Shown piece by piece: positions 1 through 64,000 of a DNA stretch of 64,000 nucleotides. The stretch is from Yuukianura sp. NJ FZ-2021. Taxonomy: Eukaryota. Position numbers and translations under genes: made by a program. Below the pieces are notes generated by a model. That model saw only the letters and a program-made list of their open reading frames with translations, did not search any database and was not told the origin of the DNA. Numbering within the stretch: position 1 is the first letter of the stretch; each line of letters opens with the position of its first letter. The DNA is taken from positions 4,526,001 through 4,590,000 of the forward strand of contig CM102285.1 in the NCBI GenBank assembly GCA_046563655.1, read 5' to 3'.

Positions 1-270
1 TCAACGTAATTTTGAAGAGAGTGAGAACTGTCCAGAGCTCAATCTGTACATCTTGATGGAAGCGGTTTTTTTAACACTTTAAAAACGTTTTCAAACGGTT
101 CATTATCATCTTGGTGCAATTCGTGCACAAAAACGCCATCCGCACTTAAAATTTTGAGCAACGTTTCAGTGTATGAATCTGGGGAAAACGGTTTCTCTCG
201 TTTGGTCGTATCCATTGTCTACTCCTCCAGAAGACCTATGCTCAACCCTTGAGCATCGCCCTACCTTGTT
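1..270 (+). mobile_element. 3' part of HINE/DINE-1-like non-autonomous element (copy 0, cut by window edge)
   Basis: Matches the 3' end of the complete copies, ending CTCCAGAAGACC-TATGCTCAACCCTTGAGCAT-CGCCCTACCTTGTT. Confidence 0.85.
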
Positions 271-1363
271 TAATCGGAAAGCGAACCGCTTGCACCACCT
301 CACTAGCGCATAGACCACGGTGGCTTTGATTACGTTAAAATTTTTGCGGCAAACAACAACTAATGCATAGCGTCAACTTCCTATGCGCGATACAGTGACA
401 AATAAGCATCCCGATTGAATTGTTAAAACGTCTTCACATTTTTCGCATTTTTAATCGGAAAGCGAACCGCTTGCACCACTTCACTAGCGCATAGACCACG
501 GTGGCTTTGATTACGTTAAAAATTTTTGCGGCAAACAACAACTAATGCATAGCGTCAACTTCCTATGCGCGATACAGTGACAAATATGCATCCCGATTGA
601 ATTGTTAAAACGTCTTCACATTTTTCGCATTTTTAATCGGAAAGCGAACCGCTTGCACCACTTCACTAGCGCATAGACCACGGTGGCTTTGATTACGTTA
701 AAAAAATTTTGCGGCAAACAACAACTAATGCATAGCGTCAACTTCCTATGCGCGATACAGTGACAAATAAGCATCCCGATTGAATTGTTAAAACGTCTTC
801 ACATTTTTCGCATTTTTAATCGGAAAGCGAACCGCTTGCACCACTTCACTAGCGCATAGACCACGGTGGCTTTGAATACGTTAAAATTTTTGCGGCAAAC
901 AACAACTAATGCACAGCGTCAACTTCCTATGCGCGATACAGTGACAAATATGCATCCCGATTGAATTGTTAAAACGTCTTCACATTTTTCGCATTTTTAA
1001 TCGGAAAGCGAACCGCTTGCACCACTTCACTAGCGCATAGACCACGGTGGCTTTGAATACGTTAAAAAATTTTTGCGGCAAACAACAACTAATGCATAGC
1101 GTCAACTTCCTATGCGCGATACAGTGACAAATATGCATCCCGATTGAATTGTTAAAACGTCTTCACATTTTTCGCATTTTTAATCGGAAAGCGAACCGCT
1201 TGCACCACTTCACTAGCGCATAGACCACGGTGGCTTTGATTACGTTAAAAAATTTTTGCGGCAAACAACAACTAATGCATAGCGTCAACTTCCTATGCGC
1301 GATACAGTGACAAATAAGCATCCCGATTGAATTGTTAAAACGTCTTCACATTTTTCGCATTTT

Positions 1364-2604
1364 AGTCTTCTGGAGACGCACGTCTACGACGTGCTGAAGA
1401 AGACTATTGATACGACTTTGTCTGTCTGTCCGTCCGTCCGTTCGCTTTTTTAGTATCTTTTGCACTGAAACATAAGCCCCATCGCAGTCGGGGGGTTATG
1501 TTTGGCTCAAGTATTTTCATTAGTTCTACATTGCACTCAAAGTCTTACATTAACAACGCACAAAGTTTGCCTCTGCATCGCGTTACTGTTTCTTAAGTCC
1601 TCAAAATTTTTGCGTTAGGTCTGCATTATACTCAAAATATTTATTAACAACGAAGTTTTGATCTGGTCATTTTCTGGCAGTTAGTTTAATTACGTTGTTA
1701 AATTAAGCCAAATTAGAGGGTAGAAATTCCGGCTTAAATTCGTAATACGTAAACAGTGCCTTGTAGGGTTCAAAGTTCCTTTCTCAATAATTTTGATCAT
1801 AAACAAGGGATATTCGAGTTTATAACTTATGCACTTAATTTAACACATGGTGCATTTATTTGAACCGATTTTGATTTTATAGAAGTTATATTCGATGCCT
1901 ACTCCTCAACGTTCAATTTTGATCAATTTGAACAACGAAGTTTTGATCTTCTCATTTTCTGACATTATGTTTAGTTACGTTGTTAAATTAAGACTGATTA
2001 GAGGGTAGAAAATCCGGCTTAAATGATTATTATGTGAATTATGAAGACAGGGGTCAAATTTGCATTTACTAGATATTTTTATAATTTCGATTTTAATTTT
2101 GTGCATGATGCAAACTTATTGCACATGATTGTAAAATTGTGCAGTTATTTTGACGCTGGGTAATGGACGTTGTCATGACAACACTGGCAATGAATTACGT
2201 GCGGGTTGTTTAAGTTAGTTTCAACGTTCAATTTTGTGCATGTTACACATTTGTGTGCAGTCAATTTCACGCCCGGTAATGGACTTTGTTATTTCAAAAT
2301 TTGTGCATACTAGAGAACAATAATGTATTGTGCATCAACGTAATTTTGAAGAGAGTGAGAACTGTCCAGAGCTCAATCTGTACATCTTGATGGAAGCGGT
2401 TTTTTTAACACTTTAAAAACGTTTTCAAACGGTTCATTATCATCTTGGTGCAATTCGTGCACAAAAACGCCATCCGCACTTAAAATTTTGAGCAACGTTT
2501 CAGTGTATGAATCTGGGGAAAACGGTTTCTCTCGTTTGGTCGTATCCATTGTCTACTCCTCCAGAAGACCTATGCTCAACCCTTGAGCATCGCCCTACCT
2601 TGTT
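1364..2604 (+). mobile_element. HINE/DINE-1-like non-autonomous element, copy 1 (~1241 bp)
   Basis: 5' subterminal repeat AGTCTTCTGGAG with a nearby inverted partner (AGAAGACT) around hairpin GCACGTC-TAC-GACGTGC, then a (TGTC/CGTC)n microsatellite. 3' inverted subTIR CTCCAGAAGAC and 3' hairpin ATGCTCAA-CCC-TTGAGCAT. Inserted in a T run with no long TSD and no ORF. Confidence 0.85.
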
Positions 2605-3877
2605 TAATCGGAAAGCGAACCGCTTGCACCACTTCACTAGCGCATAGACCACGGTGGCTTTGATTACGTTAAAATTTTTGCGGCAAACAACAACTAATGC
2701 ATAGCGTCAACTTCCTATGCGCGATACAGTGACAAATAAGCATCCCGATTGAATTGTTAAAACGTCTTCACATTTTTCGCATTTTTAATCGGAAAGCGAA
2801 CCGCTTGCACCACTTCACTAGCGCATAGACCACGGTGGCTTTGATTACGTTAAAAATTTTTGCGGCAAACAACAACTAATGCATAGCGTCAACTTCCTAT
2901 GCGCGATACAGTGACAAATATGCATCCCGATTGAATTGTTAAAACGTCTTCACATTTTTCGCATTTTTAATCGGAAAGCGAACCGCTTGCACCACTTCAC
3001 TAGCGCATAGACCACGGTGGCTTTGATTACGTTAAAAAATTTTTGCGGCAAACAACAACTAATGCATAGCGTCAACTTCCTATGCGCGATACAGTGACAA
3101 ATAAGCATCCCGATTGAATTGTTAAAACGTCTTCACATTTTTCGCATTTTTAATCGGAAAGCGAACCGCTTGCACCACTTCACTAGCGCATAGACCACGG
3201 TGGCTTTGATTACGTTAAAATTTTTGCGGCAAACAACAACTAATGCATAGCGTCAACTTCCTATGCGCGATACAGTGACAAATATGCATCCCGATTGAAT
3301 TGTTAAAACGTCTTCACATTTTTCGCATTTTTAATCGGAAAGCGAACCGCTTGCACCACTTCACTAGCGCATAGACCACGGTGGCTTTGATTACGTTAAA
3401 ATTTTTGCGGCAAACAACAACTAATGCACAGCGTCAACTTCCTATGCGCGATACAGTGACAAATATGCATCCCGATTGAATTGTTAAAACGTCTTCACAT
3501 TTTTCGCATTTTTAATCGGAAAGCGAACCGCTTGCACCACTTCACTAGCGCATAGACCACGGTGGCTTTGATTACGTTAAAAAATTTTTGGGGCAAACAA
3601 CAACTAATGCATAGCGTCAACTTCCTATGCGCGATACAGTGACAAATATGCATCCCGATTGAATTGTTAAAACGTCTTCACATTTTTCGCATTTTTAATC
3701 GGAAAGCGAACCGCTTGCACCACTTCACTAGCGCATAGACCACGGTGGCTTTGATTACGTTAAAAAATTTTGCGGCAAACAACAACTAATGCATAGCGTC
3801 AACTTCCTATGCGCGATACAGTGACAAATAAGCATCCCGATTGAATTGTTAAAACGTCTTCACATTTTTCGCATTTT

Positions 3878-5119
3878 AGTCTTCTGGAGACGCACGTCTA
3901 CGACGTGCTGAAGAAGACTATTGATACGACTTTGTCTGTCTGTCCGTCCGTCCGTTCGCTTTTTTAGTATCTTTTGCACTGAAACATAAGCCCCATCGCA
4001 GTCGGGGGGTTATGTTTGGCTCAAGTATTTTCATTAGTTCTACATTGCACTCAAAGTCTTACATTAACAACGCACAAAGTTTGCCTCTGCATCGCGTTAC
4101 TGTTTCTTAAGTCCTCAAAATTTTTGCGTTAGGTCTGCATTATACTCAAAATATTTATTAACAACGAAGTTTTGATCTGGTCATTTTCTGGCAGTTAGTT
4201 TAATTACGTTGTTAAATTAAGCCAAATTAGAGGGTAGAAATTCCGGCTTAAATTCGTAATACGTAAACAGTGCCTTGTAGGGTTCAAAGTTCCTTTCTCA
4301 ATAATTTTGATCATAAACAAGGGATATTCGAGTTTATAACTTATGCACTTAATTTAACACATGGTGCATTTATTTGAACCGATTTTGATTTTATAGAAGT
4401 TACATTCGATGCCTACTCCTCAACGTTCAATTTTGATCAATTTGAACAACGAAGTTTTGATCTTCTCATTTTCTGACATTATGTTTAGTTACGTTGTTAA
4501 ATTAAGACTGATTAGAGGGTAGAAAATCCGGCTTAAATGATTATTATGTGAATTATGAAGACAGGGGTCAAATTTGCATTTACTAGATATTTTTATAATT
4601 TCGATTTTAATTTTGTGCATGATGCAAACTTATTGCACATGATTGTAAAATTGTGCAGTTATTTTGACGCTGGGTAATGGACGTTGTCATGACAACACTG
4701 GCAATGAATTACGTGCGGGTTGTTTAAGTTAGTTTCAACGTTCAATTTTGTGCATGTTACACATTTGTGTGCAGTCAATTTCACGCCCGGTAATGGACTT
4801 TGTTATTTCAAAATTTGTGCATACTAGAGAACAATAATGTATTGTGCATCAACGTAATTTTGAAGAGAGTGAGAACTGTTCAGAGCTCAATCTGTACATT
4901 TTGATGGAAGCGGTTTTTTTTAACATTTTAAAAACGTTTTCAAACGGTTCATTATCATCTTGGTGCAATTCGTGCACAAAAAGGCCATCCGCACTTAAAA
5001 TTTTGAGCAACGTTTCAGTGTATGAATCTGGGGAAAACGGTTTCTCTCGTTTGGTCGTATCCATTGTCTACTCCTCCAGAAGACCTATGCTCAACCCTTG
5101 AGCATCGCCCTACCTTGTT
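3878..5119 (+). mobile_element. HINE-like element, copy 2
   Basis: Near-identical to copy 1, with the same junctions (GCATTTT|AGTC ... CTTGTT|TAATCGG). Confidence 0.85.
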
Positions 5120-7669
5120 TAATCGGAAAGCGAACCGCTTGCACCACTTCACTAGCGCATAGACCACGGTGGCTTTGATTACGTTAAAATTTTTGCGGCA
5201 AACAACAACTAATGCACAGCGTCAACTTCCTATGCGCGATACAGTGACAAATCTGCATCCCGATTGAATTGTTAAAACGTCTTCACATTTTTCGCATTTT
5301 TAATCGGAAAGCGAACCGCTTGCACCACTTCACTAGCGCATAGACCACGGTGGCTTTGAATACGTTAAAAAATTTTTGCGGCAAACAACAACTAATGCAT
5401 AGCGTCAACTTCCTATGCGCGATACAGTGACAAATAAGCATCCCGATTGAATTGTTAAAACGTCTTCACATTTTTCGCATTTTTAATCGGAAAGCGAACC
5501 GCTTGCACCACTTCACTAGCGCATAGAACACGGTGGCTTTGATTACGTTAAAAATTTTTGCGGCAAACAACAACTAATGCATAGCGTCAACTTCCTATGC
5601 GCGATACAGTGACAAATATGCATCCCGATTGAATTGTTAAAACGTCTTCACATTTTTCGCATTTTTAATCGGAAAGCGAACCGCTTGCACCACTTCACTA
5701 GCGCATAGACCACGGTGGCTTTGATTACGTTAAAAAATTTTGCGGCAAACAACAACTAATGCATAGCGTCAACTTCCTATGCGCGATACAGTGACAAATA
5801 AGCATCCCGATTGAATTGTTAAAACGTCTTCACATTTTTCGCATTTTTAATCGGAAAGCGAACCGCTTGCACCACTTCACTAGCGCATAGACCACGGTGG
5901 CTTTGATTACGTTAAAATTTTTGCGGCAAACAACAACTAATGCATAGCGTCAACTTCCTATGCGCGATACAGTGACAAATATGCATCCCGATTGAATTGT
6001 TAAAACGTCTTCACATTTTTCGCATTTTTAATCGGAAAGCGAACCGCTTGCACCACTTCACTAGCGCATAGACCACGGTGGCTTTGATTACGTTAAAATT
6101 TTTGCGGCAAACAACAACTAATGCACAGCGTCAACTTCCTATGCGCGATACAGTGACAAATATGCATCCCGATTGAATTGTTAAAACGTCTTCACATTTT
6201 TCGCATTTTTAATCGGAAAGCGAACCGCTTGCACCACTTCACTAGCGCATAGACCACGGTGGCTTTGATTACGTTAAAAAATTTTTGGGGCAAACAACAA
6301 CTAATGCATAGCGTCAACTTCCTATGCGCGATACAGTGACAAATATGCATCCCGATTGAATTGTTAAAACGTCTTCACATTTTTCGCATTTTTAATCGGA
6401 AAGCGAACCGCTTGCACCACTTCACTAGCGCATAGACCACGGTGGCTTTGATTACGTTAAAAATTTTTGCGGCAAACAACAACTAATGCATAGCGTCAAC
6501 TTCCTATGCGCGATACAGTGACAAATATGCATCCCGATTGAATTGTTAAAACGTCTTCACATTTTTCGCATTTTTAATCGGAAAGCGAACCGCTTGCACC
6601 ACTTCACTAGCGCATAGACCACGGTGGCTTTGAATACGTTAAAAAATTTTTGCGGCAAACAACAACTAATGCATAGCGTCAACTTCCTATGCGCGATACA
6701 GTGACAAATATGCATCCCGATTGAATTGTTAAAACGTCTTCACATTTTTCGCATTTTTAATCGGAAAGCGAACCGCTTGCACCACTTCACTAGCGCATAG
6801 ACAACGGTGGCTTTGATTACGTTAAAAATTTTTGCGGCAAACAACAACTAATGCATAGCGTCAACTTCCTATGCGGGATACAGTGACAAATATGCATCCC
6901 GATTGAATTGTTAAAACGTCTTCACATTTTTCGTATTTTTAATCGGAAAGCGAACCGCTTGCACCACTTCACTAGCGCATAGACCACGGTGGCTTTGATT
7001 ACGTTAAAAATTTTTGCGGCAAACAACAAGTAATGCATAGCGTCAACTTCCTATGCGCGATACAGTGACAAATATGCATCCCGATTGAATTGTTAAAACG
7101 TCTTCACATTTTTCGCATTTTTAATCGGAAAGCGAACCGCTTGCACCACTTCACTAGCGCATAGACCACGGTGGCTTTGATTACGTTAAAAATTTTTGCG
7201 GCAAACAACAACTAATGCATAGCGTCAACTTCCTATGCGCGATACAGTGACAAATATGCATCCCGATTGAATTGTTAAAACGTCTTCACATTTTTCGCAT
7301 TTTTAATCGGAAAGCGAACCGCTTGCACCACTTCACTAGCGCATAGACCACGGTGGCTTTGAATACGTTAAAAAATTTTTGCGGCAAACAACAACTAATG
7401 CATAGCGTCAACTTCCTATGCGCGATACAGTGACAAATATGCATCCCGATTGAATTGTTAAAACGTCTTCACATTTTTCGCATTTTTAATCGGAAAGCGA
7501 ACCGCTTGCACCACTTCACTAGCGCATAGACCACGGTGGCTTTGATTACGTTAAAAAATTTTTGCGGCAAACAACAACTAATGCATAGCGTCAACTTCCT
7601 ATGCGCGATACAGTGACAAATAAGCATCCCGATTGAATTGTTAAAACGTCTTCACATTTTTCGCATTTT

Positions 7670-8911
7670 AGTCTTCTGGAGACGCACGTCTACGACGTGC
7701 TGAAGAAGACTATTGATACGACTTTGTCTGTCTGTCCGTCCGTCCGTTCGCTTTTTTAGTATCTTTTGCACTGAAACATAAGCCCCATCGCAGTCGGGGG
7801 GTTATGTTTGGCTCAAGTATTTTCATTAGTTCTACATTGCACTCAAAGTCTTACATTAACAACGCACAAAGTTTGCCTCTGCATCGCGTTACTGTTTCTT
7901 AAGTCCTCAAAATTTTTGCGTTAGGTCTGCATTATACTCAAAATATTTATTAACAACGAAGTTTTGATCTGGTCATTTTCTGGCAGTTAGTTTAATTACG
8001 TTGTTAAATTAAGCCAAATTAGAGGGTAGAAATTCCGGCTTAAATTCGTAATACGTAAACAGTGCCTTGTAGGGTTCAAAGTTCCTTTCTCAATAATTTT
8101 GATCATAAACAAGGGATATTCGAGTTTATAACTTATGCACTTAATTTAACACATGGTGCATTTATTTGAACCGATTTTGATTTTATAGAAGTTACATTCG
8201 ATGCCTACTCCTCAACGTTCAATTTTGATCAATTTGAACAACGAAGTTTTGATCTTCTCATTTTCTGACATTATGTTTAGTTACGTTGTTAAATTAAGAC
8301 TGATTAGAGGGTAGAAAATCCGGCTTAAATGATTATTATGTGAATTATGAAGACAGGGGTCAAATTTGCATTTACTAGATATTTTTATAATTTCGATTTT
8401 AATTTTGTGCATGATGCAAACTTATTGCACATGATTGTAAAATTGTGCAGTTATTTTGACGCTGGGTAATGGACGTTGTCATGACAACACTGGCAATGAA
8501 TTACGTGCGGGTTGTTTAAGTTAGTTTCAACGTTCAATTTTGTGCATGTTACACATTTGTGTGCAGTCAATTTCACGCCCGGTAATGGACTTTGTTATTT
8601 CAAAATTTGTGCATACTAGAGAACAATAATGTATTGTGCATCAACGTAATTTTGAAGAGAGTGAGAACTGTTCAGAGCTCAATCTGTACATTTTGATGGA
8701 AGCGGTTTTTTTTAACATTTTAAAAACGTTTTCAAACGGTTCATTATCATCTTGGTGCAATTCGTGCACAAAAAGGCCATCCGCACTTAAAATTTTGAGC
8801 AACGTTTCAGTGTATGAATCTGGGGAAAACGGTTTCTCTCGTTTGGTCGTATCCATTGTCTACTCCTCCAGAAGACCTATGCTCAACCCTTGAGCATCGC
8901 CCTACCTTGTT
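7670..8911 (+). mobile_element. HINE-like element, copy 3
   Basis: Near-identical to copy 2, same junctions. Confidence 0.85.
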
Positions 8912-9637
8912 TAATCGGAAAGCGAACCGCTTGCACCACTTCACTAGCGCATAGACCACGGTGGCTTTGATTACGTTAAAATTTTTGCGGCAAACAACAA
9001 CTAATGCATACGTCAACTTCCTATGCGCGATACAGTGACAAATATGCATCCCGATTGAATTGTTAAAACGTCTTCACATTTTTCGCATTTTTAATCGGAA
9101 AGCGAACCGCTTGCACCACTTCACTAGCGCATAGACCACGGTGGCTTTGATTACGTTAAAATTTTTGCGGCAAACAACAACTAATGCACAGCGTCAACTT
9201 CCTATGCGCGATACAGTGACAAATATGCATCCCGATTGAATTGTTAAAACGTCTTCACATTTTTCGCATTTTTAATCGGAAAGCGAACCGCTTGCACCAC
9301 TTCACTAGCGCATAGACCACGGTGGCTTTGATTACGTTAAAAAATTTTTGGGGCAAACAACAACTAATGCATAGCGTCAACTTCCTATGCGCGATACAGT
9401 GACAAATATGCATCCCGATTGAATTGTTAAAACGTCTTCACATTTTTCGCATTTTTAATCGGAAAGCGAACCGCTTGCACCACTTCACTAGCGCATAGAC
9501 CACGGTGGCTTTGATTACGTTAAAAAATTTTGCGGCAAACAACAACTAATGCATAGCGTCAACTTCCTATGCGCGATACAGTGACAAATAAGCATCCCGA
9601 TTGAATTGTTAAAACGTCTTCACATTTTTCGCATTTT

Positions 9638-10878
9638 AGTCTTCTGGAGACGCACGTCTACGACGTGCTGAAGAAGACTATTGATACGACTTTGTCTGTC
9701 TGTCCGTCCGTCCGTTCGCTTTTTTAGTATCTTTTGCACTGAAACATAAGCCCCATCGCAGTCGGGGGGTTATGTTTGGCTCAAGTATTTTCATTAGTTC
9801 TACATTGCACTCAAAGTCTTACATTAACAACGCACAAAGTTTGCCTCTGCATCGCGTTACTGTTTCTTAAGTCCTCAAAATTTTTGCGTTAGGTCTGCAT
9901 TATACTCAAAATATTTATTAACAACGAAGTTTTGATCTGGTCATTTTCTGGCAGTTAGTTTAATTACGTTGTTAAATTAAGCCAAATTAGAGGGTAGAAA
10001 TTCCGGCTTAAATTCGTAATACGTAAACAGTGCCTTGTAGGGTTCAAAGTTCCTTTCTCAATAATTTTGATCATAAACAAGGGATATTCGAGTTTATAAC
10101 TTATGCACTTAATTTAACACATGGTGCATTTATTTGAACCGATTTTGATTTTATAGAAGTTACATTCGATGCCTACTCCTCAACGTTCAATTTTGATCAA
10201 TTTGAACAACGAAGTTTTGATCTTCTCATTTTCTGACATTATGTTTAGTTACGTTGTTAAATTAAGACTGATTAGAGGGTAGAAAATCCGGCTTAAATGA
10301 TTATTATGTGAATTATGAAGACAGGGGTCAAATTTGCATTTACTAGATATTTTTATAATTTCGATTTTAATTTTGTGCATGATGCAAACTTATTGCACAT
10401 GATTGTAAAATTGTGCAGTTATTTTGACGCTGGGTAATGGACGTTGTCATGACAACACTGGCAATGAATTACGTGCGGGTTGTTTAAGTTAGTTTCAACG
10501 TTCAATTTTGTGCATGTTACACATTTGTGTGCAGTCAATTTCACGCCCGGTAATGGACTTTGTTATTTCAAAATTTGTGCATACTAGAGAACAATAATGT
10601 ATTGTGCATCAACGTAATTTTGAAGAGAGTGAGAACTGTTCAGAGCTCAATCTGTACATTTTGATGGAAGCGGTTTTTTTAACATTTTAAAAACGTTTTC
10701 AAACGGTTCATTATCATCTTGGTGCAATTCGTGCACAAAAAGGCCATCCGCACTTAAAATTTTGAGCAACGTTTCAGTGTATGAATCTGGGGAAAACGGT
10801 TTCTCTCGTTTGGTCGTATCCATTGTCTACTCCTCCAGAAGACCTATGCTCAACCCTTGAGCATCGCCCTACCTTGTT
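9638..10878 (+). mobile_element. HINE-like element, copy 4
   Basis: Near-identical to copy 2, same junctions. Confidence 0.85.
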
Positions 10879-13246
10879 TAATCGGAAAGCGAACCGCTTG
10901 CACCACTTCACTAGCGCATAGACCACGGTGGCTTTGATTACGTTAAAATTTTTGCGGCAAACAACAACTAATGCATAGCGTCAACTTCCTATGCGCGATA
11001 CAGTGACAAATAAGCATCCCGATTGAATTGTTAAAACGTCTTCACATTTTTCGCATTTTTAATCGGAAAGCGAACCGCTTGCACCACTTCACTAGCGCAT
11101 AGAACACGGTGGCTTTGATTACGTTAAAAATTTTTGCGGCAAACAACAACTAATGCATAGCGTCAACTTCCTATGCGCGATACAGTGACAAATATGCATC
11201 CCGATTGAATTGTTAAAACGTCTTCACATTTTTCGCATTTTTAATCGGAAAGCGAACCGCTTGCACCACTTCACTAGCGCATAGACCACGGTGGCTTTGA
11301 TTACGTTAAAAAAATTTTGCGGCAAACAACAACTAATGCATAGCGTCAACTTCCTATGCGCGATACAGTGACAAATAAGCATCCCGATTGAATTGTTAAA
11401 ACGTCTTCACATTTTTCGCATTTTTAATCGGAAAGCGAACCGCTTGCACCACTTCACTAGCGCATAGACCACGGTGGCTTTGATTACGTTAAAATTTTTG
11501 CGGCAAACAACAACTAATGCATAGCGTCAACTTCCTATGCGCGATACAGTGACAAATATGCATCCCGATTGAATTGTTAAAACGTCTTCACATTTTTCGC
11601 ATTTTTAATCGGAAAGCGAACCGCTTGCACCACTTCACTAGCGCATAGACCACGGTGGCTTTGATTACGTTAAAATTTTTGCGGCAAACAACAACTAATG
11701 CACAGCGTCAACTTCCTATGCGCGATACAGTGACAAATATGCATCCCGATTGAATTGTTAAAACGTCTTCACATTTTTCGCATTTTTAATCGGAAAGCGA
11801 ACCGCTTGCACCACTTCACTAGCGCATAGACCACGGTGGCTTTGATTACGTTAAAAAATTTTTGGGGCAAACAACAACTAATGCATAGCGTCAACTTCCT
11901 ATGCGCGATACAGTGACAAATATGCATCCCGATTGAATTGTTAAAACGTCTTCACATTTTTCGCATTTTTAATCGGAAAGCGAACCGCTTGCACCACTTC
12001 ACTAGCGCATAGACCACGGTGGCTTTGATTACGTTAAAAATTTTTGCGGCAAACAACAACTAATGCATAGCGTCAACTTCCTATGCGCGATACAGTGACA
12101 AATATGCATCCCGATTGAATTGTTAAAACGTCTTCACATTTTTCGCATTTTTAATCGGAAAGCGAACCGCTTGCACCACTTCACTAGCGCATAGACCACG
12201 GTGGCTTTGAATACGTTAAAAAATTTTTGCGGCAAACAACAACTAATGCATAGCGTCAACTTCCTATGCGCGATACAGTGACAAATATGCATCCCGATTG
12301 AATTGTTAAAACGTCTTCACATTTTTCGCATTTTTAATCGGAAAGCGAACCGCTTGCACCACTTCACTAGCGCATAGACAACGGTGGCTTTGATTACGTT
12401 AAAAATTTTTGCGGCAAACAACAACTAATGCATAGCGTCAACTTCCTATGCGGGATACAGTGACAAATATGCACCCCGATTGAATTGTTAAAACGTCTTC
12501 ACATTTTTCGTATTTTTAATCGGAAAGCGAACCGCTTGCACCACTTCACTAGCGCATAGACCACGGTGGCTTTGATTACGTTAAAAATTTTTGCGGCAAA
12601 CAACAAGTAATGCATAGCGTCAACTTCCTATGCGCGATACAGTGACAAATATGCATCCCGATTGAATTGTTAAAACGTCTTCACATTTTTCGCATTTTTA
12701 ATCGGAAAGCGAACCGCTTGCACCACTTCACTAGCGCATAGACCACGGTGGCTTTGATGACGTTAAAAATTTTTGCGGCAAACAACAACTAATGCATAGC
12801 GTCAACTTCCTATGCGCGATACAGTGACAAATATGCATCCCGATTGAATTGTTAAAACGTCTTCACATTTTTCGCATTTTTAATCGGAAAGCGAACCGCT
12901 TGCACCACTTCACTAGCGCATAGACCACGGTGGCTTTGAATACGTTAAAAAATTTTTGCGGCAAACAACAACTAATGCATAGCGTCAACTTCCTATGCGC
13001 GATACAGTGACAAATATGCATCCCGATTGAATTGTTAAAACGTCTTCACATTTTTCGCATTTTTAATCGGAAAGCGAACCGCTTGCACCACTTCACTAGC
13101 GCATAGACCACGGTGGCTTTGATTACGTTAAAAAATTTTTGCGGCAAACAACAACTAATGCATAGCGTCAACTTCCTATGCGCGATACAGTGACAAATAA
13201 GCATCCCGATTGAATTGTTAAAACGTCTTCACATTTTTCGCATTTT

Positions 13247-14487
13247 AGTCTTCTGGAGACGCACGTCTACGACGTGCTGAAGAAGACTATTGATACGACT
13301 TTGTCTGTCTGTCCGTCCGTCCGTTCGCTTTTTTAGTATCTTTTGCACTGAAACATAAGCCCCATCGCAGTCGGGGGGTTATGTTTGGCTCAAGTATTTT
13401 CATTAGTTCTACATTGCACTCAAAGTCTTACATTAACAACGCACAAAGTTTGCCTCTGCATCGCGTTACTGTTTCTTAAGTCCTCAAAATTTTTGCGTTA
13501 GGTCTGCATTATACTCAAAATATTTATTAACAACGAAGTTTTGATCTGGTCATTTTCTGGCAGTTAGTTTAATTACGTTGTTAAATTAAGCCAAATTAGA
13601 GGGTAGAAATTCCGGCTTAAATTCGTAATACGTAAACAGTGCCTTGTAGGGTTCAAAGTTCCTTTCTCAATAATTTTGATCATAAACAAGGGATATTCGA
13701 GTTTATAACTTATGCACTTAATTTAACACATGGTGCATTTATTTGAACCGATTTTGATTTTATAGAAGTTACATTCGATGCCTACTCCTCAACGTTCAAT
13801 TTTGATCAATTTGAACAACGAAGTTTTGATCTTCTCATTTTCTGACATTATGTTTAGTTACGTTGTTAAATTAAGACTGATTAGAGGGTAGAAAATCCGG
13901 CTTAAATGATTATTATGTGAATTATGAAGACAGGGGTCAAATTTGCATTTACTAGATATTTTTATAATTTCGATTTTAATTTTGTGCATGATGCAAACTT
14001 ATTGCACATGATTGTAAAATTGTGCAGTTATTTTGACGCTGGGTAATGGACGTTGTCATGACAACACTGGCAATGAATTACGTGCGGGTTGTTTAAGTTA
14101 GTTTCAACGTTCAATTTTGTGCATGTTACACATTTGTGTGCAGTCAATTTCACGCCCGGTAATGGACTTTGTTATTTCAAAATTTGTGCATACTAGAGAA
14201 CAATAATGTATTGTGCATCAACGTAATTTTGAAGAGAGTGAGAACTGTTCAGAGCTCAATCTGTACATTTTGATGGAAGCGGTTTTTTTAACATTTTAAA
14301 AACGTTTTCAAACGGTTCATTATCATCTTGGTGCAATTCGTGCACAAAAAGGCCATCCGCACTTAAAATTTTGAGCAACGTTTCAGTGTATGAATCTGGG
14401 GAAAACGGTTTCTCTCGTTTGGTCGTATCCATTGTCTACTCCTCCAGAAGACCTATGCTCAACCCTTGAGCATCGCCCTACCTTGTT
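13247..14487 (+). mobile_element. HINE-like element, copy 5
   Basis: Near-identical to copy 4, same junctions. Confidence 0.85.
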
Positions 14488-17218
14488 TAATCGGAAAGCG
14501 AACCGCTTGCACCACTTCACTAGCGCATAGACCACGGTGGCTTTGATTACGTTAAAATTTTTGCGGCAAACAACAACTAATGCATAGCGTCAACTTCCTA
14601 CGCGCGATACAGTGACAAATAAGCATCCCGATTGAATTGTTAAAACGTCTTCACATTTTTCGCATTTTTAATCGGAAAGCGAACCGCTTGCACCACTTCA
14701 CTAGCGCATAGACCACGGTGGCTTTGATTACGTTAAAATTTTTGCGGCAAACAACAACTAATGCACAGCGTCAACTTCCTATGCGCGATACAGTGACAAA
14801 TATGCATCCCGATTGAATTGTTAAAACGTCTTCACATTTTTCGCATTTTTAATCGGAAAGCGAACCGCTTGCACCACTTCACTAGCGCATAGACCACGGT
14901 GGCTTTGATTACGTTAAAATTTTTTTGCGGCAAACAACAACTAATGCATAGCGTCAACTTCCTATGCGCGATACAGTGACAAATATGCATCCCGATTGAA
15001 TTGTTAAAACGTCTTCACATTTTTCGCATTTTTAATCGGAAAGCGAACCGCTTGCACCACTTCACTAGCGCATAGACCACGGTGGCTTTGAATACGTTAA
15101 AAAATTTTTGCGGCAAACAACAACTAATGCATAGCGTCAACTTCCTATGCGCGATACAGTGACAAATATGCATCCCGATTGAATTGTTAAAACGTCTTCA
15201 CATTTTTCGCATTTTTAATCGGAAAGCGAACCGCTTGCGCCACTTCACTAGCGCATAGACCACGGTGGCTTTGATTACGTTAAAAATTTTTGCGGCAAAC
15301 AACAACTAATGCATAGCGTCAACTTCCTATGCGCGATACAGTGACAAATATGCATCCCGATTGAATTGTTAAAACGTCTTCACATTTTTCGCATTTTTAA
15401 TCGGAAAGCGAACCGCTTGCACCACTTCACTAGCGCATAGACCACGGTGGCTTTGAATACGTTAAAAAATTTTTGCGGCAAACAACAACTAATGCATAGC
15501 GTCAACTTCCTATGCGCGATACAGTGACAAATATGCATCCCGATTGAATTGTTAAAACGTCTTCACATTTTTCGCATTTTTAATCGGAAAGCGAACCGCT
15601 TGCACCACTTCACTAGCGCATAGACCACGGTGGCTTTGATTACGTTAAAAATTTTTGCGGCAAACAACAACTAATGCATAGCGTCAACTTCCTATGCGCG
15701 ATACAGTGACAAATATGCATCCCGATTGAATTGTTAAAACGTCTTCACATTTTTCGCATTTTTAATCGGAAAGCGAACCGCTTGCACCACTTTACTAGCG
15801 CATAGACCACGGTGGCTTTGACTACGTTAAAATTTTTGCGGCAAACAACAACTAATGCACAGCGTCAACTTCCTATGCGCGATACAGTGACAAATATGCA
15901 TCCCGATTGAATTGTTAAAACGTCTTCACATTTTTCGCATTTTTAATCGGAAAGCGAACCGCTTGCACCACTTCACTAGCGCATAGACCACGGTGGCTTT
16001 GATTACGTTAAAATTTTTGCGGCAAACAACAACTAATGCATAGCGTCAACTTCCTATGCGCGATACAGTGACAAATATGCATCCCGATTGAATTGTTAAA
16101 ACGTCTTCACATTTTTCGCATTTTTAATCGGAAAGCGAACCGCTTGCACCACTTCACTAGGGCATAGACCACGGTGGCTTTGATTACGTTAAAAATTTTT
16201 GCGGCAAACAACAACTAATGCATAGCGTCAACTTCCTATGCGCGATACAGTGACAAATATGCATCCCGATTGAATTGTTAAAACGTCTTCACATTTTTCG
16301 CATTTTTAATCGGAAAGCGAACCGCTTGCACCACTTCACTAGCGCATAGACCACGGTGGCTTTGATTACGTTAAAAATTTTTGCGGCAAACAACAACTAA
16401 TGCATAGCGTCAACTTCCTATGCGGGATACAGTGACAAATATGCATCCCGATTGAATTGTTAAAACGTCTTCACATTTTTCGTATTTTTAATCGGAAAGC
16501 GAACCGCTTGCACCACTTCACTAGCGCATAGACCACGGTGGCTTTGATTACGTTAAAAATTTTTGCGGCAAACAACAAGTAATGCATAGCGTCAACTTCC
16601 TATGCGCGATACAGTGACAAATATGCATCCCGATTGAATTGTTAAAACGTCTTCACATTTTTCGCATTTTTAATCGGAAAGCGAACCGCTTGCACCACTT
16701 CACTAGCGCATAGACCACGGTGGCTTTGATTACGTTAAAAATTTTTGCGGCAAACAACAACTAATGCATAGCGTCAACTTCCTATGCGCGATACAGTGAC
16801 AAATATGCATCCCGATTGAATTGTTAAAACGTCTTCACATTTTTCGCATTTTTAATCGGAAAGCGAACCGCTTGCACCACTTCACTAGCGCATAGACCAC
16901 GGTGGCTTTGAATACGTTAAAAAATTTTTGCGGCAAACAACAACTAATGCATAGCGTCAACTTCCTATGCGCGATACAGTGACAAATATGCATCCCGATT
17001 GAATTGTTAAAACGTCTTCACATTTTTCGCATTTTTAATCGGAAAGCGAACCGCTTGCACCACTTCACTAGCGCATAGACCACGGTGGCTTTGATTACGT
17101 TAAAAAATTTTTGCGGCAAACAACAACTAATGCATAGCGTCAACTTCCTATGCGCGATACAGTGACAAATAAGCATCCCGATTGAATTGTTAAAACGTCT
17201 TCACATTTTTCGCATTTT

Positions 17219-18459
17219 AGTCTTCTGGAGACGCACGTCTACGACGTGCTGAAGAAGACTATTGATACGACTTTGTCTGTCTGTCCGTCCGTCCGTTCGC
17301 TTTTTTAGTATCTTTTGCACTGAAACATAAGCCCCATCGCAGTCGGGGGGTTATGTTTGGCTCAAGTATTTTCATTAGTTCTACATTGCACTCAAAGTCT
17401 TACATTAACAACGCACAAAGTTTGCCTCTGCATCGCGTTACTGTTTCTTAAGTCCTCAAAATTTTTGCGTTAGGTCTGCATTATACTCAAAATATTTATT
17501 AACAACGAAGTTTTGATCTGGTCATTTTCTGGCAGTTAGTTTAATTACGTTGTTAAATTAAGCCAAATTAGAGGGTAGAAATTCCGGCTTAAATTCGTAA
17601 TACGTAAACAGTGCCTTGTAGGGTTCAAAGTTCCTTTCTCAATAATTTTGATCATAAACAAGGGATATTCGAGTTTATAACTTATGCACTTAATTTAACA
17701 CATGGTGCATTTATTTGAACCGATTTTGATTTTATAGAAGTTATATTCGATGCCTACTCCTCAACGTTCAATTTTGATCAATTTGAACAACGAAGTTTTG
17801 ATCTTCTCATTTTCTGACATTATGTTTAGTTACGTTGTTAAATTAAGACTGATTAGAGGGTAGAAAATCCGGCTTAAATGATTATTATGTGAATTATGAA
17901 GACAGGGGTCAAATTTGCATTTACTAGATATTTTTATAATTTCGATTTTAATTTTGTGCATGATGCAAACTTATTGCACATGATTGTAAAATTGTGCAGT
18001 TATTTTGACGCTGGGTAATGGACGTTGTCATGACAACACTGGCAATGAATTACGTGCGGGTTGTTTAAGTTAGTTTCAACGTTCAATTTTGTGCATGTTA
18101 CACATTTGTGTGCAGTCAATTTCACGCCCGGTAATGGACTTTGTTATTTCAAAATTTGTGCATACTAGAGAACAATAATGTATTGTGCATCAACGTAATT
18201 TTGAAGAGAGTGAGAACTGTTCAGAGCTCAATCTGTACATTTTGATGGAAGCGGTTTTTTTAACATTTTAAAAACGTTTTCAAACGGTTCATTATCATCT
18301 TGGTGCAATTCGTGCACAAAAAGGCCATCCGCACTTAAAATTTTGAGCAACGTTTCAGTGTATGAATCTGGGGAAAACGGTTTCTCTCGTTTGGTCGTAT
18401 CCATTGTCTACTCCTCCAGAAGACCTATGCTCAACCCTTGAGCATCGCCCTACCTTGTT
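17219..18459 (+). mobile_element. HINE-like element, copy 6 (last in the array)
   Basis: Near-identical to the other copies, same junctions. Confidence 0.85.
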
Positions 18460-21400
18460 TAATCGGAAAGCGAACCGCTTGCACCACTTCACTAGCGCAT
18501 AGACCACGGTGGCTTTGATTACGTTAAAATTTTTGCGGCAAACAACAACTAATGCATAGCGTCAACTTCCTACGCGCGATACAGTGACAAATAAGCATCC
18601 CGATTGAATTGTTAAAACGTCTTCACATTTTTCGCATTTTTAATCGGAAAGCGAACCGCTTGCACCACTTCACTAGCGCATAGACCACGGTGGCTTTGAT
18701 TACGTTAAAATTTTTGCGGCAAACAACAACTAATGCACAGCGTCAACTTCCTATGCGCGATACAGTGACAAATATGCATCCCGATTGAATTGTTAAAACG
18801 TCTTCACATTTTTCGCATTTTTAATCGGAAAGCGAACCGCTTGCACCACTTCACTAGCGCATAGACCACGGTGGCTTTGATTACGTTAAAATTTTTGCGG
18901 CAAACAACAACTAATGCATAGCGTCAACTTCCTATGCGCGATACAGTGACAAATATGCATCCCGATTGAATTGTTAAAACGTCTTCACATTTTTCGCATT
19001 TTTAATCGGAAAGCGAACCGCTTGCACCACTTCACTAGCGCATAGACCACGGTGGCTTTGAATACGTTAAAAAATTTTTGCGGCAAACAACAACTAATGC
19101 ATAGCGTCAACTTCCTATGCGCGATACAGTGACAAATATGCATCCCGATTGAATTGTTAAAACGTCTTCACATTTTTCGCATTTTTAATCGGAAAGCGAA
19201 CCGCTTGCGCCACTTCACTAGCGCATAGACCACGGTGGCTTTGATTACGTTAAAAATTTTTGCGGCAAACAACAACTAATGCATAGCGTCAACTTCCTAT
19301 GCGCGATACAGTGACAAATATGCATCCCGATTGAATTGTTAAAACGTCTTCACATTTTTCGCATTTTTAATCGGAAAGCGAACCGCTTGCACCACTTCAC
19401 TAGCGCATAGACCACGGTGGCTTTGAATACGTTAAAAAATTTTTGCGGCAAACAACAACTAATGCATAGCGTCAACTTCCTATGCGCGATACAGTGACAA
19501 ATATGCATCCCGATTGAATTGTTAAAACGTCTTCACATTTTTCGCATTTTTAATCGGAAAGCGAACCGCTTGCACCACTTCACTAGCGCATAGACCACGG
19601 TGGCTTTGATTACGTTAAAAATTTTTGCGGCAAACAACAACTAATGCATAGCGTCAACTTCCTATGCGCGATACAGTGACAAATATGCATCCCGATTGAA
19701 TTGTTAAAACGTCTTCACATTTTTCGCATTTTTAATCGGAAAGCGAACCGCTTGCACCACTTTACTAGCGCATAGACCACGGTGGCTTTGACTACGTTAA
19801 AATTTTTGCGGCAAACAACAACTAATGCACAGCGTCAACTTCCTATGCGCGATACAGTGACAAATATGCATCCCGATTGAATTGTTAAAACGTCTTCACA
19901 TTTTTCGCATTTTTAATCGGAAAGCGAACCGCTTGCACCACTTCACTAGCGCATAGACCACGGTGGCTTTGATTACGTTAAAATTTTTGCGGCAAACAAC
20001 AACTAATGCATAGCGTCAACTTCCTATGCGCGATACAGTGACAAATATGCATCCCGATTGAATTGTTAAAACGTCTTCACATTTTTCGCATTTTTAATCG
20101 GAAAGCGAACCGCTTGCACCACTTCACTAGGGCATAGACCACGGTGGCTTTGATTACGTTAAAAATTTTTGCGGCAAACAACAACTAATGCATAGCGTCA
20201 ACTTCCTATGCGCGATACAGTGACAAATATGCATCCCGATTGAATTGTTAAAACGTCTTCACATTTTTCGCATTTTTAATCGGAAAGCGAACCGCTTGCA
20301 CCACTTCACTAGCGCATAGACCACGGTGGCTTTGAATACGTTAAAAAATTTTTGCGGCAAACAACAACTAATGCATAGCGTCAACTTCCTATGCGCGATA
20401 CAGTGACAAATATGCATCCCGATTGAATTGTTAAAACGTCTTCACATTTTTCGCATTTTTAATCGGAAAGCAAACCGCTTGCACCACTTCACTAGCGCAT
20501 AGACCACGGTGGCTTTGATTACGTTAAAAAATTTTTGCGGCAAACAACAACTAATGCATAGCGTCAACTTCCTATGCGCGATACAGTGACAAATAAGCAT
20601 CCCGATTGAATTGTTAAAACGTCTTCACATTTTTCGCATTTTTAATCGGAAAGCGAACCGCTTGCACCACTTCACTAGCGCATAGACCACGGTGGCTTTG
20701 AATACGTTAAAAAATTTTTGCGGCAAACAACAACTAATGCATAGCGTCAACTTCCTATGCGCGATACAGTGACAAATATGCATCCCGATTGAATTGTTAA
20801 AACGTCTTCACATTTTTCGCATTTTTAATCGGAAAGCAAACCGCTTGCACCACTTCACTAGCGCATAGACCACGGTGGCTTTGATTACGTTAAAAAATTT
20901 TTGCGGCAAACAACAACTAATGCATAGCGTCAACTTCCTATGCGCGATACAGTGACAAATAAGCATCCCGATTGAATTGTTAAAACGTCTTCACATTTTT
21001 CGCATTTTTAATCGGAAAGCGAACCGCTTGCACCACTTCACTAGCGCATAGACCACGGTGGCTTTGATTACGTTAAAATTTTTGCGGCAAACAACAACTA
21101 ATGCACAGCGTCAACTTCCTATGCGCGATACAGTGACAAATCTGCATCCCGATTGAATTGTTAAAACGTCTTCACATTTTTCGTATTTTTAATCGGAAAG
21201 CGAACCGCTTGCACCACTTCACTAGCGCATAGACCACGGTGGCTTTGATTACGTTAAAATTTTTGCGGCAAACAACAACTAATGCATAGCGTCAACTTCC
21301 TATGCGCGATACAGTGACAAATATGCATCCCGATTGAATTGTTAAAACGTCTTCACATTTTTCGCATTTTTAATCGGAAAGCGAACCGCTTGCACCACTT

Positions 21401-24400
21401 CACTAGCGCATAGACCACGGTGGCTTTGAATACGTTAAAAAATTTTTGCGGCAAACAACAACTAATGCATAGCGTCAACTTCCTATGCGCGATACAGTGA
21501 CAAATATGCATCCCGATTGAATTGTTAAAACGTCTTCACATTTTTCGCATTTTTAATCGGAAAGCGAACCGCTTGCGCCACTTCACTAGCGCATAGACCA
21601 CGGTGGCTTTGATTACGTTAAAAATTTTTGCGGCAAACAACAACTAATGCATAGCGTCAACTTCCTATGCGCGATACAGTGACAAATATGCATCCCGATT
21701 GAATTGTTAAAACGTCTTCACATTTTTCGCATTTTTAATCGGAAAGCGAACCGCTTGCACCACTTCACTAGCGCATAGACCACGGTGGCTTTGAATACGT
21801 TAAAAAATTTTTGCGGCAAACAACAACTAATGCATAGCGTCAACTTCCTATGCGCGATACAGTGACAAATATGCATCCCGATTGAATTGTTAAAACGTCT
21901 TCACATTTTTCGCATTTTTAATCGGAAAGCGAACCGCTTGCACCACTTCACTAGCGCATAGACCACGGTGGCTTTGATTACGTTAAAAATTTTTGCGGCA
22001 AACAACAACTAATGCATAGCGTCAACTTCCTATGCGCGATACAGTGACAAATATGCATCCCGATTGAATTGTTAAAACGTCTTCACATTTTTCGCATTTT
22101 TAATCGGAAAGCGAACCGCTTGCACCACTTTACTAGCGCATAGACCACGGTGGCTTTGACTACGTTAAAATTTTTGCGGCAAACAACAACTAATGCACAG
22201 CGTCACCTTCCTATGCGCGATACAGTGACAAATATGCATCCCGATTGAATTGTTAAAACGTCTTCACATTTTTCGCATTTTTAATCGGAAAGCGAACCGC
22301 TTGCACCACTTCACTAGCGCATAGACCACGGTGGCTTTGATTACGTTAAAATTTTTGCGGCAAACAACAACTAATGCATAGCGTCAACTTCCTATGCGCG
22401 ATACAGTGACAAATATGCATCCCGATTGAATTGTTAAAACGTCTTCACATTTTTCGCATTTTTAATCGGAAAGCGAACCGCTTGCACCACTTCACTAGGG
22501 CATAGACCACGGTGGCTTTGATTACGTTAAAAATTTTTGCGGCAAACAACAACTAATGCATAGCGTCAACTTCCTATGCGCGATACAGTGACAAATATGC
22601 ATCCCGATTGAATTGTTAAAACGTCTTCACATTTTTCGCATTTTTAATCGGAAAGCGAACCGCTTGCACCACTTCACTAGCGCATAGACCACGGTGGCTT
22701 TGAATACGTTAAAAAATTTTTGCGGCAAACAACAACTAATGCATAGCGTCAACTTCCTATGCGCGATACAGTGACAAATATGCATCCCGATTGAATTGTT
22801 AAAACGTCTTCACATTTTTCGCATTTTTAATCGGAAAGCAAACCGCTTGCACCACTTCACTAGCGCATAGACCACGGTGGCTTTGATTACGTTAAAAAAT
22901 TTTTGCGGCAAACAACAACTAATGCATAGCGTCAACTTCCTATGCGCGATACAGTGACAAATAAGCATCCCGATTGAATTGTTAAAACGTCTTCACATTT
23001 TTCGCATTTTTAATCGGAAAGCGAACCGCTTGCACCACTTCACTAGCGCATAGACCACGGTGGCTTTGAATACGTTAAAAAATTTTTGCGGCAAACAACA
23101 ACTAATGCATAGCGTCAACTTCCTATGCGCGATACAGTGACAAATATGCATCCCGATTGAATTGTTAAAACGTCTTCACATTTTTCGCATTTTTAATCGG
23201 AAAGCAAACCGCTTGCACCACTTCACTAGCGCATAGACCATGGTGGCTTTGATTACGTTAAAAAATTTTTGCGGCAAACAACAACTAATGCATAGCGTCA
23301 ACTTCCTATGCGCGATACAGTGACAAATAAGCATCCCGATTGAATTGTTAAAACGTCTTCACATTTTTCGCATTTTTAATCGGAAAGCGAACCGCTTGCA
23401 CCACTTCACTAGCGCATAGACCACGGTGGCTTTGATTACGTTAAAATTTTTGCGGCAAACAACAACTAATGCACAGCGTCAACTTCCTATGCGCGATACA
23501 GTGACAAATCTGCATCCCGATTGAATTGTTAAAACGTCTTCACATTTTTCGTATTTTTAATCGGAAAGCGAACCGCTTGCACCACTTCACTAGCGCATAG
23601 ACCACGGTGGCTTTGATTACGTTAAAATTTTTTTGCGGCAAACAACAACTAAGGCATAGCGTCAACTTCCTATGCGCGATACAGTGACAAATATGCATCC
23701 CGATTGAATTGCTAAAACGTCTTCACATTTTTCGCATTTTTAATCGGAAAGCGAACCGCTTGCACCACTTCACTAGCGCGTAGACCACGGTGGCTTTGAT
23801 TACGTTAAAAATTTTTTGCGGCAAACAACTACTAATGTATAGCGTCAACTTCCTATGCGCGATACAGTGAGAAATAAGCATTCCGATTGAATTGTTAAAA
23901 CGTCTTCACATTTTTCGCATTTTTAATCGGAAAGCGAACCGCTTGCACCACTTCACTAAGGCGTGGCTTTGATTACGTTAAAAATTTTTGCGGCAAACAA
24001 CAACTAATGCATAGCGTCAACTTCCTATGCGCGATACAGTGACAAATATGCATCCCGATTGAATTGTTAAAACGTCTTCACATTTTTCGCATTTTTAATC
24101 GGAAAGCGAACCGCTTGCACCACTTCACTAGCGCATAGACCACGGTGGCTTTGATTACGTTAAAATTTTTGCGGCAAACAACAACTAATGCACAGCGTCA
24201 ACTTCCTATGCGCGATACAGTGACAAATCTGCATCCCGATTGAATTGTTAAAACGTCTTCACATTTTTCGTATTTTTAATCGGAAAGCGAACCGCTTGCA
24301 CCACTTCACTAGCGCATAGACCACGGTGGCTTTGATTACGTTAAAAATTTTTTGCGGCAAACAACAACTAAGGCATAGCGTCAACTTCCTATGCGCGATA

Positions 24401-27400
24401 CAGTGACAAATATGCATCCCGATTGAATTGTTAAAACGTCTTCACATTTTTCGCATTTTTAATCGGAAAGCGAACCGCTTGCACCACTTCACTAGCGCAT
24501 AGACCACGGTGGGTTTGATTACGTTAAAATTTTTGCGGCAAACAACAACTAATGCACAGCGTCAACTTCCTATGCGCGATACAGTGACAAATCTGCATCC
24601 CGATTGAATTGTTAAAACGTCTTCACATTTTTCGTATTTTTAATCGGAAAGCGAACCGCTTGCACCACTTCACTAGCGCATAGACCACGGTGGCTTTGAT
24701 TACGTTAAAATTTTTTTGCGGCAAACAACAACTAATGCATAGCGTCAACTTCCTATGCGCGATACAGTGACAAATATGCATCCCGATTGAATTGTTAAAA
24801 CGTCTTCACATTTTTCGCATTTTTAATCGGAAAGCGAACCGCTTGCACCACTTCACTAGCGCGTAGACCACGGTGGCTTTGATTACGTTAAAAATTTTTT
24901 GCGGCAAACAACTACTAATGTATAGCGTCAACTTCCTATGCGCGATACAGTGAGAAATAAGCATTCCGATTGAATTGTTAAAACGTCTTCACATTTTTCG
25001 CATTTTTAATCGGAAAGCGAACCGCTTGCACCACTTCACTAAGGCGTAGACCACGGTGGCTTTGATTACGTTAAAAATTTTTGCGGCAAACAACAACTAA
25101 TGCATAGCGTCAACTTCCTATGCGCGATACAGTGACAAATATGCATCCCGATTGAATTGTTAAAACGTCTTCACATTTTTCGCATTTTTAATCGGAAAGC
25201 GAACCGCTTGCACCACTTCACTAGCGCATAGACCACGGTGGCTTTGATTACGTTAAAATTTTTGCGGCAAACAACAACTAATGCACAGCGTCAACTTCCT
25301 ATGCGCGATACAGTGACAAATCTGCATCCCGATTGAATTGTTAAAACGTCTTCACATTTTTCGTATTTTTAATCGGAAAGCGAACCGCTTGCACCACTTC
25401 ACTAGCGCATAGACCACGGTGGCTTTGATTACGTTAAAATTTTTTTGCGGCAAATAACAACTAAGGCATAGCGTCAACTTCCTATGCGCGATACAGTGAC
25501 AAATATGCATCCCGATTGAATTGTTAAAACGTCTTCACATTTTTCGCATTTTTAATCGGAAAGCGAACCGCTTGCACCACTTCACTAGCGCATAGACCAC
25601 GGTGGCTTTGATTACGTTAAAAAATTTTTGCGGCAAACAACAACTAATGCATAGCGTCAACTTCCTATGCGCGATACAGTGACAAATATGCATCCCGATT
25701 GAATTGTTAAAACGTCTTCACATTTTTCGCATTTTTAATCGGAAAGCGAACCGCTTGCACCACTTCACTAGCGCATTGACCACGGTGGCTTTGATTACGT
25801 TAAAATTTTTGCGGCAAACAACAACTAATGCATAGCGTCAACTTCCTATGCGCGATACAGTGACAAATATGCATCCCGATTGAATTGTTAAAACGTCTTC
25901 ACATTTTTCGCATTTTTAATCGGAAAGCGAACCGCTTGCACCACTTCACTAGCGCATAGACCACGGTGGCTTTGATTACGTTAAAAAATTTTGCGGCAAA
26001 CAACAACTAATGCATAGCGTCAACTTCCTATGCGCGATACAGTGACAAATATGCATCCCGATTGAATTGTTAAAACGTCTTCACATTTTTCGCATTTTTA
26101 ATCGGAAAGCGAACCGCTTGCACCACTTCACTAAGGCGTAGACCACGGTGGCTTTGATTACGTTAAAAATTTTTGCGGCAAACAACAACTAATGCATAGC
26201 GTCAACTTCCTATGCGCGATACAGTGACAAATAAGCATCCCGATTGAATTGTTAAAACGTCTTCACATTTTTCGCATTTTTAATCGGAAAGCGAACCGCT
26301 TGCACCACTTCACTAGCGCATAGACCACGGTGGCTTTGATTACGTTAAAAAATTTTGCGGCAAACAACAACTAATGCATAGCGTCAACTTCCTATGCGCG
26401 ATACAGTGACAAATATGCATCCCGATTGAATTGTTAAAACGTCTTCACATTTTTCGCATTTTTAATCGGAAAGCGAACCGCTTGCACCACTTCACTAAGG
26501 CGTAGACCACGGTGGCTTTGATTACGTTAAAAATTTTTGCGGCAAACAACAACTAATGCATAGCGTCAACTTCCTATGCGCGATACAGTGACAAATATGC
26601 ATCCCGATTGAATTGTTAAAACGTCTTCACATTTTTCGCATTTTTAATCGGAAAGCGAACCGCTTGCACCACTTCACTAGCGCATAAACCACGGTGGCTT
26701 TGATTACGTTAAAATTTTTGCGGCAAACAACAACTAATGCACAGCGTCAACTTCCTATGCGCGATACAGTGACAAATCTGCATCCCGATTGAATTGTTAA
26801 AACGTCTTCACATTTTTCGCATTTTTAATCGGAAAGCGAACCGCTTGCACCACTTCACTAAGGCGTAGACCACGGTGGCTTTGATTACGTTAAAAATTTT
26901 TGCGGCAAACAACAACTAATGCATAGCGTCAACTTCCTATGCGCGATACAGTGACAAATATGCATCCCGATTGAATTGTTAAAACGTCTTCACATTTTTC
27001 GCATTTTTAATCGGAAAGCGAACCGCTTGCACCACTTCACTAGCGCATAGACCACGGTGGCTTTGATTACGTTAAAATTTTTTTGTGGCAAACAACAACT
27101 AAGGCATAGCGTCAACTTCCTATGCGCGATACAGTGACAAATATGCATCCCGATTGAATTGTTAAAACGTCTTCACATTTTTCGCATTTTTAATCGGAAA
27201 GCGAACCGCTTGCACCACTTCACTAGCGCATAGACCACGGTGGCTTTGATTACGTTAAAAAATTTTTGCGGCAAACAACAACTAATGCATAGCGTCAACT
27301 TCCTATGCGCGATACAGTGACAAATATGCATCCCGATTGAATTGTTAAAACGTCTTCACATTTTTCGCATTTTTAATCGGAATGCGAACCGCTTGCACCA

Positions 27401-30400
27401 CTTCACTAGCGCATTGACCACGGTGGCTTTGATTACGTTAAAATTTTTGCGGCAAACAACAACTAATGCATAGCGTCAACTTCCTATGCGCGATACAGTG
27501 ACAAATATGCATCCCGATTGAATTGTTAAAACGTCTTCACATTTTTCGCATTTTTAATCGGAAAGCGAACCGCTTGCACCACTTCACTAGCGCATAGACC
27601 ACGGTGGCTTTGATTACGTTAAAAAATTTTTGCGGCAAACAACAACTAATGCATAGCGTCAACTTCCTATGCGCGATACAGTGACAAATAAGCATCCCGA
27701 TTGAATTGTTAAAACGTCTTCACATTTTTCGCATTTTTAATCGGAAAGCGAACCGCTTGCACCACTTCACTAGCGCATAGACCACGGTGGCTTTGATTAC
27801 GTTAAAAAATTTTGCGGCAAACAACAACTAATGCATAGCGTCAACTTCCTATGCGCGATACAGTGACAAATATGCATCCCGATTGAATTGTTAAAACGTC
27901 TTCACATTTTTCGCATTTTTAATCGGAAAGCGAACCGCTTGCACCACTTCACTAAGGCGTAGACCACGGTGGCTTTGATTACGTTAAAAATTTTTGCGGC
28001 AAACAACAACTAATGCATAGCGTCAACTTCCTATGCGCGATACAGTGACAAATAAGCATCCCGATTGAATTGTTAAAACGTCTTCACATTTTTCGCATTT
28101 TTAATCGGAAAGCGAACCGCTTGCACCACTTCACTAGCGCATAGACCACGGTGGCTTTGATTACGTTAAAAAATTTTGCGGCAAACAACAACTAATGCAT
28201 AGCGTCAACTTCCTATGCGCGATACAGTGACAAATATGCATCCCGATTGAATTGTTAAAACGTCTTCACATTTTTCGCATTTTTAATCGGAAAGCGAACC
28301 GCTTGCACCACTTCACTAAGGCGTAGACCACGGTGGCTTTGATTACGTTAAAAATTTTTGCGGCAAACAACAACTAATGCATAGCGTCAACTTCCTATGC
28401 GCGATACAGTGACAAATAAGCATCCCGATTGAATTGTTAAAACGTCTTCACATTTTTCGCATTTTTAATCGGAAAGCGAACCGCTTGCACCACTTCACTA
28501 GCGCATAGACCACGGTGGCTTTGATTACGTTAAAAAATTTTGCGGCAAACAACAACTAATGCATAGCGTCAACTTCCTATGCGCGATACAGTGACAAATA
28601 TGCATCCCGATTGAATTGTTAAAACGTCTTCACATTTTTCGCATTTTTAATCGGAAAGCGAACCGCTTGCACCACTTCACTAAGGCGTAGACCACGGTGG
28701 CTTTGATTACGTTAAAAATTTTTGCGGCAAACAACAACTAATGCATAGCGTCAACTTCCTATGCGCGATACAGTGACAAATATGCATCCCGATTGAATTG
28801 TTAAAACGTCTTCACATTTTTCGCATTTTTAATCGGAAAGCGAACCGCTTGCACCACTTCACTAGCGCGTAAACCACGGTGGCTTTGATTACTTAAAAAT
28901 TTTTGCGGCAAACAACAACTAATGCACAGCGTCAACTTCCTATGCGCGATACAGTGACAAATCTGCATCCCGATTGAATTGTTAAAACGTCTTCACATTT
29001 TTCGCATTTTTAATCGGAAAGCGAACCGCTTGCACCACTTCACTAAGGCGTAGACCACGGTGGCTTTGATTACGTTAAAAATTTTTGCGGCAAACAACAA
29101 CTAATGCATAGCGTCAACTTCCTATGCGCGATACAGTGACAAATATGCATCCCGATTGAATTGTTAAAACGTCTTCACATTTTTCGCATTTTTAATCGGA
29201 AAGCGAACCGCTTGCACCACTTCACTAGCGCATAGACCACGGTGGCTTTGATTACGTTAAAATTTTTTGTGGCAAACAACAACTAAGGCATAGCGTCAAC
29301 TTCCTATGCGCGATACAGTGACAAATATGCATCCCGATTGAATTGTTAAAACGTCTTCACATTTTTCGCATTTTTAATCGGAAAGCGAACCGCTTGCACC
29401 ACTTCACTAGCGCATAGACCACGGTGGCTTTGATTACGTTAAAAAATTTTTGCGGCAAACAACAACTAATGCATAGCGTCAACTTCCTATGCGCGATACA
29501 GTGACAAATATGCATCCCGATTGAATTGTTAAAACGTCTTCACATTTTTCGCATTTTTAATCGGAATGCGAACCGCTTGCACCACTTCACTAGCGCATTG
29601 ACCACGGTGGCTTTGATTACGTTAAAATTTTTGCGGCAAACAACAACTAATGCATAGCGTCAACTTCCTATGCGCGATACAGTGACAAATATGCATCCCG
29701 ATTGAATTGTTAAAACGTCTTCACATTTTTCGCATTTTTAATCGGAAAGCGAACCGCTTGCACCACTTCACTAGCGCATAGACCACGGTGGCTTTGATTA
29801 CGTTAAAAAATTTTTGCGGCAAACAACAACTAATGCATAGCGTCAACTTCCTATGCGCGATACAGTGACAAATAAGCATCCCGATTGAATTGTTAAAACG
29901 TCTTCACATTTTTCGCATTTTTAATCGGAAAGCGAACCGCTTGCACCACTTCACTAGCGCATAGACCACGGTGGCTTTGATTACGTTAAAAAATTTTGCG
30001 GCAAACAACAACTAATGCATAGCGTCAACTTCCTATGCGCGATACAGTGACAAATATGCATCCCGATTGAATTGTTAAAACGTCTTCACATTTTTCGCAT
30101 TTTTAATCGGAAAGCGAACCGCTTGCACCACTTCACTAAGGCGTAGACCACGGTGGCTTTGATTACGTTAAAAATTTTTGCGGCAAACAACAACTAATGC
30201 ATAGCGTCAACTTCCTATGCGCGATACAGTGACAAATAAGCATCCCGATTGAATTGTTAAAACGTCTTCACATTTTTCGCATTTTTAATCGGAAAGCGAA
30301 CCGCTTGCACCACTTCACTAGCGCATAGACCACGGTGGCTTTGATTACGTTAAAAAATTTTGCGGCAAACAACAACTAATGCATAGCGTCAACTTCCTAT

Positions 30401-33400
30401 GCGCGATACAGTGACAAATATGCATCCCGATTGAATTGTTAAAACGTCTTCACATTTTTCGCATTTTTAATCGGAAAGCGAACCGCTTGCACCACTTCAC
30501 TAAGGCGTAGACCACGGTGGCTTTGATTACGTTAAAAATTTTTGCGGCAAACAACAACTAATGCATAGCGTCAACTTCCTATGCGCGATACAGTGACAAA
30601 TATGCATCCCGATTGAATTGTTAAAACGTCTTCACATTTTTCGCATTTTTAATCGGAAAGCGAACCGCTTGCACCACTTCACTAGCGCGTAAACCACGGT
30701 GGCTTTGATTACGTTAAAATTTTTGCGGCAAACAACAACTAATGCACAGCGTCAACTTCCTATGCGCGATACAGTGACAAATCTGCATCCCGATTGAATT
30801 GTTAAAACGTCTTCACATTTTTCGTATTTTTAATCGGAAAGCGAACCGCTTGCACCACTTCACTAGCGCATAGACCACGGTGGCTTTGATTACGTTAAAA
30901 TTTTTTGCGGCAAACAACAACTAATGCATAGCGTCAACTTCCTATGCGCGATACAGTGACAAATAAGCATCCCGATTGAATTGTTAAAACGTCTTCACAT
31001 TTTTCGCATTTTTAATCGGAAAGCGAACCGCTTGCACCACTTCACTAGCGCATAGACCACGGTGGCTTTGATTACGTTAAAAAATTTTGCGGCAAACAAC
31101 AACTAATGCATAGCGTCAACTTCCTATGCGCGATACAGTGACAAATATGCATCCCGATTGAATTGTTAAAACGTCTTCACATTTTTCGCATTTTTAATCG
31201 GAAAGCGAACCGCTTGCACCACTTCACTAAGGCGTAGACCACGGTGGCTTTGATTACGTTAAAAATTTTTGCGGCAAACAACAACTAATGCATAGCGTCA
31301 ACTTCCTATGCGCGATACAGTGACAAATATGCATCCCGATTGAATTGTTAAAACGTCTTCACATTTTTCGCATTTTTAATCGGAAAGCGAACCGCTTGCA
31401 CCACTTCACTAGCGCATAGACCACGGTGGCTTTGATTACGTTAAAATTTTTGCGGCAAACAACAACTAATGCACAGCGTCAACTTCCTATGCGCGATACA
31501 GTGACAAATCTGCATCCCGATTGAATTGTTAAAACGTCTTCACATTTTTCGTATTTTTAATCGGAAAGCGAACCGCTTGCACCACTTCACTAGCGCATAG
31601 ACCACGGTGGCTTTGATTACGTTAAAATTTTTTTGCGGCAAACAACAACTAAGGCATAGCGTCAACTTCCTATGCGCGATACAGTGACAAATAAGCATCC
31701 CGATTGAATTGTTAAAACGTCTTCACATTTTTCGCATTTTTAATCGGAAAGCGAACCGCTTGCACCACTTCACTAGCGCATAGACCACGGTGGCTTTGAT
31801 TACGTTAAAAAATTTTGCGGCAAACAACAACTAATGCATAGCGTCAACTTCCTATGCGCGATACAGTGACAAATATGCATCCCGATTGAATTGTTAAAAC
31901 GTCTTCACATTTTTCGCATTTTTAATCGGAAAGCGAACCGCTTGCACCACTTCACTAAGGCGTAGACCACGGTGGCTTTGATTACGTTAAAAATTTTTGC
32001 GGCAAACAACAACTAATGCATAGCGTCAACTTCCTATGCGCGATACAGTGACAAATATGCATCCCGATTGAATTGTTAAAACGTCTTCACATTTTTCGCA
32101 TTTTTAATCGGAAAGCGAACCGCTTGCACCACTTCACTAGCGCATAGACCACGGTGGCTTTGATTACGTTAAAATTTTTGCGGCAAACAACAACTAATGC
32201 ACAGCGTCAACTTCCTATGCGCGATACAGTGACAAATCTGCATCCCGATTGAATTGTTAAAACGTCTTCACATTTTTCGTATTTTTAATCGGAAAGCGAA
32301 CCGCTTGCACCACTTCACTAGCGCATAGACCACGGTGGCTTTGATTACGTTAAAATTTTTTTGCGGCAAACAACAACTAAGGCATAGCGTCAACTTCCTA
32401 TGCGCGATACAGTGACAAATAAGCATCCCGATTGAATTGTTAAAACGTCTTCACATTTTTCGCATTTTTAATCGGAAAGCGAACCGCTTGCACCACTTCA
32501 CTAAGGCGTAGACCACGGTGGCTTTGATTACGTTAAAAATTTTTGCGGCAAACAACAACTAATGCATAGCGTCAACTTCCTATGCGCGATACAGTGACAA
32601 ATATGCATCCCGATTGAATTGTTAAAACGTCTTCACATTTTTCGCATTTTTAATCGGAAAGCGAACCGCTTGCACCACTTCACTAGCGCATAGACCACGG
32701 TGGCTTTGATTACGTTAAAATTTTTGCGGCAAACAACAACTAATGCACAGCGTCAACTTCCTATGCGCGATACAGTGACAAATCTGCATCCCGATTGAAT
32801 TGTTAAAACGTCTTCACATTTTTCGTATTTTTAATCGGAAAGCGAACCGCTTGCACCACTTCACTAGCGCATAGACCACGGTGGCTTTGATTACGTTAAA
32901 ATTTTTTTGCGGCAAACAACAACTAAGGCATAGCGTCAACTTCCTATGCGCGATACAGTGACAAATCTGCATCCCGATTGAATTGTTAAAACGTCTTCAC
33001 ATTTTTCGTATTTTTAATCGGAAAGCGAACCGCTTGCACCACTTCACTAGCGCATAGACCACGGTGGCTTTGATTACGTTAAAATTTTTTGCGGCAAACA
33101 ACAACTAAGGCATAGCGTCAACTTCCTATGCGCGATACAGTGACAAATATGCATCCTGATTGAATTGTTAAAACGTCTTCACATTTTTCGCATTTTTAAT
33201 CGGAAAGCGAACCGCTTGCACCACTTCACTAGCGCATAGACCACGGTGGCTTTGATTACGTTAAAATTTTTTGTGGCAAACAACAACTAAGGCATAGCGT
33301 CAACTTCCTATGCGCGATACAGTGACAAATATGCATCCCGATTGAATTGTTAAAACGTCTTCACATTTTTCGCATTTTTAATCGGAAAGCGAACCGCTTG

Positions 33401-36400
33401 CACCACTTCACTAGCGCATAGACCACGGTGGCTTTGATTACGTTAAAAAATTTTTGCGGCAAACAACAACTAATGCATAGCGTCAACTTCCTATGCGCGA
33501 TACAGTGACAAATATGCATCCCGATTGAATTGTTAAAACGTCTTCACATTTTTCGCATTTTTAATCGGAATGCGAACCGCTTGCACCACTTCACTAGCGC
33601 ATTGACCACGGTGGCTTTGATTACGTTAAAATTTTTGCGGCAAACAACAACTAATGCATAGCGTCAACTTCCTATGCGCGATACAGTGACAAATATGCAT
33701 CCCGATTGAATTGTTAAAACGTCTTCACATTTTTCGCATTTTTAATCGGAAAGCGAACCGCTTGCACCACTTCACTAGCGCATAGACCACGGTGGCTTTG
33801 ATTACGTTAAAAAATTTTTGCGGCAAACAACAACTAATGCATAGCGTCAACTTCCTATGCGCGATACAGTGACAAATAAGCATCCCGATTGAATTGTTAA
33901 AACGTCTTCACATTTTTCGCATTTTTAATCGGAAAGCGAACCGCTTGCACCACTTCACTAGCGCATAGACCACGGTGGCTTTGATTACGTTAAAATTTTT
34001 TTGCGGCAAACAACAACTAAGGCATAGCGTCAACTTCCTATGCGCGATACAGTGACAAATAAGCATCCCGATTGAATTGTTAAAACGTCTTCACATTTTT
34101 CGCATTTTTAATCGGAAAGCGAACCGCTTGCACCACTTCACTAAGGCGTAGACCACGGTGGCTTTGATTACGTTAAAAATTTTTGCGGCAAACAACAACT
34201 AATGCATAGCGTCAACTTCCTATGCGCGATACAGTGACAAATATGCATCCCGATTGAATTGTTAAAACGTCTTCACATTTTTCGCATTTTTAATCGGAAA
34301 GCGAACCGCTTGCACCACTTCACTAGCGCATAGACCACGGTGGCTTTGATTACGTTAAAATTTTTGCGGCAAACAACAACTAATGCACAGCGTCAACTTC
34401 CTATGCGCGATACAGTGACAAATCTGCATCCCGATTGAATTGTTAAAACGTCTTCACATTTTTCGTATTTTTAATCGGAAAGCGAACCGCTTGCACCACT
34501 TCACTAGCGCATAGACCACGGTGGCTTTGATTACGTTAAAATTTTTTGCGGCAAACAACAACTAAGGCATAGCGTCAACTTCCTATGCGCGATACAGTGA
34601 CAAATCTGCATCCCGATTGAATTGTTAAAACGTCTTCACATTTTTCGTATTTTTAATCGGAAAGCGAACCGCTTGCACCACTTCACTAGCGCATAGACCA
34701 CGGTGGCTTTGATTACGTTAAAATTTTTTTGCGGCAAACAACAACTAAGGCATAGCGTCAACTTCCTATGCGCGATACAGTGACAAATATGCATCCTGAT
34801 TGAATTGTTAAAACGTCTTCACATTTTTCGCATTTTTAATCGGAAAGCGAACCGCTTGCACCACTTCACTAGCGCATAGACCACGGTGGCTTTGATTACG
34901 TTAAAATTTTTTTGTGGCAAACAACAACTAAGGCATAGCGTCAACTTCCTATGCGCGATACAGTGACAAATATGCATCCCGATTGAATTGTTAAAACGTC
35001 TTCACATTTTTCGCATTTTTAATCGGAAAGCGAACCGCTTGCACCACTTCACTAGCGCATAGACCACGGTGGCTTTGATTACGTTAAAAAATTTTTGCGG
35101 CAAACAACAACTAATGCATAGCGTCAACTTCCTATGCGCGATACAGTGACAAATATGCATCCCGATTGAATTGTTAAAACGTCTTCACATTTTTCGCATT
35201 TTTAATCGGAATGCGAACCGCTTGCACCACTTCACTAGCGCATTGACCACGGTGGCTTTGATTACGTTAAAATTTTTGCGGCAAACAACAACTAATGCAT
35301 AGCGTCAACTTCCTATGCGCGATACAGTGACAAATATGCATCCCGATTGAATTGTTAAAACGTCTTCACATTTTTCGCATTTTTAATCGGAAAGCGAACC
35401 GCTTGCACCACTTCACTAGCGCATAGACCACGGTGGCTTTGATTACGTTAAAAAATTTTTGCGGCAAACAACAACTAATGCATAGCGTCAACTTCCTATG
35501 CGCGATACAGTGACAAATAAGCATCCCGATTGAATTGTTAAAACGTCTTCACATTTTTCGCATTTTTAATCGGAAAGCGAACCGCTTGCACCACTTCACT
35601 AGCGCATAGACCACGGTGGCTTTGATTACGTTAAAAAATTTTGCGGCAAACAACTAATGCATAGCGTCAACTTCCTATGCGCGATACAGTGACAAATATG
35701 CATCCCGATTGAATTGTTAAAACGTCTTCACATTTTTCGCATTTTTAATCGGAAAGCGAACCGCTTGCACCACTTCACTAAGGCGTAGACCACGGTGGCT
35801 TTGATTACGTTAAAAATTTTTGCGGCAAACAACAACTAATGCATAGCGTCAACTTCCTATGCGCGATACAGTGACAAATAAGCATCCCGATTGAATTGTT
35901 AAAACGTCTTCACATTTTTCGCATTTTTAATCGGAAAGCGAACCGCTTGCACCACTTCACTAGCGCATAGACCACGGTGGCTTTGATTACGTTAAAAAAT
36001 TTTGCGGCAAACAACAACTAATGCATAGCGTCAACTTCCTATGCGCGATACAGTGACAAATATGCATCCCGATTGAATTGTTAAAACGTCTTCACATTTT
36101 TCGCATTTTTAATCGGAAAGCGAACCGCTTGCACCACTTCACTAAGGCGTAGACCACGGTGGCTTTGATTACGTTAAAAATTTTTGCGGCAAACAACAAC
36201 TAATGCATAGCGTCAACTTCCTATGCGCGATACAGTGACAAATATGCATCCCGATTGAATTGTTAAAACGTCTTCACATTTTTCGCATTTTTAATCGGAA
36301 AGCGAACCGCTTGCACCACTTCACTAGCGCGTAAACCACGGTGGCTTTGATTACGTAAAAATTTTTGCGGCAAACAACAACTAATGCACAGCGTCAACTT

Positions 36401-37928
36401 CCTATGCGCGATACAGTGACAAATCTGCATCCCGATTGAATTGTTAAAACGTCTTCACATTTTTCGTATTTTTAATCGGAAAGCGAACCGCTTGCACCAC
36501 TTCACTAGCGCATAGACCACAGTGGCTTTGATTACGTTAAAATTTTTTTGCGGCAAACAACAACTAATGCATAGCGTCAACTTCCTATGCGCGATACAGT
36601 GACAAATAAGCATCCCGATTGTATTGTTAAAACGTCTTCACATTTTTCGCATTTTTAATCGGAAAGCGAACCGCTTGCACCACTTCACTAGCGCATAGAC
36701 CACGGTGGCTTTGATTACGTTAACAAATTTTGCGGCAAACAACAACTAATGCATAGCGTCAACTTCCTATGCGCGATACAGTGACAAATATGCATCCCGA
36801 TTGAATTGTTAAAACGTCTTCACATTTTTCGCATTTTTAATCGGAAAGCGAACCGCTTGCACCACTTCACTAAGGCGTAGACCACGGTGGCTTTGATTAC
36901 GTTAAAAATTTTTGCGGCAAACAACAACTAATGCATAGCGTCAACTTCCTATGCGCGATACAGTGACAAATATGCATCCCGATTGAATTGTTAAAACGTC
37001 TTCACATTTTTCGCATTTTTAATCGGAAAGCGAACCGCTTGCACCACTTCACTAGCGCATAGACCACGGTGGCTTTGATTACGTTAAAATTTTTGCGGCA
37101 AACAACAACTAATGCACAGCGTCAACTTCCTATGCGCGATACAGTGACAAATCTGCATCCCGATTGAATTGTTAAAACGTCTTCACATTTTTCGTATTTT
37201 TAATCGGAAAGCGAACCGCTTGCACCACTTCACTAGCGCATAGACCACGGTGGCTTTGATTACGTTAAAATTTTTTTGCGGCAAACAACAACTAAGGCAT
37301 AGCGTCAACTTCCTATGCGCGATACAGTGACAAATATGCATCCTGATTGAATTGTTAAAACGTCTTCACATTTTTCGCATTTTTAATCGGAAAGCGAACC
37401 GCTTGCACCACTTCACTAGCGCATAGACCACGGTGGCTTTGATTACGTTAAAAATTTTTGCGGCAAACAACAACTAATGCATAGCGTCAACTTCCTATGC
37501 GCGATACAGTGACAAATATGCATCCCGATTGAATTGTTAAAACGTCTTCACATTTTTCCTATTTTTAATCGGAAAGCGAACCGCTTGCAGCACTTCACTT
37601 GCGCATAGACCACGGTGGCTTTGATTACGTTAAAAAATTTTGCGGCAAACAACAACTAATGCATAGCGTCAACTTCCTATGCGCGATACAGTGACAAATA
37701 TGCATCCCGATTGAATTGTTAAAACGTCTTCACATTTTTCGCATTTTTAATCGGAAAGCGAACCGCTTGCACCACTTCACTAGCGCATAGACCACGGTGG
37801 CTTTGATTACGTTAAAAATTTTTTGCGGCAAACAACAACTAATGCATAGCGGCAACTTCCTACGCGCGATACAGTGACAAATGATCATCCCGATTGAATT
37901 GATATATCGTCTTCACATTTTTCGCATT

Positions 37929-38340
37929 TGTGAAAATTTAATACTCGCGCTAGGCAATATTTGGTTTGAATCATTGCGACGCCACAACAACGGTATTTAG
38001 ACATGCCTATGCATTCCGCTAAAGCGAATTATAACTACTCGACGAATGCTTCAATACATGATAGAACAAGAACCTGGTTTTGAGGATGTCACTACAACAT
38101 TTTGTAACATAATGTACGAAAGGAAACACTTGTGAAAATTTAGTACTCGCTTGGCAAAGTTTGGTGTGAAACATGGCGACGCCACGACGGTATTTAGCCA
38201 TACCTATGCATCCCGCTAAAGCGAACTAACTACTCAAAGAATGCTTCGATGCATGATAGAGCGAGAATCTGGTTCTGAAGATGTAACTACTATACATGCT
38301 GTAACATAATGTATGAAGGCAAATATTTGTGAAATTTAAG
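37929..38340. repeat. Two diverged ~200 bp tandem units directly abutting satellite A
   Basis: TGTGAAAATTTA(A/G)TACTCGC...GCGACGCCAC...CCTATGCAT...CCGCTAAAGCGAA...GTAACATAATGTA starts at ~37,929 and ~38,131, with a third start near 38,328. Confidence 0.8.
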
Positions 38341-38652
38341 TCAAAATGGCAACAATGTGAGTAAAATAGTTAACATCTTTTTACCGCCTGTTGTTTGACC
38401 CATTTGACCTTGGAGGTGATTTGCTATATCGTTTTGTAAAGTAGAGGATAGACAATAAGGAAGAGAAGGTGACAGTGATTTGGTTTAACGTTATTTTGTT
38501 TCTAAACAAACTTCCAAAGGAGGACAGATAGCCACTTTATGATTTATGTCGATTAGCAACACCAGGATATTTTCTGAAGTTCCGTTTGCTTACTTTTCCA
38601 GGAACCGCATTCAAATAATTAGATAATATTTAAATTCGTGAATTTTTCCAAC

Positions 38653-39911
38653 TCATGCATATGCAACGAGAAGGTTCACAACAGTATCCATTACAACGTT
38701 CTGCATGATGGTGGGAAAACTCTTTGTTTAGTGTAAAGGAACTCCCTATTTTCCATCTTATTGATCGATAAGACTGGAACTGTAACGTATCCAAAAGATC
38801 AAAGGTCAGAGCTGCTCTGGTATACTGCAGTTGGATGTAGTTTTCTGAATTCAATGTGGTTTCTACTGCAAGTTTAATTGAATACTGCAGCACAATTGCC
38901 ACATCAGCCGAAATAAAAATGCCACACACCAATATAAGAAAAGGAGCATTGGAACTGAATTTGACAGATCCAAAAATGATGATAATCAACATAGCTTCTG
39001 TGGAGGGGATCACGAAAGGTTGTATGTGATTTACCGCAATTTTCGTTGCCATAGTGTGCATGATTTTTTGCATTCTATAGTCCATGTGAAGCGACTGCTT
39101 CTCGTCTGCTGGAACCGCACATTCATCGTACGCTGTCCAAATGCCATGATTACGTCGCTGCCAACCAGACATCCCACTAGTGTGGATCAAGATTGAAAAG
39201 CAACAAGTAAGGACATGCGTAAAGTTGACCATGCCAGAGCCAATCAAAAAGAATGTTATGACAGCATCGAGCAAAATGCTATTTGCACTCAGCAAGCGTA
39301 GTCCAAAAAGTTGGAGCTGCATTCCGGCAAATATAGCCGGGATGGCAATCATCATGGCCGAAGCAGCCAGAATCATGAGGATCCACATCGTTAATTCTAT
39401 GCGCCCGACGTCTTTGAATATTTTATCTTGAGGACAAAACCCCGCTGAGAAAGGAGTAAAAACGAAATGAACAAAAAGGAAACAAATTTGAAACACATGC
39501 CGTACATTAATTTCGCACAAAAAAGAGTATGTGCTATAATTGGAATTGGATAAACTTACTTTTGGTGTGAGCAATATATATGTATGTATTGAAAAGTTCT
39601 GGAATTTCATCCGCGAAAATAATCGCGCCGAAAATAATAGAAAGCGACATACAGTAAGCAAAGGCAATGAAAATGGGAACGTACATTTCTCCGGGTTGTT
39701 GTTCCGGAAATGCTTGTATTTTGTAAAACATGTAAAAGATCACAAGGATGTCACACATGCAGGCGAGAGACAGAGACAGGAAATGCCATTTCCACCTCTT
39801 ACGGGTCGTTCGCGCATTGATAAATTTTCCCTGGTTTGCGTCCAATAATGCCGATGTTTGGAACAGCCATCCCGAAAATGTTTGACTCCAAATTAAAGGC
39901 CGGATAAGCAT
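38653..39911 (-). pseudogene. Multi-pass membrane protein, chemoreceptor (GR/OR superfamily)-like, with apparent frameshift near the C-terminus; exons 39911-39560 and 39444-38653
   Basis: Two hydrophobic ORFs join in frame across a GTAAG...TTCTCAG phase-1 intron, giving ~380 aa with multiple TM-like segments. After FTLNKE (~38,720) the frame turns hydrophilic, while a shifted frame reads FPTIMQNVVMDTVVNLLVAYA*. Confidence 0.65.
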
Positions 39912-40705
39912 TTTGTTTCACAGTTTCGTTTGACGGCAATACTTCCGTCTTTGGAATTAGAATTTAGGAAACGGCCAAGGAGGAAGAGATTTTCTAAGGA
40001 TTAGCAATGCGTGTTTCGTGTTGAGATGCTTGTGTTCGTTTGAGACAATCGAGAAAACTTTGTTTAACTTTGACAAGATACCAAAACAATTTATTTTTTA
40101 AAACTGGTCAATCTAATTAGAGCAATCAAGTTTCTCATACTAAAAAGATGGCCGAATTTACCTAATTTTGAATTTGGTTTCATCAACTTTCTTCTTAAAA
40201 AAACTGTAATTGGAAATATGAGTTGGAAATGCTGGGAAAAAATGCTGCTTAAATTCGCATGTTATTTCGCCTTCATTAGTGCCTTTCGTTTAATAAAATT
40301 TTAAACTCGTCTCAAATGTTGTCGCTTGTTTGTCGTACGCGATAGTGACTACCGTCAAACCTTTTTTCCGTTTACAAATGCATGTTTTATACGTCTAAAA
40401 TGTTCCAAGAAAATGAAGAATTGTAAACGGATATCATAAAATGAATAAATATGGAATTATTGCCTCTCCTTTATTTTATAGCCCCACCACTTAACAACAA
40501 ATTAAATCAAACGACTAACTAGTATTATAATATATCCGTACGTTCTCCGCGAGGTCAAAGCATTACCGGATTCTAAACAAAAACATTCATGCCAACCCAA
40601 ATAGCATCGTATTGCAGCATTAATACTGGTCACCTTTATTAAGCTTTTAAGTGACATTAGTGGTAGCCTTCTTCGGTGGGCTTAGTAGTCTTGAATTATT
40701 AAAGA

Positions 40706-40790
40706 AACAAGGTAGGGCGATGCTCAAGGGTTGAGCATAGGTCTTCCGGAAGGAATAGACAATTGATACGACTTAGATCGGCCAGGCGTT
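40706..40790 (-). mobile_element. 3' terminus of a related HINE-like element in reverse orientation
   Basis: The reverse complement reads GTCGTATCAATTGTCTATTCCTTCCGGAAGACCTATGCTCAACCCTTGAGCATCGCCCTACCTTGTTT, the same hairpin and tail as the array element. Confidence 0.8.
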
Positions 40791-40799
40791 TTTTGAGGC

Positions 40800-43700
40800 A
40801 ATATTGAGTTGAGTATATATTTGTTGAAATCATGCCACTTAAAATTTAAGATAAATTTGTAGCGCCACATTTTGGAAGAAGTTACACTTAAAATTTGAGC
40901 TCTGTGTTGAGCACACTGAGTGTAGAAACTTTTACACTTAAAATTTAACATTTGTTTTGAGCATCGCATTTTACGAAAATTTACACTTAAAATTTAACAA
41001 ATATCTTGATCACCGAATTTTACAAAAATTTATGCTTAAAATTTAACATGTATTTTGATCAACCCATTTTAGAAAAATTTACACTGAAAATTACACCTCC
41101 ATTTTGACTATTTCATCGTAATTATGAGAATATTGAGCATCCAGCTGAGGACTCTCGGTGTGTGACTAGAAATTTTCTGTTTTGTGAAGTAAATTGAGTA
41201 TCTATTTGTTGAAATCATGCCACTAAAAATTTCAGATATATTTTAGTCTTCTGGAGACGCACGTCTACGACGTGCTGAAGAAGACTATTGATACGACTTT
41301 TCTGTCCGTGTGTCCTGTTTTTTAGTACCCTTTCCGCTGAAACATTAGCCCCATCGCAGTCGGGGGGTTATGTATGGCTCAAGTATTTTCACTAGCTCTA
41401 CATTGCACTCAAAGTCGTACATTAACAACGTCAAAGTATGCGGCTGAATCGCGTTGCTGTTTCTTTAGTCCTCAAAATTGTTGTGTTAGGTCTGCATTAT
41501 ACTCAAAATATTTTTTAACAACGAAGTTTTGATCTGCTCATTTTCCGACAATATGTTAATTTACGTTGTTAAGTTGGGACTTATTAGAGGGCAGAAAATA
41601 CGGCTTAAATGTGTAATATGTGAACAAAGCTTGACAGGTTCAAATTTGCGTTCACAAGAAATTTTGATTTTAAATAGCGATATTCGACCCTATAACTTAT
41701 GCACTTAATAACACATGGTGCATTTATTTGAACACATTTTGACTAAAAGAACGATATTTGACACCCTTTCTTCAACGTTCAATTTTGTGCATGTTGCACA
41801 TGTATTGCACATCAATGTAAAATTGTGCAGTTTTTTTGACGCTGGGTAATGTACGTTGTGATGTCAAAATCTGTGCATATTTGGGAACAAGTGTGCAGCA
41901 AAATAATTTTGAAGTGAGTGAAAACTGTTCAACGTTGAACAACATTTTGATGCAAACGGTTTTTTAACATTTTGGAGTAATTGTGCACAAAAGGCCCCAC
42001 ATCTGCACTGAAAATTATGAGCGATGTTTTGTTGCATAATCTATAGTTTGTCTATTTTTAGAAGGCGGTTTTCAAATTTGAAAAAATTTCAGTCGCCTTA
42101 TGGACCGTATAACATAGAAATTATCAATTTTGTGAAATTTTGTATACAAACCTAATGGAGAAAGTGTTTTTCAAAAACTGAGTTTTGCCATAAGCGTCGC
42201 AATGGAAGCGAAAAAATCAACGAAACAAACCCGCCTTCTAAAAATAGACAAACTATAGTAAAAACGGTTTCTTAACGTTTCTCTTCGACGGGTTTTGCGG
42301 ACAGCCGGTCTAAGCCGTATCAATTGTCCACTACCTCCAGAAGACCTATGCTCAACCCTTGAGCATCGCCCTACCTTGTTTAGCACCACATTTTGGAGGA
42401 AGTTACACTTAAATTTTCAGCACTGTCTTGACCACACCGAGTGTAGGAACTTTCACGCTAAAAATTTAACATTTGTTTTGAGCACCGCATTTTACAAAAA
42501 TTTACACTTAAAATTTAACACATACTTTGAGCAACTCATTTTAGAAAAATTTACACTTAAAATTACGCTACCATTTTGACTATTTCATCGCAATTATGAG
42601 AATATTGAGCATCCAGCTGAGGACTCTCGGTGTGTGACTAGAAATTTTCTGTTTTGTGAAGTAAATTGAGTATCTATTTGTTGAAATCATGCCACTAAAA
42701 ATTTCAGATATATTTTTAGCACCACATTTTGGAAGAAGTTACACTTAAATTTTCAGCACTGTCTTGACCACACCGAGTGTAGAAACTTTCACACTAAAAA
42801 TTTAACATTTGTTTTGAGCATCGCATTTTACAAAAATTTACACTTAAAATTTAACACATACTTTGAGCAACTCATTTTAGAAAAATTTACACTTAAAATT
42901 ACGCTACCATTTTGACTATTTCATCGCAATTATGAGAATATTGAGCATCCAGCTGAGGACTCTCGGTGTGTGACTAGAAATTTTCTGTTTTGTGAAGTAA
43001 ACTGAGTGAGTATCTATTTGTTGAAATCATGCCACTAAAAATTTCAGATATATTTTTAGCACCACATTTTGGAAGAAGTTACACTTAAATTTTCAGCACT
43101 GTCTTGACCACACCGAGTGTAGAAACTTTCACACTAAAAATTTAACATTTGTTTTGAGCACCACATTTTTACAAAAATTTATGCTTAAAATTTAACATGT
43201 ATTTTGATCAACCCATTTTAGAAAAATTTACACTGAAAATTACACCTCCATTTTGACTATTTCATCGATATTATGAGAATATTGAGCATCCAGCTGAGGA
43301 TGCTCGGAGTGTGACTAGAAAATTTCTGTTTTGTGAAGTCAATTGAGTATATATTTGTTGAAATCATGCCACTTAAAATTTCAGATATATTTGTAGCACC
43401 ACATTTTGGAAGAAGTTACACTTAAATTTTCAGCACTGTCTTGACCACACCGAGTGTAGAAACTTTCACACAAAAAATTTAACATGTTTTGAGCACCGCA
43501 TTTTACAAAAATTTACACTTAAAATTTAACATATACATTGAGCAACTCATTTTAGAAAAATTTACACTTAAAATTACACCTCCGTTTTGACTATTTCATC
43601 GTAATTATGAGAATATTGAGCATCCAGCTGAGGACTGTCGGTGTGTGACTAGAAATTTTCTGTTTTGTGAAGTAAATTGAGTATCTATTTTGTTGAAATC

Positions 43701-44017
43701 GTGCCACTTAAAATTTAAGATGGATTTTGAGCACCACATTTCGGAAGAATTTACACTTAAAATGTGAGCTCTGTTTTGAGAACCCCGACTGTAGAAACAT
43801 TTACACTTAAAATTTAACATATGGTTTGAGCACCACAATTCACGTACGTTTACACTTAAATAGCATATATTTTGAGCAACTCATTTTAGAAATATTTACA
43901 CTTAAAATTACACATCCATTTTGACTATTTTATTGTAAGTATGCGAATGTTGAGCATCCAGCTGAGGATGCTCCGTGTGTGACTAGAAACTTTCTGTTTT
44001 GTGAGGCTAAATTGAGT
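40800..44017. repeat. Satellite B: ~6 diverged ~336 bp units with internal ~40 bp subrepeats (TTTACACTTAAAATTTAAC), interrupted by an insertion at 41,245-42,380
   Basis: The anchor ATTGAGCATCCAGCTGAGGA occurs near 41,130, 42,603, 42,940, 43,281, 43,615 and 43,950. Spacing is ~333-340 bp after subtracting the insert. Confidence 0.9.
41245..42380 (+). mobile_element. Diverged subfamily member of the array HINE-like element (~1136 bp)
   Basis: The first ~55 bp and last ~45 bp are identical to the array copies and the interior is diverged. Inserted at GATATATTTT|TAGCACC. The empty site is visible in neighbouring satellite B units (e.g. ~42,707-42,723). Confidence 0.88.
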
Positions 44018-44020
44018 TGT

Positions 44021-45143
44021 AATAAACCGGTTGTAAACCGCCCATACTGATAATAGCGAAGCAATAGGCCCCCCGAAGGGGGTTTGTTCCCCCCACTCTC
44101 CTGCCCCCCCCCCCCGAGGGAAGTGGGGGTGTGTTTTCCCCACTTTCCCGCCCCCCAGGGGGTTTTGACAGGTGAGACGTGACAACTGAGGCGTGACAGG
44201 TGACACCCGGCAAGTGACACTTGAGGGTGACAGGTGACACCCGGCAGGTGACAGGTGACACCCGGCAGGTGACAGGTGACACCCGGCAGGTGACAGGTGA
44301 TAGGTGACGCCCGGCAAGTGACAGGTGAAAGGTGACACCCGGCAGGTGACAGGTGATAGGTGACACCCGGCAAGTGACAGGTGACAGGTGGCACCCGGCA
44401 GGTGACAGGTGACACACGGAAAGTGACAGGTGAGAGGTGACACCCGGAAAGTTACATGTGACAGCTGACACCCAGCACGTGACAGGTGACACCCGACACG
44501 TGAGTGACAGTTGACAACTCTCACCCGGCAAGTGACAGGTGACACCCGGCACGTTAGTGACAGGTGACAACTGACACCCTGCAAGTGACAGCCGTGACAG
44601 GTGACACCCGGCGCGTGACAGGTGACACCCGGCACGTGACAGGTGAAGTGACAGATGAAGTGTGACAGGTGACAATTGAGTGTGTTAGTCAACTGCGTAA
44701 AGGATTTTTTGCTAAGCAGAGAACCAACTCCAATGCCAATTGCCTTTCCAGTCTCACAAGCAGAGTTTTTTGTACCCACACTTGCATTACAAATGACCTT
44801 TGAAATCAATTTTGACCCGGAAGGAGGTGACCTAGGGTCACACATTCCACACAAAAGTTGTTAGTCTCAATGAGATGAACAACTTTTGTAGAGGTCATTT
44901 TCCGGGTTACCGGGGATGAAACCGGTTGACCTTGACCTTTGACCCGGAAGGAGTTGACACCCGGGGGTCATATTCAATAGTGACCTAATCCGGGTCATGG
45001 GCTGTTGATAGGTGAAAACCGGATTCAAATCGGGCCAGTAGTTTCTGAGATAATTAATCTGGACAGACAGACGGACAGACAGACGGACAGACAGACAGAC
45101 AGACAAACCTCTTTTATCATAATAGCTTCGCTATTATAATAAA
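44021..45143 (-). mobile_element. Second family of HINE/DINE-1-like element with central minisatellite
   Basis: 13 bp perfect inverted repeat ATAATAGCGAAGC (44,050-44,062) / GCTTCGCTATTAT (45,125-45,137). Terminal hairpin ATAATAGC-TTC-GCTATTAT, a (GACA/GACG)n microsatellite at 45,061-45,105, and a small hairpin CGGTT-GTA-AACCG outside the left repeat. Confidence 0.72.
44166..44673. repeat. GC-rich minisatellite, GTGACAGGTGACACCCGGCA(G) units of ~20-27 bp built from GTGACAG
   Basis: Directly visible tandem motif. Confidence 0.93.
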
Positions 45144-46145
45144 GGCGGATGACCATTGACTCCTACTTACTATTTATTTCATGTAAATCATAATAGGAAA
45201 TGGTAACACAGGTAATCATAATGAACGTACGAGGTTTCGGAAAAAATCTAGGCTAGAACCATAGGTAACATAGTAAATTTCATGGTTGACCATCGCGCAT
45301 CGTATTTCTAACGAATTTTGCGTATACCAAAACCAATTTTTGCAACATTCTCATACAAATGTTTGTTCATAAAAACAGTTTACAGAAATTATGTGCTACT
45401 TTTTTCTCGTGGAATCATTATTTTTAAGCGCTTTTTACTGTATTTATTGAATTCCTTTATTAGTTTTCATCCTCCACAGTTTTCGAAAAAAGAAACAAGA
45501 CAGTATTAAATGTGCTGTTCAAATGAATTTATCCTTTCTTAGGATACTGGAAATGCGATCCGTCTTTGCGAATAGAACCGTCACGGTTTCCAGGATGAAA
45601 ATGAGGCTGTTGACCAGGTTTATGAGGCTGATGATGAATTGGTGGATTACCTGAAACAAAATTCGTTCTGAATTACTAAATAAAATAAAAACAAATTACA
45701 AAACTGCCGCTATAAATTCTACTCGCCGCTTCAGTGAAATTGCTCAGGAAAGAAGTGCAGAAGGATGCCATCGAGTAGTACTACCTTTAATAAAAGAAAA
45801 CGCTTGAAAAGTTAATAACAGTGTTCCAAAATATAAGGATTTCTCGTGATCGTGTTAAAAATAACCATGAAAATTATGAACTAACATTACAGAAGCTAAA
45901 CTAACACAGGACGATATTAGTACTTTGAAATATACTGTTATCATCTTGGGCTTTGGATAGAACCTGCGCGAGACACGAACTCTAACACACGCAATTTCTA
46001 AATTATAATTCTCGTTTTAAAATATTGATTAGTTGAGTAATATATTACAAATTGTGAAGCACCTCAGTAACAGTCCATAGTCGAACTCTTCCAAACTTGG
46101 TGCATTAATTTTAAATCGAATTTTTGTAAACTATTAATCGTCTTC

Positions 46146-48382
46146 ATGTCTGGAGTGGTTCGAATCGTTTTGCTGCTTCTATATTTTTGTAGAATTGGAA
46201 ATTGCTCAAGTCCTCTGGAAGTCATAGATGAATTGACAAGCATAGTGGACAACATTGAGCATCAAACGCAGGGACTGCTTGAAGAAGTTCGAAATGAGTT
46301 TGATTCAGAATTTGATAAAAACACGGAAAGATTCCTCAGAAAAAAAATCAATTGCAGAAGCTGGACTTTCTTCCAGACATATGCAAATCCAAAAGATTGT
46401 CACGACTACTTTATCTGTAGCTTTGGAAATGTCTACAATGCATCGTGAGAGTTTGTGTATTTTCAGTAGAACGCTTTTCAACAGGGACACGTGAAATGCT
46501 ATTAATGGTTTTGTTTTAACTTGCAGCTGTGGCGTAGTTCTGGCGTATGAACCAAAATACAAGACCTGTGTTCACCAGCGAAATGTAGAAGCTTGCGGAA
46601 GTATGTGAAATTTTCAAATTTGTGTTTATATTAGACCTTCTTGTGTTAAACTATTTCCGTTTTAAGATGTCACGTGCGAGTATGAGGGTGTCTACCCAGA
46701 CGAAGAAAACTGCAGAAAGTACTACATTTGCGTCAACGAGGATTACTTCCATCTATCTTGTCCGCAGGGATCAGTATACAATTCTACATCTAAATACTGC
46801 AATGTAGCTCAAAATTGCACCGCTGGTAAAAGAATAAGTAAAACATATGTTAGAAATTAAAATATCTCTTGGAAATTAAATATGATTTTTTAAAAAATAC
46901 CACGTTGAAGCGGTGAATACGACCTCTCCTACTCCAACGAACGTTCCACCAACATCAGTTCCGACTGACACCCCAACAGAAGCTCCAACAACTGCAGCTC
47001 CAACTGAGCCACCAACCGCACCTCCAACAGAACCGCCTACTGAAGCTCCAACTGAACCACCTACCGCACCTCCAACAGAACCGCCTACTGAAGCTCCAAC
47101 TGAACCACCTACCGCCCCTCCAACAGAACCACCTACTGAAGCTCCAACTGAACCACCTACTGCACCTCCAACAGAACCCCCGACTGAAGCTCCAACTGAA
47201 CCACCTACCGCACCTCCAACAGAACCCCCGACTGAAGCTCCAACTGAACCACCTACCGCACCTCCAACAGTACCACCTACTGAAGCTCCAACTGAACCAC
47301 CTACTGCACCTCCAACAGAACCCCCGACTGAAGCTCCAACTGAACTACCTACCGCACCTCCAACAGAGCCCCCGACTGAAGCTCCAACTGAACCACCTAC
47401 CGCACCTACAACAGAACCGCCTACTGAAGCTCCAACTGAACCACCTACCGCACCTCCAACAGAACCGCCTACTGAAGCTCCAACTGAACCACCTACCGCA
47501 CCTCCAACAGAACCACCTACTGAAGCTCCAACTGAACCACCTACTGCACCTCCAACAGAACCACCTACTGAAGCTCCAACTGAACCACCTACTGCACCTC
47601 CAACAGAACCCCCGACTGAAGCTCCAACTGAACCACCTACTGCACCTCCAACAGAACCCCCGACTGAAGCTCCAACTGAACCACCTACCGCACCTCCAAC
47701 AGAACCGCCTACTGAAGCTCCAACTGAACCACCTACCGCACCTCCAACAGAACCACCTACTGAAGCTCCAACTGAACCACCTACTGCACCTCCAACAGAA
47801 CCACCTACTGAAGCTCCAACTGAACCACCTACTGCACCTCCAACAGAACCCCCGACTGAAGCTCCAACTGAACCACCTACCGCACCTCCAACAGAACCAC
47901 CTACTGAAGCTCCAACTGAACCACCTACTGCACCTCCAACAGAACCCCCGACTGAAGCTCCAACTGAACCACCTACCGCACCTCCAACAGAACCACCGAC
48001 TGAAGCTCCAACTGAACCACCTACCGCACCTCCAACAGAACCCCCGACTGAAGCTCCAACTGAACCACCTACCGCACCTCCAACAGAACCACCTACTGAA
48101 GCTCCAACTGAACCACCTACTGCACCTCCAACAGAACCCACGACTGAAGCTCCAACTGAACTACCTACCGCACCTCCAACAGAGCCCCCGACTGAAGCTC
48201 CAACTGAACCACCTACGACACCTCCAACAGAACCACCTACTGAAGCTCCAACTGAACCACCTACTGAAGCTCCAACTGAACCACCTACTGCACCTCCAAC
48301 AGAGCCCCCGACTGAAGCTCCAACTCAATTACCAACGGAAACTCAAACCGTTCGCTCGGCTGTAGTCCCAGCTCCAGCTTAG
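46146..48382 (+). CDS. Peritrophin/mucin-like protein: signal peptide, two chitin-binding type-2 (CBM14) domains, long P/T/E/A mucin tail; exons 46146-46444, 46527-46600, 46667-46825, 46911-48382
   Basis: GT-AG introns keep frame. The domains CRSWTFFQTYANPKDCHDYFICSFGNVYNASCGVVLAYEPKYKTCVHQRNVEAC and CEYEGVYPDEENCRKYYICVNEDYFHLSCPQGSVYNSTSKYCNVAQNC have the six-Cys peritrophin-A spacing. Confidence 0.9.
46997..48325 (+). repeat. Coding 48 bp tandem repeat (PTEPPTAPPTEPPTEA, ~27 copies)
   Basis: The unit ACTGAAGCTCCAACTGAACCACCTACCGCACCTCCAACAGAACCGCCT repeats with mostly synonymous variation. Confidence 0.95.
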
Positions 48383-49516
48383 CCACCAGCCAAACGATGC
48401 TCCATCTGAAATCCTCCACTCAAAAATTCATGGTAGCAAATATTATTAAAGCTATAGGGCAAATACAAAAAAAATGTTTTTATTGTCGCGAACTGTGATG
48501 AAAGATACAACTTACACCTGCCATTGGCAGGTTGAGAGATTTAAGAAAGTCGTTAAATGATTAAAGCATGTAGATTTCGTAGAGTTCTTTTCCGGGTGGT
48601 ATGGTTCCCAATATAGAATTACTGTACTGGGCAAATACAACTTTCAAGTAACATAAACTGCTCAACATTTTACGAATTTGCGAGTGGTAATTTGAAATTA
48701 ATAAATCACAGTTTTGAACTAGGTAATAATAATAATATACCTATAAAAGTAATATAGTGCAATTTTTGCAGTATCCTATGAATTTAAACAAGAGGGAAAC
48801 GATCAAGAAACGCTTTCCTAACAAGCGAGAAAATTAGGAATTGCTGTCATGTCAAATTATACAAATTTAAATAAGAGAAGCCTTTTAGTTTATAAAAAAA
48901 ATTCCTTATTACAAATCAACTATGGCGTCTTGCTGTAGTGCAAGACGTTTCGTTAAAAGTAAAAGATCAAATTCCTTTTCGAATTTCTAGTACTATTCGC
49001 CTCCAAAGTTTTAGTGTTTTTCACAGTCTTCTATTAGTGTGCAAGAAAACCGTGTTCAGTAAATTGTATAAAAAAAAAACAACTTGCAAATTTTTCAAGG
49101 TGTGGCTGATTTATATGCGCCATCGATGGCGTAATAACTTTGTCATGTTTAAATCTCAGTTTATAAGTTATGGCGAAAAATTACCTCTCAAATATTTACA
49201 AGGTCACTTTTTGACGTTTTTGTAGCTTCTTGCAAAAATTTTCAGTGTAATTGTTATTCGTTGTCAATTTATTAAAAAAAAAACTCGTATTTTTCGCGCA
49301 ATGGTTAAAGTCAAAGTGGCGATGAGTCATTTCTTGATAATTAATTTGAAAATTGTATCGTGTACCTGTACCTAATTGATATGTCTGTCACGTAAAAATT
49401 ACTATGAAAATATGATCTTTTGAATTTATGACGGTTTAACGAAAGCTGAAGAAGGTGTTTCATTTGCCAAAGAGTTGGGTTACGAGTTAGTTAACAATTT
49501 TCAACGTTAACACAGA

Positions 49517-51934
49517 ATGGTCAACATTCAATTGCTCGTAATTTTGGTTTCCAATATTGTGTTTCCAATTTATGGTACCAATCTTCACGAAAACAATTTA
49601 GAAATCCGGCTGTATGAGGTAGATGCACGAAATTCGGTTCTAAAAACTATTGAAACAAGCGCAAATCAAGATGTGATTCTGCAAGGAGTCGAACGAATTC
49701 GATTGGAATGTAATGCAGCGTTTCCGGTGCAATGGATTTACAGTGGTAACGGGGTAAGATTCAATGATTAAAAACCATTGAACATCGTGTTTCATTTTTT
49801 AATTTCAATTCAACAGGTCCCAGCATCGTCTGCTACAATTAGGAAGGAAACAGAGGGAAAGTATTCTGCTTCAATATTCATCACTGCACTAAAAGAATCT
49901 CACACTGGACGCTACGATTGTACCACCACTGGAACGCCGTCCAACAGTGCGTTCTTGTTCCTCTACGTCCCTGGTAAGTAAATTAAATGTAATCGAATCA
50001 ACTATTTACATACACATTAATAAGTAAATTAGGTGTGAATTAAAACTTTCCAGGAATAATAACCGTTTTTCAACACTTTCAATTTCTATTTAAGGTATAA
50101 ATATCTTCACAACGACAGCAAGTGAAAATGGCCCTACAAAAATTACGATTCCGAATAACGACAGCAGGGTTTCGATTCCTTGCGGCGTATCAAGTCCAGA
50201 AACTCCAGTGATCCTGGAGAAGGCTCTTGGAACTGTAAGTGTAAATACAGTGCTTAAAATTTAACTTCATAGTCAACATTTGCATATGACTTAATTGAAC
50301 GTTTATGCAACATGTTTATGCTACTTTAAACTGTAGGATGTATTAGTCGCAATCAAAACACTTGGAGTAAAACCAGCTTACAGTTTCGATCCGCGGAATG
50401 GCTTTGTTCTGGATACTGCACAACTTCAAAATCCAGAAGGAACTTACGTTTGTACTGCTTTCGGAAGAGGATCCAAGAAAACACTTGAATTTGACGTCAG
50501 AAGAAATCACGCCAAGGCTAACGTCGTGTCGACTATATCTCCTATCCAGGAACCGGCATCCGACAACAATGGATTACGATGTTCAACTCATACTGATTGT
50601 CCACCAAATTGGGCCTGTTTCACTGACCTCGTATGTCGTGACCCCTGCAGCTACTCCATTCGATGTGGAACTGGGGCATCTTGTAAGTACAACGACCGAA
50701 GGCCTTACTGCGAATGCCCAAAGGATTTTGTAGGGGATCCAATGAAAGAGTGCTTCAACACTGTGCAGGGTAATTGACTTTCTTAAATTGCCAAATTTTG
50801 TTTTCGGTTTTCAAAATTTCAATTTTTGGAGATTTATAATTATTCTTACAAGGTTCCGATCCGAGAGTGGAGGTATTTCCGACAACATCCCCTCGCACAA
50901 CGCTAGCTCCAAGTAGTCACACGGGTTCCCAGTGCAAGGTCAACAGTCATTGTCCTGCGTCAACCCATATCTGCCTCAATGGCAACTGTTTAGACGCATG
51001 CGCCGTGAAAATTTGCGATCGCAATGCATACTGCGTCACAAACGCGGAAAGAGTAGCCAAATGCCATTGCTCTCCTGGTTTTCTAATGCAAGATGGTCAT
51101 GCCTGCGTTCCAGAAAAGCTTCAGCTTCAACCATCCAGCAGCCAGAGGGAAGAAAGTCAAAGGTCAAGGACATCCTTTCCCATTCCTCAAGGTTGTGATC
51201 ACAACAGAGACTGCCCGGCTAACACCATATGCAGAATTCCATCCTCTGGAAGCTCTTACTGTGCTGATGTATGTGGATCGCTGGGTGCTTGCGGAGCCAA
51301 TGCCCAGTGTGTCAACAATTTCTGTTCGTGCAAAACACCGTTCGAGGGAGATCCTTTTACAGCATGTTACGCCAAGGCGAAGGTCGCAACTACAACGGAG
51401 GCAACAAAGTTGCTCAGTCACTGTTCTGCTCATACCGATTGCGCCGAAAACCAAAAATGCGAAACTCTTGCGGGTAATGTTCGGAAATGCATTGATGCTT
51501 GCGTTACAACTCGATGTCCATTCAACTTGGAATGTCGCGCTTTGAAGCACAAAGCAGAATGTGTCTGTCCAGAAGGGTTCACCGGTTCGTCCCTTATTGG
51601 ATGTACAAAAGCCGTAGATGAGAGCCGCTCATTTCAACGGCATCGTCAGCGTGACAGAGAATCTTTCGGAAACTTGCAAATAACGAGCCACCCTCAACCA
51701 ACTTCTATCAAGAATGTTGACATGAACGTTTGCAAAAAAGCGGGTCTTGACTGTGGATCGAATGCACTGTGTCGTTCGGTGGAAGGTAAGGTTACATGCA
51801 TGTGTCAACCAAACTTTGTAGGCCAACCTCCGAAGTGTACAAGTGACCAGTGCACTTTCAACATCGAATGTCCAGAAAATCACTCATGCGTCCAAAACAA
51901 ATGCACTTGTATTCAGAGAGACCGATGCTTGTAA
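49517..51934 (+). CDS. Secreted protein with two Ig-like domains followed by EGF-like/dumpy-type Cys-rich modules; exons 49517-49753, 49817-49973, 50095-50234, 50337-50769, 50853-51934
   Basis: All four GT-AG introns are frame-compatible. Signal peptide, then Ig motifs LEC...VQW...HTGRYDC and IPCGVSSPETPVIL...FDPRNGFVL...GTYVCTA. Repeated CxxxxDC...CxDxC...CGxxAxC...CxC...FxGDP modules follow. AATAAA lies just after the stop. Confidence 0.85.
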
Positions 51935-52330
51935 TAACCTTCATTTCCTTGAACAATAAAAATAAAAGCAATTCAAAGTATTTACTTTGAAAATATATAT
52001 TTCACTTGGCAAAATACATGCTTTTCTTACAATTTAAACAAATCGACGAAATATTTTTGTGGATGCGAATTTCCCATAAAGAATATTTCATCGATTTATG
52101 AATGTAATGATTTGGCAGTTAGATTGATGGAGAAGATAGATGGTAAATTGAGTGACCATTAGTTTTGGTTTGTGTTAATTAATGAGAGGCTGTGTAAGAG
52201 GCCCTTATCTAGAACGGATTGAGCTTAACCGCAAAAAGTTGTGCAAAGAATTTGCGTTTTGGCACTTGGACACAAAGTTAGTCCGAGGGGAACCAGTGCG
52301 AGTTTACTAAATTAAATTCAAGACATCACG

Positions 52331-53161
52331 ATGTGGAGTTTGTTCAACAGTGGAACACAGCTCACTAGACACGGCTACGCCGTAGCCATCTTGGATTTGG
52401 TAAGTTTTTTTTACTGCAAAGAATTTCTGTCGATTCCAATGACAAAAGTGGGGAAAGTAAGAATGATTTTTTTTTTTTGCATTTTTGCAACCAGTTCCTT
52501 GCGAATTTAGGAGTAGTACTTGGATTTTCAACTTTCTACTTTCACTACCTGCATTACGAGCACAGTTGGAGTGACCTCATCCTCCAGATTCTGCAACTGC
52601 CAGTCACATTCCTCCTCTCCTCTAGTAAGTCTGTCCAGTTTAAGGTCAAGGTCATAAGCACAACTTTCTTCTAAACAAACAAATCTCAAACCAGTTCTGT
52701 GTGCATCCTGCTAATTCATATTTTTGTTTTAGAATTGTCAGCAAACAGTCTGCTCTTCTTCACCTTCTGTACATTCTTCGTTGAAGCCTGTCTCTCAATC
52801 CTCCTCATCCATGGAATCAGGAAGGTAGGTTTGATGAATGTTCAAAAATAAGAGGCGGTGAAAGTTGTTTTATTTGACACAATTCTTGAAATACAAAAAT
52901 TTCATTCCTTTTTTGAAGTTGGATGCAGATCGCCTTCGGACGTGGTTTCGCATTCGTCTTTTCCTGTTTGTTCTGACGTTCGTGTCTCTCGTCATCAGGA
53001 CGGTGGAGCTGCGGTATGTGGACGAACCAGAAGTGATTCTGGAGCAGGGTGCCCTTGGGATCGGATTCATGGTGTACAGGGGATATGGACTCATCGTGGT
53101 CACTTTCCTCGAGGAACTGGCCTACAAGCGACTCATGGGAAGAACGTACAGCCTAGTCTAA
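52331..53161 (+). CDS. Small four-TM membrane protein, paralogue A (LAPTM/DUF4728-like); exons 52331-52399, 52495-52624, 52733-52824, 52919-53161
   Basis: In-frame splicing gives MWSLFNSGTQLTRHGYAVAILDL...FVEACLSILLIHGIRK|LDADRLRTWFRIRLFL...VYRGYGLIVVTFL, with four hydrophobic segments. Confidence 0.8.
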
Positions 53162-53695
53162 ACTGGTCAAATTTCAATGCTCTACCTTCATACATATTTT
53201 TCTGGCGTCATTACCATAGTACTGGTGTCCGCACGTGACTCTGTCCTGCTATTCCTGTCTCCACCATGCAACCGCATCGTGCGACATTCTTTCGACAAAC
53301 TTTCTTATAACAACCGGAGCTTAATTTTGTAAAAACATCAATTGCAACACGTTTAAAAAAGAGTACGGTAATAGAATGTATTTTTTGGAGAATTTGTGGG
53401 TGACATTGTTGCGGCTTAAACAGATGACCCAGCAGAGTCGAAGCTGCGTGAGGTCGCAGTGGTTTAATTTATAAAATGGACGCCAGTGACGGATGCTCTG
53501 TCTGCTGCTATTTGTATTCCCTCTGAGTTGCTTCATTGTGAGCCTTTAGATTGTTGGGAAAGTAACCTCAAACCAAGGAATGATAAAACGAGTGCTAATT
53601 ACGCCCACACTCCTAATTGACTTTCTGCTGCATCACTATCCACCACCATCCCAATGTCAACATAGCGTCCTAGCACCCCACTTCAGGACTCTCCG

Positions 53696-54446
53696 ATGCA
53701 AAACTACTGGTTTGGAAATTCGCATCGACTGGCAGCTCTCCTCGTCGCAGCCATCGACTTGGTAAGTAGCATTTCCGGTTACCATAAATTGATTTGTGTT
53801 TTTAGTTTTTTTTTCATTTAAAACCTAGAATTGATTTGTTTTTGTAGACCAATGCCCTCATCCACGCTGCCACTGTCCTCATCGTCATTTTCTGTCCACA
53901 ACTATTCCTCAACGCATCAACACACACGTACTTCCTCTTCCCAGCAAATTACTTTCCAGATCTAAACGCATTCAGCAACGATCCGCTCCTCCCATTGGTC
54001 GCAATTGCCGCTGTCTTCGCAGCCGAAGCGTCACTGGTCGTCCTTTTGCTTTTTGGCATTCTCCAAGTAAGCAATTTCACGCCATTATGCAATACTTTTT
54101 TGAAGGCAGTTTAAGTTCAAAATTTTCACCAGTTCAAAACTTTCTCTGTTTTTTTAAACTTTTATTATAGAGGGATCCTGGCAAGTTGGACATTTGGACC
54201 AAGATCCGACTTGTGCTGCTCTGCCTGGGTACTTTCGGCTATGTTTTCGAAATGTCACTCATGCCCTTCCCAAGCTTGGGCCAAGTCACCTGGGTAACGT
54301 TGATTTTGCTCCTGGCGATTGCCTACAGAGGCTACAGCATCCTCATTGTCCGATCATTCAGAGCTGACCTCCTGTTTCTTCTCAATGGAGATGACCTGGG
54401 ACTGCGCCTCTATGCTACTCACGACACCCATGGGAATCCCATTTAG
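53696..54446 (+). CDS. Small four-TM membrane protein, paralogue B; exons 53696-53761, 53848-54066, 54171-54446
   Basis: MQNYWFGNSHRLAALLVAAIDL|...FAAEASLVVLLLFGILQ|RDPGKLDIWTKIRLVL...AYRGYSILIVRSF. Motifs and intron positions match paralogue A. Confidence 0.8.
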
Positions 54447-54717
54447 CAAAGCCTATTCCCCACTCTGCTTTTTTACAGTTAGACACTTAGGGATCTCAAA
54501 ATAAAATTATCATCCTTGCCCACATCCCGACTCTGACTGCGGTTTTCTTCTCATTGTGGTCACCAGATTCATTTAAGACAAAATAATCAGAACAGTCAGC
54601 TTACTAGACGCTTTCCAGCTCACAATTTCCAACGTCTTTTAATTTCCATACGTTTTTCTAATTGTCTTCAGCTAAATCCAGTGACTTCTCAAAGGTCATT
54701 CTTCGCTTCAGTAGACC

Positions 54718-55572
54718 ATGGGCAACGTTTTCAAATGTTGCGGGAGAAGTGGAAAGGCAGCCGTCAGGATTATTGCGTACATTGACATCGTAAGCCAGAA
54801 TTTAATCAAACATCAATAATTATTAATTTCTAACAACTCAATCTGAAAGAGAAAAACTTATATACTGATCTAGTCCTTTCTTCTCTAAACTTTCCTCTAC
54901 TTTTTTTTGAAATTTTGAAATTGACAGATACTGGCAATTTCGGTTATGATGGGATGGATCCTGTATTGCGCTCTGGAACCACGCATTGATCGTCCTCCAA
55001 CTGGAGCAGATAGGCCAATCAGCGGCAACCAAGGTACACATTCTAATTTTTTCAAAATTCTTGGCATAAAATTTCTAGAAATTCCTCTAAAATGAAAATT
55101 TTTTAAATTGAAAATGAAATTATGGTTGGACTAGGTACACCACAGATCGTGGGAATCATCTTAGCTTTAGCATTGTTCTTCGTGGAGTGTTGCCTCGCAA
55201 ATATCATCCTGAGTGCACTCAAAAATGTAAGCGACAATCAGAGAAACTTTTTTTTCGCTCCAAAATTGACAAAACAGCCTATAGAGATTGTTTTCTTTGT
55301 TTTAGAAAAACCCGGGACTTTGCGACAACTGGATCAAAATCCGATTGATTCTTCTGTGCCTCTTCGTCTTTAGCCTCCTGTATTGCCTGCCTTCTACTAG
55401 GTGGAGCGACATACTGCTTGTGATTGCGGTGGGTATTGTCTACATTCTGTACAGAGTCTATACGCTCCTTGTCGTCAAGCACTTCCAGAACGAAGTGTCG
55501 CCGAAGGACGTGTACAAAGTCCCCATCGAAATTATTCCCATGCACCCAATCATCTCTCCATCAACCCCATAG
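54718..55572 (+). CDS. Small four-TM membrane protein, paralogue C; exons 54718-54789, 54928-55033, 55135-55226, 55306-55572
   Basis: MGNVFKCCGRSGKAAVRIIAYIDI|...FFVECCLANIILSALKN|KNPGLCDNWIKIRLIL...LYRVYTLLVVKHF. Motifs and intron phases match paralogue A. Confidence 0.8.
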
Positions 55573-56142
55573 ACCTATCACCACCACTCAAACGTCAACG
55601 GACAATAGTTCAACGTTCCTCCTTCAAATTTCAGTTCACTTCCTTGATGAATTTTAATGATTAATTAAAACCTGCAATGATGCGTTTCTTCGTTTGAGAT
55701 CAATTCACAAGATAATTAATCATCATATAATGACAATGCCATTGGAATGCATTGGAACTTATGCCAACTTACACTAAAAATCGAATAACTTATATATTTA
55801 CAAACAACTTTTAATATTTTTTTCAAAAAAAGCAAGCGTTTTGTGTAAAGATAAAAAAAAATTAATAACTTTCACCTGTCAAACGCATCTTGAGTAATAT
55901 TTTAATATTTTGCTATGTATAACTCCAATTGATTACGCAATTTGAGTTAGGTTAGGTAATATGTTAAAATTTTGCCATATATAACTCGAATTGATTAAGC
56001 AAAGTAGTTTAGCATGTAGGTCGAGCTTAGGAACCATTTCAATTTGCCCAATTTTCTTTATGGCTGGTGTTACTGTACAGCGACGTCGAATTTACTGAAA
56101 ATTTGCCACGATCATTTTCTGAAGTGTCGTGGATTTTACATA

Positions 56143-57981
56143 TTAGACCACGGAGTTGTCTAAGAAGACGGGCATGCGCCGACCGTAAGTGGTTGACTCT
56201 GTTGCTGTTGTCGTGGATGGAGATGAGGTCATTGGCGTTGGGGTTGTTGTCATCGGAGTCATCGTCGTCGTTGTTGTTGTTGAATATTTCAACGTGTCCA
56301 ACGGAGCACTGTCTCCGTCCCGTTCAGTAACAATTTGGCTGCAACTGGTTCCATTCAGTTTTAAACCTTCTGCACATTCGCATTCTCCAGCGACTTTTGG
56401 GTTATTTTGAACACAAATTGCTCCATGAACACATTGAGGGCCATCTTGAGCATCACACCGGGAACCAACCAATCCCAAGCACTTCCGCAGAGTAGGATCA
56501 AACGAGGTCAAGGTGTCTGGGCATGAGCAAATTCCGTTACGACATTCAAGATCTGCTGCAGAGTCACACGGGACGAAGTCTCCATAGTCACACGTAGTGT
56601 TCCAAGCCCTTTCACATCGTCCGTTGCCATTTGGAACAAAGTTGGGTTCACATCTACATTGTTTTTGCTCTGATTTTTTATTAAATTCGCAAACTGAGTT
56701 TGGCAAACATTCCGCATTTTCTGAGCAAAATGAGGAAGAAATTCCCAAACATTTTTGAAGGGTGGAGCTATACTGTTGGTGTCTGATTTGGGCACAATTA
56801 CAGACTCCGTTTGTGCAGACAAAAGCGTCAGAACATGGTGTTGTCCTTGAGCAAGGTTGACCGTGACCTACTCCGCAAGTTCCAGTTGAAGTCGGAGAAA
56901 AGGTGTTGTCGCATACGCAGATGCCGCCGGAACATGTTGAGTTTTTCACGCAATTTCCATCAGGATTACACAGTCGTCGTGCCAGGCCGACGCACTGAGC
57001 AAAAACATCGGTTTCGGATTTGTAAACTGTTTTTCTTATGGTACCGGTCCCATGATATTGACCTGAGACCCATATTCCATAGACAACTTGCTCTGAGGCA
57101 TATTCTATGTATGCAGATGAATTGTGCCCCAGAGGATTCCGTCTTGCTCGTCCATAAACGCTGACGTCAATTGTACTTTCGGTAACTCTTAACTTTTCAA
57201 AATTTTGAAAAACAGAGTTTTCTGGACGACATCCGCATTTTCCATTTACGCAAGTCAAAAACTTTCCAGCAAACTTACATTCTGCATCTTTCGAGCAAGT
57301 TGCATCCAAATCCTTTTTCTCATAACATCTCCCATCTTCTCCAGCATAAAAGTCCTCGGCGGGAGTACATTTGCAAACGCCCATTTCAAGAACTGTCCCT
57401 TCTACACAAGAGGTGTCTCCTGAAAGTCGTTTTCCTGCTTTCCCTACACACATGGTAGGTATGGAGTCGTTGTTTGATTTTGCATAAATGTGCTCTCGGT
57501 CAGAAGCGCAGAGACATTGACCTTCAATGCAGAATAGAAGCTTAGACTCTTTACATTCGGCACTCGATACGCAAGTGGCGTTGAACTCTTTTTGCTCTTG
57601 ACAATAACCGTCCACAGTTTCGTAGTATCCAGGGGCGCATGAGCAAGTGAAACCATTTGCGCAATGAGCATTGGCTACGCAGTCAGTGTTTTCGTAGAGG
57701 GCAAGTCCAACCTTGTCCGCAGTCAAATCCGAAAGCTGGAATTTGCAGCGTTCGCCTGATCTTGAGACACATTTTGCACGAGCCTGGTCGTAGACCATGT
57801 TTTCCATGATACATTTGCAAATTGAACTTTGACATGTCAGCCATCCTCCCTTGTCACACTTGGTTGTTTCGTTGCAAAATTGACCAAAGGAACTTCGTTG
57901 AAGTGCCTGGCCTATGACACATTGTACAAAAGTTAATGTAAAAAGCAGAAGCACTATGGCAGTTATAAGTCGATTTTCCAT
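56143..57981 (-). CDS. Secreted cysteine-rich protein with tandem EB/EGF-like modules and a Thr-rich tail (612 aa, single exon)
   Basis: Long ORF with a signal peptide and repeated CxxxxxC...LxCxxGxCxC modules. Confidence 0.88.
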   Translation of the reverse strand: MENRLITAIVLLLFTLTFVQCVIGQALQRSSFGQFCNETTKCDKGGWLTCQSSICKCIMENMVYDQARAKCVSRSGERCKFQLSDLTADKVGLALYENTDCVANAHCANGFTCSCAPGYYETVDGYCQEQKEFNATCVSSAECKESKLLFCIEGQCLCASDREHIYAKSNNDSIPTMCVGKAGKRLSGDTSCVEGTVLEMGVCKCTPAEDFYAGEDGRCYEKKDLDATCSKDAECKFAGKFLTCVNGKCGCRPENSVFQNFEKLRVTESTIDVSVYGRARRNPLGHNSSAYIEYASEQVVYGIWVSGQYHGTGTIRKTVYKSETDVFAQCVGLARRLCNPDGNCVKNSTCSGGICVCDNTFSPTSTGTCGVGHGQPCSRTTPCSDAFVCTNGVCNCAQIRHQQYSSTLQKCLGISSSFCSENAECLPNSVCEFNKKSEQKQCRCEPNFVPNGNGRCERAWNTTCDYGDFVPCDSAADLECRNGICSCPDTLTSFDPTLRKCLGLVGSRCDAQDGPQCVHGAICVQNNPKVAGECECAEGLKLNGTSCSQIVTERDGDSAPLDTLKYSTTTTTTMTPMTTTPTPMTSSPSTTTATESTTYGRRMPVFLDNSVV

Positions 57982-58146
57982 TTCAAATTGGGAAACAAAA
58001 AGGATTCCGGATTTATGGGATTGAAATTTTTTCAGTTAGAAATGGTGATATGTTTATGGTTAGAATACAAAACTGCTTCTGCTTTGTGTTATTTTGTGAA
58101 ACGACGATGTCGAAATTGTTGAGAGTTACTGCTCCTCAGATGACAT

Positions 58147-59306
58147 TAGAGCTTCAATGTTCGAACGGTTTTGGTGATGTTCGAATAACGAACATTTGTT
58201 CGAACTTTGAAACGAAAAGTTCGAAGCTTCGAACACTTGAGGTCATCTTATTTTCTATGTACCCCTTCATTACCGTATATTGTAAAATCGAGCAGCACTT
58301 GTAGTGTAGCACAAAATATTCAAAATATGCTTATTTGGGTTGATTTAATCTTAACCTAAGTAGACATCATCGTAAATCTGAAAATGAGAACGAAGTATGC
58401 AAAGGCTGTCCACCGTTACCCCCAAGGTTGATGAACAAAAATACTTTTTCTTTAACAGTTTCGGCAATAACTCGACTTTTAACTTTTTTGCACAAAATTA
58501 AAAAAACTGAATTCACGCAGTTTCATTCTGCCTTGGTATGTTGGTATCAAAGATTTTTAAACAAAACTTTTCCTAACTAGATGCGAAATGAAGGCCATTT
58601 TAAACAAAATTTTTGAAGCCAATGTTTGCCAACGTTTCTCCTGACAACTCGCTGAAATTCATTAAACTTAAGGATGGTTCACACAGCATCCTATTCTTGC
58701 AGTTTCATGTTTCACAAATAGCTAATTACTGTAAAGAGCACTACTGTCCTCTTATAACACACACAAGTCATTTCCCAAACTTTGATATATTGTGGATCAC
58801 TGTATGACATTCCTACGCTGAACAAGTCACTTCAAAATTGTTCACTTCATTTTCACCCACAGTTTCCATGGTAGGTGCAAGCCTTAATCCTTCAAATGCA
58901 AGCGGTTTTGTCCGCCAGCGTTCGCCAACAAATTGGCTTCAAATTTTTTGTTGAAATCAGGCCATATTTCCTCTCTAGTTAGAGCAAAAACCTACAAAAT
59001 CACCTTGACAACTCTCTGGTTGGTATGGTAAATGGAATTAAAAAATTGAGAGAGATGGTGTTTGAATTGGCAAATTCATGCTAGAAAAAGAAAAAAAGGT
59101 AGAAAAATGGTAAAAAAAAAATTGTTTGACTCAAGCTTTTTGAAAACCTGAGTGATTGCCTAACTTGTTAAAGAAAGTTCAATTTGGTCTAATTTTATGC
59201 CTCACTGTTCGAACAGTTAGACCCATAGTTCGAACATCGAACACTAAAAAAAAGAGGCGTTCGAAGCGAACTGTTCGAACCGAACAGTTCGAACGTTGAA
59301 GCTCTA
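58147..59306. mobile_element. Non-autonomous hAT-type MITE (1160 bp)
   Basis: TIRs TAGAGCTTCAATGTTCGAAC / GTTCGAACGTTGAAGCTCTA (19 of 20 match). Perfect 8 bp TSD GATGACAT at 58,139-58,146 and 59,307-59,314. Multiple subterminal (G)TTCGAA(C) motifs and no transposase ORF. Confidence 0.92.
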
Positions 59307-59867
59307 GATGACATTCAAACGCCTTGCATTTTTACGACAAAAGACGAACGAAGACCAATGACTCAGCGTAGCGTCTCCTTGTCATGAGACTTATACAACG
59401 CTTTCTGACCTTTGGCCTCAACCTTTTGTAAACGCCAAGTTAGCTAAGCTGAAACTAATATTAACTTGCATTGGCTGAGTCCACACAATTCAAGATAACG
59501 TGTTTTCTACTTATCTTTCTTGTGTGCTTCAACTTCTACCCAAAGTTCAAAACGAACCCACGTTTATGCAGCATCAGCATGTGAGATCATGAAGGCAGAA
59601 AATGTCGCTGCAAACATTTTTTACTCTGAACTTGTTGATTACTTTATTTGAGTAAAAAAAATCGCATTCAATTACACGAATAAAAATAAATCCGGAGCTA
59701 AAATCGCACAAGGAAATGAGAAACGTGATGTCGTTTCATTTTTTTCAATTTTGGAGGGAAAATAAAACCTGACTTATTACCTAACCTTTTAAAGAAAAAA
59801 CTATTTTCCTGTTTACGAGCCTTGACCCGCACTTTGGGTTGTTAAAAATACAAAAAACATGACCTAC

Positions 59868-60386
59868 CAGAGAGTGAGGCTACCGGGATGGTCCAGGCGG
59901 GGGTAGCGTCTCCCTTCTCAGGAGGAGGGGTAGAGGTCACTGGTGGGTGCGGCGGACACTCAAACCCACTGTCAACCCAGAAGTAGATGTCCCACCCGGG
60001 AGGATCCACGTCTGGGTTGAAGCAGCTCCGCTGCCAATCTTCCTTTCCTTCCCCCCACCTACAACCGACGATCTGGAGGCAGGTGGGGCATTCCTGTGCC
60101 AAACCGCACGTTGACCTGGTGGTCTCTCCGCCTTGGCAGGCAAGTGCTGCCAACAGGAGCACGAGGCATGCCTGTAATTAAAAAAATAACATTGCATGCT
60201 TTATTTTTACTTAATTTTAGATTAGACTAGATTAGGTATGAATGCATTTTTAGAAAGTTAGGGTAAATTAGATTAGTTAGTTTAGGTAGGATTACTAGGT
60301 TACGGAATAGGCTAAGTTTTTAAATCAGATTATATGTTTTTGTTCTAGTTTGTAAGTATAATTTTAAGTCTCACCTTGATTGACAT
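59868..60386 (-). CDS. Small secreted/membrane protein with a PSI-like Cys domain and Pro-rich stalk; exons 60386-60375 and 60171-59868, 3' exon uncertain
   Basis: Splicing gives signal peptide MSIK|ACLVLLLAALACQG, then CGLAQECPTCLQIVGCRW...SC...FEC, PPHPPVTSTPPP and the start of a hydrophobic segment WTIPVASLS before a GTAGG donor. Confidence 0.55.
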
Positions 60387-61573
60387 GACCTTGACTTGCC
60401 CCTCACAGTATTTCCTTTTTCTTCCTTGACTTTGAACTTTTGACTTTTAACGTTTCTGACCTGATCTTGACGACGACGGACTGACTTCTTCGTCTTCTTC
60501 TTCCCTTTCACAAAGTAGACCACAAACTGGAACAAAAACGAAAACAAAGCCACGAGAACTATCCAATTTTCGGCATTTCATCCACGGCTGGATATCCAGT
60601 GGAAGAAATAGACGAAATAGGGGTGGAGCTTTGCCAGCGGGGTTTGAAGTAATTAAACACAACAAACTTAAACAATTCAAAATACCCTACAAAAATGAGG
60701 GAAATATCGTTTTTTGTATAATTTTTAATTAATTAATTTTAACAATGAAGGAAACCCTATGTCATATTATTTTGTAATTTTTTTGATTTTTTTTTTAATT
60801 CGGCGCTAAATTCTTAATTTCTTCCATCGACTAAAAGTTTCATTCATTTCGGGTGGTTTTCTTCCAGTGGATATCCAGTCGAAGTGGCAATTAATCCACT
60901 AGACCTTTAAGCGTCCACCAACACTGGACAAATTCCATAAAGTTGTTTTTGCTACTTAAATAAACACAGCCAGCTCTAAATAAATTCAACCACGACGCGA
61001 TCAATCTAACATTCTTGTCACAAGTATGATTTCAAAACGCTATTCTTTGTCGTCTTCGTGCTGTGTATTATTCGTGAAAAATTTAACACAAAACAGCAAT
61101 GTGATAAATGAGTCAGATTAGAGATAAGTTTCAAGGCAAATAGATTAATACTTTACGGATTAGTTTAAGGAATTTATTGGTTTTCATTCATACGGAAAAC
61201 CGCGTTTGTAACTTTTAATTTTCCCGCCACTTGAAGTCGTCTTTTTACTGAAACGTAGATAATCGCAATAGGAACCTTTTTCTTATTCTAAAATTGTTCA
61301 AAATCTGATCTCGAATCTTCAAATTTGAATTCAGTTTCAGTATCACAAAAATGAATGATGTTATGTAATTCCTAAGTCATAACAATTGGTTGAATTATTT
61401 TCAAAATTACCTATAAGGTCTTTGAAACATGAAAAGATATTGTAAAGCGTTTGTCTATATGTACATTACCAATGTATTTTTCAAGTACAGCTGTCAATAC
61501 ATCGACTCGTTGGCGATTCCTACCGATACTGTTAAAAATAAAATAAATTCTTGAGCATCTTGTCAACTTTTTT

Positions 61574-63055
61574 TTAATACAGCAGTTTAAAGAATACGTC
61601 CAAGTAAAAAATTATATCATCCCGTGCTAAGGTACAACGATGAAAATGAGTTTGACAATTCGCTTCAGAGTTCAACGTTGAATTTTGACCCTGCTCAACT
61701 TTCGTCGCATCTTGGAAGTTAAACTCCGTCGCTACAGTTGAGCTGGAATTATATGAACCAGCAGATGTGTTTGAACACTGCAAAAAACCTCGAGGAGGCG
61801 GCAATCTGAAAAAATGTGTATTTTAAAAATATTTTCAGTCGCGTCATACAACAGTAGTAATTGTTTGAGCTTTCATTTTTGTACTTCGGACAAACCTACC
61901 CTTTCAATACTGTTGAGAGGACGCCTACAAGTCCAGGCGGATATCGAAAGCGTTTCTTTTCTTTCACATCATTTGATAGGACACATAGCGTTTGAAGAAA
62001 GCATTGCTCTTTATCTAGCTTCTGAATCATCTTTGTACACAAAGCAGATGTCAGTCAACACAGTTTTAAATGAGTTTTAACGAGGAAGTTCTCACCGATA
62101 GTATTGACGCGATCACTTCAAAGTCCTTGTCGTCACAATTATTAGTACGTTCAGACGCCATACTTCGTCTTTTGCGTCCTGTAGGATCTCCGTGAAAGAA
62201 ATTGTTGATGTTAATAGGCAGGATTTCAATATAACGCAGAACAGCAATCTGATGAATAAAGTAAAACCACAATTAAGGAACATTTCGCAAGCAGGATTTT
62301 AATGGCTTACTTCAAAAACCATTTTAAAAACTCGCATCTATCTCAAAATTAAGCCGTTTTAGTAGTACTACTCTTTCCTAAACCTTGTCAAATAAAATCC
62401 ATAGCAGATAAAATGGCCGAAAAAATTGCAAACAAGAAAATGAAAGGAGCAAAAGTGAAAGGCAGAACTGAAAACACCCAACGTTAGCTCTCGTTTCTTT
62501 TCCTATTTTCTGTTGTTTCTGTTCATTTTACTTTTGATGTTTTCACTTTCTGACTTTCTTTCCTAACCCGGGCAGATACCGCGCGCTAAAAATTCACCTT
62601 GAACATGATGAGGCATAGGAAGATTGTTTCAAACATGGTAAGCGGCATGTACCATGGCGCAGACCACCCGTTCATTGATATGTTGCTGGGCCACAATGCT
62701 TTCGAATCCTGGATGAGATCTTGAAGAATGAGCACTGTTGACAACGGCAGCACATTTTGGAATCCAGTACTTCCGTAAAATTCCAGCACGGAATTCATGC
62801 TCGATATATTGATCACTGTACCTCAAATAATTTAATTTATTAGCCACACAAAGTTAATTGAAATTAATTCAACTATTAACTAGCTTTAAAGAGACAATCA
62901 ATTCATTCTAATACTTTTAGTGTTAACGTGCACTTAAACATTTGTAGTTTCTAAACAGAATGTCTTTACTTCGGCTCCCAATCTCTAAAAAAAACTTTCT
63001 TCAAAGAAGTTTTCTTCCCTAAAGATGAACAGCTCATTCTCATTCTCTGATGACC
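61574..63055 (-). pseudogene. Possible degenerate gene fragments of unknown family
   Basis: Several exon-like, higher-GC segments are bounded by splice-like signals. I could not assemble a stop-free reading frame. Confidence 0.25.
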
Positions 63056-63305
63056 TGTTACAAATTGCCAAATTATGCTAACCTACAGATCTACATTGAA
63101 AAAAAAAAATACATATGTAATGCGAGATTATGCTTATGTCGGTAGACTAGAATTTGAAATTAGTAGACTTAAAATGTAGGTTAGGAACATGAAAATTTAC
63201 ACGTAGATTTGCCAAACCCGTGTTGTTTTTGCATCTATAACCTTTTGTGTTCATTTTATTCATGTTTATTTTAGTACTCTTGTTTTCGTTTTAATCAGTG
63301 AATGA

Positions 63306-64000
63306 TTAGATACGTGGAGCTACGTTCTTGAGGTATTGCCCTTCGTAGTTTCCAGCGGGATTGTAGTTGGCAACCACAAAGGTTCCGCCGTTCCCAGCAG
63401 CTTTTGCAATTCCCAGTTCAGTAGAGGCCTTCCACACTACTTGACTAAAATGACCTAGAAATTCCGATAGCTTGGATTAGAATTTTTATCCTCCAGGATT
63501 ATGACACATTCATGTTTGAATTTCAATGTTATTTAAATATTACCAGTGTTGGGTTGGTAATCATTTTTGTCAAACTTGTAATCCTTCAATTCGCTGTACC
63601 AATAGCTAACAGGAGCATCGCCTTTATCGACAACCCCACTTGTCCAGTAAACGTTTTCTCCATAAGAAGAATCACTGTGGTCCAACTTCCCTTTGGCAGC
63701 AATTGTATTCACCCATTTTTGCGAAATCTTGCAAAGCTAAAAAATTAAGCATTAGTCAAAGCGAATATTCATTGTCATTGTAGTTTAAGAACGTAAGTAC
63801 AAATTCATTTTTTTTTGGTCATTTCTCTAATGTCAAATTGATTTGCCTTTTGTCAAAAAACGCGAATCGATGATTTTTTTAATACAGCCGGCTCATCTAA
63901 AACATATGCAAACGACTTAAGAGAAAGTTTGAAAAAGAAAGGCCTACCTTTTTGTTAAGGGTGAGAGGTGGAGCTCCGTGCTGCTTTCTAAAATCGTTGT
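63306..64000 (-). CDS. CAP superfamily (SCP/GAPR-1-like) protein, 5' end beyond window; exons >64000-63948, 63736-63544, 63454-63306
   Basis: The spliced translation NDFRKQHGAPPLTLNKK|LCKISQKW...LDHSDSSYGENVYW...WYSELKDY...NT|GHFSQVVWKASTELGIAKA...FVVANYNPAGNYEGQYLKNV carries the CAP signature motifs. Confidence 0.93.

Follow-up and report, generated by a model that had tools for sequence, protein, structure and literature searches.

The window analysed here, 64,000 nucleotides of Yuukianura sp. NJ FZ-2021 (contig CM102285.1, positions 4,526,001 to 4,590,000 of the forward strand), holds a 182-bp satellite array in which a 1.24-kb transposon, hereafter E, recurs in near-identical copies at one and the same monomer site. 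E is a non-autonomous Helentron-type rolling-circle transposon (HINE, DINE-1-like), and the E-bearing part of the array is organised as a patchwork of segmental duplications rather than as a higher-order repeat (HOR) of fixed period. The likely history behind this arrangement is a single HINE insertion into a pre-existing, unrelated satellite, after which the element was copied as a passenger together with its neighbouring monomers.

The satellite array and its element copies

Copies of E were located by exact-word scans of the window, and the array was decomposed by sequence into monomers of 172-185 bp, 157 of the 166 measuring 181-183 bp. The resulting features are:

1..268, + strand: E0, final 268 bp of a copy truncated at the window edge; all 268 bp match E1 exactly
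269..37927, + strand: 182-bp satellite array, 166 monomers
269..1363, + strand: m1-m6 (6 monomers), between E0 and E1
1364..2602, + strand: E1, complete HINE-like element, 1239 bp
2603..3877, + strand: m7-m13 (7 monomers), between E1 and E2
3878..5117, + strand: E2, 1240 bp
5118..7669, + strand: m14-m27 (14 monomers), between E2 and E3
7670..8909, + strand: E3, 1240 bp
8910..9637, + strand: m28-m31 (4 monomers), between E3 and E4
9638..10876, + strand: E4, 1239 bp
10877..13246, + strand: m32-m44 (13 monomers), between E4 and E5
13247..14485, + strand: E5, 1239 bp
14486..17218, + strand: m45-m59 (15 monomers), between E5 and E6
17219..18457, + strand: E6, 1239 bp
18458..37927, + strand: m60-m166 (107 monomers), element-free

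The assembly thus contains at least seven array copies (six complete and one truncated by the window), all on the + strand, as the initial annotation had described: seven copies of about 1.24 kb in one orientation and at one monomer site, with spacings of 6, 7, 14, 4, 13 and 15 monomers that the decomposition reproduced exactly. The junctions are uniform, reading CATTTT/AGTC on the left in 6/6 copies and CCTTG/TTTAATCGG on the right in 7/7, with constant T counts of four (6/6) and three (7/7), respectively. The near-identity claimed for the copies also holds: complete copies differ pairwise at 0-5 of 1239 aligned bases and by at most one 1-nt indel (99.6-100% identical), and all array copies together show only six variable sites. 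The E0/E1 subtype differs from E2-E6 at 4-5 sites, and the genealogy of the copies (E0/E1; then E6; then E2-E5), polarised at site 526 by the divergent solo member E7 described below, matches their order along the array. A recombinant origin of E6 from the E subtypes was considered and dropped, the shared base at site 526 being ancestral according to the outgroup E7.

The composite array had initially been delimited to 1..18459. The elements do end there, but the array itself does not: that coordinate marks the last element, because a further 107 monomers continue without E to 37927. This E-free part has local higher-order periods of 13 monomers (m60-98) and of 12, 31 and 43 monomers (m99-166), with corresponding dips at lag 13 and lag 12, and its most diverged monomer is the last one, m166. 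Monomers of the E-bearing part (m1-59) differ by 2.88 positions per pair, versus 5.08 in the E-free part.

Anatomy and family of the element

The first complete copy, E1, carries the following modules:

1363..1406, + strand: 5' end structure, with the subTIR arm GTCTTCTGGAG at 1365-1375
1420..1441, + strand: GTCT/GTCC tetranucleotide microsatellite just 3' of the 5' structure, read directly
1646..2038, + strand: central direct repeats, two 108-nt copies, 84% alike and 285 bp apart
2559..2602, + strand: 3' end structure, with the subTIR arm CTCCAGAAGAC at 2559-2569

The two subTIR arms are 11 nt long and 100% complementary; the 5' arm begins at the second base past the T run, and 33 nt separate the end of the 3' arm from the last non-T base (36 nt counting three Ts). 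The 5' inverted repeat (IR) consists of a 9-bp stem (1363-1371/1398-1406) around a 7-bp inner stem (1378-1384/1388-1394), a DNA fold of -12.2 kcal/mol (z -5.0; 0/200 shuffles as good) that is also found in E7. At the 3' end, a hairpin at 2572-2590 with an 8-bp stem and a 3-nt loop lies 12 nt from the last non-T base, and is conserved in E7 and in a minus-strand fragment of the family. Additional short direct repeats extend beyond the central pair to 2297. The longest ATG ORF has 71 aa, among five of at least 40 aa, and the two longest ORFs matched no Pfam family at E-values up to 1; neither an Rfam family match nor a Helentron Rep-helicase-endonuclease ORF was found anywhere in the window.

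SubTIRs, 5' IR, microsatellite, central repeats, 3' palindrome, T-run boundaries and absence of coding capacity all agree with the Helentron-like identity proposed initially and with the class description in excerpts of Thomas et al. (2014) and Vojvoda Zeljko et al. (2020), the class being assigned by anatomy. According to these excerpts, HINE subTIRs measure about 11-15 bp, the 5' one lying within a few nt of its end and the 3' one some tens of nt inside. E shares with HINE/DINE-1-like elements (Thomas, Vadnagara and Pritham, 2014, PMC4067079) and with Cg_HINE of the Pacific oyster (Vojvoda Zeljko et al., 2020, PMC7492417), as far as the excerpts describe them, the 11-nt subTIR pair, the IR complementary to the 5' subTIR, the tetranucleotide microsatellite, the central repeats, the lack of an ORF, the 3' palindrome 12 nt from the end (8-35 bp in the class description) and the T-run boundaries in a T-rich target. 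Two distances depart from the values given there: subTIR and IR are 26 nt apart, which exceeds the 3-22 nt of DINE-1 and the 1-12 nt of the oyster element, and the 3' subTIR lies 33-36 nt from the end, slightly under the ~38-60 nt of mite families.

Further family members were found to the right of the array, so that the family occupies three independent loci within the window:

40708..40782, - strand: 3'-terminal family fragment, 65-75 bp, with subTIR, hairpin and terminus
41245..42378, + strand: E7, divergent solo member, 1134 bp, inside a different, 334-bp tandem array
42707..42725, + strand: empty paralogue of the E7 site in the following 334-bp unit, T5 at 42714-42718, read directly

The solo copy that the initial annotation had suggested looking for is thus present within the window, and it supports the element ends. 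Aligned with E2, E7 shows 83% identity in the first 571 bp and 95% in the last 63 bp; the termini are the same, and a second paralogous empty site has its T5 at 43054-43058; the ends of E are fixed, because E7 has the same termini together with paralogous empty sites. When occupied, both the empty 182-bp monomer junction CGCATTTTTAATCGG and the empty site of the 334-bp array GATATATTTTTAGCACC change from T5 to T4-E-T3. No other target change accompanies these two independent insertions, which have the A-T5-A target context in common, and the extra TT is either element-borne or a TT duplication.

Five public sequencing runs from two studies matched the window, all of them DNA or guessed to be DNA, with no RNA run among those listed. 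Contigs of four runs (two coded organisms) cover E and show many different continuations at 1360 and 2557/2558, by which the HINE family looks abundant, although summed contig depth in these runs does not equal copy number. A joint 1361 to 2604 in run X1 (one contig, 29 letters on the shorter side) proved to be the plain uninterrupted monomer junction, and the satellite bins were without cover in run X4 (coded organism B). A metagenome scan with the 33-nt 3' terminus gave 0 matches; the two matches to the 20-nt 5' terminus, on GC-rich contigs, are due to chance, because only the 20-mer is common. Three sequence words of E or the satellite matched no paper in full text, which says little about earlier publication of the repeat, given how rarely papers print sequences.

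Flanking monomers and the origin of the copies

A record of how the copies arose lies in the monomers beside them. The AAATAAGC variant occurs in the preceding monomer of 6/6 complete copies, compared with 36/166 monomers overall by words and 37/166 by alignment column, which bears out the initial report of a minority variant before every complete copy. A second minority variant, A4 for A5 at alignment column 73, which the initial annotation had not mentioned, is present in 7/7 monomers following copies (44/166 overall). The similarity reaches far beyond the adjacent monomer: in the 12 consecutive monomers on the left side of E3 and E5, the differences run 0,0,1,0,1,0,0,0,0,0,1,0; in the ten monomers on the right side of E5 and E6, 0,0,2,0,0,0,0,0,0,0; on the left side of E2 and E4, 0,0,0,1; and on the right side of E1 and E4, 0,1,1,0,0,0,2. 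Of monomer pairs drawn at random from m1-59, only 5.3% differ by 0 and 14.7% by at most 1. Ordered blocks therefore recur in the manner of higher-order repeats, with 0-1 differences per monomer against a mean of 2.88, while the unequal spacings of the copies reveal no fixed period. Positions 5299-9637 match 10877-15215 at 99.63% over 4342 bp, and 3149-7486 match 8910-13246 at 99.06%. E5/E6 is the sole pair with both flanks alike; in the other pairs the similarity is one-sided and drops at E, which presumably calls for extra exchange events or for breakpoints within E.

Such ordered variant runs beside different copies favour one insertion with segmental amplification over repeated targeted insertion, and the runs of up to 12 monomers thereby back the initial proposal that one insertion became part of the repeat unit. 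The competing idea of an active, site-preferring HINE that struck the array at least seven times independently draws on the preference of HINEs for T-rich targets and TT, as stated in excerpts of Thomas et al. (2014, PMC4067079), on the identical A-T5-A context taken by E7 in an unrelated array, and on the many family members with different continuations in contigs of the four public runs. Some site preference is real, since the family looks abundant and A-T5-A was the target at two independent sites. However, 4-12 near-identical monomers in order beside different copies, the location of every array copy on one strand, and the 99.6-100% identity of the array copies, versus 83% for the sole other full member in the window, make seven separate strikes highly improbable. 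The E-free part speaks the same way: 107/107 of its monomers are without an insertion, though their consensus keeps the T5 junction. Within the monomer there are 13 stretches of at least two Ts on the + strand (three of them T5) and 12 on the other strand, of which only one was ever used. A second independent hit at this monomer site may nonetheless have contributed.

Two further explanations bear on the reality and the source of the array. Near-identical inserts of kb scale make satellite arrays difficult to assemble, and the public contigs are short, none among those listed from the four runs spanning the E-satellite stretch, so that one or a few real copies might have been multiplied by satellite mis-assembly. 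This is improbable, if not quite to the same degree as repeated insertion, given that exact duplicate blocks are absent (the best long self-matches reach 99.06-99.63%, with 10-32 mismatches); moreover, all spacings are unequal, the copies show a nested subtype structure and private changes occur in some monomers, a pattern that looks like evolution and not like a collapsed or expanded graph path. Marginally less improbable, yet still unlikely, is that the transposon carried or produced the satellite, either because an internal repeat of a HINE expanded or because blocks of E plus satellite were made through composite transposition or rolling-circle end-bypass. Central repeats of HINEs are often satellite-like and can expand into satellites, according to excerpts of the HINE literature; Helitron tandem arrays formed through terminator bypass have been described, and HINE pieces border the 334-bp array of the window on both sides. 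The 182-bp array, however, lies outside the element ends, the order being 3' end, array, 5' end; these ends are set by E7, and where no element interrupts it, the monomer junction is an exact empty site. The monomer is without similarity to E (best blastn E-values 0.16-0.18, not significant), E-like sequence was not found between the right edge of the array (37927) and the minus-strand fragment (40708), and duplicated blocks do not have an E terminus at each edge: m10-13 and m28-31 match, but only m28-31 directly follows a copy. Derivation of the 182-bp monomer, a 197-bp edge repeat or the 334-bp unit from E was rejected (all blastn E-values 0.016 or worse). A HINE-borne satellite of the Cg_HINE/DINE-TR1 type was likewise dismissed, the array not lying between the 5' and 3' modules of one element, as was a Helitron terminator-bypass tandem array, neighbouring copies being separated by 4-15 monomers and never abutting.

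Proposed history and known parallels

In the preferred reading, one insertion copied along with its satellite surroundings, a single E would have entered an A-T5-A run at a monomer boundary of the pre-existing, unrelated 182-bp satellite, landing between a monomer with the AAATAAGC variant and one with the A4 variant. At this locus, E would then have ceased to behave as a transposon and become a passenger, blocks of monomers plus E being copied by gene conversion or by homologous exchange out of register, as happens when higher-order repeats form. Later unequal exchanges could have reset the number of monomers between copies to 4-15, and the outcome would be an irregular composite repeat of about 2-4 kb, containing a super-unit of ~5.6-5.8 kb with two E copies that was itself duplicated. 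The anatomy, ends and empty sites of E, the flank haplotypes that copies share and the near-identity of these copies are direct observations, from which we infer the single insertion, exchange as the copying process and breakpoints in or next to E; as to the route, exchange, gene conversion or reintegration of an amplified circle may each account for the single haplotype at hand. No function is implied, neutral or selfish repeat turnover being the simplest reading.

A more speculative extension, which we regard as rather doubtful, is that the 1.24 kb of perfect homology provided by E serves as a preferred exchange site, that the composite satellite is replacing the 182-bp one, and that A-T5-A arrays are recurrent landing pads for the family. 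The E-bearing block would then be the youngest and most homogeneous because E is the preferred exchange site, and tandem arrays would be hit recurrently because the family prefers A-T5-A, two arrays having been hit within 42 kb. The lower diversity of the E-bearing part (2.88 vs 5.08), the one-sided flank similarity stopping at E and the same target context twice are consistent with this extension.

Copying of a transposon within a satellite after integration and links between HINEs and satellites have already been published. An excerpt of the preprint by Naish et al. (2021, 10.1101/2021.05.30.446350) reports post-integration duplication of ATHILA in Arabidopsis CEN180, with five cases 8.9-538 kb apart, and ascribes it to the HOR-making process or to gene conversion. 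As there, a satellite-inserted transposon was duplicated on its own chromosome along with the surrounding array; but ATHILA is an LTR retrotransposon of ~11 kb, whereas E is a 1.24-kb non-autonomous element of rolling-circle type, and its at least seven copies, 2-4 kb apart, form a quasi-regular composite repeat unlike the five wider-spaced cases described in the excerpt. The R1 tandem array of Drosophila rDNA, for which an excerpt of McGurk and Barbash (2018, PMC5932611) gives expansion by unequal exchange and the theory of that process, is similar in having a transposon at a fixed position within a tandem unit and structural variants organised into higher-order repeats. According to the same excerpt, R1 is truly site-specific and its tandem arose from a double insertion, whereas the flank haplotypes of E indicate one insertion. 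Helentron-type elements and satellites are also physically interleaved where satellites come from Helentron internal repeats, namely DINE-TR1/154TR of D. virilis, the montium group and PERI (PMC13553610 and PMC12628747, citing earlier work; original description by Dias et al., 2015). Those satellites, as the excerpts have it, derive from the central repeats of the element, whereas the 182-bp satellite is unrelated to E and outside it.

The array is a clean but ordinary instance of satellite reshuffling, and on present evidence one more case without a new principle. Its use lies in E as a 1.24-kb marker, which makes duplication and unequal-exchange events in a satellite readable block by block. 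E is, in addition, a Helentron-type element interleaved with a satellite not of its making, and this unrelatedness calls for caution, as an association of HINEs with satellites need not mean that repeats of the element itself expanded. If the array were centromeric, or if exchange were concentrated in E, the case would bear on the origin of composite centromeric repeats.

An ORF-bearing region begins ~0.7 kb beyond the right edge of the array at 37927, which bears on the initial suggestion of a possibly centromeric or heterochromatic array. By Pfam, the ORFs neighbouring the array carry an EB module and an EGF domain; in the protein atlas they approach only arthropod or nematode EB-domain clusters, with scores below 0.9, and a homologue search among 2587 candidates returned one match, at 51% identity.

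Element copies and their ends

Tandem Repeats Finder (TRF) reports seven stretches of a 181–183-bp repeat within 269–37929 (97–98% matches), and cutting resolves this 182-bp satellite into 166 monomers (m1–m166). A 1239/1240-bp sequence, E, occupies the gaps between the first six stretches; its copies were located by exact-word scans:

1–268, + strand: E0, last 268 bp of a copy cut by the window start
1364–2602, + strand: E1, complete
3878–5117, + strand: E2, complete
7670–8909, + strand: E3, complete
9638–10876, + strand: E4, complete
13247–14485, + strand: E5, complete
17219–18457, + strand: E6, complete

All copies in the satellite lie on the + strand, with CATTTT/AGTC at all left junctions and CCTTG/TTTAATCGG at all right junctions. 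Copy spacings of 6, 7, 14, 4, 13 and 15 monomers had been stated in the initial annotation, and decomposition into 166 monomers returns the same numbers; beyond the last copy, 107 monomers without an element extend up to 37927. The complete copies show 0–5 differences among 1239 bases, and variable sites total only six.

The substructures of E are those given for HINEs (non-autonomous Helentrons) and DINE-1, which upholds the earlier Helentron-like call: a perfect 11-nt subterminal inverted repeat (subTIR) pair (1365–1375 and 2559–2569), a 5′ hairpin formed by a 9-bp inverted repeat (1363–1371 with 1398–1406) with a second stem inside, a GTCT/GTCC microsatellite run (1420–1441), central direct repeats (108 nt, 84% alike, spaced 285 bp), and a 3′ palindrome, i.e., a hairpin with an 8-bp stem (2572–2590) and 12 nt to the last non-T base. 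The DNA fold of the 5′ hairpin (−12.2 kcal/mol, z −5.0) was equalled by none of 200 shuffles. The longest ATG ORF in E has 71 aa, the two longest ORFs have no Pfam match at E-values up to 1, and the whole window has no Rfam match. Passages of Thomas et al. (2014; PMC4067079) give HINE/DINE-1 elements subTIRs of 12–15 bp and a 3′ palindrome 8–35 bp from the end, while for the oyster Cg_HINE a part of PMC7492417 describes an 11–12-bp subTIR with a complementary inverted repeat, a mostly tetranucleotide microsatellite, and a palindrome after the 3′ subTIR. E departs from described HINEs in small ways only: its spacer between subTIR and inverted repeat is 26 nt, and its 3′ subTIR ends 33–36 nt from the end.

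An eighth family member, E7 (41245–42378, 1134 bp), has the first ~60 and last 63 bases of E; identity is 83% in the first 571 bp, with divergence elsewhere. Its host array differs from the 182-bp satellite, being a tandem 334-bp unit with 49-bp sub-repeats inside. Adjoining 334-bp units carry paralogous empty sites, GATATATTTTTAGCACC, with T5 at 42714–42718 and 43054–43058; the occupied site turns GATATATTTTTAGCACC into ...TATTTT–E7–TTTAGCACC, and for the 182-bp satellite the counterparts are CGCATTTTTAATCGG at the uninterrupted junction and ...CATTTT–E–TTTAATCGG at the occupied one. Comparison of empty with occupied junctions in both arrays therefore reveals the same change, A-T5-A to T4–element–T3, at two independent sites. 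The ends of E are genuine transposon ends. The two extra Ts at occupied sites may have come with the element or arisen by TT duplication; for HINE/DINE-1, the target is given in passages of PMC4067079 as TT or T-rich, with boundary Ts belonging to the element and the target site unchanged. E7 contains ~150 bp enclosed by a pair of 32-nt inverted repeats (42041–42072 and 42227–42258, 97%). This segment, 42041–42258, resembles a nested miniature inverted-repeat element and explains part of the difference between E7 and E.

Origin of the composite array

The minority variant AAATAAGC, which had been noticed in the monomer preceding complete copies, is indeed present there in six of six cases, and overall in 36 (word count) or 37 (alignment column) of the 166 monomers. 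On the other side, alignment column 73 reads A4 rather than A5 in all seven monomers after a copy and in 44 of 166 overall. Ordered haplotypes, obtained by counting differences monomer by monomer while moving outward from the copies, provide far stronger evidence than such single flank variants:

Differences per successive monomer in flanks of paired copies
E3 and E5, left flank: 0,0,1,0,1,0,0,0,0,0,1,0
E5 and E6, right flank: 0,0,2,0,0,0,0,0,0,0
E2 and E4, left flank: 0,0,0,1
E1 and E4, right flank: 0,1,1,0,0,0,2
E1 versus E3, E5 and E6, left flank: 0,0, diverging afterwards

Among random monomer pairs in m1–m59, the E-bearing part, 5.3% have 0 differences and 14.7% have 1 or less. At larger scale, 5299–9637 matches 10877–15215 (99.63% over 4342 bp) and 3149–7486 matches 8910–13246 (99.06%); a super-unit of ~5.6–5.8 kb with two E copies has been duplicated in turn. 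No exact duplicates occur among block pairs in the array.

The proposal that one insertion became part of the repeat unit is supported by ordered flank haplotypes common to different copies. Most likely, a single insertion would have occurred at an A-T5-A boundary, with a AAATAAGC-variant monomer on one side and an A4-variant monomer on the other, and would have been followed by segmental copying and out-of-register exchange within the array. The copy genealogy (E0/E1, then E6, then E2–E5) matches the order along the array, and at site 526 the base common to E1, E6 and the outgroup E7 is ancestral. Monomer pairs differ at 2.88 positions in the E-bearing part versus 5.08 in the E-free part (m60–m166), and because the former is more homogeneous, it has been amplified more recently. 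In several pairs, similarity is one-sided and does not extend past the element (left only in E3/E5 and E2/E4, right only in E1/E4), which would fit exchange breakpoints inside 1.24 kb of perfect homology. Exchange, gene conversion or reintegration of amplified circles may each have been the copying route, the data representing one haplotype.

Independent targeted insertions of E into the 182-bp array are contradicted by these shared ordered flanks, and likewise by the single orientation of the copies, the use of just one T run out of 13 + 12 per monomer, and the 107 unoccupied monomers. The multi-copy arrangement is that of the assembly; mis-assembly, a less likely reading, fits poorly with unequal spacings, copies that form nested subtypes, and private changes in monomers. 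The idea that the satellite is HINE cargo or an end-bypass product is contradicted by topology, with the array lying outside the element ends and not between them, by the block boundaries, and by the lack of similarity to E (best E-value 0.16 when a monomer dimer was compared with E2 and E7 by sensitive blastn). The 182-bp satellite is not made from E.

Precedents and public sequence data

Every ingredient of the composite array is already in print. The structure of HINEs and their targeting of TT are covered in part of PMC4067079; satellites carried or seeded by HINEs are treated in sections of PMC7492417, of the review PMC12628747 and of the PMC13553610 discussion. Post-integration copying is described for five ATHILA or solo-LTR duplications in CEN180 arrays in a section of a preprint (10.1101/2021.05.30.446350), and unequal exchange organizing transposon-bearing tandem units in part of PMC5932611. 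No paper with the E or satellite sequences was found in published full text, which is weak evidence, as the text of papers seldom includes sequences.

Five public runs from two studies contain part of 1182–2790, and the contigs of four were compared. Contigs of coded organism A (X1–X3) and coded organism B (X4) cover E, and none among the public contigs listed spans 1182–2790. Many differing continuations are found just inside the E 3′ end (2557/2558) and, in X4 contigs, also upstream of the 5′ end (1360). The summed depth of words, which reflects contig depth and not copy number, is far higher at the two termini than in the interior, a pattern that agrees with many family members having conserved ends in common. 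Metagenome scans with the element termini returned chance matches only.

Neighboring repeats and reading frames

The E-free part (18458–37927) has its own local higher-order periods: in m60–m98, monomers 13 apart are most alike (2.92 versus ~4.8 differences), and in m99–m166 lags of 12, 31 and 43 are prominent. Divergence is greatest in the last monomer, m166. Beyond it lie the following features:

37928–38339: 197-bp repeat bounding the 182-bp array on its right side, 2.1 copies, 81% matches
38630–39911, − strand: two overlapping hydrophobic, membrane-protein-like ORFs adjoining the satellite array
40708–40782, − strand: E-family 3′-end fragment, 65–75 bp
40800–44017: 334-bp tandem array with 49-bp sub-repeats, 4.9 units at 91% (TRF), interrupted by E7
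44020–45150, − strand: second HINE-like element, unrelated to E
46913–48382, + strand: open frame, 489 aa
50867–51934, + strand: 355-aa ORF with an EGF_3 domain
56143–57981, − strand: cysteine-rich single-ORF protein, 612 aa, with EB modules (Pfam PF01683, E-value 1.5e-21)

Similarity between the 197-bp repeat and the 182-bp monomer is not significant, and blastn of the 334-bp and 197-bp units against E gave a best E-value of 0.016; for the 334-bp array, resemblance to E falls short of significance. The borders of the 334-bp array are the E-family fragment (left) and the second HINE-like element with its 3′ end (right). The latter has a 16-nt inverted repeat pair (44050–44065 and 45122–45137, 94%), a 5′ arm that is palindromic in itself and has a hairpin fold, a (GTCT)n/(GTCC) microsatellite (45062–45105), a central 21–28-bp minisatellite of GTGACAGGTGACACCCGGCA type (44193–44674), and a small palindrome, AACCGGTT, close to its 3′ end.

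The 182-bp array, for which a centromeric or heterochromatic nature had been suggested, stops at 37927, and ORF-bearing sequence begins at ~38.6 kb. The sole match of the membrane-protein-like ORFs, HlyIII/PAQR, is weak (E-value 0.0059; 16.7 bits, below the cut-off of 26.2). In the 489-aa frame, a 48-bp repeat (27.3 copies, 94% matches) makes up almost the entire length and encodes a Pro/Thr/Glu/Ala-rich, mucin-like sequence. For the EB-module protein, the only homologue found is 51% identical (one match among 2587 candidates), and protein-atlas neighbors of proteins from nearby ORFs are arthropod or nematode.
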